Shown: piece after piece, positions 1 to 64,000 of the stretch | How the letters are laid out: every line of letters begins with the position of its first letter | Position numbering within the stretch: position 1 is the stretch's first letter | Source of the DNA: Methanomassiliicoccaceae archaeon | Lineage (GTDB): Archaea > Thermoplasmatota > Thermoplasmata > Methanomassiliicoccales > Methanomassiliicoccaceae | Assembly (NCBI GenBank): GCA_963741025.1 | Contig: CAVUGW010000027.1 | Coordinates: 3,589 to 67,588 of the forward strand | DNA: 64,000 bases | Direction: 5' to 3' | Notes under the pieces: generated by a model | What the model was told of the DNA's origin: nothing | The model's database searches: none | What the model saw: the letters and a program-made list of their open reading frames with translations, nothing else | Made by a program: the position numbers and the translations under genes

Positions 1-3000
1 ACCCATCAGGTCTTAGTATCTCGGCCAGTTCGTTCCTGATCACCTCTCCTTTGAGCGACCGAAAGAAAGGATACTCGTCCGTTTTGTAAGAACGACCGTC
101 CAAATGACTGTCTCGCGAGCCTGGTATAATCGACGAACCCCTTGATGTCCGTTGGTCTGAACCCTAGACCGTACATCTTCTCGATCTCATCGTTCGCGAA
201 GAGTATCTCCCCGGACCGAGCATCGGCCACCAGTATACCGACGGGCATCTGATCGATGATCGCTTCGAGTCGTGCTTTGATGCTCTCCAGTTCCATCTCC
301 GTCCTTTTGCGGTCGGTGATGTCCCTGACGACCGATACCGAACCGATGATGCTGCCATTGGCGTCCCTAACCGGAGAGGCACTTACCTGGCGATACCGCA
401 GCTCGCCCTTGAATCGGCGTCCTGACCAGTTCTTCCTGGTCCTTCACCATCTTCCTCTGAGCGCTCGTAACGGAGGAGCTTCTTCCACCGGACGAGGGCT
501 GCCATCAGGTCGGAACACTTCCAGCCTTGAGGCAATGCTCTCCACATTGACCTCGCTGGTCGGATCCAGATCGAACTCCCGAATGGCCGAAGGATTTGCC
601 AAAGTGAATGTTTGCAGCCCATCGGCGAACCAGACCTCTTCCAGACTTGACGCCGCGTCGATCAGAGATGTCAGTCTGTCCCTCTCTTCCTGCAGGGCGG
701 TTTCCGCCCTAGCTCTTTCCATTATCTGTTCGCGCAGTTCCCCGGGATGTTTCTTTCCTCCACCTTCAGCCGTTCTTCGAGCCTTATGGATCCTTGCCTC
801 ACACGGGCAAGTTCGAGGGATGAGCGCACACGGGCGACCAGCTCGCGCGCGCTGAACGGTTTGATCAGGTAATCGTCCGCACCTGCATCGATGCCCTCGA
901 CCCGAGCTTCCTCTCCGGCACGGGCCGATAGTAATATGACCGGAACAGAACGGGCCGAGATTCACCCCGAACTATAAAATATAGAGCGAATCCGTCCAAG
1001 TCGGGGCATCATCACATCGGTGAGCAGCAGGTCCGGCCTCCGTTCGAGCATTGCGGTCCATGCCGCCTCGCCATCGGGCACGGCCCTCACATCAAAGAGA
1101 CCGCTCAACAATCTCATGATGTACTCTCGCATGTCGGCGTTATCGTCGGCCAGTAGGATGCTTCCCCCTGGATGGTCCCTTGGTCCCATATCCGGAGAAG
1201 TGGACGACAACAGCCCATGTCCCTGCTCCCGCCTCCGGTAGCCAATCCCGAGCGCCTCCTCCATGTAAATAGCGGAGGCCTTGGTTGCCATTGGACGATC
1301 ACCGGCCACGACGATGTGCCCTTTGGGCAGATGGTCCGAACCGGTCGGGATCGATACGATGAACGTGGTTCCCTCACCGAGGACGCTGGACACTTTGACA
1401 TCACCACCATGCAGCTTGGCCAGTTCCTGCACTAGGGCCAGACCGATGCCGGTACCCTCGTGGGTACGGGCATGTGCTCCTCGTATGCGGTGGAACCGCT
1501 CAAAAACGTGAAGGATCTTCCTCGGCTGCGATGCCCGTACCGGTGTCCTTCACGGTGAGTTCGACCCGCCCCCCGTACAGCGCAAGGTTACGGTTATTTC
1601 GCCCTCGAAGGTGAACTTGAAGGCGTTGGATAGAAGGTTAAGAACGATCTTCTCCCACATCTCCCTGTCGATGTACACGGGTTCTTGAAGTGGCGGGCAA
1701 TCGATCACCAACCTCAGACCGGCCCGTTCGATGGCCGACCGGAACATGCTCGCAAGATCGGTCGTGAGGACGGAAAGGTCCGTGGGTTCATAGGACGCTT
1801 GTACGCGTCCGGCCTCGATCTAGAGAAATCGAGCAGAGTATTGACCAACTTCAGGAGACGAAGACTGTTGCGCTGGACGATCTCGAGGCGCTCACGCTCC
1901 TCCGGATGTTCACGAAGCTCGTCCTCCAGCGGTCCGATCATGAGCGTCAGGGGCGTCCTGAACTCATGGCTCACATTACTGAAGAAGGCGGTCTTTGCAC
2001 GGTCCAGCTCGGCCAAGGTCTCGGCGCGTTCTCGCTCTTCCTCATATGCTCTGGCATTGGACACAGCGGACCCGACCTGGCCCGTCACCAGGTCGAAGAA
2101 CCCGCGATAGGCGTCATCAAAGGCCCTTCGTGGACTGATCCCTAGCACGAGTGCTCCCGTTGGCCTCTTTCGTCCGGGGTTGATGATGGGGAGGACCATC
2201 GCCTGATGGGCAGGCTCATCCCAGGGTTCTCTGGGCAGATATCGAACCGTTCGGCCAGGTCCTCGAGCAATTCCGGAACTCCCCCGGTCGCCACCCTGGA
2301 CAGCGGCCAACCACCCTTGTCCGGTTCGTTCATTTCCACCTCGATAGGAGCTTCCGAGGTGCCGGGTTCAAGGCCGGTGCTGCCTATGAGACGAAGATGT
2401 TCTCCCTCGTCGTCCATCAGATAGACCAAGGCGAAGGGAACATCTCGCGGATCATGCCCTAGGACCTCAGCACACGACAGGGCGGCCTCCTTTGCCGTGC
2501 GGGCCTCCACCGCCAGCTCGTGTAGTATCTTAAGACGGCGATCGCTCAGGACCCGTGCCGTGCTCTCGGTGCAGGCGTTGAATATGCCGCCCACTTTGCC
2601 CCGCTCGTCGCGGATCGGACTGTACGAGAATGTGAAATATGTCTCTTCCAGATAACCTGAACGGAACATCAGGAGGAAAAGGTCCTCCGACCATGTGGCC
2701 TCACCGGTCTCCATGACCTGGTCCATCATCGGTCCGATTATGTCCCATATCTCTGCCCAGCACTCCTTCCCTGAACCACCAAAGAACTGCGGATGCTTGG
2801 TCTCCCCCAGCATAGGCCTATAGGCGTCGTTGTAGAACATCGTGCGATCCGGTCCCCACCAGAGAACGATGGGGTGCCGGGACCCAAGGCAGATGCTCAC
2901 CGCCGTACGCAAGCTCTGCGGCCACGAATCCACCGGACCGAACTCCGTCCTTGACCAATCCACCAAGCGGATCAACCTGCTCATCTCGTTATCGCCTGGA

Positions 3001-3254
3001 AACAGCTTCTCCAGTTCTTCGGCATCGAGGCGGTCGGAGAGAGGCATGTCATGAGAACGACCAAAATGATATAAAAGTTCTACGCTCGCCGCCTGACATA
3101 TTGGTCGGTGCGCTAGGAGCTTGATCCATGGAAGAATATCGAGACCACTTTCGTTCCCATCCCCGTAAATCACCTGAACACCGTTCCTCATTTGTTCAAT
3201 GAAAAGTACTATATGTACAGGATCAAGACGCTTACCTGTCCGAGCTGTGCTCAT
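1..3254 (-). pseudogene. Hybrid sensor histidine kinase (PAS/GAF, HisKA, HATPase_c, REC, coiled coil, PAS); frame broken about 8 times; runs off the left edge
   Basis: Collinear minus-strand ORF pieces lie in different frames. 2142-3254 is the PAS/GAF sensor (WPQSL..YNDAYRPMLGETKHP). 1714-2310 carries the H-box FFSNVSHEFRTPL. 1550-1747 and 962-1432 carry HATPase_c, then a receiver (LLLTDVMMP). 444-965 and 6-296 are coiled coil plus PAS. The likely true start is the Met at 3047. Confidence 0.8.
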
Positions 3255-3888
3255 GATCAGAATGTGAAGTGGAAAAACGGTCTGATGTTCGTCGAGCAGC
3301 CTTGCAAGGGATGTAGTGAGATGGTTCGGTTCAAGGTCCCTAACTCAAGGGATGATCCTATCGACACCATCATGAGACACATTTCCAGATTTATTTCGGC
3401 CATTTCCGTCATCCCAAGGTCGTTTCGAGGCATGATGATGGTTAGAATCAAGGTCCATCGAGGCATATCCGTGGGGAATGAGCAAAAGGACCGTGATGAA
3501 CATCAACATCAAGGACACCCCCATCTATTCCATGTCCTTAGGTCCCAGCTCTTCTGGCATCGTCATGGGGGTAAGGCTGAAGGACCGAGATGTTCACCTG
3601 ACCTATTGCCTGAACATGAAGGGGGAATTGGACTGCCACATCAAGGACAATGGCGAAACGGTTTGGAGGGAGACCGTCACTGTTGATGAGATGGAGAAAA
3701 TGTTCAAAAAAGCCTTCGAGCGTGGCACCTTTAAATGGAGACCGTCGCAGAAGCTCATGGTCTTGGACGCTAAGGTCTTCGAGGTGCCAGAGACCATCGT
3801 GGGAAAGACCACCATCGTGGACATTCTTAGCTATCTTCAGAACATGGCTTCATTGCCATGGACGAACAAAAGGCATGGAAACGGGTAG
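3192..3888 (+). CDS. Hypothetical protein with N-terminal zinc ribbon (CPSC..CKGC); two overlapping frames (3192-3686, 3478-3888)
   Basis: ORF track only. The Cys pairs CPSCAH..CKGCSE are visible, and the two ORFs would join with one frame change near 3470. No recognisable family. Confidence 0.35.
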
Positions 3889-4169
3889 ATGAGGTGGTCG
3901 ATGATAAGCCGGTCATCGGGTTGCGCCGACATTTCTTTACATGGTGGGTGTACATCGTAGGTTAGGATGGTCTGTGGTTGGCAGGTGTCCCGATAGAGAC
4001 CATCGCCCAGATACTCGGGCACGAGGACATCAGGACCACCATCGAGTACCTCGGTCTGAACATTGACGACCAGGACGATGCTATGAGAAAACTAGCACAA
4101 TTTCAGTCCTCTGTAAAATACAGGGTAGGGCAAAACACTGGATGTGAAAGTGGACAGAGCGGGATTTGA
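3831..4169 (+). pseudogene. Tyrosine recombinase (phage-integrase family), C-terminal remnant only
   Basis: The frame reads ..GLRRHFFTWWVYIVG*DGLWLAGVPIETIAQILGHEDIRTTIEYLG.., showing the R-H..LGH..Y catalytic pattern. There is an in-frame TAG at 3963-3965 and no N-terminal half. The 3' end overlaps the 3' end of tRNA-Ala. Confidence 0.6.
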
Positions 4170-4223
4170 ACCCGCGGCCTCGACATTGCGAATGTCGCGA
4201 TCTTCCAGCTGATCTATCTGCCC
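4151..4223 (-). tRNA. tRNA-Ala (anticodon CGC)
   Basis: Hand-folded cloverleaf: acceptor GGGCAGA/TCTGTCC with the G3:U70 Ala identity pair, D stem GATC/GATC, anticodon loop TTCGCAA, T loop TTCAAAT. No encoded CCA. Confidence 0.85.
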
Positions 4224-4576
4224 TGATGACCATGGGTATTGAGAGGATACATATAATCCTTTTTCCAGAGCAGCACCGCCACTGAATCGGGCGATCCCCA
4301 GAAAAGATTATTTACCCACTCCGGTGAGATGGAGGCATTTCGAACGAGATTCCTTGCTTTGACCTGTCGACTTGTATTCCGGGCGCTGAGATCATAGGGA
4401 ACCGTTTTCCACGAGCACATGTTCCGATCATACCGGCCTTTCCCCATTTAGCATCCTTCACCCTAACCCCCTTTCTCCTACTGACTTTGATATATGGATC
4501 CTTGCTTGAAAAATTAAAAGAAACTTTATTTTATTAGAAAGTTTTTTAATTACATCCCTACTAATAATTCCTGATA

Positions 4577-4846
4577 ATGATGACCGACGACAAGAAAGAA
4601 GACAAGAACATGAGAACACAAGTAGTGGAGACCATTGCCGCTTTGATCACTGCAGCTTTCGGACTGATAGCGGCATTGGCATGGAACACAGCGATCTCTG
4701 ATGCGGTGAAACAATACCTCAGTGCAGGAAATGCGATAACAGCAGAGTTCATCTATGCCATCCTCGTAACGATCCTAGCGGTGATAATGACCATGTGGAT
4801 AGGAAGGGTGGTGTCAAAATATCATAGGGCGGGTAAGAGTGCCTAA
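4577..4846 (+). CDS. Small membrane protein (two predicted TM helices)
   Basis: 89-aa ORF with two hydrophobic stretches (VVETIAALITAAFGLIAALAW; FIYAILVTILAVIMTMWIG), an AT-rich upstream region and a T-run after the stop. Confidence 0.55.
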   Translation: MMTDDKKEDKNMRTQVVETIAALITAAFGLIAALAWNTAISDAVKQYLSAGNAITAEFIYAILVTILAVIMTMWIGRVVSKYHRAGKSA

Positions 4847-5241
4847 AAAGGCCGAAGTTTTTTATTATTTCCGACCTATCTTCTAGATCATGCTATGGAC
4901 CAATATTCTGTACGATAGTTCATCTAGTACGAAATGGTGCCAAGCTGAATAAGACCATCCACTTGTGATCACCTTTAAGAGGATCCGAAATGAGATCACT
5001 TGGATCGCGATAGCTGCGATGACAAGACCCCTATTTTGTCATAGTTGACAAGACTTGATCGACAGTGTGTCTAGAATATATGAAGGAACTGCTCAAGGCC
5101 GCCGAATGGGACATTTAGGCGGTGAATCCCCCGGTCATACTATTGGACCCTAGGTCGACCTGGGAATATCAATGATCCGGGTGCCTGACCGGTACATTGC
5201 AAGAGCAGATCTTACCATACTATGGAAAAGGGTTTCCACGC

Positions 5242-5583
5242 TCACGCGAACGAAACGGCGAACAATAGGACGAGGAAGACCAACTGCAGGACCAAAACCC
5301 CTATCGCCATCTTGTGGATCGTATCCACCCTCTTTTCCAATCTTGCGATCCTCGAGCTGGCTCCTGAACCGAAGCGATCTTCCTCCTGCCTTCGGGAACC
5401 TCTTCCTCTGCCCATGAAACGGTCCGAACCTGGAGATGGGGGGTTGAAGGTCTGGTCCTTCCCACATACTGGACAATACTTTGTTCCGTCCGGCATATCT
5501 GCGCCACAGTTCCAACATTTTGCCATATCCCGATCATTCTCCGATGAATTTGAAGAAACTACTTTTGAAGAAAGGGTGTCCAA
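5242..5583 (-). CDS. Zinc-ribbon protein with C-terminal membrane anchor
   Basis: CWNCGADMPDGTKYCPVCG motif followed by a hydrophobic tail AIGVLVLQLVFLVLLFAV. Confidence 0.55.
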   Translation of the reverse strand: MDTLSSKVVSSNSSENDRDMAKCWNCGADMPDGTKYCPVCGKDQTFNPPSPGSDRFMGRGRGSRRQEEDRFGSGASSRIARLEKRVDTIHKMAIGVLVLQLVFLVLLFAVSFA

Positions 5584-5733
5584 TTATAAAGAGTGTCGCC
5601 GGGATGCCCATTCTCAAAGAGGAGGATAGACCGATCATCTTCTTTTTCTGTACGCTCACCATCCCCTCATGGGAAGCTCCCCGGCATCTACAAGAGGTCA
5701 GGTCCTCCAAAAGGAGGGACGAGCCTTGTTCGG

Positions 5734-6159
5734 TCAGTAATGGATGGGCAGTGTGAGAATGGAGTAGCCTGATGATAGGGTCCACCCCAAACCACCTATT
5801 ACGGCCAGGATGATGACGGTTATTATGATCGCGAACACAACCGCAAGTATCGCTATCGCCAACGCTCTCAGCCAACCTACCTGGAACAGCACCTTGTACA
5901 ATCCGAGGAATGCTAGAAAGCTAACTATCAATGCAACTAGCACGGCCGTACTCGAGCTCGTAAAAGTGGTAGTGACAACGAACGTCAACCCATATACAAT
6001 GGCAAAGACGATACCCCCGAGGAACATACCAAGCATGGCCGCCCCTAGCGTCGCACGTCCATGGGTCATGACCTTTGCCGCGAGCCACAACGGTATCGAT
6101 ACGATTACCCAGCCGATCAAAAGAATAATCACCGTGATGATCAATTGCCCGATGCTCAT
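5734..6159 (-). CDS. Polytopic membrane protein, unknown function
   Basis: 141-aa ORF, hydrophobic almost throughout (4 putative TM segments). Confidence 0.5.
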   Translation of the reverse strand: MSIGQLIITVIILLIGWVIVSIPLWLAAKVMTHGRATLGAAMLGMFLGGIVFAIVYGLTFVVTTTFTSSSTAVLVALIVSFLAFLGLYKVLFQVGWLRALAIAILAVVFAIIITVIILAVIGGLGWTLSSGYSILTLPIHY

Positions 6160-6452
6160 GTTATTCCTTCCGATCCGTTCCCATTCTGGGATATAGATTT
6201 GAGGTCCACATATAAAAGAACGGGTGTTACCCTACACGATTATGACAAATACGGGCAGTTCATAAAATTAAGGTCCCTACTAGGAGCCTCACCGAACCTA
6301 CCGTCCTTTTTCTGCCTCCCCCAAGGAAAGGTCCTGTTGGGGTTCGATATTATAGGGGCGTATATCGTGCTCATAATGATCTTACTGATCGGAAAGAAAA
6401 AGGAACGGATGTCGGTACTATCACATCTCTAGGAGGTCCGATCTTGTACCTT

Positions 6453-9145
6453 TCATACGAACATTTGGTCGATCCCGCTCTTACCCTCGAGCACATCGGC
6501 CACACAAATCGCCATTTCCTCGATCTTGAACGGTTTGGGAACAACCCCCTTGAACCCATGCTCTGTATATCTTGCAATTACAGGATCGTTAGAGTAACCT
6601 GATGAGACGATCGCCCTGGCCTCGGGGTCCATCTCAAGGAGCTTTGCGATCGCCTCTTGACCTCCCATGCCTCCTGGGATCGTCAGGTCCATTATCACGA
6701 CATCGAACTTCTTATCCATATCCATGGACCTCCTATATTTTTCGAGGGCCTCTTGCCCATCATGAGCTGTGTCGACGGAATACCCAAGACCCTGAAGTAT
6801 CTCCTTGTCCACTTCCAATATGCAATCTTCATCGTCCATCACCAGGATCTTCGCTCCTTTCTTCGACCTCGGACGATCGTCAGATTTGGCCTCTACGACA
6901 TGATCCGAGGCGGGCAGATAGAACCTGATGACCGTTCCCTCCCCTATCGCCGACTCTGCTTCCATAATACCTCCATGTCTCCTGACGGTCGCGTAGGCCG
7001 TGGCCAGTTCAAGGCCGAGCGCGCCAGGACGGACCGTTAGGTAAAGATCGAACACTTTTGACAAGACCTCTGGAGGGAAACCGGTTCCATGGTCCCTGAT
7101 CGAGATCATCACGTATCTTCCATCCTTAAGTTCTTTGAGATCCCCTTTCCTGACCTCGATGTTCTTTAGAACGATCTCGATCCTGGGGTCGACGCTCATC
7201 GGGCTCAAGGAGCTTTCGATCAGGCTACGGACCACGCTTTTGACCTGGCCATTGTCTGCGAAGACGTTCCAAAGATCGTGCGGATGATCGTAATCGAATG
7301 TTACGGGCACCCCTTTATTGACCTGATCTGCCACTCCCTTGATCAAGTCAAGTATATCGGTCGCACTTAATATCGGGTCCCCACCCTTTGAAAAGGCCAG
7401 CATACCCTGGGATATCGCTGTTGCCCTGGACGTTGCTCGTTCGATCTCGTCAAGATTACGCGCGACATCAGCATCGTTATCGACCTTCTTCCTCAAAAGG
7501 GACAGGTTCCCATCGATCACCGTAAAGAGATTATTAAAATCGTGAGCAACACCTCCGGCCAGTTGGCCTACGGCGTCCAAACGTTGTTGTTCATCTCGTT
7601 CTGCTCTGCCTCGATACGTTCGGTAAGGTCCCTAATGACGACAAGGATCGCGTTCTTTCCCCCCCAGGTCACTATCCGAGCGTTTATCTCTGAGGGAGTG
7701 AGCTCCCCTGTTTTCGTAAGATTGATCGTCCTGATGGTCGCGGTCCCGTTCTTAAGGATCATCTCCATGTTCTTCGGGACATTGACCGCCTGATCACTTG
7801 CATCTAGGTCCTGGGGATATTTCGTAAGCAGCTCCTCTCTAGAAAATCCGAACCTTTTCACGGCCGCATCGTTGACCTCGATGTATGGCCCGCCTGGATA
7901 ATGTATCAGGATCGCATCCCCCACATTGTTGAAGAGCTTTCGGAACTTTTCTTCGCTCTCCTTAAGGTCCCCTTCTGCCTTCTCGAGGGATGCGAGCATC
8001 GCATTAACATCGTCCGCAAGGGAACGAACCTCGTCCTTACCTTTGACGCTTAATCTTGAGGAAGTATCACCACTGCTCCCGATATCCTTGACCTCCCGTC
8101 CAAGACGGTCCATCCGGGAGAAGATCATCTTCTGCTGAAGCACCAGCGATACACCTGCTATGATCATCCCGGCGATCATGAAAAGGAAGAGGAGGACCGT
8201 CATATCCCTTTCCCCCTGCTGGTACTCGCCCCTTCCTAATCGTGTCTGGAGGATGATCACAGGCTGCCCATGGATATCATTGATCACCCCATAACCTGCG
8301 ATGGTCGTATCGTTCATCGGTACCGCTAGAAAGGCCGCACCGTTCTCAAGTCCGATCTTGGCCTCGATGAAGGCGCCTTCGGTCGGGTCAGAATATCGTG
8401 AGATGGAAAGAGGCAGATCTGTAAGATTGGATATCAGCGCTATCTCCGAGCCGTCGAGATATCTTCCCGCTATGATGTAACCATCGCTGGGACCGGACAG
8501 GTCGTTCCTAAGGATCGGCCGTGAGGATATCATGCACACCCCTCCTGGAAGGTCCATCAATCCGCTAACAGAATTTTGAGCGTTGGGCTGGGTCGGGGTG
8601 GACAATATCATCGCGTCCGCCGTTAAGGAATCGATCGTCCCATTATCTAGGACGGCACCGCTCCCGTTATCGAGGTCCACGGCGGTCCCTGTTTCAAGTA
8701 CCATCGATGAATTGAAAGCCAAAATAAAATTGACGCCCAACCCAACGACCGTCTGGATATTAAAGTTCCCATCGACATAACTAATGTTATGGTTCGTCAT
8801 GAAATCATAACTATCGTTCCAGTAGGCGTATGAACCGGTTACGGTGTTCAGCAGGTCCATTTGATAATCGAAAGAATTATCTAGCTGGGTCATTGCGCCC
8901 GCCACCTCCCTGTCCTCCGTGCTTTTCACCTCGTCATCGATGGAAGCCGAAACCATCACCTGGGCCACCATTACAAGCAATAATGTGGTGACCAGAATGA
9001 TGACCGCAGATTTTGTATAGATTCTCATATGGACGAAGGCCCCGGGATGGGGCCGATATGTATTTTTCATTAATATAAAAAAAGCAGGCCTGAATCTCAG
9101 ATCTGGTACCCTTCCATCTTCACTGGACCGATGAACGGCGATCAT
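6453..9145 (-). CDS. Hybrid sensor histidine kinase (TM, extracytoplasmic sensor, TM, HAMP, PAS, HisKA, HATPase_c, REC); one frame break near 7580-7600
   Basis: ORF 7568-9145 ends ..ERIEAEQNEMNNN. A shifted frame reads EQQRLDAVGQLAGGVAHDFNNL and continues into ORF 6453-7580, which carries the H-box, HATPase_c and a receiver (VVIMDLTIPGGMGG). Confidence 0.85.
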
Positions 9146-9440
9146 ACTAAACTATCGATGATGTCCGATCCTGGATCCGATCACTATCGTGGGATGATCG
9201 AGCTCATGGTCCCCCCGACCTTTGCGACGAACTTGTACCAGTTAAGAAAGGTGATCGATCGCGAACAGGACCGGGAACATACGTCCTTCGATCCCCTTCA
9301 TATCTTGGTGAAGGCGAGCAGGGAACCTCCACAAATATTTTTAGAGCGCCCACGATGTTGGTACGATAGCATGAGATTGACGTACTCGCTGCACACGGTG
9401 ACCGTTCCGTTCAAGATCCATCTTCCCAACGGAACAGTCC

Positions 9441-10229
9441 TTGGATAGGTCGGTGAACATGCTCATGGTCGAGGGGAGTGAGATCGTCCTGATCGACACT
9501 GGTATCGCAGGTTCCGAGAAGATCATATGGGACTACATAAGGTCGTTCGGGAGGGACCCGAAAGAGATCTCGATGGTCGTACTCACTCATTCTCATCCAG
9601 ATCATATCGGGTCGGCCGCACGGATAAAGGAGATGACAGGTTGCGTCGTTCTGGCCCATGGATCAGATAAGGATTGGATCGAGGACGTCGAGCGGCAGAA
9701 AAGAGAGAGACCCATCCCTGGTTTCGATGAACTTGTCGCGGGTCCGGTCCATGTAGATCATGTGCTTCACGATGGGGATGGGATCGACCTTGGTGGGCTT
9801 AAAGGAATGATCGTTCACTCCCCGGGTCATTCTCCCGGGTCGATCTCGATCAATATGCCCATGGAGAACGTGCTCATCACTGGGGATGCCGTCCCTATCC
9901 CGGGGGACATACCGATATATGATGACGCTCTAGCCCAGATGAGGACCCTGGATCGACTAATGAAGATCGATGATGTTGACCTCATGGTCTCAGCGTGGGA
10001 CGTTCCTAAAAAAGGTAGGGAGGTCCGCGATGCCATGAGGGCAGGGAAGGATGTGGTGAAGAGGATGCACAGGTCCGTCCTTGATCATTCTGGCGGATCT
10101 GTGGACCCCGAACTGATCAAGATGGTCCTAAAGGACATGGGTCTTCCGACGAACGTACCTAATGCTCTCATCGCGAGGACGATCGGTTCTCATATGAGAT
10201 ACCGGGACGAGACCGAACTGATGTCATGA
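9441..10229 (+). CDS. MBL-fold metallo-hydrolase
   Basis: Canonical HxHxDH motif (VLTHSHPDHIGSA) plus downstream His/Asp ligands (HSPGHSPGS). Confidence 0.85.
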   Translation: MDRSVNMLMVEGSEIVLIDTGIAGSEKIIWDYIRSFGRDPKEISMVVLTHSHPDHIGSAARIKEMTGCVVLAHGSDKDWIEDVERQKRERPIPGFDELVAGPVHVDHVLHDGDGIDLGGLKGMIVHSPGHSPGSISINMPMENVLITGDAVPIPGDIPIYDDALAQMRTLDRLMKIDDVDLMVSAWDVPKKGREVRDAMRAGKDVVKRMHRSVLDHSGGSVDPELIKMVLKDMGLPTNVPNALIARTIGSHMRYRDETELMS

Positions 10230-10888
10230 AATGATACATGTCGAAACCAATGATATGACTAAGATATCCATCGCTTTCGAACCCCATAATGCTCCTAAGG
10301 AACGAATCGGTCTCGACCGATGGGCTTCCAGAGATAACGTTCGCAATGCCCTTGATCCCATCTAGGAAAGGGAAATCGATGTCGGACATCACGAAATGTG
10401 GTTCTCCAACGATCTCGACAGTTCTCATAAAGAACGAAATCATGGCTCAAAAAGGATACGCTTTTGTCCCCCTGCATGGCCCTCGCCTTCTCAGGGTTCA
10501 CCCATTCGCCCACCAGTTGACCTTTTTGGTCCTTTAGCTGGATAAGGTTCTCTGCCCGATCGAGAAGACGGGAACCTGCCTCGAAGATGAGCACCATCGA
10601 TATTTGTCGTTCTAGAGCATTGAAAATGCCGAGGTTGGCCACCCTCAACAGCCCGTTCTTGATGCTGCTCTCCTCCGCCTCTCGTTCGAGCACGATGACC
10701 TTATCTTTGGTCTCTCTTTCCAATCTTCTATATGCCTTGAGACCGTCGATATGGGACAGTTTCTCTTCGACCGAGCTAAGGATCTCGTCCTGGGACATGA
10801 ATAGATCGATCCATCCAAATCCATATAAATGGTTGTACATTTTGGGATCATGGACCAAAGGAGATCGGGATCGCCCTGACACGGTCAT
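10168..10888 (-). CDS. Hypothetical protein; one frame break near 10440
   Basis: ORFs 10295-10888 and 10168-10443 overlap end to start in different frames and read as one ~240-aa protein. No family recognised. Confidence 0.35.
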
Positions 10889-10937
10889 CGAAGGAGACCG
10901 GATCTACCTGATCATCTTGGGCGAAAATACGACGGAT

Positions 10938-12318
10938 CTAATAAGGGTCCCATTTCGACGCTTTTTGCTTGTTCAGCAGCCGTTCCCCTTTTGCGACCGC
11001 CCTGTCGACCATCTCAGGTGCCTTTCCCACATAGTTCCTCGGATCCATGAGATCGTCCAGTTCATTGATCGATATCAGTGACATGATCTCCTTCGATTCC
11101 AGGAGCTTGACCTTGAGACCTTTTCCCTCCTCGGTGGCCAACATGCTGATGTTCCGTACGATCTCATGAGCCTCCTGCCTTCCTATTCCCTTCGCGGACA
11201 GTGCCAATAGCACTGCCTCCGCCATGATGAACCCGTCGGCCTTCTCGAGGTTCTTGTTCATGTTCTCCTTGTTCACCTCAAGATGGGAAAAAACGTCATC
11301 TATCTTGTTCAGGATATCGTCCGTCAGGACGAAAAACGTGAGGAAATATGAACCTCTCAGCGGACGAGTTCGTTAGGTCCCGTTCATGCCAGAGCACCAT
11401 GTTCTCCATCTCAGGGGCGATATAACATCTAACGACCCTCGCAAGCCCACAGACGTTCTCGGATATGACGGGGTTCTTCTTTTGTGCCATCGTTGAACTG
11501 CCGACCTGTTTCTTGATGTCGAACGCTTCGGCGACCTCTGCGATCTCCGATCTTTGTAGGTTCCTTACTTCCGTTGCGAACCTCTCACATGAAGTGGCCA
11601 TCAGGCCCAGAAGGCCGACCAGTTCCGCATATCTGTCCCTTGAGACCACCTGGGTCGCGATCTCCTCGGTCCCAAGACCAAGGTCTTCCATGACCCTTTT
11701 CTGGATCTCGAAGAACTCGCTCCCGAAACCCGCTCCCGTCCCGATCGCTCCGGACATCTTTCCAACGCACGCACGTTTTTTGATCTCCTCGAGCCTCTCC
11801 CGATGTCTGATCATCTCCATAAGGTAACCAGATATCTTGAAACCAAAAGTGGTCGGGATAGCGAACTGCCCATGGGTCCTTCCGACCATCAAGGTATCGC
11901 GATGTTCATTTGCAAGCTTCGAGAACGTCCCGATGAGCATTTCGACATCCGAATTGATGATCTCGATGGCCTCTTTGAACTCCAATGCGGCCGCGGTGTC
12001 GATTATATCGTTGGACGTAGCACCAAGATGGACGTATTTGCCAGCATCCCCGCATTGTTCCGACAGGGCACGCACCACGGCCATAACATCATGTTTGGTC
12101 TCGGATTCGATCTCTTTGACCCTGTCAAGCTTAACGAACTTGGTGGTGGCCTTCTCAGAGATCACCTTTGCCGCATCATCACTGATGTTCCCTACTTTGG
12201 CCTGAGCCCTTGCCAGAGCGGCTTCGACCAATAATTGGGTCCTCAGCCGGTTCTCCTCGCTGAAGACGACCTTCATTTCCTTTCTACCATAACGATAATC
12301 TAAGGGGCAAAGAAGCAT
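10938..12318 (-). CDS. purB: Adenylosuccinate lyase; one frame break near 11290-11340
   Basis: N-terminus MLLCPLDYRYGRKEMK, fumarate-lyase signature GSSTMAQKKNP. The C-terminal domain continues in ORF 10938-11276. Confidence 0.9.
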
Positions 12319-12369
12319 GCCATCACCTGGGACCGATCATGATCTAATAATATAACTTTTGCGAGCAGG

Positions 12370-13368
12370 CAACTCAGTTGAACAATTCCTCCCGCCTCAT
12401 CGTGTTCCATGTCCAGAACTTGCTCTCGACCTCAGAGAACATGAGGTCGCGACGACGCGACCTCACCTCGCTACCGAGCGAGCGTTTCACAGCGGAGAAA
12501 ACGTACTCGACCATCCAACGAAGCGAGTACTCGTAGCGAACTTCCCATTTCTCCTGGCCAAGAGAGTTCCGTTCCCTGACGGCGAAAGGTCTGGCGTTCG
12601 TATGCCCTCGTGATAGTGTCCTAGCATCGTTGGCGATCTTGATGCCCGCTTCGATACCCTGGTCCCGCAAGAAACGGAAGCTGTCATGCGTGTCGTAATT
12701 ACCGTCGGCCAATACCCTTGTGATGACGATGTCCTTATCCAGCACCTGCTCGATGAGCTCGCAGAACACGGCGTTGTCGCCTATGGTGTCGTCCGTGACG
12801 ACCACTGCGAGCACGTCCAACGTCATCACATCGACCGCAACGTGCGCTTTCACAAAGCCCCGACGCTTGTGCCAGTGGTCCCGCATCCATTCTCCTCGAA
12901 GCGTGGTCGAGAAGCCCGTGCTATCGATGGCGACGATAGCTCTTCGAGGCGGAACGACCGGTCCCGCCTCTCCCTTCGATAAACGCTTCCAGATCGTCGT
13001 ATGGTCCGGTGCTTTGATACCGAGCACCGATAGCATTCGGCGCAGGTGCCCCTCCGCCGCTCTCAAGCTGAGGCGAAGCTCGATGATGTACCTCCTGACG
13101 AGCTCGAGCATCGCCGGTGGCAGAACACGTACGGCCGCCCTCGACGGCGGCCGTTAGCATCGTTCAACGAACGATGCCATAGCATCGCATCGATGCTCGT
13201 TCTTTCCCCTCTTCCAACATATCGTTCGTCGTTCTCGTGCCAAAAACTATCTATGTTGGCCTCAGAGGTCACTTTGCCTGGCATCTTTTTTTCACCAAAC
13301 AGCTCTGTGAGCGCAGAGCTGAAAAAGATCGCCAGGCACTTTTCCGCCCCATTAATTCAACTGAGTTG
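12370..13368 (-). mobile_element. IS5-family-like insertion sequence (999 bp) with 13-bp terminal inverted repeats and 6-bp target-site duplication
   Basis: IR CAACTCAGTTGAA at 12370-12382 matches the reverse complement of 13356-13368. Flanking direct repeat AGCAGG at 12364-12369 and 13369-13374. A DDE transposase lies inside. Confidence 0.75.
12374..13284 (-). CDS. IS5-like DDE transposase; frame break near 13110
   Basis: The 245-aa ORF has IAIDSTGF..VDV..LADGNYD.. spacing typical of DDE_Tnp_1 / IS5. The N-terminal ~55 aa are in ORF 13063-13284. Confidence 0.75.
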
Positions 13369-13374
13369 AGCAGG

Positions 13375-13638
13375 CCCCCAATGAGGGACCTGGGGATCGG
13401 CCAGATATGGATCGGGACAGTGGTCGTTCGCGATCCGGACGAACGAGGTCATACTGAGGAACCACCGACGTTCATATGAACCGGCACCCGGGGATCATGT
13501 TGGTCGAAACATATGCGCAGATGGACGGAACTAGTTGAACGATCCGCTATTCTATGATGATATTGTGATCTCACTTTAGCAAGGTCGAACCGCTAAAATG
13601 GAAGATCGGGAGACCGATCCGGGATCATCACAATAGTT
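13375..13638 (-). repeat. Copy D of the intergenic repeat family, truncated or interrupted at its 3' side by the IS
   Basis: Collinear blocks shared with copies A-C: CAATAGTTAAG (13631-13641), CGTTCATATGAAC, GGTCGTTCGCGATCC. Confidence 0.5.
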
Positions 13639-13959
13639 AAGGTCAGACGGACCATTTCTTTGATCGAGCGATCGCACGGATCGAACATTGTTAGGGAAAA
13701 CTATTAGACCAAGTTGATCACCGCATGGTATCGTCAAAACCAAGTCCTGTGATAATAGGACGGTTCGTCGCTAGGTGTCGAACTGGAGCGATCGTGCTCG
13801 AGCGTTATTGAAGATGAATTTCTCAAATCGACCCACTATGAGCGTAAACAGTTAATACCCCCTTGGTAAATATTGAATCAAGTCAATAAAGCGTTGGTAG
13901 AGTACCTTGACCACCTATAATGTTCAAGATTTTCAGAAAGGAAGGATCCTGAGGTCCTT

Positions 13960-15520
13960 TTGAACTTCATGCGTGCATCGGGAGGCCACTCTCTCATCGT
14001 GAAAGGGGACGCAGGGACAGGGAAGACCACCCTTGCCCTGCAGATAATCGAAGAGCTTTCTGGTGAACAACCGGATTATTATCTATCGACAAGGGTTTCC
14101 GACGAGGCCCTCTTCAGACAATTCCCCTGGGCAAGGGACAGGGCGAAAAGGGATAATATCCTCACCGCCGGAAAATCGTTCCTAAAAAGAACAAAGGACC
14201 CGGTACGTGAGGAGAGCCCAGCCATTCACCAGGTGACCATGCAGGCAGCAAAGGACCTTCTCAGAGCACTGAACCAGATGGAGAACAATCCAGTGGTCGT
14301 AAGAACAGAGCTCCATAAGCTGGAAGGGCAGGTCGAATCCGGCGAGATCAGTGCCGAGGAAGAGGGGAGGTTCATGGGCGAGATATCGGACGAAGAGATC
14401 ACCTTGGACCTCGGGATAATGTTACCAGAGATCGAGGTCGCTTACGATCTGGCCGAGTCGAACCTTCCGAAGAAGACCCTCATGGTCGTGGATTCCATCG
14501 ATGCCCTCTCAGAAAGATATGGTATTGTCGCATCAAGGATCATCAACATGCTCCAGAAGGATCTTGTAGAGAACTCTGGCACCAATATCATCTACACTCT
14601 AGAAAAGGCTGGAAAGACCAATCTCGACTATCTTGGTGATGGGGTCATCCAAGTGCTCTCGGAGGACAGGGGAGGCCGCCGGATCAGGCAGATCGTCATA
14701 GAGAAGCTCAGGGGCCAGCCTGTCGAAGAGTGGAAATACTTCTTCACTCTGGTCGGAGGTCGTCTCACTGTGTTCGAACCGACCTGGGTACGTATACCCG
14801 AGCAGATGAAAAAGCATGTTCCCGTCAACGACCCTACTAGCAGGATCGTATCTTCAGGGAACAAATACATCGACGATTACTTTGGCGGTTTCCCAAAAGG
14901 GTCCCTTGTTCTTCTCGAGTTCGAGCTCGATGTTCACCAGGATGTCGTTCGAAGCCTGGAACTTGGGGTAATGGCGGACTTCCTATCAAAGAAAAGGGGT
15001 GTCGTTTGGCTCCCGATGTACGCCACCGATTACAGCGTGATCGAGGAACAAATGAGCGCCCTTGTCGGAAAGGAAATGCTGGCCAGAGGGTTCCGGATCA
15101 CTTGACCCTGAAGCTGGTCAGGACCAACCGTTCTCGTTCGTCAGCGCTGTCGAAGGGACGGACGCTTCCCAGGACCTCAGGTGGAACAATCTCAAATATC
15201 TGTTAGGTGATTCTTCCGCTCCCTACCTTTCAATGTTAGGTCTGGACGCCATGGAGGGGGTCTACGGCCCCAACGTTTTCAAGGACACACTACAACATAT
15301 CGATGCGATGCGAAGAGGTGGGCATGTAGTGATCGCCATCGCGTCCACAATGTCCCAATCGCTCCATCAGTTGAGGGAACAGGCGAAGATACACATCAAG
15401 TTCGAGAACATGTCCGGAAGGGTCATGGCCTGCGGACAGAAACCACATACCCCGTACTATTATCTCGAGTTCAAGGGAGAACAGGACCTCCCGGCTCCAG
15501 TGCTCATGCCGATGATCTGA
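13960..15520 (+). CDS. KaiC/RecA-superfamily ATPase, two-domain; frame break near 15080
   Basis: Walker A GDAGTGKTTLALQ and Walker B-like LMVVDSIDAL. The second KaiC-like domain lacks a P-loop and continues in ORF 15062-15520. Confidence 0.7.
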
Positions 15521-15771
15521 TCTGTTCGAACGGGAGGGTCTCCATAAAATGTCAGGACCAGAACATTCTGCGGACTTGACCCGAGCTTTTGGTCCTTACA
15601 GCATGACCTCGAGCGAGCTGACGATCGATATCTGCCTTTATGATCTCTTCTTCGCCATACCAACCTCATGAAGCGACCGGCCCCATATGCCAGATGGATG
15701 GTTCATAAGAAGGTATCAGGTCTGATATCCGATAGCAAAAGTCTTTAAAATAACGGATCAATAAATATCCA

Positions 15772-16125
15772 ATGGATGAACAGTTCTCAAGTGATGAGGA
15801 GCTGTCCCGCCTGATCGCGGACGAGTACGCAGGGAAGATCCTTAGCGCTACTTTCAAGAACGCAATGTCGGTCCAACAGATCAGTAGATGCTGCCAGATA
15901 CCGATAGCGGTCGCGTACAGGAGGGTAGCGAAGATGGAGGATCTTAACCTGCTGAAATGCGTTGGATATGAGGAGGTCTATCGTGGAAAAAAGGTCTCCT
16001 ATTATCAATGCGCTGTGAACGTGGCCAAGGTCACCTTCTCCGATGGTAAGTTCATCGTCGAGGTGGATCGCGTGCCAGAAGGGGAGCTGATGCATAGGAG
16101 AGAGACAATTGCAGAGAAGGCCTGA
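15772..16125 (+). CDS. Winged-helix (ArsR/TrmB-like) transcriptional regulator
   Basis: YAGKILSATFKNAMSVQQISRCCQIPIAVAYRRVAKMEDLNLL. Paralogous to the next gene. Confidence 0.6.
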   Translation: MDEQFSSDEELSRLIADEYAGKILSATFKNAMSVQQISRCCQIPIAVAYRRVAKMEDLNLLKCVGYEEVYRGKKVSYYQCAVNVAKVTFSDGKFIVEVDRVPEGELMHRRETIAEKA

Positions 16126-16312
16126 TGAACTCTCGACAGCATGTCCTAATCTCGTTGGGGCCAATAAGACACTGGCAAAACAGTTATTTACGTCTAGAGT
16201 TTCTACCCGGTCAGAAAGAGGGGTGGGAACCAACATGGGAAAGCGCGTGAACGTACGGACAAGATCTCTGCCATCGTTTGGCATGGACCTAGGATGAGAG
16301 GGCGGGAGGGAC

Positions 16313-16708
16313 ATGGACGTTCTAAGGGTCTCTCAGCTATTGACCGATGAGTACGCGATCAAGATACTCGTTGCGACCGTTCGGCAACCGCGCTCGGCAC
16401 AAGATATCGCGGTCAAGTATGGCATCCCGATCGCCGCATGTTATAGGCGGATCAGGGACCTTGAAGCTGCCGGCCTTTTGGTGTGTAAAGAACGTAGACT
16501 TTCTCAGCAGGGTAAAAGGGTATCATATTACATCTCAATGGTGAAGAACGCTTACGTCTTCTTTGAGGATGGCCACCTAAGGGTAAAGTTCCAGCTCAAA
16601 ACGGGTGGCGCGGACAGGTTCGGGACCGATTGGCATGAGGTCCAACTGGAGCCTGGGTCCCACGGACCGAGCGAAGAGCACGAGGACGGGGAAGATGAGG
16701 AACAATAA
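16313..16708 (+). CDS. Winged-helix transcriptional regulator, paralog of 15772-16125, with acidic tail
   Basis: YAIKILVATVRQPRSAQDIAVKYGIPIAACYRRIRDLEAAGLL aligns residue for residue with the upstream gene. Confidence 0.6.
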   Translation: MDVLRVSQLLTDEYAIKILVATVRQPRSAQDIAVKYGIPIAACYRRIRDLEAAGLLVCKERRLSQQGKRVSYYISMVKNAYVFFEDGHLRVKFQLKTGGADRFGTDWHEVQLEPGSHGPSEEHEDGEDEEQ

Positions 16709-16824
16709 CTCGTCTGGCCAGGCAGTAATAATAAGCAGTACGTTCCCAAAAGTGTTATAAACAAGTGTTAGTATGTCCATCTTTGCCAAGCCTATTTAAT
16801 CGCTTGCTATTAGAGTGTGAACGT

Positions 16825-17694
16825 ATGACTGAACTCTTGGAGGAGCTCGAACAGAAGCGCCAATTGCATAATATTGATGCGGAAAAACACCGCCGGCAAC
16901 GCGACGAGCTTAATGAGAAGACCAGGGAATGGGTCGAAAAAAGGGATGCACTGAACGCTCAGGTCAGGGCTTTGGTCGACGACGCGGCCAAGCACCGTGA
17001 GAAAAGAGATACATTGAACGAGCAGGTCAAGGCCGCTAAGGAGAACAGGGACAAATGGAACAAAGCGGTCAATGAGCTGAACGAAAAGGTATCTAAGGTC
17101 AAGAAGGACAACCTTCCGAAGAACGGACCGCCGATATCAAAGCTCAAGAAAGAGCTCAAGAACCTAGAGTTCAAACAGATGACCTCAGTGCTAACAACTG
17201 AAAAAGAGCGAGAGATGACCGAGCAGCTTTCTAAGCTCCAGGCCGAAATAAAGGACAGAGAGAAGCAGCTAGAGCAGAACGATGAGATAAAGGGCGTCAT
17301 TAAGGAGCTGCGAGATGCCAAGGACAAGGCCGAGAGTTTTCATAAGGACGTTAGCCAGGCAGCAGAACAGGCCCAGGCGGAACATGATTCGATGATCCAG
17401 CTCTATGAAAAGGCCGATGCATTGAGAAAAGATGCCGACTCAGCTCAAGAATCCTTCATCGCGAACAAGCTGAACGCTGATGAAGAGCACAAGAAGCACA
17501 TAGAGAACATTCGCCAGGTCCATGACTATGATAAGATAATCGCGGGCATCCGACAGAAGGCTAGAAAGGCCAAGAAGAAAGAGGACGAGAGCTCCGCGAA
17601 GGCCGAGGCCGAGAAGATCTTTGAGAAGTTCAAGGCCGGCGAGAAGCTGAGCACCGAAGATCTCATGGCCCTTCAGAAATCTGGATACCTCTAA
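16825..17694 (+). CDS. Archaeal coiled-coil protein (COG1340-like)
   Basis: Heptad-rich, Lys/Glu-rich sequence throughout. Start taken at MTELLEELEQKR; the track ORF begins at 16765. Confidence 0.65.
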   Translation: MTELLEELEQKRQLHNIDAEKHRRQRDELNEKTREWVEKRDALNAQVRALVDDAAKHREKRDTLNEQVKAAKENRDKWNKAVNELNEKVSKVKKDNLPKNGPPISKLKKELKNLEFKQMTSVLTTEKEREMTEQLSKLQAEIKDREKQLEQNDEIKGVIKELRDAKDKAESFHKDVSQAAEQAQAEHDSMIQLYEKADALRKDADSAQESFIANKLNADEEHKKHIENIRQVHDYDKIIAGIRQKARKAKKKEDESSAKAEAEKIFEKFKAGEKLSTEDLMALQKSGYL

Positions 17695-17772
17695 AACCCT
17701 TTCATCTATCAATTCTTTTTTATTATAATATAGAAAAACATTCTGCTTTTGTCGTTGTTCGAGCGATAAACT

Positions 17773-17780
17773 ATAAATAG
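17773..17780 (+). promoter_or_regulatory. TATA-box-like element (TATAAATA) about 22 nt upstream of a hairpin RNA candidate
   Basis: Sequence and spacing only. Confidence 0.3.
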
Positions 17781-17801
17781 CCTTGAGTGAATATTAGGAA
17801 T

Positions 17802-17875
17802 GGGAAGCGTTGGGCTAGTTTACAGAGTGCATCCCATCCCTTCTGACAGAGCTAGCCCTTCCCACTTCCTTTTTT
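17802..17875 (+). ncRNA. Candidate small structured RNA (12-bp interrupted stem, 33-nt loop, T6 terminator)
   Basis: GGGAA(17802-06)/TTCCC(17859-63) and GGGCTAG(17812-18)/CTAGCCC(17852-58) pair. TTTTTT at 17870-75. No C/D or H/ACA boxes recognised. Confidence 0.3.
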
Positions 17876-18065
17876 CTGATCTTGAAATTCTCGATAAAAA
17901 GGTCGTTATTGTTGAATACACCTCGATCAAAATGATCTGGACCACCAAGTGAACGTTATCGAACGATCAAACTGGTGTTCTGAACATCGACCTGTGGTAA
18001 TATGGATCGACCAAGATGCCAACCTTTTTAACATTCTTTTACTCTCAGCTACCCAGGTGCATTAG

Positions 18066-19407
18066 ATGGTTCTCGAAGGCCTCGGCGATTCTCTGAAGAG
18101 CGTACTGCGAAAGATCGCAGGTGCCAGTCATATCGATGAAGCGCTGGTCAAAGAGGTCAATAGAGACATCCAGCGCGCATTATTACAGGCGGATGTTAAT
18201 GTCAAGCTCGTCCTCGAACTCACAAAAGAGGTCGAAAGGAGGGCGTTGAACGAGAAACCACCCGCGGGGACCTCTCCGAGGGAATATGTCGTTCGGATCA
18301 TATATGAGGAACTGGTCAAGATCTTGGGAAAGCAGAGGACCATCCCCCTCACGAAACAGACCATCATGATGGTCGGTCTTTATGGCCAGGGGAAAACGAC
18401 CACAACAGGAAAGCTCGCGCGATATTTTCACAAGAAAGGTCAAAGCGTTGCATTGATCGCCGCGGACGTCCACAGACCAGCGGCCTATGACCAGCTAAAA
18501 CAGATCGCTGAAAAGGTCGGTGTACAGCTCTATGGTGATCCAGGTCAGAAGGATGCGACCAAGATAGTAAGGAAAGGGCTTGAGCAGTTCAGTAATGTGG
18601 AGATCGTCATAATCGATACTTCGGGGCGCCACGCCCTCGAGGAAGATCTGATAAAGGAACTAAAACAGGTCGCCGACATAGCCAAGCCGAGCGAGAGGAT
18701 CCTCGTCCTCGATGCGTCGGTCGGCCAACAGGCCGGTCCACAGGCAAAGGCGTTCCATGATGCGGTTGGGGTGACGAGCGTCATCGTCACCAAGATGGAC
18801 GGCACAGCAAAGGGAGGAGGCGCCCTCAGTGCCGTATCCCAGACCCAGGCACCCATAGTCTTCATGGGTACGGGCGAGCACTTGACCGATCTGGAACCGT
18901 TCGATCCGACCAGGTTCATATCGCGACTGCTGGGAATGGGCGACCTTCAGACCTTGATGGAAACGGCCAAAGAAACGATATCGGAAGAGCAGGCCGAAGA
19001 GACGATGAAGAAGGTCATGGGGGGTCATTTCACTCTTAAGGAGATGTACGAGCAGATGGAGATGCTCTCTGGAATGGGGCCTCTTAAGAAGATCGTGTCA
19101 ATGCTGCCCGGAATGCCAGGCCTTTCGGACAAGGTAAACATGGACCAGTCCCAGGAACGTTTACGCAAGTTCAAGGTAATAATGGACTCCATGACCGATG
19201 AGGAGATGGCGGACCCAAAGCTCATCAAATCGGGGAGGATCAAACAGGATCGCCCGAGGGTCGGGGGTCGAGGGCAAGGACGTTAGAGAGCTTCTCAAAC
19301 AGTTCAACATGTCCAAAAAGGCGGTCAAGGGTTTCATGGGGAACAGAAAGCTCAGAAAACAGCTCATGAAACAGATGCAGAGCGGCGATATGGGGATGCC
19401 GAAATGA
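18066..19407 (+). CDS. srp54: Signal recognition particle protein SRP54; frame break near 19240
   Basis: N, G and M domains present: [31 protein letters not shown]. The M-domain tail [20 protein letters not shown] continues in ORF 19198-19407. Confidence 0.92.
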
Positions 19408-19991
19408 GGCGGTTCGTGGTGGTTGGTCACAAGGCGACCTCCTCTGGCGACTTCAGACTCGATGATCTTGCCGGAGGGGCGGGAAGACTTGATGTTCTGC
19501 TCAGATGCGTCAACTCATCTTTCTTCATATCTCATGACATTCGCCGCGATGTCGAGGCAAGGTTGGTTCTTCAGGGTGATCCGAGGCCCCCAAGGACCGT
19601 CCGGATCATGGGATCTGAGGTCAAATATCTAAATCCCGATGAAAGGTCCACCGGTGCTTTGTTCAGGAACGCCCTTCTGCGTGAGGACATTAATGAGGTC
19701 AGAAGCTCCCCTGGCATATACGTCTCTAACATGTCCTTCATGGACAATATCGAGGAATTGTCCAAAAAGAGCAAGCTGGTCTATCTCAAGGAGAGCGGTA
19801 CGGATATCCGTTCATCGGATCTGACGGACGATATGACGTTCATATTGAGCGATCATATGGACCTATCTAGCGAGGAGGAGAGCTCCCTTCTATCATACTC
19901 CCCGATGATCGTGAGATTGGGGCCCTTATCTTACCATGCCGACCATTGCATCACGATCATGAACAACGAACTCGACAGACGGACCGAGTGA
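19404..19991 (+). CDS. trmY: tRNA (pseudouridine54-N1)-methyltransferase TrmY (SPOUT, DUF358)
   Basis: [36 protein letters not shown] is the characteristic N-terminus. The start overlaps the srp54 stop (ATGA). Confidence 0.75.
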
Positions 19992-20068
19992 GAACCTGTG
20001 CCAGGGCCTTCGTTGAGTGGATATCAATTTTGCGTCGAGCGTCCTAAACCTTTTAAGTATTATCGCCA

Positions 20069-20272
20069 ATGAGGGCGATCATGACGGATAAGATCCCGCA
20101 ACACAGCCATTGCCAAAACTGTGGCAAGGCGTTCATCGGGGAAGGCCGCTTTTGCTCCGAAGATTGCAAAGTGGATAAGACGGCCTTCATCAAAAAGAAG
20201 AAGAGACAATATACATTGCTCTACACGGTCGCATTGGTCATGGTCCTGCTAGTTGTTCTGTTCCTTGCCTGA
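20069..20272 (+). CDS. Small zinc-ribbon protein with C-terminal TM anchor (DUF2116-like)
   Basis: HCQNCGKAF..FCSEDC, then KKKKRQ and a hydrophobic tail. Confidence 0.55.
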   Translation: MRAIMTDKIPQHSHCQNCGKAFIGEGRFCSEDCKVDKTAFIKKKKRQYTLLYTVALVMVLLVVLFLA

Positions 20273-20280
20273 GGTGTTGG

Positions 20281-21246
20281 ATGAAGGTCGGTGTTGGTGG
20301 TACGTTCAATGTCCTCCATCGAGGACACAAGGTGCTTTTGGACAAAGCGTTCGAGGTCGGGGACGAGGTCTTGATAGGCCTCACATCCGATGCCTTTGCA
20401 TCATCCACTAGACGAGAGGTCCAAAGATATGACGAGAGGCGTTCCGCGGTGGAATCATATCTCGCCGATAAGACGAAACCATGGTCGATCAAAATGATCG
20501 ACGATTTCTCGGGCAACATAACCGAGGACAGAACGATAGGGGCCCTGATCGTATCACCAATGACATATGATACAGCAAAACTGATCAACCAGAAACGAAC
20601 AGAGCTAGGCCTTTTCCCTTTCAAGCTCGTCAAGATCGACGAGGTACTTGCAGATGATTGCACCCCCATCAGCGCGACGCGTATCATCAACGGGGAGATC
20701 GATGCCGAAGGTAAGATGCTCAGGACGATGTCGATCTCGGTAGGTTCGGAGAACGATCACAAGGTCGAGGCGGTCAGGAACGTGTTAGAAAGGCTGTATG
20801 GGAAGATCGAGGTAGAAGGTATGAAGGTCTCTTCGACCGTCGGTGAGCAGCCCAAAGGCCAGGAGACCATCAAAGGTGCGATAGCGAGGGCCTTCGCTTG
20901 CATCGGGACAGCAGACTATGGCATCGGTCTAGAGGCAGGTGTTTTCGAGACCGAGCAAGGGTTGTACGATGTACAATATTGTGCCGTCATAGACAAGAGG
21001 GGGATGGTGACCATAGGCCACGGACCCGGGTTCAAATATCCACCTGAGATCGCTGAGAGGGTCCGAAGAGGAGAATCGGTAGGCCAAGCGTTCAGGGAAG
21101 CATATGGATGGAACAAGGATGGCTCCAATGGAGGGGCCATAGGATATCTGACAAAGGGCCTGTTGAAGAGGACCGAGCTTACCGAGCAGGCCGTAATGGC
21201 CGCAATGGTCCCTAGGATAAGAAGAGAGCTCTATCCTGAGCTTTGA
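20281..21246 (+). CDS. Fusion of archaeal phosphopantetheine adenylyltransferase (cytidylyltransferase fold) and an ITPase/XTPase-type NTPase (DUF84/YjjX-like)
   Basis: N-terminal GGTFNVLHRGHKVLL..PISATRIINGEID. C-terminal SVGSENDHKVEAV..GEQPKG..ADYGIGLEAGV..GGAIGYLTKG. Confidence 0.75.
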   Translation: MKVGVGGTFNVLHRGHKVLLDKAFEVGDEVLIGLTSDAFASSTRREVQRYDERRSAVESYLADKTKPWSIKMIDDFSGNITEDRTIGALIVSPMTYDTAKLINQKRTELGLFPFKLVKIDEVLADDCTPISATRIINGEIDAEGKMLRTMSISVGSENDHKVEAVRNVLERLYGKIEVEGMKVSSTVGEQPKGQETIKGAIARAFACIGTADYGIGLEAGVFETEQGLYDVQYCAVIDKRGMVTIGHGPGFKYPPEIAERVRRGESVGQAFREAYGWNKDGSNGGAIGYLTKGLLKRTELTEQAVMAAMVPRIRRELYPEL

Positions 21247-21436
21247 AATGTTCTAGCTCTTGTGAAGGATGGGGCTCTGAAATCGTCCAGTTAATTTGCG
21301 GAGACCATTCTGACACAGCATATGTTGACCAACATGATGTGTTGGTCCTGGTCTTTAGGAGGGTACCTGCCGACCAATCCCTCTACTTGCTTCTTACGTT
21401 CGACCTTTCAGAAGGGAACTTTTTGCTCGTACCGAA

Positions 21437-21664
21437 CTAGGACCTTGCCTTCTCCGGGTTCGCCACTCTCATATATTCTTCGAGGGTCCCGCCGCATCTA
21501 CTGACCCCCACACAGCCGAATCGCCTGAACTTTGTGCAATAAAAGCCCTTATCATAGTTCGCGCAAGGTGGTTCCTTATCGGCCCTGCATTTCTCACCTA
21601 TGCACATGAAACCGTGATACATACCGTCGCATTTTCCGTTGGGAAGAATATGGAAACACTTCAT
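21437..21664 (-). CDS. Small cysteine-rich protein (8 Cys in 75 aa), paralog 2
   Basis: Start MKCFHILPNGKC overlaps the upstream stop as ATGA (21661-21664). The longer 114-aa track ORF would overlap paralog 1 out of frame. Confidence 0.55.
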   Translation of the reverse strand: MKCFHILPNGKCDGMYHGFMCIGEKCRADKEPPCANYDKGFYCTKFRRFGCVGVSRCGGTLEEYMRVANPEKARS

Positions 21665-21921
21665 CGGGACTTGCCTCCCTTCATGTTCTGGAAGTTCGAT
21701 AGATAGCTTTCCATCGATCCGCAATGCTCCTTTCCGGGGCAATAGAACCGTTGGTATTTTGAACAATACAGCCCCAACCATTGCTCGTTACAACAATCTG
21801 CTTGTTTGATCTGCACCTGCACTGGGGCTACGACATGGACACAGTCGTTCTCCCCGATACATTCCCTTGTCGGTACCGATCTGTGGGCACAAAATCTAGT
21901 GCCGTACTGATACTTGCACAA
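21661..21921 (-). CDS. Small cysteine-rich protein (9 Cys in 86 aa), paralog 1
   Basis: ORF preceded by an AT-rich promoter-like region. Shares the CIGE..C..C.N..G.YC.K..RF.C.G...CG..E.Y pattern with the downstream gene. Confidence 0.55.
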   Translation of the reverse strand: MCKYQYGTRFCAHRSVPTRECIGENDCVHVVAPVQVQIKQADCCNEQWLGLYCSKYQRFYCPGKEHCGSMESYLSNFQNMKGGKSR

Positions 21922-21973
21922 TTCCCATCCCTATTACTATATGTAAAAATGAGAATATAAATGTTATTAGATG

Positions 21974-22305
21974 GTGAACTACCCTGCCCTTGCGGGCGAA
22001 GCTACTTGCCTCGTCCGGTCGGCTTGCAGAGCGTCATCGACGGTTGTATATGTCCAACCCCAAGCGTGAGCTCCGGTGGTTCCGATCCTACATTCCATTG
22101 CTCTCTTTGTTAGGATAAAGACGTAACATGCGGCCCAGCAACGTTTCAACTTACGTACCGAGCGAACTTGCATATGAACGTCTTTCGGTGGGTAGAGCAA
22201 AAGTGCATATCAACCGGTCCATTCTGACGGCGTTCTGACGAGGTTTCACACTTGCTAGCTCCCATTCACTGGCTGGTGCAGGGGGACCTCCCGCTCGCAA
22301 TAGTT
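21974..22305 (-). repeat. Copy A of the intergenic repeat family (332 nt)
   Basis: Minus-sense 5' end AACTATTGCGAGC and 3' end GGGTAGTTCAC. Collinear conserved blocks with copies B-E. The track ORF 21979-22200 inside it is not conserved as a protein. Confidence 0.7.
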
Positions 22306-22401
22306 AAGAATATTTACCCTGTCCAAGCCCCATGAACAATGTCATAAAAAATATCCGCTAGATGGCCATGAAATGATCTGCAAGTACGGATAGGAAATGA
22401 G

Positions 22402-22488
22402 CGCCGAGGGGGAGATTCGAACTCCCGTGGTACAGAGTACCACCGGCTCTCAAGGCCGGCGCCGTGATCCGGGCTTAGCTACCTCGGC
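22402..22488 (-). tRNA. tRNA-Ser (anticodon TGA)
   Basis: Acceptor GCCGAGG/CCTCGGC, anticodon loop CTTGAGA, long variable arm TGGTACTCTGTACCAC, T loop TTCGAAT. Confidence 0.9.
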
Positions 22489-22531
22489 TCAAGTATAGCA
22501 CCTGATGATCATCCTGCTCTTATGTTTTCTC

Positions 22532-24187
22532 CTAAGCGAGCCGTTTCATCTTTCCGCTGGTCATCGAGGCCACGTCAAGCTCGAACGCCGTTATCGGATA
22601 TCCTAGCTCAAAGTTAGTAATTACCTCTGGATGGATTCCCCCAACGTACCTATCCTCTTGCCATCCATAAGTACATCAGCACCCCTGCCATCGATGAAAG
22701 TTCCGCAGGACGAGGGCGCTAATGTTCCTTTGACCGATAGGTCCCTCAACAGGCTCTCCACCAATGACTTGATCTCGGTGAACGATGATCTCGAATGCAC
22801 AGATACGCCGGCGATCTGCTTCGACCTTACCATCCCTGTCATAATATCTCCGACCTCGAAGACCTTTTGCGGGAGGTCCCTATGCTTGCTCTTTCGCAGC
22901 ACGCTCATGAGGCTTGGGAGCAATCTAACACGAAGACATGTATGTTCCTCAGAGATGGGATTCATCACCGACACCACCTCTTCCTCTGGCAACCTCATCT
23001 TGGTGAACTGATCGGCCTCGTTCGTCAACATGAGCGTCGTCGCCTCCAGATAGCCATGCCCGATCATTATCTGGCGAAGAATATCGGCCGCGTGCTCGAT
23101 CTCTCCTGATCTCGCCGAACGTCTGGACCTTAGGCAATGATAAACCGTAGTTCTCGTAACCATACCCTTTGGCCACATCTTCCATGAGATCGACCGGATG
23201 AAGTATGTCCAGCCGGGTCGCTGGGGAAAGAACGTCCAAGAACCCTCCCTTTACCGAGCAACCAAAACCCATCCTTTCGAGGCTTTCCGCGGTCTGTTCC
23301 GCCGTGAGCTGCGAACCAAGCCATGAATTGCAATCTTTGATATCAAGGCTCCATTTTGTCGGTTCAAGGACCGGAGCTCTGAAATGCGCAAGGCCTTTGA
23401 CCTCGACCGTTCCGATCCTTCCACCTCTCTCAGCAATGGCGGTCGCGACGATGTTCAGGGCACCAGACACTGCCTTCCGGTCGGTCCCGGTGACATCGAG
23501 TAGAACGTTCTTGGTCGAATCCGTGATCATTGTGAGCGTTCCATTGATGATCGGTGGGAACGAGAGAACCTGGTCCATCGAATCCACGAGCAGGGGATAG
23601 TTCTCCTTTCCTTCGAGAATATATGCATAATCTTTCCCCTTCTCATGTTCCTCGAGGATCTCTTCAAGGTCCATCCTCTTGGTCTTGCCCAAGGGAACGA
23701 ACGATGCCGATCTTGGATGGACCGCTTTGAAAGTGAAAGGGGGTGTCACCTTATCCAGGTCATGGACACCGATCGATACCTTTGACCTCTTCCGCCCCAT
23801 CGTCAGATGCAATTTCTCTTGCAGTTCCATAAGGGAACGGATAAGATGGTCCGACATCCTGACGTCCCTGACGACACCGGCAACCATGAAAGGACGCACG
23901 TTTCGAACGCTCTCATCGAGATGCAGGACGATACCAGAATCCTCGAGGGGATATGTCCTGAGGCCCTTCTCAATGCCCAAGAAGGTCCTCAATGCCCGGG
24001 CAGCCCCTTCAACGCTGTAAAGGTCCGGGCGGTCCGGAAAGAACTCTATCGATATTGACCCGCTCTCCCTATCGTACGAATGTAGGTCCGCTCCGAGCAT
24101 GGGGATCTTTTCGAGAAGTGTATCGATAGGGACCTCCTTGCCTAGTAGGTCGGTAAGATCATCGTACTGGAAAGTAACAACTGGCAT
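22532..24187 (-). CDS. pheT: Phenylalanine--tRNA ligase beta subunit (archaeal type); frame breaks near 23110 and 22640
   Basis: MPVVTFQYDDLTDLLGK.. N-terminus; B3/4 and B5 domains in ORF 22949-24187. The catalytic-like C-terminal domain lies in ORF 22621-23178. The tail GEIHPEVITNFELGYPITAFELD is in a third frame, ending at 22532. Confidence 0.9.
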
Positions 24188-24208
24188 CCAGGCGGCGATA
24201 GGAATGAG

Positions 24209-24455
24209 ACTATTTTAACCTTAGCGAGCAAAAAGATCCCCGGCCTTAGCTGGGGGGCGATCGAACGGAACGACATGGTTCCAGAACACGCTTTGGAACC
24301 TGCGGTCCGCGGAATACAACTAGGTACTTCGGTCCATCCTGTCGAAGGACGGTCATAATGGAAGAAAGAGGATATGCCTCACGATGATTGGGTATCTCAG
24401 ATCGATGATCATTCCCTTCTTGCCCTCGCATGCCGCCATACATCAGGGTCAACGA
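24209..24455 (+). repeat. Copy E of the intergenic repeat family (plus orientation, shorter and more divergent)
   Basis: ACTATT..GCGAGCAA..AGCTGGGG..GCGA.CGAAC..TCCATCCTGTC appear in the same order and similar spacing as minus-sense copy B. It fills the whole pheT-dehydrogenase spacer. Confidence 0.45.
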
Positions 24456-24457
24456 TG

Positions 24458-25417
24458 TTATCTGGTAGCCTGCCCTCGAGCACAGTTCACGAGGTTCTTG
24501 GCAGCAATGATGGACATCCTTTCCCTCGCCTCGAACGTTGCACTTCCGATATGCGGGGTCAAGACCACATTATCTAGATCGGCCAGGCCTGGAGAAAGGC
24601 TAGGTTCGTTCTCATAAACGTCCAGTGCGGCCCCCGCTATCTTACCATCCTTTAAAGCCTTTACGAGGGCCCCCTCATCGATGATCTTACCCCTAGAGGT
24701 GTTGACCAGTATCGTCGTAGGTCCCATCAAAGAAAGCTCTCTTTCACCGATCATGTGGAAGGTCATATCGGACAAAGGTACGTGCAGCGATATGAAGTCC
24801 GATCTTCCCAAGAGCTCGTCCAGCGTGACAAGTTCAGCACCCACCTCATCTTCTCTAGCACTTCTTGTTCTATTGTGGTAAAGGACCCTCATGCCAAAGC
24901 CCTTCGCCCTTCTCGCGACGGCCGCTCCGATGTCCCCCATCCCGATTATCCCGATCGTTCTTCCCGCGACCTCTCTGCCGAGGAACAGTTCAGGTGACCA
25001 TCCTTTGAAGTTTCCCCTCCGGACATACGTATCGGACGATGGAACCTTTCTTGCACAGGCCATCAATAATGCCCAAGTGAGGTCTGCCGTGGCCTCCCGA
25101 AGTACGCCAGGTGTGTTCGTTACAACTATCCCGTTCTTGGTCGCAGCACTAACATCTATGTTGTTGAAACCAACTGAGTAGGCCGATACCGCAAGGAGCT
25201 TTCTTGCCGAATCGATCAATCCAGCATCCATCACATCGTCCAGCATGCAAATGATCCCTTGGACATCAGGCACTCTCTCCAAGAGGGCCTCCCTTGACAT
25301 TGGAACATCTCCGCCGAAAACTTCGACCTCCGCTACCTTTTCCAAAAGCTCCAGGCCCTTCTTCGGTATACGGCGGGTCACCAGTACCTTATGCTCGATC
25401 ATAACCCACACTGCCAA
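24458..25417 (-). CDS. D-2-hydroxyacid dehydrogenase (glyoxylate/hydroxypyruvate reductase type)
   Basis: NAD-binding GIIGMGDIGAAVARRA, and catalytic R..E..H in NTSRG..DE..L..AALDV..EP..TPHIGSAT. Confidence 0.85.
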   Translation of the reverse strand: MAVWVMIEHKVLVTRRIPKKGLELLEKVAEVEVFGGDVPMSREALLERVPDVQGIICMLDDVMDAGLIDSARKLLAVSAYSVGFNNIDVSAATKNGIVVTNTPGVLREATADLTWALLMACARKVPSSDTYVRRGNFKGWSPELFLGREVAGRTIGIIGMGDIGAAVARRAKGFGMRVLYHNRTRSAREDEVGAELVTLDELLGRSDFISLHVPLSDMTFHMIGERELSLMGPTTILVNTSRGKIIDEGALVKALKDGKIAGAALDVYENEPSLSPGLADLDNVVLTPHIGSATFEARERMSIIAAKNLVNCARGQATR

Positions 25418-25429
25418 GATCGGACGATC

Positions 25430-26578
25430 CTACCTTCCCAGTTCCTCATGCGCACTGGCGAGATGGCCTGCCGTCTGGGCCGAGAGGGTGGAGAGCTCCC
25501 CTGCTAGAACTATCGCGCCCACTATCTCCGCGAGCTTGATCGAACGACCTTCACCGAGGCAGTCGATCATCTTCAGAGCTTCTTGCTGGCATGGTAATCT
25601 CGTTCCACCGCCCACCGTTCCCACCTCGACACACGGAAGTCTCACCGAGATATAGAGGTCATCGTCGACCATTTCACAGGTCGTCGTTCCCATGCTTCCT
25701 TCGACCACCTGTGCAGGGTCCTGTCCTGTTGCTATGTATATTGCGGCCAGCATGTTCGCGACGTGGGCGTTCGAACCGAACGAGCACGAAAGGGAGCTGC
25801 CAACCTGACATTTTCTATAGCATGTTTCGAACACCGACCCGGGCGAGCAGTGCATTTTATCCTCCAACACTTTCTCCGGAACGCGAACATCGGCAAGGAC
25901 CATCTTTCCGCGGCCGAGGATGGCGTCGATCGCTGCGGGCTTTTTGTCGACGCAAACGTTTCCGGATACCGATATCAGGACCGCCCCTGTCTCTCTCTCG
26001 ATCAAATGGGCCAGCGTCTCTGAGGCGATCGTAGCCATGTTCATTCCCATCGCATCACCTGTTTCGTAGGCGAACCTTATGAAAAGGGACCTCCCCACGA
26101 TGAACGGTTGTGCGGCCTTTAGCCTGCCATGTCTTGTAGTTTTCTCTGTCTCCTTCTTCAGGAGGTCCAGGTTCTTTTCTACCCAGATCGAGACCTCGTT
26201 GCCGTGACCAACGTCCCTGACCCTGAACACCGGTGCCCTTGTCATATGGTCCTGTACGACGATCGATTTCGCACCGCCCGAGGCAGTTATCACGGAGCAA
26301 CCCCGGTTGACGCTCGCCAATAAAGCTCCTTCGGTCGTTGCCATGGGGACCAGGAACTCCCCCTGTGCGGACGCACCGTTAACTTTCAACGGACCGGCGA
26401 ACCCAAGAGGGACCTGGACACAGCCTATCATGTTCTCGATGTTCTTCTCTGCCATGATGGGATCGAAGGAGATGGAGGCAATGTTGTTCAATTTGGTCCC
26501 GGTATGCTCCTCGACCGCTTTCCTTCTGTCCTCAACATCCTCCTTTCTCCTTCCTCTGTTCTTTAGCCCCTGGTTCAT
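25430..26578 (-). CDS. hmgA: Hydroxymethylglutaryl-CoA reductase
   Basis: Motifs ENMIGCVQVPLG, TTEGALLASVNRG, DAMGMNM, GTVGGGT. Confidence 0.9.
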   Translation of the reverse strand: MNQGLKNRGRRKEDVEDRRKAVEEHTGTKLNNIASISFDPIMAEKNIENMIGCVQVPLGFAGPLKVNGASAQGEFLVPMATTEGALLASVNRGCSVITASGGAKSIVVQDHMTRAPVFRVRDVGHGNEVSIWVEKNLDLLKKETEKTTRHGRLKAAQPFIVGRSLFIRFAYETGDAMGMNMATIASETLAHLIERETGAVLISVSGNVCVDKKPAAIDAILGRGKMVLADVRVPEKVLEDKMHCSPGSVFETCYRKCQVGSSLSCSFGSNAHVANMLAAIYIATGQDPAQVVEGSMGTTTCEMVDDDLYISVRLPCVEVGTVGGGTRLPCQQEALKMIDCLGEGRSIKLAEIVGAIVLAGELSTLSAQTAGHLASAHEELGR

Positions 26579-26673
26579 CTGATCGGCGGATATTGGCGAT
26601 CTAGATTAATAATGCGGTAGGTCAGAAGGATGGCGAAGGGGCCGGCATTTCCGAAATAAATGAGGGCATGTGT

Positions 26674-26965
26674 TCAGATCGTCCACGGACGGTAGTACCA
26701 TGATATGACAATGATATAGATGATCAGATGTAATATCAATAGGACGGGGACCAGTAAGAACTTTCTTTTTCTCGTTTTATGCCTCAACGTTTTTCATGGC
26801 GATATATGAACCGAAAGGTGCGAACAAAGATAGCTCGAGCAAGCGCGATTCTGGGACCCTCCACTTGTTCTTTCTCGCCCGTCCTTTGTCAATAAGGAAC
26901 ACCGAGAACGAGACCAGATTGAGGACCATGATCCCCAGAGCGATCGATAGCAACCACGATATCAC
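26674..26965 (-). CDS. DUF1294-family small membrane protein; frame break in an A5 run near 26795
   Basis: DKGRARKNKWRVPESRLL..FGSYIAMK, then in a shifted frame LRHKTRKRKFLLVPVLLILHL.. ending at 26674. Confidence 0.6.
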
Positions 26966-27134
26966 GGTCCACCCTGCCCGGTCAGCCCATATACGCGTTC
27001 GTATTTATGAAGATCGAACATTTTCCATCAAGGATGGTCATTACAAACAAGTGGAGATGTGGCATCCTCTATTGAACGAAAAATCATCCTTTTCCCGCAC
27101 ATGATTTATAACACCTGATCATAATTTTCACGAC

Positions 27135-27665
27135 ATGACGACCACTGGACCGCCATATCAACCTCCTGCGTCACCTCCACCGTATCCATATGCGCCCTAC
27201 CCAACGCGCATGAGGAGACCGGTTGGGGTTACCATCCTGGCGGTTCTTGATATCATCGCGGGGATTATAGTTCTTCTGGGGGCCATCGGGGCGTTCGTTC
27301 TGGCTGGATACTTATCATCATCGACCGTGAAACAGAACCTTCAACAACATCTCCCGACCTGGTTCCTGAACATTGCCCCGGTGGCCATGGCGGCGTTAGG
27401 AATGATCCTCCTCGTGATCGCGATCATCATATTCCTGGTCGCAAGGGGCTTTTTGAAGGGAAGGAACTGGTCCAGGGTCCTTGCCATCGTCCTACTGGTG
27501 TTGTCGATCATCTCCTCGGTGTTCGACCTGATAGCGACAGCAACGTTCATACCGGGAGCACTCATCAGGTTCCTAATAGCGATCATCATACCGGTCCTGT
27601 TGATAATATATCTCACAAGACCTGGTGTGAAGGCTTGGTTCCATCAACCTAGGACGTACTATTGA
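27135..27665 (+). CDS. Membrane protein with Pro-rich N-terminus (4 TM)
   Basis: PPYQPPASPPPYPYAPYP followed by four hydrophobic segments. Confidence 0.5.
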   Translation: MTTTGPPYQPPASPPPYPYAPYPTRMRRPVGVTILAVLDIIAGIIVLLGAIGAFVLAGYLSSSTVKQNLQQHLPTWFLNIAPVAMAALGMILLVIAIIIFLVARGFLKGRNWSRVLAIVLLVLSIISSVFDLIATATFIPGALIRFLIAIIIPVLLIIYLTRPGVKAWFHQPRTYY

Positions 27666-27696
27666 GAGGGAACGGGAAGGGGCGATCATCGGGCCC

Positions 27697-28582
27697 TCAT
27701 ATCTTAGGGGCCTCTTTGATGTAGGTGTCCTCACCGATCTCCCGCAATGCGGTCTGGACCTCCTCCCTTGTGTTCATTACCACCGGCCCACCCCATGCTA
27801 CCGGTTCCTTAAGAGGGCTGCCATTGGCCAAAAGGAACCTTGCTCCCGATGGGGCAGACACCAAAAGAACCTCCTCCCCATCACCGAGGACCGCTGTCAT
27901 CCCCTCGCTCACCTCCCTGCTGTGTTCTTTTCCGATGGAAAGGACCCCTTCAAGCATATAGACAAAAGAGCTTGCCCCCTTCGAGATGGGGATGCGAAGT
28001 GATTTCTCCTGCATCATCGTGACGTCCGCCAAGCTCACGTCCATGGGCATATTCATTACGGGGCCAGAAAAACCGTTCATGACCCCGATGAGGACATCGA
28101 TGCTCACATTCTTAGTAGGTATGTACCTTTTGATTCTCCCCTGCCTTAACGTTCCGATATGCTGGCCTTGACATCTTTTTGGAGGCCGGCAGATTTATCC
28201 ATAGTTGTAGGCCCCATAGCCCTCCTTCCGAAGCTTGAGGCATCTCTTGGTGGATTATACCACTACCTGCGGACATCCACTGTAGGTCTCCAGTGGAGAT
28301 CAGGCCCCTGTTCCCCAGACTGTCCCCGTGCTCCATCATTCCTTTGATCATGTATGTTACGGTTTGGATCCCCCGATGGGGGTGGAGGGGGAACCCGGCC
28401 ATGTAATCAGCGGGATCGTTCGAATGAAAATCATCCAGTAATAGGAACGGGTCCAAAATATCTACCTCTTCTGGACCGAACGCCCTGTTTATCTTGACCC
28501 CGGCGCCTTCCATCGTTGGGCGACCAATGAGAACCTTACGTACCCTACTTTGCTGCTTGACTTCCTCCTTCATGCGATTCAA
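27697..28582 (-). CDS. Pirin-family bicupin protein; frame break near 28108-28114
   Basis: N-terminal cupin FPLHPHRGIQTVTYMIKG..HGDS in ORF 28112-28582. The C-terminal cupin lies in ORF 27697-28107. Confidence 0.85.
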
Positions 28583-28822
28583 TACGAACCAGCTGTTATT
28601 TATTCGTTTGAGATCGGCCGCTCGATACGTGATCGCTTATTAGGCTCATTTCCAAAAATGGCAGGGAAATAAGATCATGCCCAGTTCTCTGAGGTCCCCA
28701 AAGGTACAAGATCAGTATGTATTATTATGAATGGCGCCATATCAACAAAACGAACCGGATCTGTCCTCTTATATGGGCATGGAAAGTTTTAAAATGGTTT
28801 GTACCATTCCCATGGAGCACAA

Positions 28823-28900
28823 GGGCCCATAGCTTAGCCTGGCTGGAGCGCCCGGCTGATAACCGGGAGGTCAAGAGTCCAAATCTCTTTGGGCCCACCA
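28823..28900 (+). tRNA. tRNA-Ile (anticodon GAT), CCA encoded; integration target
   Basis: Full hand fold: acceptor GGGCCCA/TGGGCCC, anticodon stem CCCGG/CCGGG, loop CTGATAA, T stem AAGAG/CTCTT, ACCA end. Confidence 0.9.
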
Positions 28901-28947
28901 TTCATGTCCAGCAGTTTCGAGGTTGCGAAGAACCTTCTGCGATCCAC

Positions 28948-29940
28948 TTATCGACTGATGAGCAGGTCCCGCCGGTACATTTTCACCGGCAAGGGGTTCT
29001 CTCTCATCGATGCTCTTACTGTTTCTAGATACGAAGCGTACTTCTCCTGCGCCCGCTCGAGCTTCTTGACCGTCCGGCCGAGATAGATCGCTCGTCTGCT
29101 TGAGGTCCGCATGCCCGAGCATGTCCGAGATGTCCTCGATCGGGACCTCCGCTTCGTCCATCATCATCGCTCCGGACCTCCGGAGCACATGGTCCGACAC
29201 ACACTCCTCCGGGACCCCTGCACGCTCTGCTACGGTCTTGAGCATCGCATCGATCGCGGTGTCCTGGTACGCGCCGAGCTTCCACCCGTACTGAGCGTAG
29301 ACGAGGAACTGCTGCGGCACCGGCTGCTCCGGCCTTCTCGATAAGGCGGCGGAGATGGTCCGCTCCCGGATCTCCTGATAGTACGACAGCTCCTGCAGCG
29401 TATCGATCGCCCAGGGGATGTTCCGCCACTTGCCGCCGGCCTGACCCTTGCCGAGCACGTTGATCAGGTTCAGCTGCACATCCTGCAGCGTGAGCCGCTT
29501 GACCTCGATCCTGCGCATCAGCAGCATGAGCTCGAGGTGCAGCAGGTCACTCTCGAGGCCCTGTGCCGCATCGAGCATCGCGATGCACTGCTCCGGAGCG
29601 AGCCACTTCACGTTCAGGCGCTGACCCTTCGGCCAGGGGATGTGCATCTTCTCCACCAGCGTTGTTGTCGTGATGCTTGAGATACTGACCGAAGATCGGC
29701 GATCTCCCGCCTGTTCTCCTTCGGCTCCAGGTGAGCGAGCGTCTCTTCCCTGAGATGGTTGATGCACCTCGCATCGACCTTCGACGGCGTCGCCGCATAT
29801 CCCTCGGCCTCTAGCTCCGAGATCATGCTCATCACGAGCCGCCTGTATTCTGCTCTCGTGTTCTGGTTGGTGCACGGTCTGAGCGCTTCCAACCATTCGT
29901 CCACTAGCGAGCTGAGGTACCTCGTTCGATTGTTGGGCAT
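28948..29940 (-). CDS. Tyrosine recombinase / integrase; at least 2 frame breaks
   Basis: N-terminal SAM-like domain in ORF 29614-29940 (MPNNRTRYLSSLVDEWLEAL..). The core domain lies in ORF 28871-30034 (..LRRSGAMMM..LGHADLKQTS). The tail AIYLGRTVKKLERAQEKY.. is in a third frame, with its stop at 28948. Confidence 0.8.
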
Positions 29941-30034
29941 CCTCAGTCCGCCCCTGTGATAGTGATGATAAAATTAAATCTTGCCGAATGAAAAGCGGCG
30001 TCGACGTTGAAGTGCATCCCATCCCCCCTGACAT

Positions 30035-30331
30035 TCAGCTGTCACTCTCCGGAACCCCGAAACCGACGTCCGTCAGGTCATGGCCTTCCGCCTCAACGGC
30101 GATCGCGGCGATCTCCCTGCGTATCAGCGGATCCTTGAGGAGCTCGATGAGCTCCGACGAGATCTTTGCACGGAGGCACTTGGAGCAGTAGGCCTCTACA
30201 GGACCGCCGCATGCTTCGCACCGATGCGAGGGTGGGAGCTCTCGGTCCTTGTTCCTCGATAGGTTCGAGGCGGTCGTGAACTCGCTCGCGGCCGACCGTC
30301 CGTTCAAGGTCTTCTGCTCGACCATGTTCAT
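30035..30331 (-). CDS. Small protein with CxxC..CxxC zinc-finger motif (98 aa)
   Basis: HRCEACGGPVEAYCSKC. The start ATG overlaps the upstream stop (ATGA at 30328-30331). Confidence 0.5.
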   Translation of the reverse strand: MNMVEQKTLNGRSAASEFTTASNLSRNKDRELPPSHRCEACGGPVEAYCSKCLRAKISSELIELLKDPLIRREIAAIAVEAEGHDLTDVGFGVPESDS

Positions 30332-30545
30332 CCGCTCCTGTAGAGCTTCAGAGACTCTTCGATCGCCTTCGAGTATCCCTTCATCGCTTCGGCGAGGTCC
30401 AGCTTCGCGTGGATCTCCGGAACACCACAGGCAAGGCAGTTCCGTGTTATCGAGCAGGTCTTCCACCTAGCTTGCATCGATAGCCCTTGCCCTCGTCCAG
30501 GACCATATACTCCTTGTCCATGCGGTCCAACATGTCGGCCATCAT
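30328..30545 (-). CDS. One or two very small ORFs (32 and 49 aa); frame relationship ambiguous
   Basis: MMADMLDRMDKEYMVLDEGKGYRC.. (30447-30545) and MQARWKTCSITRNCLACGVPE.. (30328-30477) overlap out of frame. Confidence 0.3.
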
Positions 30546-31253
30546 TGCTTGGCCCCCATCCCTTTGACCTTTCCATCCGTTTGGAGGAATATCTGGCACT
30601 TGAAGCATGCCTGATATGGCTTCCCGTCCTTCGTGGTCTTGTTGATGTCCTCGTTCCCACATACGCACCGGAGCCACTTCTTGTTCGTTGCGTCGTACTC
30701 ATCGCCGGCCTTTCGATCATTGTACACTTGTTCCTTGACGACCGATGCATTGACCGGCGGGACCTTCAACGACTGCTCGGAGGCCTTGGCGGCCGACGCC
30801 GCCCTCTTCGCCTCGAGCGCTGTCCTCTCCTCGGCGTTCCATTCTTCGACAGCGGTCTTTATCTCTGTCCTCGCCTGATCAAGGGCCGTGGCGATGTCCC
30901 TCTTCTGAGAAACCAACAACTCGGGTGTGAGCGGGTCCATTTCCAGCTGTACCTCTGGCGTCCAGGACCACAGGCCGTTGTCGCGTATGAAGCCCTTGAG
31001 CCCCACGCTGACGACCTTCATGCCGAGGCCCCCGCAGCGAGCTCGGCCGCCTTCGCGACGAGCTTCCACGTTCCCTCGTTCGGTACGTGCACGACCGTCC
31101 CGAGGACCTTGAGGTTCTCGGTGCCGCGCTCGTGCTCGCACACTTCATACGAATTCGGACACGTCCCCTCGCCTGACGCCCTTGTTCCACACCCTGAGCG
31201 TCATCGCTTTGCCGTCGACGATGACGTGGATTCTCCATCGAGGACATGCTCAA
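30542..31253 (-). CDS. Hypothetical protein with C-terminal zinc ribbon; 2-3 frame breaks in the N-terminal third
   Basis: Reconstructed reading ..RIHVIVDGKAMTLRVWNKG..EVCEHERGTENLKVLGTVVHVPNEGTWKLV..MKVVSVGLKGF.. ends in WLRCVCGNED..YQACFKCQIF. Confidence 0.4.
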
Positions 31254-31474
31254 TAACCCCCAGTTTGCGCAGGGAAGTTATCGAGCCACTTCCTGGCCTC
31301 TTTTGCCTCTTCGATCAGGACGTCCAACTGATGCCCTATCGAGTTGATCTGAGCTCCCCGCTCTAGGTTCAAGGTGATGTTGCCGGTCAGCGCATGACCT
31401 ACCTCACCCTCTAGCTTAAGGGTCAATACCTTTCCCTGGAGCTCATTGACGGCGAAGTCTCGCATCGAGCTCAC
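31250..31474 (-). CDS. Hypothetical small protein (74 aa)
   Basis: ORF with a GTG start overlapping the upstream stop (GTGA). Confidence 0.45.
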   Translation of the reverse strand: MSSMRDFAVNELQGKVLTLKLEGEVGHALTGNITLNLERGAQINSIGHQLDVLIEEAKEARKWLDNFPAQTGGY

Positions 31475-31732
31475 TCCCCCATGATGAACTTCTTATGCTC
31501 CTCGAGCGCGGCCCGGAGGTCCTTGACGCTATTATGAAGCTCATCTAGCTGCTTCTCCATCAGCTTCATGACGTCCAGATGAACCTCCTCGGTGTCAACA
31601 TCGTTCTCATCGTTATGCTCCGGTTCTAGGTCTCGATGTATCGCAGAAGCTGATGAGCTCAAGCGGTTCGCATTGAGCTCGAACCTGATAGGCGAGCTCC
31701 ATCGCCTTGTTATAGGTCTCAGGGGTCTCCAT
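31471..31732 (-). CDS. Hypothetical small acidic protein; probable frame break near 31640
   Basis: METPETYNKAMELAYQVRAQCEPLE (from ATG at 31730-31732) joins ORF 31471-31662 after one frame change. Confidence 0.4.
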
Positions 31733-31734
31733 GT

Positions 31735-31947
31735 TTAAGCCCCCTTCTTGGTCGAGTCCAATCTCTTCGCCATGACCGCCTCGTATCGTGCGAGGAGGTC
31801 CTGCGCGTCCTTGTCGCCGGCCTGGGCCGCCTTGCGGAGCTCGGGGATCCTCTTGAACTTGGAATGATCTATCCCGTGGTAGACCTTGCAGACGTCCTTG
31901 TGCGCCTCCCTGAACGCAGGGATGCTGAGCCTAGGGTCCTTGGCCAT
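31735..31947 (-). CDS. Hypothetical small basic protein (70 aa)
   Basis: ORF lying 2 nt from each neighbouring gene. Confidence 0.5.
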   Translation of the reverse strand: MAKDPRLSIPAFREAHKDVCKVYHGIDHSKFKRIPELRKAAQAGDKDAQDLLARYEAVMAKRLDSTKKGA

Positions 31948-31949
31948 CC

Positions 31950-32282
31950 TTAGGCCCCCTTGACCTTTGGGACCGCCATCAGTCCGCAGGCGTTCGCCTC
32001 GATCTTAGCTTCCTGCGCTTCCTTCAGCTTGACCTTCAGGTCCGCGAGGTCCTTGTAATAGATCTTCACGCGGCAATCCGCTGGACCTATCTCTATCGAG
32101 TTCTTCGCCTCGGTCTCGTCGGTCATCGATATGTTCACCGATACCTGAGCTCCTAGCGATCTCAGCGCGTCCACGGCCGTCGCGATCCCCGCCATCTTCT
32201 GCGATATGAAGACAGTGTGTTCCTCTGCCACCTTCTCGTCTATCTCCTTGCACATCTTGTCCAGTTCTGCGTTTCCTTCCAT
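31950..32282 (-). CDS. Hypothetical protein (110 aa), first gene of the small-gene operon
   Basis: ORF preceded by GGAGGAG 5 nt upstream of the ATG. Confidence 0.5.
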   Translation of the reverse strand: MEGNAELDKMCKEIDEKVAEEHTVFISQKMAGIATAVDALRSLGAQVSVNISMTDETEAKNSIEIGPADCRVKIYYKDLADLKVKLKEAQEAKIEANACGLMAVPKVKGA

Positions 32283-32406
32283 GTTACTCCTCCGTTACTA
32301 GGTGATAGTGAATGGAAACGGGAGCGTCCAGTAGGGATGTTGAAGACCTTTGTTCATTGGGCACTGGGTTTTCTGATAGGACGTCTCCCGGTTCGTTCAT
32401 CGTGAG

Positions 32407-32478
32407 AGCCACCAAAGGGGATCGAACCCTCGACCTCTTGTTTACGAAACAAGTGCTCTTCCTCTGAGCTAGGGTGGC
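32407..32478 (-). tRNA. tRNA-Thr (anticodon CGT), no encoded CCA
   Basis: D stem GCTC/GAGC, anticodon stem CTTGT/ACAAG, loop TTCGTAA, T loop TTCGATC. The acceptor has one C7:U66 mismatch. AAATAT lies about 21-26 nt upstream. Confidence 0.8.
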
Positions 32479-32856
32479 GAGGCGGGCGGGCTCGGCGGAT
32501 ATTTCTGGAGGAGAAACAAGGTGTACGAATGGCAGATCCTCGCAAGGGGATCCATTACCGCCGCCGTCCCGCCCATTATGTTCTCTTCCATGTTGTTCGT
32601 CTCCATAGGTGCCGGGAGAACGCTTCGTTCGGCCCAAGAACATAAGTGCGTCCCCCCTGGCATGAGTTCTGAGCTTTCGCTCACAGATGTCGTTCTCTGG
32701 GCCTTCCGATCCGAGGACCGGATGTTGTTCTTTCTGCTTTCGGCTCTCCCGAATGCAGAGTTGGAATAGATCATCTATATATTAATGGTTTCGGTAATAT
32801 CAATTGCCGAAGGCCGAATACTAAATTATATAATAATATAAAAATTTAGAAGGGGT

Positions 32857-33152
32857 ATGCCTTCTGCAAATTACAAGTCCGAGATCCTAGAGAACACATT
32901 AGCTATTGGAGTTATGCTGGCACTTGAAAAAAGAAAGGAACCAGTAATGAGCGGGGTTCTACCTCAATATGTGGGAAAGAAGAGTGCAGGGACGACCATC
33001 GAAAGGGTCAGTGAGTTCGAAGAGGCAGGTCTGGTAAGAAAGGTTCAGGAAGAAAAGAAGCCGTTCCGCAAGTTCGTCGAGCTCACCGATCGCGGACATG
33101 TCGTGTCGCCGAGCATCTGCGGGCGATCGAGGACATTCTTGAGGAGAGATGA
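32857..33152 (+). CDS. Winged-helix DNA-binding protein (~97 aa); frame break near 33105
   Basis: ..EFEEAGLVRKVQEEKKPFRKFVELTDRGHVV then, after a 1-nt shift, AEHLRAIEDILEER*. The track fuses it to the next gene. Confidence 0.5.
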
Positions 33153-33174
33153 ACGGAAATGTCGAGAAAAAATC

Positions 33175-33537
33175 ATGACCGTTCCCCCCGAAGTTCTTCA
33201 AGCCGCCCCTCCAGCGTGGCCACTTGAGCTTCCGGACCCTGGAAATGACGTGGCCAAATTTCTCGGATGGGTAAAGAGACGAGGTCTTTACCATCCTTTA
33301 GATCTGTGCGAGGTTAAATGGAAACAGATGGGGCATAGGGAGGACCTGAACGATGTGCTCGACCCATATTCTCCCGGCCTTGTGCGGATCGGGAGGGAAC
33401 AACATGGCACGCTCTCTGTAAAAGTCATCGATAGGGCATGGGCTGACAATTGGGCATCGCACTACGGTGTGGAGACGTTCCACCATGGACAGCAGGCCAG
33501 GTCGGGGAAGGCGACAAAGAACCTGATAAAAAAATAG
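33175..33537 (+). CDS. Hypothetical protein (120 aa)
   Basis: Begins MTVPPEVLQAAPP.. 23 nt after the reconstructed stop of the wHTH gene. Confidence 0.4.
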   Translation: MTVPPEVLQAAPPAWPLELPDPGNDVAKFLGWVKRRGLYHPLDLCEVKWKQMGHREDLNDVLDPYSPGLVRIGREQHGTLSVKVIDRAWADNWASHYGVETFHHGQQARSGKATKNLIKK

Positions 33538-33605
33538 AGTAATGTAACAAATATGTAAAGTTATATATGCCCTCGGTCCTGTAACCATGTTCGAGGAATT
33601 GAGAT

Positions 33606-34400
33606 ATGAGCAAGAATAAGGAGTCCAAGATCTTTGGGCCCGCCCCGTTCGGTGGGCTGGTTCCGGATACTGTCAAGGGCCGTGTGCTCGCGGAGATAGT
33701 GGCCGACCCGTTCTCTGAGTACACGCCGTCATCGATGGCCGATCTGACCATGCACAATTCTAACAGGGTCAGCGAAGCGCTACGGGAATATGAGGTCCTC
33801 GGCCTATTAAAGAACATGTCCCGGGACAAGCGACGCCCTGTCTTCCGTCCGGTCGTGTCCAAACGGCTCAACGCCCTGATGTTCCTATCCCTGGCGGTCA
33901 ACGATGACGTTCTGGGGGAGAACTGCATGGACCGCGCCGTCGTCGATTACATCGAAAGAATAGGTTACCAGGTGTACTCTTCCGCCCAGACCATGGCGGT
34001 GACCCGGTTGACAAGGCCTGACGGGTCGGATCGGTTCATCTGTCAGCGGTGCGGCCGAAGCCCCACAAAAGGTGGCGGAGGCGATATCATGAGCGACGAA
34101 AAGGTGAACGCGCCCCCCATCGAAGCAATACTGGAGAACTATAAGTACGATCTAAGCAAGCTGAAGGTCAAGATCGATGGGGAACACTATTCAAACATGG
34201 CGTACATGCTCGTGTCCGGAAGGGACGTCTATGTGGACTTTCTCAAGATGCCGGGAGTGATCATCGATGGCGTCCCGGTCGCCTCTGGCGTCAGGGTGTA
34301 CATGCCGATCGCCGCAGCACAGCGTCTTGCGGACGCATTGATCACCACGATAAAGCAGGCCGAGAAAGCTGGAGGGATTGAACCCATCCATACGCCGTAA
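33606..34400 (+). CDS. wHTH domain fused to a DUF3467-like C-terminal domain
   Basis: N-terminal SMADLTMHNSNRVSEALREYEVLGLLK. C-terminal HYSNMAYMLVSGRDVYVDFLKMPG..VRVYMPIAAAQRLADALITTIKQAEK resembles DUF3467. Confidence 0.5.
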   Translation: MSKNKESKIFGPAPFGGLVPDTVKGRVLAEIVADPFSEYTPSSMADLTMHNSNRVSEALREYEVLGLLKNMSRDKRRPVFRPVVSKRLNALMFLSLAVNDDVLGENCMDRAVVDYIERIGYQVYSSAQTMAVTRLTRPDGSDRFICQRCGRSPTKGGGGDIMSDEKVNAPPIEAILENYKYDLSKLKVKIDGEHYSNMAYMLVSGRDVYVDFLKMPGVIIDGVPVASGVRVYMPIAAAQRLADALITTIKQAEKAGGIEPIHTP

Positions 34401-34402
34401 TC

Positions 34403-34487
34403 ATGGAAAGATCATTGAGCTCACAGATCGCGGACATCGTGTCCCCGAGCATTTGAAAGAGATCGAGAAGATACTCAACGAGGTCTA
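34403..34487 (+). pseudogene. Orphan 3' fragment of a wHTH gene (KIIELTDRGHRVPEHLKEIEKILNEV*)
   Basis: Nucleotide-level similarity to 33077-33152 (GAGCTCAC.GATCGCGGACAT..CGTGTC.CCGAGCAT). No upstream coding part. Confidence 0.4.
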
Positions 34488-34536
34488 GACCTCTCCCGCA
34501 CATCCGTCGGGATAACTATCAATATCGGTCGGCGAC

Positions 34537-34707
34537 ATGGTATCGTCGATGACCATGACAGAAGGCAAGCAGTTCACATGTCCAGTGTGCGGTTTCTCCG
34601 TGATGACCCCGACCGGCGAAGAAGAGATCATGAAGCATATCCAGATGCATCATGATGACTACCATTCCGACATGAAGATGACACGGAACAGTTCCCGCGA
34701 GCCCTAA
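34537..34707 (+). CDS. Small metal-binding-type protein (56 aa, below the track cutoff)
   Basis: Own translation: MVSSMTMTEGKQFTCPVCGFSVMTPTGEEEIMKHIQMHHDDYHSDMKMTRNSSREP (CxxC plus His-rich). Confidence 0.4.
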   Translation: MVSSMTMTEGKQFTCPVCGFSVMTPTGEEEIMKHIQMHHDDYHSDMKMTRNSSREP

Positions 34708-34821
34708 ATGATCGTCCAGAGCCATCGGCCCTTCGATCTTGACGATGCAAAGGAAGAGGGGTCGGAACAAAATACCAGGAAAAGATGAGAAAATGAAGAG
34801 TTTCGCAAGGGGTTTGGTAGG

Positions 34822-36023
34822 TTGCAGGGGACATGGGTTACCAAAGGTATCGTTCTTTTTCGAGGCTTCGGAAAGAGCTTGGTGAGAAGGATGAACGTCT
34901 CGCTCCAATCATCCAGACCTACATCTCGTCTTCTGTACATAGACAACCTTCGATGGTCCCTCATCCTACTGGTTTTGTTCGTCCATTCCAGTATCGTGTA
35001 CGGGGCGTTGGGTTCATGGCCCTACCATGATCCGATGGTCGGCGATCCTATGTTCGCCACGATCCTAACGATCATTGACGCCTTGATCCAATCGTTCTTC
35101 ATGGGCCTGCTGTTCCTCCTCGGAGGCTACTTCGCTCCTTTTTCCCTCGACCGTAAGGGTCCGATCCGCTTCATCAAGGACCGATTCGTTCGTCTGGGCA
35201 TTCCAACGTTGATCTATGTCTTCATCCTCGCCCCTATGATAATTTATCCTCTAGATTTCTCCTATAAGGAGACCTTTATGACCTTCTTCAGTAGCTACTT
35301 CACAACCCCCGCCCACTGGGACACCGGTCCGCTGTGGTTCGCCCTGGCCTTGTTGGTCTTCTCTGTTCTCTATGCGCTTGTTCCCAAGAATAGGATCACG
35401 AGCCACGAGGTCAGTTGACCAACCGACTGCTGGTTGCTATGATCCTGCTGATAGGTACGGCCACTTTCTTGGTGCGGATTCCCTTCCCGATAGGGACCAA
35501 TGTATTCAACTTCCAGCTCTGCTGGTTCCCTCAGTACATCGTCCTGTTCATCATTGGTGTGCTCGCCTATCGTGGCGATTGGCTTTCGAAGCTCGATGTG
35601 AAGATGGGAATGAAATGGCTACTTGTGTCGGTCGTCTCTTTCCCTCTGGTCTTCCTGCCTGCCGCGGTCGTTGGAGGAGCGATCAGTGGTAACCTCGATG
35701 CCTTCTTGGGAGGCGTGACCTGGCAGTCCGCGTTCTATGCTTTATGGGAGGAGCTGTTCGGCATTGGGATGTGCGTATTCTTATTGGTCCGGTTCCGTGA
35801 GAAGAGGAACGTTCAGAGCCGCTGGGACAAGGTCATGGCCGAAAACTCCTTCGGAATATATCTCTTCCATGCCCCTGTACTTGTGGCCATTGCCTTCCTT
35901 ATGTCCGCTCTGATAATTCCAACCTTTTTTAAGTTCGCTATCCTGCTTTCCGCAGGTTTGGTGATGACCCTCATCTTGTCGATCGCCCTACACCGTGTTC
36001 CGGTGCTAAGAAGTGTGATCTAA
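34822..36023 (+). CDS. Acyltransferase family 3 (OafA-like) membrane protein; frame break near 35410
   Basis: RLLYIDNLRWSLILLVLFVHS N-terminal signature and ~10 TM segments across ORFs 34822-35418 and 35415-36023. Confidence 0.75.
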
Positions 36024-36526
36024 TGAACTTTCTCAGCTTACAACATACAAGGTCGTCTTACGCTCGCGAGAGATCATCCAGGACGGAATCCTGTTGATCA
36101 GGGCGAATATAAGGGCGTATCCTCATGCCCCCATCTTCCAAGGGTCGGGCGGATTGCAGAACGTTCCTGGACCATACCTTGAAAAGAGGCGAGATGGAAC
36201 GATCCGTGCTACCTCACTATCTGCCAAGAGATCGGGAACATGAACATAGGAGAGATCGGTATAGGTAGATTAGGTGGATACTTCAGGGGCACGATAGATC
36301 GTTTCGGAGAACGATTTGGCATCGAAACCCCGTCACGCAGGAATAATATGAGATTCTGCATCATAGGAAAGGGTTGCCCGTTTAGAGCATCAAAATATTC
36401 TTATGAATGAACCTGAAACATCGCGAGAGGTCCCGCCTTCAAATATCTTATGAAAAGTATTTTCCGTTATTTCATTATCTGCTATAGGTAAAACACCAAG
36501 GTAACAAAGGTCGTTCCAAACCACTA

Positions 36527-37244
36527 TTGTTCAAAGAAAGGAGGAAGGGGATGGACAAAGAGGTCACCACGGTCAGTGATATCAAGGAGATAGCTCAAAA
36601 GGACCTAACCTTCCAGAGGTTTGTTTTCAGAAAAGCATGGGGAACTTATTTTGCTATATGGGCCACCTTGATCGCCTACTCTGTCCTCCTGCCCGATCCC
36701 TCACCCCTCGCACCCTTGATAGGAGATCTGGATCTTGTGGTTTATTTTCTGATCACGGTAGCTGTGGTCCTTATAGTGATCGAAGCGACTGTACGAATAA
36801 CCAGAACATGGGACCGTACATTGATCTTACGGGGGATCCTCAACAATGATGGCAATCAATCAAAGAGATCGACATATGAACGAATCAAGATTTTTTTTGG
36901 TTTGGGTGCTCATAGCATATATCACAAGGCTCCTGGCCGGGACATATCTTCCATCTTATGCCGATCCGATATTCTATGTCTGCCTGATACCTATCGCGGC
37001 ACTTCTCATTCATTTTTTGAGACACGCTTTCCCCACAGGCTGGCCTATCGAAACGATCATCGCAATGTCCTTCCTTTCTGGTAGCATTGTTCTGAGCCTC
37101 ATCGTTTCGATCCCGGGAACCCCGTTCTCGGACAATGTTTTGACTACATACTTCTGGGTCATGACGATCATCGTTCTTTACTTGGCCTCGTTATATGCCT
37201 TATTACATGCTCCAGAGGAGCTGGAGGCGATCACCGAGGGATGA
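36527..37244 (+). CDS. Membrane protein, unknown function; frame break between 36850 and 37080
   Basis: ORFs 36527-37084 and 36846-37244 overlap in different frames. Both are hydrophobic. Confidence 0.4.
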
Positions 37245-37576
37245 TGGAAAAGACCCCCTCCTCTGAAGTAGAGGCGTTGGATGCCCTTCGCGAACAGTTC
37301 AGCGATTCGTCCCTCAAATCCTCGACCAGGGTTCTGATATTGATTTCTCTAGCTTTGAACAGGAAGATGAGCTTCGTGAACCTGATGAGCCTCACTGGGA
37401 TGGGCAAGGGAAGTTTGAGCAATCATCTTGAGAAATTAGAATCATCGGAGCTCATCATGACCAAAACGAAGGTCACTTTTAGCGGGACCAGGACGGTCGT
37501 GGAGATAACAGAAAAGGGTCTGAGCGCTTACAACGATCTACTCCAAACGCTCAACACGTTCCAGAAAAAGGGATGA
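37241..37576 (+). CDS. Winged-helix transcriptional regulator
   Basis: SSTRVLILISLALNRKMSFVNLMSLTGMGKGSLSNHLEKLESSELI. The start overlaps the upstream stop. Confidence 0.6.
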   Translation: MMEKTPSSEVEALDALREQFSDSSLKSSTRVLILISLALNRKMSFVNLMSLTGMGKGSLSNHLEKLESSELIMTKTKVTFSGTRTVVEITEKGLSAYNDLLQTLNTFQKKG

Positions 37577-37947
37577 CCTGAAGTTCTCATTTCTATCCGA
37601 TATCGCTTCTAATATCGTTTATCTTCGGCATGATCCATTCATCATCTTTCAATGCTCTGGTATGATCAAAGGTCGTTCAAATTTTGAACGCGTCTTTGCT
37701 TGTATATACGCTCTTGAATAATGAGGTGTTGAGGGTGACGGACACGCTCCGGGACCCTCCTAGCGACCTTCCCGATCGATCGGACCCTCGCTCGGGACGT
37801 TCGGGTAAAAAGAGGGTTGGAACAAAGAAAAACAAAGGGTGAGAGCATGAGGAAATACGCAATACGAAATAAGGTCAGCCTCTTTGGACCCATCGTTGGT
37901 ATGAAGAGCAGACCTGGTAGCGCAAGAGGCCTCTGGGAGGTGAGGCT

Positions 37948-38875
37948 TTGAGCACGGCTATAATGGTGGATGGTTTGTCGAAGGTCTATGGTGGCATTCG
38001 GGCCGTGGACGATATCAGTTTCCGGGTGGATGCGGGGCAGGTCTTTTCGCTCCTGGGCCACAATGGGGCCGGGAAGACGACAACCGTGGAGATCCTCGAA
38101 GGGCTGAGGAGACCCACTTCCGGTGGGGCGAGCATCTTCGGCGTGGACGTGACCAACGGATACGACAAGCTGAGGAAAAAGGTCGGTATCCTGCCTCAGG
38201 ACTTCGAGCCATTCGAGCGGCTGACACCGTTGGAGGCGTTGGAGTATTGGTCCTCGCTTTTCGATGACGACCTGAACAAAGAGCGGACCATCGGATCTTT
38301 TGGCAAGCGTTGACCTTGTCCATCGACAGGGCATATTGTCCAAGAACCTCTCGGGTGGGGAGAAGAGGAAGCTTGGCATCGCTATGGCCCTGGTCAACCG
38401 ACCAGAGCTGTTGTTCTTGGACGAGCCTACAACCGGTCTCGATTCCAAGGCCCGCAGGGACCTTTGGGACCTGATCGGTGACCTCAAGAAAGCCGGGACG
38501 ACCATCTTCCTGACCACACACTATCTGGACGAGGCCGAGGTGCTCTCCGACCACATCGCCATCATGAACAAGGGTAAGATCATTGCCGATGGCAGCCCTG
38601 TGGAGATAATCAAGAAGCACGGTCACCGACCGGTCGTTACCCTGATGGGGGCCGGTCGGCAAGGTCTCGAGGAAATGCATAAGCAGAACGTTGAAGCAAC
38701 GCTTAGGAACGATGACGTGGTCATCTCGGTCTCTGATCCATCCAAAATAGGCCATTGGATGGCACGTCTGTTCGATGCCGGGGTCAACGTTCAGGACATC
38801 TCCATCAAAAAGGACACTCTGGAGGATGTCTTCCTACAAATGATCGCTCCCCAAGAAAAGGGGGCGGCCCGATGA
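37948..38875 (+). CDS. ABC transporter ATP-binding protein; frame break near 38300
   Basis: Walker A GHNGAGKTT (ORF 37948-38313), signature LSGGEKRKL and Walker B LLFLDEPTTGLD (ORF 38300-38875). Confidence 0.9.
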
Positions 38876-39978
38876 GCCGGTTGAAGGGCGACATGAGGGC
38901 CACCGCTCGAATGTATATGCGCTCGAGGGCGGCAATGTTCTTCACCTTCTTGTTCCCGGTGCTGCTCTAATCCTGCTGTTCGGAGCGATATTCTCTCAGG
39001 GCAATGGCCCGATTACAGTTCCAGTACAGAACCTCGACGGCGGTCAGGCATCGGTGGAGTTCATGGAAGCTCTGAACAACACTGGGGTGATCCAGGTCCA
39101 GGTCGTCCCTGCGAACGAGAACTTGAGCAGCTACATTGACAATAACTCCCTGAGCATCGCTATGCAGATACCAGCTAACTTCACATCCGACCTCGATAAG
39201 CGAATGACCGACCCACAGGCGCCGATGGCCTCGGCCACCCTGTTCGGCGATCCTTCGAAGTCGGTCTACCAACAAGCGGTGGGAGCGAGCAACGGCGCGG
39301 TCGAAGCAATGAACTTCCATCTTGCCAACGCCACTCCGGCCATATCGGTGAAGGCACAGACCATTCCAACCGTCAAAGGTTCCAGCTTTATGGACTTCTT
39401 CCTGCCAGGGGTCGTGGGCATGACAGTGATGACGGTTTGCCTGTTCGGAATGACCAACATCTGCTCCAACTACCGCAGCAAGGGGTACTTCAAGCTACTT
39501 TCGACGACGACCATCAGGAAGTACGAGTGGATGCTGAGCAAGTTCGTTGTCTACTCTGTCATCTTGACGCTCTCGCTGGTGGTATCGTACTTTGTGGGAT
39601 TGGAGCTCTTCGGCATGACCTCTTCCCTTACGGTCCTGACCTTTGCCTTCATCTTGGCCGGGGCGTTCCTGTTCGTTGCCCTCGGCATGTTCGTGGGCAC
39701 GGCAATCAAGGACGAGGAGAGCGGAGTGACCATCGCCAACGCCATCGGCTTTCCGATGATGTTCCTGTCTGGGACCTTCTTCCCCGTCCAGAGCTTTCCT
39801 GCGTTCCTGCAGACAGTCTCGGCGTTCCTGCCGTTGACCTATTTGAACAACGGGTTAAGGGACACGATCGATCTACGGGAACAACACATCGGCGCTGTTC
39901 AATCTGGTGGTCGTCCTTGTGGCGGGAGCAATCCTGACGGTGGCAGCGTCCAGACTGATGTCGTGGAAGGGGGAGTAG
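38872..39978 (+). CDS. ABC-2 type transporter permease; frame breaks near 38965 and 39870
   Basis: Start ATGA-coupled to the ATPase stop. MSRLKGDMRATARMYMRSRAAMFFTFLFPVLL, then ORF 39054-40055. The true tail YGNNTSALFNLVVVLVAGAILTVAASRLMSWKGE* lies in a shifted frame. Confidence 0.8.
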
Positions 39979-39982
39979 GACA

Positions 39983-40349
39983 ATGGGTCGGTCTCGATCG
40001 TTCTTCGGTACGATCATGGCGGTCTTGTTGGTCCTCTTGCTGGCCTCCGTCGTGATCAACATGACGGTAGGCTGGTCGAACGCATGGGGAATAACGGACC
40101 TCACGGACGAGGTCTTCGCTCTAATCCTTGTCCTGTTCCTCATCGCCATCATCGGGCGATTGACATATGGTATCGTTTACGGCCTTTTGCCGCACCACCA
40201 TCATGGGCGGCGGTACTGGGACGAACCATGGGGAAGAGAGGCCGAGGAAGTATTGGATCGGAGGTATGCCCGTGGTGAGATACGCCAGGGAGCAATATCG
40301 GCAGATGAAGGAGGATGTTCAGGGAGATGGTCCGGGCCCCCGACCTTAG
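39983..40349 (+). CDS. Small membrane protein with SHOCT-like C-terminal domain; frame break near 40285
   Basis: Two TM segments, then EVLDRRYARGEI / REQYRQMKEDVQ split over two frames. Confidence 0.5.
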
Positions 40350-40718
40350 GCCGACCCGGCCCTGCTAAATCTTTTTTTTAAAATTATAACATGATGGAAA
40401 ACGCATAACGATCGACTTGATGTAAAATGATTGGGATTCTGACCTTCGATAAGAATGAACAAGAATTATCGTCACAAATTGTAAAGATACTGCAATCTTT
40501 CCTTCTAAGCATGGATGTCAAGGTTATTTTGCCTATGATGTTAAAGGTGTTAAAGGATGAACAGATCAAATAAAAAAATAAAAGATTACTGTTGAGGCAA
40601 CAGTAAGCCAGTACTTTTTCTTAACTCATCATTACTTTACTGTTCAGGTAATTCTTATTTAAATATAGTCAAAGGGATGTATCATATTTCTAGGGGTTTT
40701 CTTTCTCATTTTAGACCA

Positions 40719-40965
40719 CTATCGGTCCTGCTGCTCTAACATCATCTTCAGTCTCTCTGTCGTCCGTTCCATTTCCTTGATGGTCATCGGCTTGACCAGG
40801 TAACAGAAAGCACCCTGCTCTTTTGCCTTTTCAGCATCGCTTGGGTCTGTCCAAACCGGGTCATGATAATTAATTGAATACCGAGATGGTCGGTCTGGAC
40901 TGCTGCTTGTGGTTTAATTTCGGGCAGCCCACCACCATCCAGAGCATCATTAAATAAATTCTATA
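40719..40965 (-). pseudogene. Response-regulator receiver domain remnant
   Basis: ..IQLIIMT.. and, in a shifted frame, DPSDAEKAKEQGAFCYLVKPMTIKEMERTTERL (the A..GA..YL.KP end of a REC domain). No N-terminal Asp pocket. Confidence 0.45.
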
Positions 40966-40999
40966 TTTATAAAACCGCTCGAAACGGGTAGGCCAGTAA

Positions 41000-41609
41000 C
41001 CGGCGCCTCCTTCTCCCTCATATGCAAGCTGCTCCTATAAGCAGCGCGAACGGCTCGATGTATCTAGCTATCTGCAGCGGACCCGCATCCACAACGGATC
41101 AGAACAAAATGCGTTAATTAGCCCGGCTGCTCAATTCTTTGGCGCTTAAGGTCATTTCTGCCACAGTACACGATGTTTGGTCGATTGGCTTTGCGCGTTG
41201 GCCCTCATAAACGCTGAAAAGCACTTCACTGGGCTGTAGGTATTGAAACGCGACCACTATCCTGGCCTTTTGAATCTTCTTCGCAAGTCCTCCGAGCCCG
41301 ATGAGGCGTGGGCCACGACCAGTTCGGCGTCGTTATCATTCATCGGGAGGCTACAGCCCTGATGACACATCTTTCCTGCTATAGGTCGCCTGCCCGATTC
41401 AGGACATCGTCCACTCTCGACGAGTGAAGATGGCTAACAATATCGCATCTGCGTCTCGTACAGCTTCACGAGGTGCGCCTGGTGCTTCGCCTTGCCTCCA
41501 GCGTCCCTTGCGAGCTTCTTTAGCTTCTCTCGTCTACGGCGTAGCTGAATACCACTTCATGTCCAGCTCTCGCGAAGAGCGTTCCGAAGCTTGCCACCAA
41601 TCGGTTCAT
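41000..41609 (-). pseudogene. Possible NAD(P)-binding (F420-dependent NADP reductase-like) oxidoreductase remnant
   Basis: Only NRLVASFGTLFARAGHEVVFSY (Rossmann beta-alpha-beta) and scattered downstream similarity. Many stops. Confidence 0.3.
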
Positions 41610-41788
41610 TCTGAGCCCAAAGTGCCAATTCGCATGTTGCTCACGATTTTTCACCTCAATAACGCAGAATTCATGCCAAGGAATTCGCTTGTCTGTATAA
41701 TGTTCAGCGTCGTCAATATTCACATCCGGGAGCTCTCAACATTGAGCGCCTAGTTGTCGCCACAACGAATAATTCTATAATGAATCAA

Positions 41789-42850
41789 TCATGGATGGAG
41801 CATATACGCGTTCTTCAACAACGCAGTTTCATCGGACGTCAAGCTCGCACCGAGAGCAGCAGCCACTGCATCTTCGACGTGGAGATGCTTTTTTCGTAGC
41901 ACTCAACAATAGGCGATGTCATTGTTCTCGTTCTGCAGCAACGCACAGGCGAGTGCAATCTGCAGCCATCGGTATGCTTCGCCTGCTCGCCACCTCCATC
42001 AGTCGGCTTCGACTTACTTCTTCGGTCCATCTCGGCTGTTGGACCGTAAAGAGCTATGTAAACTGTCATTTTATCTTCGAACCAGGTGTTAGTGTTTCCC
42101 ATTCGCGCGCCAATCTCCCTGCTGCAAGCGGGGCCGAAGGAACCACTGTCGTACTCCCCTTCCTCCTTGCAGAGCGGCAGCATCTCCCTCTCCTCCTCGC
42201 GGTACATGAGATTCTGATTGATCCTGCATCGCCACAAACTTGGTCCATCCGTTTTTCTCAGCCACATGATTTGCCTTCGCAAACTGCCATGCGTACATGG
42301 AAGAAGCACCGATTAACTGGCCTTCCCAGCCTTTACAACGTCATGCAACGCCTCCATAGTTTCTTCGATCGGGGTATTGTAATCCCAGCGATGAATAAGA
42401 ATAGAGATCCACATAATCTGTACCAAGGTCTTTTAAGGCTTTTATCAATCTCATTCATGATCGCTTTTCGGGAAAGCCCGGAACCATTGCGGCCCTTAGA
42501 TGCATTCGGAAATGATACCTTTGTCGCAAGGACAATTTCGTTACGGTTTGCATAATCCTTTCAGATGCCCGTCCAAGAATTTCTTCGCTATTTCCAGGCT
42601 GAATATCCATTTGACGGTATCAAAGAAATTAATACCTAATTCAAGAGCCTTTTTAATAATAGGAAGAGCGCGCTCCTCATTGAGTGCAAAAGGAAAGAAT
42701 CCCGGAGTATAAGCTGAATCTTGATTGGGTATGGGGCTCCTTACCAAGTGCCGATGGAAATAATCCCCTATCAGGTATGCCAAAGGCCAAACAGCCAAGA
42801 CAAATCCGAGACACATCCATCCCGGTGTTTCCGAGTTTAGCATATTCCAT
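41789..42850 (-). pseudogene. Aldo/keto reductase, heavily frameshifted (at least 10 breaks)
   Basis: Reconstructed by frame-hopping: [132 protein letters not shown].. Confidence 0.7.
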
Positions 42851-43436
42851 TAAACGAGCCTCCTTGAGGTAATCGTACGATTTTTAACGGTCATGGAATT
42901 TGGAATCGGCTTGATAATATAACATTTCCAACGATCCCGGCGATTACTGTTGGTAAGCGTCGGAAAAGAATGAAAAGGGTTTGCCCAGCAAGGCACTCAA
43001 GGACGGAATGACCGTCATTGAAATCTGGAATAGATGTCTGGCTACCCTCTGATTAAAGTCCGGGCGAATTTGAATCCTGAATCAAGGCCATCATGCCCAT
43101 CTTATACGATAATGCTTCATGATAAGATGTATATTTAGAACGAGCCAGTATATGGAAAAACATCCACCATCATATCATCACAAAGAAAAGAAAGATGTAA
43201 GGTAAGCTCAAAGCATACGCTTTGTTTCTTTGAATGGGGTCGTTCCTCTTAGAGCCTTAATGTTCGTAGTGGAAGCAATTTATTGGCTCTGCCGTGAGCG
43301 GGGCTATTTCTGAGGGAGCCAGACAGTTTCGCGGCAGAAATCCGCTCTATCCACGAATTAGTTTAGAATCAACACGATCTAACCATAATTGCGCCGCCAA
43401 AAATAATCCTCATCCAGTAAAGAACGATACAAAGAT

Positions 43437-43466
43437 ATAGGTTAGATAGGTTAGATAGGTTAGATA
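43437..43466. repeat. Short tandem repeat, 9-nt unit (GTTAGATAG) x3
   Basis: ATAGGTTAGATAGGTTAGATAGGTTAGATA read directly. Confidence 0.8.
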
Positions 43467-43577
43467 AAAAGAGGGAAAGCGTTTATCGTTTTCTTCTCCA
43501 AAGCTACAAAAATCTTTCCGAAAAATTACTTTGAGTAGGGCATTTTCGAGCTTATCCGGTCATTTCGCTCATCGAAT

Positions 43578-43594
43578 TCTCTTTGGGCCCACCA
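43578..43594 (+). repeat. Direct repeat of the tRNA-Ile 3' end (putative attR)
   Basis: 17/17 identity to 28884-28900, and 4 of the next 6 upstream bases also match. Confidence 0.6.
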
Positions 43595-43908
43595 GACGCT
43601 ACTGGCTCGCCTACCAAAATTTCCTTTTGAGGAAAAATAAGGGAATTTTGATACTGGGCGAGCTTTCTCATTCCTTCGCTTTTATGATCCAGAATTCAAC
43701 ATACTCCATTAGCATCCCGTTCTGACACGGTCTTGACCTAACCTTGATCTAGTATCGAGCGTCTAGGATAGATCGATTCCGTATGACCTATTTCCAACCC
43801 CGCTGCCTTTTGCTCTACGAACTGCAACAACTGGCGGATCATCTTATTTGGGGCAACGATGTTCTATGACCCAAAACATCCGTCACCGTTCATTACCCCT
43901 CGAAAAAG

Positions 43909-46309
43909 GTGGGTTTTCCGGAGACTTATTATAATGTGATCTCTTCAGATTATGTTAGACGATCATCAAAAAAGAGACTCAGAGGTCCAATGTCAAGAAA
44001 AGAGTGGGATGTTCAGAAGGTTATAGAACTTAGGGTCGACGAACTCCCTGGACCTGTGGCCCTATTATCGTCAGAAAGGTTCCGAATAATTTATATTAGC
44101 AATGATTTTCGGACATATTTGTCCAGTGCATATAGGGACATGGACCTTGTAGGGACCAGCGTGTTCGACGTTCTCCGAGATGAAGAGAACAATCCTGTTG
44201 TCCCGATCCTAAAGCGCATCTCGAGAACTGGAAAAGGCGAGGAGATTAGGGATTTTTCGGTCACCAATCGGGACGGATATTCTTTTCTGGGTAGATTGGG
44301 TCGGCTCCCCTGTTAACAATGGTTCTGAACGATGGGATGTATTGGTCCAGCTCAAAGACATTACGGATCGTAAGTATCTGGAACAGACGCTCAAGGTCAG
44401 TGAAACGAATTTAGAGAGCAAAGTGCAGGAACGAACGGCAGAGCTTGCCGAAAGCGAGGCCAAGTTCCGTCAGATCTTCAATTCTACGAACGATGCTATT
44501 TTCATCGTTGGCCTTGATGGGCATTTCATCGAAGTGAACGACTCGGCCTGTAATAGACTCGGTTATTCTAGAGAAGAGCTCCTCAAGATCGGGCCCTCCC
44601 ATATATCGCCGCCAGAGCATGCCAAGGATGTTCCAAGAAAGATACGTGATGCTATCGAGGGCGGAGCTCTGATGTTTGAAACGATCCATATCGCAAAAGA
44701 TGGACATGAGATACCTGTCGAGATGAGCTTGAGATCAATGGACTATCGCGGGACGCCTGCCATTCTCAGCGTCGAAAGGGATATCACAGAATGTAAGGCC
44801 ATGAACAATGCATTGATCGAGACCAACCAACAGATGAGCGATCAAATGAGCCTCTTGGATGCAATATTAGAGGCGAACACGTCGGCGATCGTCCTGTTCC
44901 GCAAGGACGGTTCTGTAAACTTCGCGAACAAGCGAGCTAGGGAATTGATGGGTTTCGATCCTATTGGGAATGACCAAGACTACATTTGAATAACATAAAG
45001 ATCTTTAGGGTGGATGGGTCATCCCTTTCGCTAAATGAAATGCCATGGATACCTTCGCTGCAGCACGGAGAGGTGGTCCATGATCTTGAATTCATGATCA
45101 ACAGAGCGGACGGTAGCCTTTCTCATTTGTCATCGAGCTCGGCTCCAGTTTTTGACCCCGGATCTAACATCATAGGTGCCGTCGTCACTTTTGAGGATAT
45201 CACAATTAGAAAGAATGAACAAAAGAAGATCGAAATGGAACGGATCCTCCTAAAAGCGATCATCGATTCCCTCCCCGTTGGAGTATCGGTCGTCGACTCG
45301 AACGGTCATATGATTTTAAGAAACCAACCCATGTACAGCTACCTAGGACCGGACGCATCCTCTACAGACATCTCAGATCTGTCCCTTTTCAGCGTATTCC
45401 GTCCAGGTTCTGACATGCCGTTAAAGGCAGAAGAGATGCCTGTTGCGAGGGCATTCCTGAATGGAGAGACCGTGAGCGAGGAGGAGCTTGAAATCCAACG
45501 GGCCGACGGACGTCGGGTGGTCGTGCTGGCCCATGCAACTCCAATGAGAGACGAAAAAGATAACATCATTGGTGGTCTGGCAGTTTTCACTGATGTAAGC
45601 AAATTGAAGGTATTGGAGCGTGAGCTCAAACGTTCGAACGCCGAACTTCAACAGTTCGCCTACATCGCATCTCACGATCTAAGAGAACCGTTACGTATGG
45701 TGTCATCGTACCTCGAGCTTATAGAGAGACGCTACAAGGGAAAAGCCCTCGATTCTAAGGCGGAGGAGTACATGCACTACGCCATCGACGGCGCTGACCG
45801 CATGCGCAGGATGATCGACGACCTGCTCACATACTCGAGGGTCGACACCAAAGGAAATGAGTTCTCGAAGGTGCGGATGGAGGACGTCCTCGATACAGCG
45901 CTCAAGGACCTCAGGAAGAGGATCGAGGGGAGCTCCGCCTCCATCACCCATGACTCGCTGCCAGAGATAACCGCGGACGGTACTCAGATGATCGTGCTCA
46001 TGGAGAACCTGATAGGCAACGCGATCAAGTTCAGGGGCGAGAGACCGCCGGAGGTGCACGTCTCGGCGAACGCAACGGTCGATGGTTGGACGTTCTCTGT
46101 AGAGGACAACGGCATCGGCATCGCTCCGGAGCAGAGGGACCGCGTGTTCGTCATGTTCCAACGTTTGAAACGATCGAGAGAGCTACGAGGGAACCGGTAT
46201 CGGACTTGCGATAGCGAAAAAGATCGTCGAGAGGCATGGCGGCCGTATATGGTTCCGTTCCGATGTCGGTAAGGGTTCTACGTTCCATTTCTCCATACCC
46301 CACAGGTAG
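43909..46309 (+). CDS. Multi-PAS sensor histidine kinase (4 PAS, HisKA, HATPase_c); 3-4 frame breaks
   Basis: ORFs 43909-44316, 44342-44989 and 44986-46272 are collinear. H-box [14 protein letters not shown]. The HATPase tail [39 protein letters not shown] lies in a shifted frame, ending at 46309. Confidence 0.85.
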
Positions 46310-46801
46310 AACGAACTCGATCCATACTTTGCTGTTGCAAAATGTGGATCGCTGGATCCTTAACGTCGGAACCATCGGGCCACAAAATAATGTAATTGTT
46401 CATTTGTCGGTTGGTAATCCTTCGTGCTCTTGACAAATTTGACGATGATATCTTGAACGTGGACATCTGCGGTAATGTAGAGGGCCACATGGAAATGTCA
46501 ACCGGAGAAAAAGCTTAATTATCCATAATTATGGACAAATGAGCAATCATTAGTGAATATGTTAGACGAAATGATACATCAATCGAACTAATGCCCTGCA
46601 ATTCTATTTATACAAAAATACAGATGCTCCTTCGCCTTCACGATCAGATCTGTGAACGGACAAGGAAGCGATCTTGAACCAAAGGAACGGAGACCATTTT
46701 GATCATGGAACAGGAAAAAAGGATCGGAAGCAACATTGGTCTCACAGTTCCAGAAAGTTCTTCGATAATGAACTTGAAGATGATCGATTTTCCTATCAAG
46801 A

Positions 46802-48308
46802 AGGGGTAAAAAGTGGTCAGAACTAGGGGGAATAAAAATTACTGAAGGTATTGAACAGGTTGCGGAAGACGGAAATCTGTATAAGCGTACCATAGGTTGG
46901 AGACAAGGGCTATACATCTCAATGGGCGTTCCAGTTTTCGTTCTTCCTGACATTGGATATTTTGCAGGATTTCTATGGGGGGCCGCTATCCTTTTATGGG
47001 TGTTCTCGATCTGCCAAGGATTTCTGCAGGTTACGGCCTATGGTGAGATGGCCACCGCTTTCCCAGAGGAATCTGGACTTCCGGGATATTGTCAGAGAAT
47101 ATTTGACAATAAGAACAACCCGAGCAATCATTCGTTCGGTAAGTTCATAGGGGGGTTCAGTGCGTGGAGCTACTGGTTCGCCTGGAACTCAGCACTGGCC
47201 ATTTATGCGATCCTTATTGCTAGCACCGTCCAGGGTCTCGATCCTGCTTTGGCCGGGATGAACCTCACCCTGCTCTCACTGATCGTTGGGGCGATAACGT
47301 TCGGAGGTTTGATCATTCTCTGTTCCAGGGGCATCGGGAACGGTGCGATGCTTGGATTGCTGCTGGCAGTTCTTTCGATCGTACCACTCGTTCTTCTCTC
47401 GAATCGGACCAATGCTCACTGGTAGCTTCCATCTGTCAAACATCACAAACTCGCTGTGGCCTTCTGGATGGACGTGGAACATGGGAAGCGTTCTTATCCT
47501 GTTGGGCCTCATAGGTATCGCAGAGTGGAGCGCATGCGGGTTCGAAGGGGCGGCCATTTTCGGTCCGCAGTACAAGAACCCGAGCTCCGATGTTCCAAAG
47601 GCCATCTTTGGATCTGGCTTCGTCTGCCTCTTTTTCTATATCATTGTCCAGGCAGCTTGCCAGGGAACGCTCGGAACGGCCGGTATCCTAGCGCAGACCA
47701 TTTCTCCGTTCGTCCCGATAGCTCAGATGACCTTCGGTAGCGTGGCTGGCGACGTTCTCCTGATACTATTAGTGGCCTCTATGGTGCTTTGCATCCTGAC
47801 ATGTTACCTTGTATCCGCTGGTGCGATGCAGACCATGGCCCAGAGCGGGAATTTGCCGAGTGCCTTTGCAAAGCTGAACTCGAGGGGGGTCCCGGTCAGG
47901 GCAATGTTAGCATTAACTGTCTTCAACATGTTCCTGATCTTCATGGGAAACCCTGTGGCCATCATTTCTGCGGCCGCGTTCGGGTACATGATGGCGAACG
48001 GTATCAGCTGCTTTGCCTACTATAAATCAAAGACAGATCCCGAGATGTCAAAGTTGCCAAGGCCGTTCAAGGCGCCAAATGGCTACAAATGGGTCGCGTT
48101 CGCCGTGGGACTCCTTAACATACCGCTGACACTCATCGGTGTAGCGTATCTCAACGGCGTTACGTCCGGTTGGGTGCCTGTGATCGTGGGTGTGGGGATT
48201 CTCCTTCTGTACATTCCGATCTGGTATTATTCAAGGCTGCAGTTTGGAAGGGTCCGCGATCTAGGAAAAACCATCTCCGATGTGAAGAAAGGGGAGTCGG
48301 AGGCATAA
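46802..48308 (+). CDS. APC-superfamily amino acid permease; frame break near 47400; start uncertain
   Basis: 12-TM pattern over ORFs 46922-47425 and 47343-48308. The in-frame upstream extension ..YKRTIGWRQGLYISMG has no ATG. Confidence 0.8.
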
Positions 48309-48681
48309 ACTCTAAAAAAATTGAACTGGACGATGCTCATCCTAGGATGGAGCATCATCCTATTTTTTTCTTTTTATTCCTTATTCTTTTTCTCATTGGG
48401 AATTGGAACAGGTGGAAGACCTTCCGCCGAACGATTATCTGGTCATACCGTCCTCATCGGACCGTTCTTGCGGCTACGCTCTTTATCTCTGCTCAATATA
48501 AGATGCATGGCCTGTTTCACGGGATGTCATGTTTCCCCCATCGACCTCATCTGCGCTCACCGATCGCGTGAGAGCACGGTCTTTCATTAGGGCGTCATTC
48601 TCAATGTTTCAAATAGGTCGTTCCATCCTGCTCGTTCCCCGCTCTCGATGTATGAGGATAGGGCGGACCTAGAGGTAAAAA

Positions 48682-48999
48682 GTGAACTACCCACCCTTGC
48701 ATGCTAAGCGTCCTGCTACGGCCGGCCGGCTTTCATGACATCCGAAAATGTAAATAACTATCATCCGTCCGCGAGCTTGAGTTATGGTCGTTCCGACCAT
48801 ATGTTCAGTAACCCCCTGTGTTCAGATAGGATGGAGCTTATGGGCCTTCAACGCTTCACCATCAAATGTGAACGTTCATGAACATGAACGCCTTTGGTGG
48901 GGTGAGGGAAAGTTACCACCCGCTTGTCCCTTTTAGTTAGGTCCCCACTTGTTCGCTCTAACTCCCCAGCTTTCGCATGGAACCTTGCTCGCAATAGTT
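48682..48999 (-). repeat. Copy B of the intergenic repeat family (318 nt)
   Basis: Same 13-nt 5' motif and 11-nt 3' motif as copy A at similar spacing, with collinear internal blocks. It ends in a T5 run. Confidence 0.7.
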
Positions 49000-49141
49000 G
49001 GATCACCCGGGCCTTCCCAACCCTTTGACATGGCGAAGGGGTCATAAATGGATAAATAGGAAATTTGCCCTCATTTTACGATCCTAGTTTTCATCTTCAT
49101 TTGATCTGCGATCTTTTTCTTATTTTTGGGCTTTTCTTCCA

Positions 49142-51319
49142 TTACGGTCTCCGTATCTTCGAGATCGATCTTGAACTTTCCCGTGATCCTTGGAGGTTGA
49201 TCGCCATCTCTGAGAGCGATTGAGCACGGGCCGTCATGTCTTCCATGCTCGCAGTGAGCTCCTCGGTCGATGATGCCGATTGCTGGGATGCCGAGGCAGT
49301 TTCCTGGGCGATCGATGCTATGCCATCGACCGCTTTGGCCACCCTCTGTGTACCGTCCTTCTGGTTATCCATCGTTTTGGTGAGGCCGTTCAATTGTTCG
49401 AAAGATGTGGAAGCCATCGTCTGGATTTCCTTGAAGACCTTTCCGGTCCTATCAACGATCTGCATGCCCTCCGCCGCCGTTTTCGTACCTTTCTGCATCG
49501 ATTCGACGGCCTTGTTCGTCTCGAGCTGGACCTCTTTGATCATCTTTGCGATCCTCTCGGCCGCTTCCCTCGAGTCCTCAGCGAGGTTCTTCACCTCTTC
49601 AGCTACGACAGCGAAACCACGTCCTTGCTCTCCAGCCCTGGCAGCCTCGATCGCGGCGTTCAACGCGAGCAGGTTCGTCTGGTCCGATATCCCGGTGATC
49701 ACACCGACGATCTCACCGATCTCTTCGGACCGCTTTCCAAGATTGCCGATCACCATGGCGCTACCGTCGACCACCTTCTGTATTTCCTGCATCTTCTTTA
49801 CCGCGTCTTCTACAGCGATCATCCCGTCCCCGGTCATCTTGTAGAACGTCTTTGAGCCTTCGGTCGTGTTAGTGAAATAACCTGATAGGGTGCCGTTCGT
49901 CATAGCGATCTCGCCCATTATCTTGGCTGTCTCCTCGACTTGCGAAGCTTGTGACTGAGCTCCCTTGGAGATCTGCTGGATCGCTGCCGAAACCTGCTCG
50001 GTCGACGCGTTCATCTCCTCAGCTGAGGATGCAAGGTCCTGTGATGTCGCGGAAACGGTATCCACCGACCTATTTACCTGAACTATCAGGTCGGTAAGGT
50101 TCTCGCCGATCTTGTCCAGGGATGAAGCGAACTCGGTGAAATCGCCCTTGGTCTCGATCTCCACCCTGGCCGTCAGATCACCATTGGCGTAGGAATCGGC
50201 GATCCTCATCGCCTCGTTTATCGGTTTGACCATGGCATCGAGCGTTTCATTGACCCCTTGAACGATCCCTCTATACTCACCTTTGTGGACCTGTGCATCG
50301 GCCCTTGTAGAGAGATCACCGTTCACAGCCGCCTTGGAAAGCATTTTGACATCCTTCGTCAGGGTGCTGATCGCATCTTTTGCAATGGTGAGACTTTTAT
50401 TGATCAGGATGAAGTTCTCGCTCGCCGATCGTGTGTATGAATCTCCTTCGGCGACAGTAGTATCGAGGTCGAGGTTCCCATCAGCGAGTTTTATGAGGTT
50501 CTTTGCAAGCCTGTCCACTTCGATCCTGGTGTACATGTCGGTCTTTGCCACGGCAGTAACATCAGAGATGTATCCCTGGACCGCTATGGGGATGCCCTCG
50601 TCAGATAATATCCCCTTTCCCTGTTCCCATACCCATTTTATGTCGCCGGAACGGGTCTTTATGCGGTAAGTTGTCGTGTAGCCTGTCCTTTTCTCGACCC
50701 CACTAGTCACGGCTTGTGTTACTTTGTCCTGATCTTCCGGAACGATCAGATCGCCGTAAGCGATCTTATTATTGTTTATAAGATCGGTAACGGCGTATCC
50801 TGTTAGCTCGGGGCATCCATCGCTCACGAACTCCATGGTCCAGTTCTCATCCAATTTACATTTATACGCCATCCCTGGCAGGTTCCTAATGAGGCTTGCC
50901 AGTCGCTGGTTCTCTTTGATGAGATCATCCTGGCCGGGCTTATCGTCCGATCCTGATCGTTCCAATAACAAGATAGCTTCGGACAGTGAACCTTTCTCAT
51001 CAACGACAGGCTCGACCGACATCAAGAACGAAAGCATTCTCCCACTGGGATCTTTGAAAGCGATGCTCTTAGGGGAGGGGATGTTTCCTGTTTTCATGCC
51101 CTGGAAGATCAGGTCACCGGACCTTCCATTTTCTCCCAAGACCTCCTCTAGCTTGATATCCACAGATTTGGATCTATCCATACCCAGCTCCTTGATGCAC
51201 TTCTCATTGAACAAGATGATGTTGCATGTGCTATCGATCAACATGGAGGAGCAAGGCAAATGAGCGATCAAGATCCTTGCCTCTTTGTCTTTCAGAACAT
51301 TAACTGAACTACTTTGCAT
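49142..51319 (-). CDS. Soluble methyl-accepting chemotaxis protein (2 PAS, HAMP, MA domain)
   Basis: No TM segment. MA-domain core [34 protein letters not shown]. The ORF is intact at 725 aa. Confidence 0.85.
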
Positions 51320-51942
51320 ATGTTTCCCTACCTGTCCGTTCTGGAACCTGTGAACGTGCGATAGATCGAAAAATATCCTATTTAATTATTTGAGCGCGAT
51401 TATCATAATGGATTTCCACCATAGTTCCCTTACCGAAATAAAAAATAAGATCTTCATATCGAGATACTTGACCGCTCATGAGCGTCTGCCCATTTACATG
51501 GTCTGATGACATATCTTAGGAATAAATATCGGACCCATACCATTTTTCGGGAATATACTTATATAATCCATTATTCTCCCATGGAATGCGCCGCGAAGAA
51601 GAAAGTATCCCACTTAGCTATTGGGCTCATCCTCCCTAAAATGAGACCAAATTTCTTCAGGCGCATTTTCCTTTCATCATTCTAAGATGGATCTATAGAT
51701 GGAAACGATCATGCTGGACCATCATGATCTCATACAATTGTTCAGGTCCATTTGACGACCTTCTCATTCCTTCCATCTTAATGGACCGTGAGATCGCTAT
51801 GCGAGATCTCATATCCGGATCGCCAGAGGCTGGATCTTCCTAACGCGATATATAGCGCAGCACGATCCGTTGTCGAAATGGCACGACATTTATGGTCCGA
51901 TGAACGTAACACAGATATATTCTGGGAACAATATATGATTTC

Positions 51943-52389
51943 ATGGATCTGTTCAATAAGATACTAGTCCCTACCGATGGAAGTGACTATGCGGATGCTG
52001 CGGCAAAGAAGGCCCTGGATGTCGCCAAGCTTCTCAATGCCGAGGTCACGATATTGAGCATTGTAGATGTCGGCTCCATGGCCTATGCGGTAGAGGCTGG
52101 AAAGAACGCGCTAGAGTTCAAATATAATGAAAAGGCAGCCGATGCCGCTGTGCAAAAGATCGCGAGGGTCGGAAAGGATATGGGCCTACAGGTGAAGACA
52201 TTGATCAGGCAAGGATCGCCGGCCAATGAGATCATTGAAGAATCTAAGAACCATGATCTTATTGTGATGGGGTCGCTCGGCCGAACTGGACTATCGCATC
52301 TAATAATGGGAAGCGTGGCGGAGAAAGTGGTTCGTTTCGCATCTTGTCCGGTCCTAGTGGTCAGGAAGAAGATCGCAATGAAAGAGTAA
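51943..52389 (+). CDS. Universal stress protein (UspA family)
   Basis: [15 protein letters not shown].. and C-terminal [31 protein letters not shown]. Confidence 0.85.
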
Positions 52390-52537
52390 GAACGGATCTT
52401 TGAACAAAATGCTCGACCTGATGTCGTTCACATTCCTTCTTTTTCATTATTTTTTAGGATCCCCGCTCCCGGACGCAAATGGTACCCCAAGCTTGTTCAC
52501 CTGAATAAGTGAAGGGTCTGATCAATTCCCCTGATGC

Positions 52538-53998
52538 TCATTTGTTCGATGGAGCATCAGAGTTCGATGTTCTATCCTCCTTTCCCCTGAGGATCGATAG
52601 TATCAAGGCAACGATGAGCAATAGAACCGAAACGATGAAAGCTGTATGGATCCCGTCAACGAATGCGCTTGCCGCCGAAGCCTGAACCCCACCGACCCCC
52701 AAGAATATCTGGAAGGCAACATCACGCGAGATGGATATCGATGCGAAGAACAGAGCCACCGCAAAGCTGCAGACCTTCCAATGTTGGACATCGTACGGAG
52801 AAGACCGGAACTAATTCCATATGAACGCGGCGGGGAATTGGCCATCACAGCGCTTATGTTCGCTGGTTGGAACGTACTGGCCCCGGACCCGTTCAGCACT
52901 GACCCGACCACTATCAAATATAGTGACGAATCAAGCTAAAGGGTCGAGAACACAAGGATCCCCATGATCTGCAGTGCCAGGCCGACCGAGGCGATGATCC
53001 TCGCACCATGACGGTCTGACGATCTCCCCGAGAATGGAGCGACGAGGCCACCCAAGACATAACCCGGAATTTGTAACAAGGATGCGTTCTAGGGCGTCAT
53101 TCCCCTTGGACCTTGAAGATACATGATAACAAGAAAGATGACGGAAAAGTTTGCCTATGCCTGGAAGAACGATGCGAAAGAAGATGCGGCGAATATTCTA
53201 TCATGGAAAAGTGAAAGGTCGAGGAACGGTTCCGAGGTTAGACGTTCCCAAATGATGAACCCTGCCAAAGCGATGATCCCCAGGAGCAGTTCGATTGAGT
53301 ATTCCGTCATCGATCCTGAACCGGTTATGCTCGTGATCGAGTAGAGCAAAAGGAAAAGACTGGAACCCAACAGACAGATACCCACCGATGTCCAACTTTT
53401 CCTTTTTTCTAGGTGAGCGGTCCTGGAAGAGATAATAACCAGCGATGGTGGCTACGATGCCGATGGGCAGATCGATGAAGAAAATGTACCTCCAACTAAG
53501 GAATGTAACGAACGCTCCTCCTACCAATATGCCAAGAATAGCTCCTATTGAAAATCCCATGCCAGTAATACCGAAGGCCTTTCCCCTCTCTTTCTGAGGA
53601 AATGTATCCGCTACGATGGCCCCACTGTTCGATGATATCAACGCTCCCCCTACCCCTTGGAGCACACGAAAACCGATGAACATCGACCCGTTGGTCGCTA
53701 TGCCGCAAAGTAAAGAACCGAACGTGAACACACCGAACCCAATGTTGTACATCCGTACCCGCCCGAACATATCCCCGAGCCTTCCGACCTGGGTACCCAG
53801 GATGGCGATCACGAGTAGATAGGCAAGTAAAACCCAAACCATCGTTATTATGTTCGAATTCAGATCGACGATAATGACAGGCAGAGCTAGTACAACGGCC
53901 GTAGTGTCCACGGCGCTCATCATGACCCCCATCATGACGATAGTTATCGCGATCCTACGATACCTCATCTCCTTCTGGTCCAAGGTGCTCTGGGTCAT
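52538..53998 (-). pseudogene. MFS transporter (DHA2/EmrB-like), at least 4 frame breaks
   Basis: ORF 53201-53998 carries TM1-6 (MSAVDTTAVVLALP..GRLGDMFGRVR). Later TMs are scattered over 53155-53385, 52603-52917 and 52538-52759 in other frames. Confidence 0.7.
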
Positions 53999-54391
53999 TT
54001 ACCATCGTGCGAGCGAGAGGTCCCCTAGCTTTCGCAGGTGGATGAGAGCGTTCACTTTGTGAAATGCATCAAATGGGATCATGGATGACCAGATAGACCG
54101 CAGATCATTACTTACCTTTCGTTTCCCCTTTCTCTCTTTGTCTTGTTCACGGTCGCCGCAGCGATCCGTTCTGCAGTACCTTCAGATCAACCCCCCTTCC
54201 CTTTGTACCCCATGGTATGTTCCTATTGGCGTTCCCTTCGCTCGCTCGAAGCTCTTGAGATGTTCTCACCATCGGAATTTGGAAGGTCCTGATCATATAA
54301 AATCAAGGGTCCCGGATCTAAGATGGCAAATGGAACGATCGATCGCGATCATATATTAGATCGGGACGATGACCTTTGATCATAGGTCATA

Positions 54392-54979
54392 TCAGAACGC
54401 AAGAAAAGTGATCATCCCAGCGACCATGAGACCTAATGAAACGAACTGCATATACCATCCCAGGTTCGGACCCATAACGACGTAAGTTCCACCAATCGTA
54501 TTATCATACCAGAAACCGTAGTGAATGAGAGGTGCCGTGGTATTAAGTGCACCTTCCCAAAGGAACATGAATATGAGCGGTGTGAACAAAGTGATCACAA
54601 AGGGTGTTCCCATCATAATGCTCAGAGAAGATCTACCCACGGTCGCATCGTTCAGCATGAGCATTTTCACCAGCCATAATAGAAGAACGATCGCCACGAT
54701 GGTCATGAACATAAAGATCAGCATTGGCACCTGGAAACCAGAGGGAACGTTCAATACCGTTTCAAAGGTCTTTCCATTGAACAACGGATAGCTGTTAGAG
54801 CTCCAAATGTAAGTGTAACTATCTATCCGTATGTTCTGTTCTGGACCTATGAGAGAACTTCCAAAACTGTAGATCGGGGACATGATGGAAGCGAACAGAG
54901 ATAGGATCCCGAGAAAATAGAGCCAGATCGTTGTTCGCCTTTTGTCCAATTTTTGTGACCCTGGCGTCTTGTATCGCAT
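54392..54979 (-). CDS. Membrane protein, unknown function
   Basis: 195-aa ORF with ~5 hydrophobic segments. Confidence 0.5.
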   Translation of the reverse strand: MRYKTPGSQKLDKRRTTIWLYFLGILSLFASIMSPIYSFGSSLIGPEQNIRIDSYTYIWSSNSYPLFNGKTFETVLNVPSGFQVPMLIFMFMTIVAIVLLLWLVKMLMLNDATVGRSSLSIMMGTPFVITLFTPLIFMFLWEGALNTTAPLIHYGFWYDNTIGGTYVVMGPNLGWYMQFVSLGLMVAGMITFLAF

Positions 54980-55287
54980 GTTCTAACATAAATCTACTGA
55001 CGCAAATTCAACGGACATGGGATCGTTCGCATATTTGGGCCCATCCTCTCTAAATCTTCGTCAAATGATCTTTTTCTTCTTTGCTCATCATACTGGATGT
55101 TGATCTTATAGGTCTTGATGGCCTGGGAAGGTGACCGTGACCTGGCAAGAACTCAAATGCTGACCGACCTGGGAACATTTCTGAAGAAATGTGGACGCTC
55201 CAATCCTTTTTACCTAGGAACGATGGTACGGGTGAGGGGACGAGATCGTTATTGAGCGATCTCGTTGAGACGTTCACGGGGAGTTCG

Positions 55288-56095
55288 ATGAAAAGAAAGG
55301 GCGTGGTCATCGTTGTGGTTTCCATTTTGATCGCCATCGGGATCTTGGGAAGTATCCTGTACAGTGTGGTATATGCTCAGGGAAACGAGGGGAAGAACGT
55401 CGCCGATCTTGATCATAACATCGTTCACGGTCGATAAACCGGATATGCTGGTCAACCAGACCATTAATGCGACATTGGACATAAAGAACCTCGGAAATGT
55501 CACGGGGACGCGTCTTTATGATCTGACCATGGATGGCACGCTAGTAGGGTCATCGACGGTCGATCTTGGACCTGATATGTCAACATCGATAACATTCCCG
55601 CTCAAAATGACGGTCGTGGGTGATCACACACTTGTCGTTGAAAATGACAGCGTCCATCTAGGTTGCTATGAGCGTGACAAGGTCGGGGATTATTCGACCT
55701 ATAAGATCTCGGAGCACGATGCGGAGGGAGTGACCTTTGGAAACATGACCATAACAATGACGTCGCTCAATTCGACATCAAGATCATACAATATATCCTA
55801 CACTGGTGTCCCCTTTCCAGATAGGAATGTCACCTCTAATGATGATGCGAACTGGTCGTCAGATTTTCAGGAGGTAAAATATATCGATCAGGTGACGGTG
55901 CAGACCAGCTATGGGGTCAAGACGCTGTCCAATTACACATATTTCGAAGCAACGGACTCGAGCGAGTGCTATGCATGGATCGACAACTCTACTGGAGTTG
56001 TCTTCTTCATTTCATCGGCACACGGTGCATATGCTCTTGTCCTTTATCAACTGGTGAACGACAACATGCCCTGGATACAATATATAGGGGAATGA
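55288..56095 (+). CDS. Membrane-anchored exported protein with CARDB-like beta domain; frame break near 55400
   Basis: MKRKGVVIVVVSILIAIGILG anchor (ORF 55189-55437), then ITSFTVDKPDMLVNQTINATLDIKNLGNVTGT.. (ORF 55364-56095). Many N-x-S/T sites. Confidence 0.5.
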
Positions 56096-56287
56096 ACGAC
56101 AGCAGATCGTTCCCGGATCCATGAATTGGTCCAAACAATCCTCCGGAATGTGCTCATCAGAGATGTTCTGTCTAGAACATCCCGCGCCTTAATGGCCCTT
56201 GATTACCGTTGGGCCCCGAACGGTTCCAAGACGGCTCCATTCTTTTATTGACGGTTCTGATCCCGAAGGTAAGAAGGTCAAGTAATA

Positions 56288-56746
56288 TTGTCCGAGGGGC
56301 AAGAACTAATTTATGACAGGGTTATAAATAACATGAACATTTGTGGTGTTATGAGGGAGAAGGTTCATCCACGCTTCAAAGGAGGGCATGGCTGGCTTCA
56401 GATAGATGATATAAAATATGAACATGATATCATCGTCCATTCTGACGGGGTAGTGACCAAGAGAAATTGTGGTTGTTCACCTTTACTGAGAGAACAGATC
56501 CCGGCGAGGTATAGGTCCGACTATTTTCATGCTCCCCTTTCAGAGGATGAGCTTTCTTTCCTGAACGATGAAAGACCTGAGGCCATCATAATCGGGAACG
56601 GTTATCGAAGCATGATGCCCATAACACCATTGGCCAAAGCAATATTGGAAAGATATGATCACCATGTGCTCTCCACACAGGACGCTATAGAATACATTAA
56701 CAAAGAACCGAGAAGATATGTGGCGATATTTCATTTAAGCTGTTGA
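56288..56746 (+). CDS. Mth938-domain (DUF498-like) protein
   Basis: ..HDIIVHSDG..PEAIIIGNGYRSMMPITP..VLSTQDAIEYINK..RYVAIFHLSC matches the Mth938 pattern. Confidence 0.6.
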   Translation: MSEGQELIYDRVINNMNICGVMREKVHPRFKGGHGWLQIDDIKYEHDIIVHSDGVVTKRNCGCSPLLREQIPARYRSDYFHAPLSEDELSFLNDERPEAIIIGNGYRSMMPITPLAKAILERYDHHVLSTQDAIEYINKEPRRYVAIFHLSC

Positions 56747-56788
56747 TAGCTTAGCATTCTTTTTGGTGTCCGCCCAGATGGAATACAT

Positions 56789-57101
56789 GGACCGCCCTAC
56801 TATTTCGGGCGGGGCTTCTTACTTCATCGAACATACTTGAGTTGCATTCACCGGTTCATGTAGAGGTCCGCCGTCCATTAGCATGGGAACAGGTCGTCCC
56901 GACCGTACCTTCCGTCACCCTGATCATTGGGATGGTGACGGAAATTATAGGCAAGCAACGCTACACCATCGAAGGTGACGGTACATGTGTATGAACATCC
57001 ATCAGTAGGGTGAGCGAAAGTTGCCGATCCGCTCATCTGTTCCATCTCGCGCTAGCTCTCATCCCCGGTTTTAATAGGAGGACCTCTCGCTCGAAATAGT
57101 T
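56789..57101 (-). repeat. Copy C of the intergenic repeat family (~300-313 nt), with the clearest terminal inverted repeats
   Basis: About 70% identical to copy A over the 5' 60 nt (..GGACCTCTCGCTCGAAATAGTT). ACTATTTCGGGCGGGG (56799-56814) versus the reverse complement of 57085-57100, ACTATTTCGAGCGAGA. Confidence 0.7.
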
Positions 57102-57169
57102 AAAAAGGTTGACCTGGTGCGACCTGGTGCAAGAAGTTGGATGGACCGGACGCCCGGCCTTGCTCTCGA

Positions 57170-58674
57170 TCATGTGCTCGCTTTTTTACGTCCCGGCCTC
57201 AGCATTGCCACGACCACCGCGACCAATGCAACGATGAAGAAGAGGAGGAACGCCAGATGCAATCCATTATCGAATATCGTCATTGCCTGAGAGCTTATAC
57301 CCCCTCCGTAAAGGAAGAGCTTCATCATATCGACCTGAGAGAATCCCGCCCAAAACGAGCGGGAAGGCCAATGCTAGACTGAACATCTGACCGGTGTTCA
57401 TAAGCATCATCCTGGTCCCAGCTGCCGTACCTCGCCTTTCGGGTGGGACCGAGTTCATTATGGAGCTACTGTTGGGCGAAGAGTATAACCCTCCGCCCAC
57501 CCCCATCATTACCATGAACAAGGCCAATGCCCAGAAGGAAGTGTTCTCGTCGATATAGGCCAATCCAAGTAGCGCCGCAGCTGTTAGGGCCAATCCCAGT
57601 ATCGTTAGGTTCCTTGGGCCATATTTATCGGACAACTTTCCGGAAAGAGGGCCAACTACGATGAACGATATCCCGAAAGGGATCAGGCTGAGCCCAGCTA
57701 TCAAAGGACTGTCTCCATAGGGTCCTTGGAAGAAGAATATCAGCAAAAAAAGAGCGGCCCCTCGGCAAAGGCCGTTCAGAAGGTTCGTGAAATTACCGAC
57801 AGCATACTCCCGATTACGGAAGAGCTTTAGGTCCATCATCGGATGCTTCGCTCTGATCTCAATGACAAAGAACGAGATGATGCCTATGATGCCGATGATG
57901 AACAACATATCGACCGCCTCTGAGCTAACGAGCGGGAAGGCGATCAAAGAGACCCCAAGCAGCAAGCCAAGAAGACCGAAGAAGAAGGTCACGCTTCCGG
58001 CCCAATCGAAGCTTTGAGCTTTTCCAACCTTGGCAGGCTCCCTGAGCCGGATCGACGCCCATATTATTCCGAACAGACCGAATGGTACATTGGCTAGGAA
58101 TATCCATTGCCATCCGAAAGGCGATAGCAGACCTCCGACCACTGGACCGAGTACCATTCCAGCACCTGCCGCCACCATGTTCACGCCCAATCCGAAACCA
58201 AGTTTTCTCGGTTCGAACACATCCGCGATCATTGCGGCACCGTTCGCAAATATGAGCGCTCCTCCGATGGCCTGTATGATCCGATAGCCCACGAGGTCCC
58301 AACCATGGAACTGAGGCTGGGCGAGACCGCCTAACAGGGAGCCCAGAGTGAACATTCCATAGCCAAGAACATAGAACCGTTTCCTCCCGAACATATCGGA
58401 CATACGACCGAATATCGGGACCATAACGGTGGTTATCAATAGATATGTGAGCAATACCCACATAACGGTGAGGAAGCTCATGTTCAGGCTGCTCATCATG
58501 TTAGGAAGCGATATGAGCAACGCTGATTCCTGGATAGATGCTGATCAGCGCTCCTACGGTCGTCACCGAGAGAACGACCCATTCATACCCCGTGCCTTTT
58601 CTTTCTATCTCGGCCCGTTCATCAGTTGAGCTAAGGAGCTTACCGTCATTGGAATTGAATGAGATCTGAATCAC
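57170..58674 (-). CDS. MFS drug:H+ antiporter-type transporter (14-TM DHA2-like); frame breaks near 58520 and 57290
   Basis: Main ORF 57267-58520. The N-terminus YEWVVLSVTTVGALISIYPGISV lies in another frame, starting at a GTG that overlaps the permease stop (58672-58674). The tail LAFLLFFIVALVAVVVAMLRPGRKKAST* ends at 57170. Confidence 0.8.
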
Positions 58675-59441
58675 CTACCGACCCTTGAGTATAGTCTGCC
58701 GCCTATCATGACGAGCACGACCGCGATGGCCGTAAGAACGACCATGTCCGTCAATATTCCATACTGGCTCACCCCGCCTACGATCATTAGCCCCCTAAGC
58801 GCATCGACCATGTAGGTCAAGGGGTTACCGTACGCTATCACCTTCAGCCAATTGGGCATGATGGAGATGGGATAGATCGCATTGCTAGCGAAGAACAATG
58901 GCATTGTGATCATCTGGCCGATGCCCATGAACCGGTCCCGGGTCTTGACCATACATGCGATGATCAAGGACAATGTTGAGAATATCGCAGCGCCCAAAAG
59001 CACGACCAGTACAACGAGCACTACGTTCACTGGGTCCAGTATAACGCTGACACCGATCAGCAATGCTAGAACGAAGACGATCAGGGCCTGGGAAAGACTG
59101 CGAAGCCCGGCGGATAGGGCCTTCCCTGCGACGATCGCCGTTCTGGGCGTCGGGGACGCCAGAAATTTCTGCACTATTCCGAGGTCCCTTTCCCAAACGA
59201 TGGATATCCCGTAGAAAATGGACATGAAGAGAACGCTTTGTGCTAGTACCCCTGGGGTAATGAAATCGATATAAGGTATGCTCCCGGTAGGTATCGCCTT
59301 TACCTGGGTCAATACTTCTCCAAAGACCAATAACCATAGGACCGGCTGGACCGCCCTAGTGAACAGGTCCGCCGGATCGTGCCTCAGCTTCCTCGCTTCT
59401 AGCTCCGTGATTATCAGCGCCTTCCTAATGAAAGAAGTCAC
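58671..59441 (-). CDS. ABC-2 type transporter permease
   Basis: Intact 256-aa, 6-TM ORF. The start overlaps the ATPase stop. Confidence 0.85.
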   Translation of the reverse strand: MTSFIRKALIITELEARKLRHDPADLFTRAVQPVLWLLVFGEVLTQVKAIPTGSIPYIDFITPGVLAQSVLFMSIFYGISIVWERDLGIVQKFLASPTPRTAIVAGKALSAGLRSLSQALIVFVLALLIGVSVILDPVNVVLVVLVVLLGAAIFSTLSLIIACMVKTRDRFMGIGQMITMPLFFASNAIYPISIMPNWLKVIAYGNPLTYMVDALRGLMIVGGVSQYGILTDMVVLTAIAVVLVMIGGRLYSRVGR

Positions 59442-60262
59442 CTTGGATAGGCTATGAAGGCCGGTCCTATCAACCGAAGACGTCTTGCCGTTTGCCGCTC
59501 TCTTTGAACATCACGGAAACTACCTCCTGTTTCGATCGTATTTCCTGTAAGTTGGATGAAAGCATCGTCCAAGGTTTTTGTCCCCGCCTTGTCTTTGAGC
59601 TCCTTGGGGCTACCTAGTGCGATCAGCTTACTGCGGTGCATGATGCCGATGCGATCGCACAGCGCGTCCGCCTCGTCCATGAGATGTGTCGTCAGGAATA
59701 TGGTCGTCCCATATTCCTTCCGCAATTTGTCGACCATTTCCCAGACCGCCCGTCTTGCCAATGGGTCCAGTCCGATCGTTGGTTCGTCCAGGAACAATAC
59801 CTTAGGCCTGTGAAGAGTGGACTGAGCTATCTCGAGCCTCCTGATCATACCACCAGAATATGTGCGGACGAGCTTGTCACCGAACTCTTTCAGCCCCATA
59901 TCCTCGATAGCTTTTCGGACCCTCGGACCGAGCTCACCGCTTGGAACCTCGTACAATTTGCCAAAGATCAGAAGGTTCTCATATCCTGTCAAACTAGCAT
60001 CCGCGGAAAGCAATTGAGGCACATATCCAGTGACCTTCCGTACTGCCGATGCCTGCCGGACGACGTCAAGTCCATCGACTGTGGCCTCTCCTGAGGAAGG
60101 TGGCAGGAGCGTGGTGAGCATCTTTATAGAGGTCGTCTTCCCAGCGCCGTTAGGTCCAAGAAGGCCGAAAACCTCCTCTTCGTCTACGCTCAGGTCCAGT
60201 GAGTCGACCGCTGTGAAATCACCGAAATGACGGGACAGTTTGGTAGTTCTAACCGCGAACAT
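59438..60262 (-). CDS. ABC transporter ATP-binding protein (DrrA-like)
   Basis: Walker A GPNGAGKTT, signature YSGGMIRRLE, Walker B VLFLDEPTIGLD. Confidence 0.9.
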   Translation of the reverse strand: MFAVRTTKLSRHFGDFTAVDSLDLSVDEEEVFGLLGPNGAGKTTSIKMLTTLLPPSSGEATVDGLDVVRQASAVRKVTGYVPQLLSADASLTGYENLLIFGKLYEVPSGELGPRVRKAIEDMGLKEFGDKLVRTYSGGMIRRLEIAQSTLHRPKVLFLDEPTIGLDPLARRAVWEMVDKLRKEYGTTIFLTTHLMDEADALCDRIGIMHRSKLIALGSPKELKDKAGTKTLDDAFIQLTGNTIETGGSFRDVQRERQTARRLRLIGPAFIAYPR

Positions 60263-60281
60263 TCTTCATCTCTCCTTGTCC

Positions 60282-60746
60282 TCAGACCTTTCCTGACCGT
60301 TCGTTCGATATGATCCTGGGAAGTGCTGATTTGACCCTTTCGAACGTGTCGAACAATCGATCGAGCTCTTCATCAGTGAGTTCGGAGAGGTCCTCGACCA
60401 GTCGGTCCTTCATCCGTGCTTTGCGTTCTATCATGAAAGTTCTTCCGGCCTCGGTCAATGAAATGAACAACACCCTTCTATCCAACGTGTCAGGCGTCCG
60501 TTCGACATACCCCTCTTCGAACAATTGATCGACGATCTTGGTCAGGTTTTGTTTTGAATAGGAAAGGGCCGAGGCTATACCAGACATCGATATCGGCCCT
60601 TGCTTTTTGACGACGGAAAGGACCGCGATCCGAGGAGAGAAAGGGCTCATACCTGTTGAATCGGGCCGAAGAATCCATCTATAAAGAACGGGGATGGTCT
60701 GGAATACATCCTCCGCCAACAATGAGATGCGTTCATCATGGTCCAT
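60282..60746 (-). CDS. MarR-family transcriptional regulator
   Basis: ..ISMSGIASALSYSKQNLTKIVDQLFEEGYVERTPDTLDRRVLFISLTEAG.. is a canonical MarR wHTH. Confidence 0.85.
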   Translation of the reverse strand: MDHDERISLLAEDVFQTIPVLYRWILRPDSTGMSPFSPRIAVLSVVKKQGPISMSGIASALSYSKQNLTKIVDQLFEEGYVERTPDTLDRRVLFISLTEAGRTFMIERKARMKDRLVEDLSELTDEELDRLFDTFERVKSALPRIISNERSGKV

Positions 60747-61323
60747 CAGTTGTCCGATTCTCCTTTGAAGAGCGGTCGTTTGAACGTCAACCTTCGAACT
60801 GCCAACAATACGACCTCCCTATTTATTATTACCGCATTAGTACTATCTACTGAGGTTACTAATTATCGTCCACATTCAGGATGATAGGTACATATCGGTC
60901 CAAACGCTCCGAACCTCGTGGTCGATCGATCGTGCATCAGACCATTTTCAAGCGACGACCGAACGGATCATCTAGCAGATCCACCCGTAGCGGGGCCATC
61001 CAGTTCGCAAAGATTAAATATGCAACTTCGGATGCCAACCACACTTCGTCTGGATGTCGAAGCTGGAACTCAGAACACCTTGTTAGGTGAGGTTACCGTA
61101 CAAACATAGGCTGCTGCCCAGAAACATCGAGAGAAGCCAATGGGTAAAGAAGACACTGCCGGATTAAGGCTTTGTCCGAAGCAGCTGAGTGACCGGTCCC
61201 CGGCCATTCACTCTACGTTTCTACGGTGCCGAAACTGCACTAGGAGAGTGTTCGATCTACGACCTTATCAACACGGTCGCTCCCACACATTCCATCTGCT
61301 CAAAAGGTGCGGGTTTCTAGGCA

Positions 61324-62670
61324 TTGGAGGAATGCAAGATGTGGAGGGAAAAGGATCGAAAAGAGGAGGAGACCGGAACATCTCTCGAACCAAAAAGTTC
61401 CAGTCTGTCGACCGGGGCAAGGTTCTATTATCGCTATCGGAAGTTCGTTAAGACCCTCCAGATCTATCTTGTCCTTGCCGGACCCGGTATCATCGTGATG
61501 GTCGCCGATAATGACGCTGGTGGGATCACCACCTATTCCGTCACAGGAGCCACCTATGGTTTCAATCTGATATGGTTCCTGATCATCCTGGGCCCGATAG
61601 CATATTTCATCCAGGAGATGACGGTGAGACTGGGCGCGGTGACGAAAAGAGGTCATGCCGAAGCCATCTTCGATGCATTCGGCTCTTTCTGGGGATGGTT
61701 CTCTCTTTCTGATCTCGCTCTTACTGACTGGCTTACGCTCATAACCGAGTTCATCGGAATGACGGCAGCATTGAACATTTTTGGTATTCCTCCGATCATA
61801 ACGGTCATAGTGGTCTGCATCTTCATGATGCTATTGATCCTGAACGGAAAATATTGGACCTGGGAAAAGATCGTCCTGGTGCTCTGTGTTCTGAACCTGA
61901 TATATATTCCTGCGGCCTTCCTGGTGCATCCCAATGTATCACAGGTGGTAAGGGGTGTCGTCCCGAACCTGCCGGGCGGATTGAGCGGGGGCCTCTTCTT
62001 CATTCTGATGGCGAACATCGGGACGACGATCGCTCCATGGATGCTGTTCTTCCAACAATCATCCGTGGTTGACAAGGGTATGAAGGAAAAGGACATTCCG
62101 TTCGGGAAAATGGATACAGCGGTCGGTGCGATCCTGACGGTGGTAGTGGCCATTTTCGTCATCGTAGTGACCGGAACATTGCTATACGGTCAGACCCAAT
62201 TATCAAGTGCCGCACAGGCGGCCGTCGCCCTTCGAGGCATCAACTACTGGGTCGGGACATTTCTTGCGATAGGTCTATTCGATGCGGGACTTCTTGGCGC
62301 GATCGCGATATCGTTGGCAAGCTCTTGGGCCATCGGAGAGGTCTTTGGATGGGCCCACTCGTTGAACCACAAGGTTCGTGAGGCCCCTTGGTTCTATGTC
62401 GCATATTTCTTCCTATTGATCAGCGCTGGAACGGTCACCCTCATTACGTCGGAGGCCATTCAAGTTCAGATCACATTGTTCGTCCAGGTGATAGCGGTCA
62501 CTTTGCTTCCTGCTGCATTGGTGTTCCTGCTATTGTTGCTCAATAGTGAGGAGCTGGTAGGAAAGTACAAGAACAGCAGGACGCAGAACATCATCGGCGT
62601 AAGCATCGTCGCGATGATCATCCTGTTCTCGACACTTTATGCTGTGAGCGCACTGTTCGGAGGTATCTGA
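61324..62670 (+). CDS. mntH: NRAMP-family divalent metal transporter
   Basis: GPGIIVMVADNDAGGITTYSVTGATYGF (DPGN-like motif region). 11 TM segments. The ORF is intact. Confidence 0.85.
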   Translation: MEECKMWREKDRKEEETGTSLEPKSSSLSTGARFYYRYRKFVKTLQIYLVLAGPGIIVMVADNDAGGITTYSVTGATYGFNLIWFLIILGPIAYFIQEMTVRLGAVTKRGHAEAIFDAFGSFWGWFSLSDLALTDWLTLITEFIGMTAALNIFGIPPIITVIVVCIFMMLLILNGKYWTWEKIVLVLCVLNLIYIPAAFLVHPNVSQVVRGVVPNLPGGLSGGLFFILMANIGTTIAPWMLFFQQSSVVDKGMKEKDIPFGKMDTAVGAILTVVVAIFVIVVTGTLLYGQTQLSSAAQAAVALRGINYWVGTFLAIGLFDAGLLGAIAISLASSWAIGEVFGWAHSLNHKVREAPWFYVAYFFLLISAGTVTLITSEAIQVQITLFVQVIAVTLLPAALVFLLLLLNSEELVGKYKNSRTQNIIGVSIVAMIILFSTLYAVSALFGGI

Positions 62671-62671
62671 T

Positions 62672-62869
62672 ATGGTCCAAGAAAGACCGATAAAGATGAC
62701 GAAGGGCTTCCTGAGGGACCGGTTCCGTCCTTTCGTTGAGATCACCCGGAAATACAGGAACCCTAGGATAAAGATGACCCGACCGGTGAAGGTCGCTCTG
62801 CTCCTGCTGAGAATATATCTTATCGCGATGGTCGTCATACTCTTATACAAACTCTTTACAACGGCCTGA
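62672..62869 (+). CDS. Small basic protein with C-terminal TM helix (65 aa)
   Basis: ORF starting 2 nt after the NRAMP stop. Hydrophobic tail VALLLLRIYLIAMVVILLYKLF. Confidence 0.4.
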   Translation: MVQERPIKMTKGFLRDRFRPFVEITRKYRNPRIKMTRPVKVALLLLRIYLIAMVVILLYKLFTTA

Positions 62870-62882
62870 GGAGGCGTGATGA

Positions 62883-64000
62883 ATGAACGGAACTGGGACC
62901 AAGAACCAAAACGATATCACCTTCAATCTGAGCGAGATCATGAACCTCCGCGTCGATCTTAACGAGAAAAAGATCGGAAGGTTGGCCGACATCATCATCA
63001 TGGAGAACGGTAAAATTCCAGAGGTTACTCATCTTGTTGTGAAGAGACCGTTCGGAAACCCGACCCTGATGGTCCCATGGGAAAAAGTGAAGCTGTTCAA
63101 TGACAAAAAGATCGTCATCGATATCGATGACCTACAAAGTCTCCAAGGCGAACCGAAGGATGATGCCCTTCTTCTCAAGGACCACATTCTAGACAAGAAG
63201 ATCTTGGACCTTGAGGATACGGAGGTCGAGGTGGTGTATGACCTTAAGCTCCTCCTAAGGGGAGGGAAGATGTTCGTGACCGCGGTCGATTCCAGCCGTT
63301 ACGGTCGATTGAGAAGGTTGGGGTTCCGAAGGACTGCGGATCTCAGACAAGCGGCCGATGAGATGCACGAGAACCTTATCCCTTGGACCGTCGTGCAACC
63401 TCTCCCACCGAACATGACGTCCTTCAAGGGTGATGTCAAATTAAAGGTCCTCAAAGATAGGTTGGCCGACATGCAACCTGCCGATGTCGCAGACATACTT
63501 GAGGAACTCGACCACGACCAAAGGTTGGTGGTGTTCAATCAACTAGAGACGGACCATGCCTCAGATACGCTGGAGGAGATCGACCCGAACGTTCAGAGGG
63601 ACCTCGTCTCCTCATTGCACAAAGACAGGGTCGCGGAGCTCGTCGACCAAATGACCCCGGGACAGGCGGCGGACCTATTAGGAGCCTTGTCCCACGGTGA
63701 GACAGAAATACTGATCACGAAGATAAACAAAGACCTCGCGTTCAAGGTGCGTTCCATCCTAGAAAAACAGGAAGAGAAGGTCGTTAACTACGCAACTTCC
63801 AGGTTCATGAAGGTCCCCGGGGACCGGACCACGGACGAGATACAGAACGACTATCCCAAGCTTGCCAAGGGGATGATGGTCGTCATGTACTTCTACATAA
63901 CGGACGAAAAGGACAGATTACTGGGTGTTATGGACATAAAGGACGTCCTCGAGGCACCTGACGAGGCCAAGCTCCAGGACGTGATGATCGATAATATTAT
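62883..64000 (+). CDS. mgtE: Magnesium transporter MgtE with an N-terminal extra domain; partial, runs off the right edge
   Basis: Own translation from ATG 62883 (GAGGAGG upstream): ..LADMQPADVADILEELDHDQRLVVFNQLETDHASDTLEEIDPNVQRDLV..MTPGQAADLL.. is the MgtE_N domain, followed by the start of the CBS pair. It is absent from the ORF track because there is no stop in the window. Confidence 0.85.
   Translation, partial: MNGTGTKNQNDITFNLSEIMNLRVDLNEKKIGRLADIIIMENGKIPEVTHLVVKRPFGNPTLMVPWEKVKLFNDKKIVIDIDDLQSLQGEPKDDALLLKDHILDKKILDLEDTEVEVVYDLKLLLRGGKMFVTAVDSSRYGRLRRLGFRRTADLRQAADEMHENLIPWTVVQPLPPNMTSFKGDVKLKVLKDRLADMQPADVADILEELDHDQRLVVFNQLETDHASDTLEEIDPNVQRDLVSSLHKDRVAELVDQMTPGQAADLLGALSHGETEILITKINKDLAFKVRSILEKQEEKVVNYATSRFMKVPGDRTTDEIQNDYPKLAKGMMVVMYFYITDEKDRLLGVMDIKDVLEAPDEAKLQDVMIDNI

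Follow-up and report, generated by a model that had tools for sequence, protein, structure and literature searches.

A mosaic island at the tRNA-Ile(GAT) gene of an uncultured Methanomassiliicoccaceae methanogen

How did some 14.7 kb of DNA of mixed character come to lie directly behind a tRNA-Ile gene, closed at its far end by a second copy of the last nucleotides of that tRNA? The question is raised by a contig of an uncultured methanogen, Methanomassiliicoccaceae archaeon (GTDB lineage Archaea; Thermoplasmatota; Thermoplasmata; Methanomassiliicoccales; Methanomassiliicoccaceae), of which a window of 64,000 nt was analysed (assembly GCA_963741025.1, contig CAVUGW010000027.1, positions 3,589-67,588, forward strand); all feature coordinates given below are positions within this window. 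The methyl-reducing methanogens of the order Methanomassiliicoccales live in guts, digesters and wetlands, and their mobile elements are, to our knowledge, poorly catalogued. The island is a mosaic mobile element that a tyrosine integrase very probably inserted; the kind of feature is ordinary and its mechanism textbook, so that it adds one more case to a well-known class. By site-specific recombination, the DNA at 28901-43594 was very probably brought into the tRNA-Ile(GAT) gene at its 3' end.

The duplicated tRNA end and the two integrases

The proposed target, tRNA-Ile(GAT) (28823-28900, + strand), was recognized at the left junction by both ARAGORN and Rfam (RF00005, 62.8 bits) as intact with an encoded CCA end, and its 3' half is identical to that of the tRNA-Ile of relatives. 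A preliminary description of this DNA had claimed that the last 17 nt of the gene recur exactly, and indeed TCTCTTTGGGCCCACCA is present twice on the + strand, as the attL core at 28884-28900 and the attR core at 43578-43594; no further copy with up to two mismatches exists in the window. The likeness reaches leftwards to 21 of 23 positions (28878-28900 and 43572-43594) and ends on the right exactly at the CCA end. Such an exact repeat of a tRNA end, with two matches of the 17-mer in none of 100 dinucleotide shuffles of the sequence, argues for an att-type integration. That the distal 17-mer is instead a chance match, or comes from a second, decayed tRNA-Ile gene and has nothing to do with integration, is highly improbable and effectively refuted, even though two loci among the relatives (L004 and L027) do have two tRNA-Ile copies each, 1.2-2.2 kb apart. 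Chance is opposed by the shuffles and by the expectation, given earlier, of about 7e-6 occurrences for a given 17-mer. The degraded second tRNA-Ile gene that the preliminary description had considered is opposed by the lack of anything tRNA-like to the left of the distal 23-nt match; this distal copy is, moreover, fused to the 3' end of an integrase gene, in precisely the configuration seen where the sites of L007, L009 and L030 are occupied.

A gene for a tyrosine recombinase/integrase of a family of roughly 329 aa (28948-29940, - strand) lies just inside the left repeat and is convergent with the tRNA, as had been described; 47 nt separate its stop codon (28948-28950) from the repeat. The product matches Pfam PF00589 (3e-9) and the PHROG integrase family (1.6e-17), aligns over its full length with homologues of 329-331 aa at 64-71% identity, and, once three single-base insertions placed by DNA alignment with the related locus L081 are removed, the R..HxxR..H..Y catalytic columns are invariant among these homologues; each of these properties supports integration. 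Members of the integrase family were absent from IMG/VR contigs, which counts against this explanation, and the best match among GenBank phages covered one third of the length at only about 26% identity. The gene occupies four frame segments and reads through only after three single-base deletions, a point missed in the preliminary description. A frame broken three times also counts against integration and may mean that the element is immobile, unless the breaks are assembly errors like those of the essential pheT gene. The latter carries two frameshifts, and others occur throughout the window, so frameshifts are unreliable here as evidence of gene decay and a real inactivation of the integrase is not distinguishable from sequencing error.

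By the established behaviour of tyrosine recombinases, a circular element with an attP holding the last 17-23 nt of the tRNA would have been recombined with the tRNA gene by its own XerC/D-like integrase. The tRNA would thereby be rebuilt at attL, with the integrase gene convergent and 47 nt away, and the displaced original tRNA end would become attR, 14.7 kb downstream. A tandem array of 3.3 perfect copies of ATAGGTTAG (43437-43466, + strand), located 112-141 nt inside the right end, may, speculatively, provide arm-type binding sites; no left-arm counterpart of the array was found.

The right junction departs from the preliminary description. Its att-type duplication, its arrangement of integrase and attL and its composite interior stand, but the normal multi-PAS kinase gene that it placed immediately beyond the repeat does not. 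Between them are the final 38 codons of another tyrosine integrase gene (43579-43692, - strand), which read through the core and are of the type of L030, L007 and L009 by tblastn, translation and flank DNA alignment (tblastn identities: 59% with L030 over 37 aa, and 39% with both L007 and L009). The kinase begins about 215 nt farther to the right and is split into three ORFs. The stump was left by a previous integration at this tRNA-Ile; since the end of this other integrase reads into the distal repeat, that repeat is also the left junction of the older element. The abutment of the stump on the distal core is further evidence for integration, and the position of the island next to the remains of a previous element, one with another integrase, points to a hot spot in repeated use. 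A second integrase stump was observed at a tRNA-Ala gene (3972-4163).

Composition and gene content

The layering proposed earlier (a GC-rich module, a host-like middle and an AT-rich tail) is real by both G+C and tetranucleotide profiles. G+C is 0.58-0.61 at 28.9-32.3 kb, 0.46-0.57 in the middle and 0.41-0.48 at 40.4-43.6 kb, with flanks of 0.50-0.52; in tetranucleotide usage, no part of the 64 kb deviates more than 28.5-31.5 kb and 40.5-43.5 kb, and 33-39 kb is host-like. Atypical composition is thus a property of the left 3.4 kb and right 3 kb of the island. That both ends are atypical supports integration; that 33-39 kb is host-like and carries ordinary, housekeeping-type accessory genes counts against it.

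The GC-rich module (30035-32282) comprises about 7-8 small ORFs on the integrase (-) strand, which belong to no Pfam or PHROG family. Among them are a gene with a CxxC zinc ribbon (30035-30325), a gene for a 159-aa protein with a C-terminal zinc ribbon (30542-31021), and further ORFs at 31250-31474, 31471-31662, 31735-31947 and 31950-32282. Among 5.8 billion proteins, the only homologue of the 159-aa protein was itself; its zinc-ribbon tail has a counterpart in L167 and L168, in a gene located upstream of the integrase, and the product of 31735-31947 matches a gene of the L169 integrase module. The divergent intergenic region between these ORFs and the next gene contains a tRNA-Thr(CGT) (32406-32478, - strand; ARAGORN; Rfam, 58.5 bits) overlooked in the preliminary description, and no relative has a tRNA-Thr near its tRNA-Ile locus. 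The gene that follows encodes a winged-helix regulator, wHTH1 (32857-33149, + strand), with one apparent frameshift near 33095 and weak PadR/HxlR Pfam matches after repair. Homologues oriented divergently to the integrase occur in L081, L167, L169 and, as two copies, in L006, and by these comparisons wHTH1 is a conserved partner of the integrase family. Integrase, zinc-ribbon small ORFs and winged-helix regulator together form a module common to other tRNA-Ile-linked elements, including a head-tailed provirus, and the sharing of its parts also speaks for integration.

To the right of wHTH1 on the + strand is a three-part cassette (33247-34400) composed of a small gene (33247-33537) and a winged-helix domain fused or adjacent to DUF3467 (PF11950; 33606-34400); it is contiguous also in L170, L171 and L173. 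The C-terminal remnant of a second wHTH1-type gene comes next (34408-34485, + strand). Beyond it are a gene for an acyltransferase-3 (OpgC/MdoC-like) membrane protein (34822-36023, + strand; split by one frameshift, PF01757 on both halves, NCBIfam), two small membrane-protein ORFs with an ArsR-type winged-helix regulator (36527-37576, the regulator at 37241-37576; + strand), and a DrrA/DrrB-type ABC-2 exporter (37948-40055, + strand) with its ATPase at 37948-38875, interrupted by one frameshift, and its permease at 39054-40055, disturbed at the C-terminal end. An AT-rich stretch (40382-41500) has no ORF longer than about 80 codons, whatever the frame; within it, 31-34 aa match sequence beside the tRNA-Ile of L001. 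At 41800-42883 (- strand) there is an aldo-keto-reductase pseudogene, at least four frame changes being needed to read it (stitched N-terminal half, PF00248, 2.6e-19). The tail called gene-decayed in the preliminary description is AT-rich and does carry a pseudogene, but the argument for decay from broken genes is confounded by the window-wide frameshifts. The cargo is thus a tRNA-Thr(CGT), the winged-helix/DUF3467 cassette, the acyltransferase gene and an ABC-2 exporter under ArsR control, together with genes in decay.

In Pfam and PHROG searches, no ORF of 28.9-43.6 kb matched a capsid, portal, terminase or tail gene. No replication initiator, relaxase or VirB4/VirD4-type transfer ATPase was found among the Pfam, PHROG and NCBIfam matches, and a PADLOC search for recognised anti-virus defence genes returned only generic ABC-ATPase and winged-helix similarities. 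Three classes of element were accordingly rejected: a head-tailed provirus (Caudoviricetes), only the integration/regulation module being common with provirus L167; an integrative conjugative element or plasmid; and a defence island. With genes for virions, replication and conjugation all missing, the island does not amount to a complete virus or plasmid and is best regarded as a cryptic integrative element or the remnant of a provirus.

A recurrently occupied site and the order of events

The order tRNA-Ser, HMG-CoA reductase, tRNA-Ile is conserved in relatives, and synteny stops exactly at the tRNA-Ile. The closest genomes and metagenome contigs (73-74% HMG-CoA-reductase identity) have a common gene order only as far as this tRNA, and no conspecific sequence was present in the genome and metagenome-contig collections searched. 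Neither an empty site nor an excised circle was accordingly seen there, which counts against integration. Homologues of the island integrase (45-71% identity) adjoin the same tRNA-Ile in other Methanomassiliicoccaceae; the family is directly downstream of it, near HMG-CoA reductase, in L003, L006, L081-L085 and L169. Of the HMG-CoA-reductase-anchored loci with the tRNA, nine (L002-L007, L009, L017 and L030) have an integrase or remnant within 2.5 kb of tRNA-Ile, and 20 tRNA-Ile copies in 19 loci have none (two copies each in L004 and L027). With about one third of the relatives so occupied, the site is a recurrent hot spot. The nineteen, more distant, relatives lacking an integrase within 2.5 kb of tRNA-Ile have none of the island genes, and their downstream genes differ from the right flank of the window; the integrase and the winged-helix gene are the only island genes that any relative has downstream of tRNA-Ile. 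In L001, the end of this tRNA is repeated exactly over 26 nt, and the repeat, with copies 5.66 kb apart, bounds an integrase-less insert (5.7 kb) with acyltransferase and kinase cargo, and an integrase stump lies past the distal copy; in L004, two tRNA-Ile copies 2.2 kb apart surround an integrase remnant. The same integrase family at the same tRNA, the occupancy of the nine loci, the arrangements of L001 and L004, the absence of the other island genes from relatives and the end of synteny at the tRNA each favour integration.

Whether the island arrived at once or in steps is a separate matter. It is possible, if somewhat doubtful, that the recent element is only the integrase/small-ORF/winged-helix module of roughly 4.3-5.6 kb (28901 to about 33150-34485), and that the remainder up to 43577 represents one or more older integrase-less, CIME-like islands at the same tRNA, the intermediate att having since been deleted or mutated. 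Such serial accretion would accommodate the sharp compositional break near 32.3 kb and a GC3 that is 0.78 for the module, 0.70 for the middle and 0.64 for the host. It would also fit the small size of related integrase modules (in L169, host enolase and RNase III start about 4-5 kb from the tRNA), the integrase-less insert and stump of L001, and the stump right of the distal core, which proves at least two integrations at tRNA-Ile. However, no credible internal att exists, and this missing copy, which would document stepwise accretion, counts against that account. The best candidate (33620-33644) has a score of 29, reached in 1.3% of shuffles, and is probably a chance match; an att-like match of score 27 occurs even outside the island, the candidate falls inside the cassette that is contiguous in three unrelated loci, and the module-type winged-helix remnant at 34408-34485 lies beyond it.

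An old, fixed event is also conceivable, in which about 34.5-43.6 kb is ordinary chromosome placed next to the tRNA by rearrangement, such as recombination between two integrated elements or att sites. The host-like tetranucleotide profile of 33-39 kb, the homologue of the right-flank kinase found in opposite orientation inside the repeat-bounded segment of L001, a hint of rearrangements around the site, and the tRNA-Ala stump, which indicates other att-bearing relics in this genome region, would suit such an event. It is nevertheless unlikely: the att copies are direct, with none inverted, and they cease to be identical precisely where the tRNA ends at its 3' side, as simple integration predicts, and the interior genes show no synteny with relatives.

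Within the favoured reading of integration at tRNA-Ile, a bolder and rather improbable extension is that the integrase/zinc-ribbon/winged-helix module marks a family of small, tRNA-Ile-specific Methanomassiliicoccaceae elements without virion genes. These might be satellites of tailed viruses with the same module (L167), mobilised or packaged in trans and ferrying cargo such as tRNA-Thr and exporters; lengths are 4.3-5.6 kb for the window module and about 5 kb for the L169 element. If so, integrase-less repeat-bounded segments (L001, possibly 34.5-43.6 kb of the window) would have been moved by a neighbour's integrase.

The locus and its relatives define a recurrent hot spot (the tRNA-Ile(GAT) next to HMG-CoA reductase), an integrase family without members in IMG/VR, and a conserved integration/regulation module common to a tailed provirus and small cryptic elements, all three being useful as markers when proviruses and islands are sought in genomes of this kind. 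They may also supply an integrase/att pair for genetic tools.

Comparison with known systems

In SSV-type archaeal integration, attP lies inside the integrase gene, which is split upon integration. The archaeal tRNA target is common to the island, and the older integrase ORFs of L030, L007 and L009 type run through the core into the tRNA; unlike SSV-type genes, however, L030-type ORFs cross the core with only their last few codons. An SSV-type element was rejected for the island itself, given that the integrase stop (28948-28950) is clear of the core (28884-28900), the gene is unpartitioned and the distal end carries no N-terminal integrase fragment.

The methanogen Caudoviricetes provirus L167 (ENA scaffold_542) has tail tube and tape-measure genes upstream of an integrase of the island family (71% identity), which closes the tailed provirus. 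It resembles the island also in a divergent winged-helix gene, in small ORFs, including a zinc-ribbon gene, that precede the integrase in the same order, and in an att fragment from the tRNA-Ile 3' end. The window differs in having no tail, capsid, portal or terminase genes, and the att fragment of L167, unlike that of the window, is on the integrase strand and has no adjacent tRNA gene.

ICE/CIME arrays of Streptococcus thermophilus arise by tandem accretion of integrative elements and include integrase-less, att-flanked relics. The island differs in its archaeal host and in having neither conjugation genes nor a preserved internal att; the reuse of one att site, the integrase stump past its distal repeat and the integrase-less repeat-bounded segment of L001 at the same tRNA are alike.

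In pNOB8-type archaeal integration and P4-like bacterial islands, tRNA genes are targeted and the tyrosine integrase stays intact on integration. The island is set apart from these by its uncultured Methanomassiliicoccaceae host, an integrase family without IMG/VR relatives, the tRNA-Thr on board and a frame interrupted in the assembly; it agrees with them in repeats that are the tRNA 3' end, a tRNA regenerated at attL, an adjacent and convergent integrase, mosaic cargo and an atypical composition.

The tRNA-Ile repeat and its flanks

The window contains two exact copies of the 17-mer TCTCTTTGGGCCCACCA on the + strand, one spanning 28884-28900 and the other 43578-43594. Allowing up to two mismatches revealed no third site, and a pair of matches was obtained in 0 of 100 dinucleotide shuffles, bearing out the proposal of a preliminary description that such a repeat marks both ends of a ~14.7-kb island. 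The left copy makes up the 3' end of tRNA-Ile(GAT) (28823-28900) down to the CCA; similarity between the two copies grows leftwards to 21 of 23 positions, and its right limit is the exact tRNA terminus. No tRNA-like sequence was found further left of the distal copy, which excludes a second, degraded tRNA gene as its source. The tRNA end is duplicated as an att site and the tRNA regenerated. By the established mechanism of tyrosine-recombinase integration, crossover between attP and attB would have occurred within a core of 17-23 nt, and excision by attL x attR would be possible if the integrase is intact. The empty attB junction would then be expected to read ...GAGTCCAAATCTCTTTGGGCCCACCA joined to GACGCTACTGGCTCGCC, and the attP junction of the excised circle ...GCTCATCGAATTCTCTTTGGGCCCACCA joined to TTCATGTCCAGCAGTTTCG.

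A normal kinase gene had been described as resuming directly right of the repeat. Instead, the region immediately right of the distal core (43579-43692, -) encodes LDHKSEGMRKLAQYQNSLIFPQKEILVGEPVASGGPKE, the last 38 residues of an integrase of the type found in the related loci L030, L007 and L009 (59% identity to L030), and the PAS kinase, split over three frames, starts ~215 nt further right. This stump reads into the core exactly as at the occupied sites of those three loci, and the flanks also align as DNA. The distal 17-mer accordingly belongs to two elements, as attR of the 14.7-kb island and as the old attL of an earlier, nearly erased one, and the stump independently supports recombination at the 17-mer. 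No remainder of the older integrase gene was found, nor was a further att copy, as right-hand att of the older element, between the distal core and position 64000.

A second C-terminal integrase stretch (...LGHEDIRTTIEYLGLNIDDQDDAMRKLAQFQ...; 3972-4163, +), 46-59% identical to integrases of the L007/L009/L030 type, runs convergently towards tRNA-Ala(CGC) (4150-4223, -), overlapping its 3' end, and represents another att-integrase relic or a frameshifted integrase; the window showed no second copy of the tRNA-Ala end.

The integrase and the reliability of reading frames

The tyrosine integrase gene reported near the left repeat was confirmed, running from 29940 to a stop at 28948-28950 on the - strand, with a measured gap of 47 nt between stop and repeat. 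It is not readable in a single frame; DNA alignment with the gene of the related locus L081 (74.5% identical) identified three single-base insertions, near 29700, 29660 and 29090. The repaired protein (329-331 aa) matches PF00589 and PHROG integrases, with weak matches to XerA/C/D models and structures, and aligns end to end with ten database proteins at 49-71% identity, the Arg, His-x-x-Arg, His and Tyr columns being invariant. An attempt to trace a viral origin through the integrase failed: neither the single sequence nor an 11-sequence profile found a relative in IMG/VR, and the best GenBank phage match showed 26% identity over 36% of the protein.

Frameshifts occur throughout the window, splitting the genes for pirin (27697-28582), three PAS kinases (among the split kinase genes, 1714-3254 and 6453-9145), an amino-acid permease (46922-48308) and a GvpD-like ATPase, with a further split at 13960-15520; even the essential phenylalanyl-tRNA synthetase beta subunit gene (pheT; 22535-24187) carries two, near 23100 and 22640. 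Because frameshifts are this common, the source assembly is probably indel-prone, perhaps a long-read MAG; the integrase frameshifts therefore do not show a dead gene, and nowhere in the contig is a single frameshift a safe basis for calling a pseudogene. Single frameshifts were accordingly rejected as proof of island decay, given those in pheT and in the kinase, pirin and permease genes outside the island. The decayed, AT-rich tail of the preliminary description is retained for two features alone, namely an ORF-free stretch of 1.1 kb and an aldo-keto-reductase pseudogene, which can be read only with four or more frame changes over 1.1 kb and whose stitched fragment matches PF00248 (2.6e-19). 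Also within the tail, 40729-40838 (-) gives a 31-34-aa peptide match, at 56-63% identity, to positions 6463-6756 of the related locus L001, the sequence between its kinase and tRNA-Ile.

The layered interior

The layering noted earlier, comprising a GC-rich small-ORF module, an acyltransferase/exporter cargo of host-like composition and an AT-rich tail, was upheld. The first layer (28901-32300; G+C 0.58-0.61; GC3 0.78 vs 0.64 in the host) consists of the integrase and, on its strand, ~7-8 small ORFs, of which two encode CxxC...CxxC zinc ribbons. No Pfam or PHROG family was found for the small ORFs, and the sole match to a 159-aa zinc-ribbon protein among 5.8 billion proteins was itself. The zinc-ribbon tail of this protein matches a gene that is placed correspondingly, upstream of the integrase, in L167, a tailed-provirus locus (ENA ERZ28618583 scaffold_542), and in L168, and ORF 31735-31947 matches an ORF of the module in the related locus L169. 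These small ORFs are candidate excision or regulatory factors. A winged-helix gene (32857-33149) has homologues in L081, L006, L167 and L169, where they are paired divergently with the integrase, and the winged-helix proteins probably constitute a switch. A listed 226-aa ORF was recognized to be an artefact, in which the winged-helix gene is joined by a frameshift to a separate small gene (33247-33537). The latter forms a cassette with a winged-helix/DUF3467 ORF (33606-34400) that is contiguous in three mutually unrelated loci (L170, L171 and L173); to its right, only the C-terminal end of another winged-helix gene of the module type is left (34408-34485).

Within the island, a tRNA-Thr(CGT) gene (32406-32478, -) had been overlooked; none was found in this neighbourhood in any of the relatives. 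It was dismissed as the true target of the GC-rich module, there being no repeat of its 3' end anywhere and the integrase family being consistently tied to tRNA-Ile, and also as codon compensation, ACG usage being equal in module and host (17.9 vs 18.2 per 1000 codons).

The host-like cargo comprises an acyltransferase-3, two membrane proteins, an ArsR regulator and a DrrAB-type ABC-2 exporter; no defence, replication, conjugation or virion genes were found in the island. A perfect 9-nt x 3.3 tandem repeat, ATAGGTTAG x3 (43437-43466), 112-141 nt inside the right end, may provide arm-type integrase binding sites; no left-arm partner was found.

A possible origin of this interior through successive integrations at the same core is favored by its compositional layers, by the small size of related modules and by the precedent of L001. 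In that locus, two directly repeated copies of the tRNA end, identical over 26 nt and 5.66 kb apart, bound a segment with an acyltransferase and a PAS kinase and without an integrase, and an integrase stump lies past the distal copy. However, no accretion junction is documented. The single internal att candidate (33620-33644; 22 of ~26 positions, score 29, reached by 1.3% of shuffles, p ~0.013) starts at the same tRNA position as the L001 repeat, but it sits in the variable N-terminus of a winged-helix gene, within the three-gene cassette contiguous in L170, L171 and L173, and with a score-27 match also present outside the island it is probably due to chance. Another match, at 37881-37894, was not significant. 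Under accretion as under a single event, all DNA between the cores appears to have arrived by integration at the core, with the older element already present.

Elsewhere in the window, a full-length M-box (magnesium) riboswitch (61072-61254, +; RF00380, 123.9 bits, gathering score 44) immediately precedes an ORF for an Nramp-family transporter (61324-62670, +; PF01566, 1.5e-77). Its occurrence in a Methanomassiliicoccaceae archaeon suggests a horizontally acquired riboswitch-regulated gene, which to our knowledge is unusual for archaea. The pairing of M-box with Nramp-related (NrmT) genes has been described for bacteria (PMC4072509).

Recurrent use of tRNA-Ile and the kind of element

The HMG-CoA reductase left of the tRNA (25430-26578, -) has its best matches, at 72-74% identity, in Methanomassiliicoccaceae MAGs, and scans anchored on it, made in search of an empty site, found nothing closer than 73-74% in 185,579 species genomes or JGI/ENA metagenome contigs; look-ups of the window's own proteins by exact match gave no record. 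Relatives share the gene order tRNA-Ser, pheT, dehydrogenase, HMG-CoA reductase, tRNA-Ile, and synteny ends at tRNA-Ile; no syntenic ORF to its right, within or past the island, was found in ~160 related loci. In L003 (50%), L006 (45%), L169 (59%) and L081-L085 (~69%), the same tRNA is followed directly by a convergent homologue of the integrase gene; L002, L004 and L005 contain remnants. At the sites in L007, L009, L017 and L030 there is instead a second, distantly related integrase type (~33% identity), whose ORF extends across the att core into the tRNA. Among loci fetched only via HMG-CoA reductase, an integrase or a remnant was located no more than 2.5 kb from the tRNA in 9, and 20 tRNA copies in 19 loci have neither within that distance (L004 and L027 contributing two copies each). 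The tRNA-Ile gene is a recurrent, variably occupied integration hot spot. No attR was found within the available sequence of L169, L081, L003, L006 or L009; the first host genes of L169 are met again ~4-5 kb from its tRNA.

Two complete tRNA-Ile(GAT) genes are present in L004 (6826-6903 and 9073-9150, 2.2 kb apart, with the integrase remnant between) and in L027 (6938-7013 and 8152-8229, 1.2 kb apart); some elements of this family therefore carry a whole tRNA copy as attP.

In L167/L168, an integrase 71% identical to that of the window stands at the end of a region in which tail tube (PF18906), tape-measure-like and tail-associated genes occur. The same small-ORF succession, including the zinc-ribbon gene, is found there with a divergent winged-helix gene, and the module is therefore common to a head-tailed provirus and the window; the latter has none of the structural genes. 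Despite the similarity of the integrases, that of L167/L168 is at the attR end, the opposite of the window's geometry. A fragment of the tRNA-Ile 3' end (CAAATCTCTTCGGGCCCACTA) occurs in L167 (10990-11070) and L168 (4600-4680) on the integrase strand, with no adjoining tRNA gene.

The window's element, with its adjacent tyrosine recombinase of a tRNA-Ile-tied family at a variable hot spot beside an older stump, fits best as a cargo-bearing cryptic integrative element or proviral remnant. It adds modestly to the sparsely described mobilome of the Methanomassiliicoccales. Archaeal proviruses flanked by tRNA-derived direct repeats are routine in published work (PMC10919331), and islands of this sort, integrated in a tRNA gene by a tyrosine integrase and using one att site serially, are a very well known kind.
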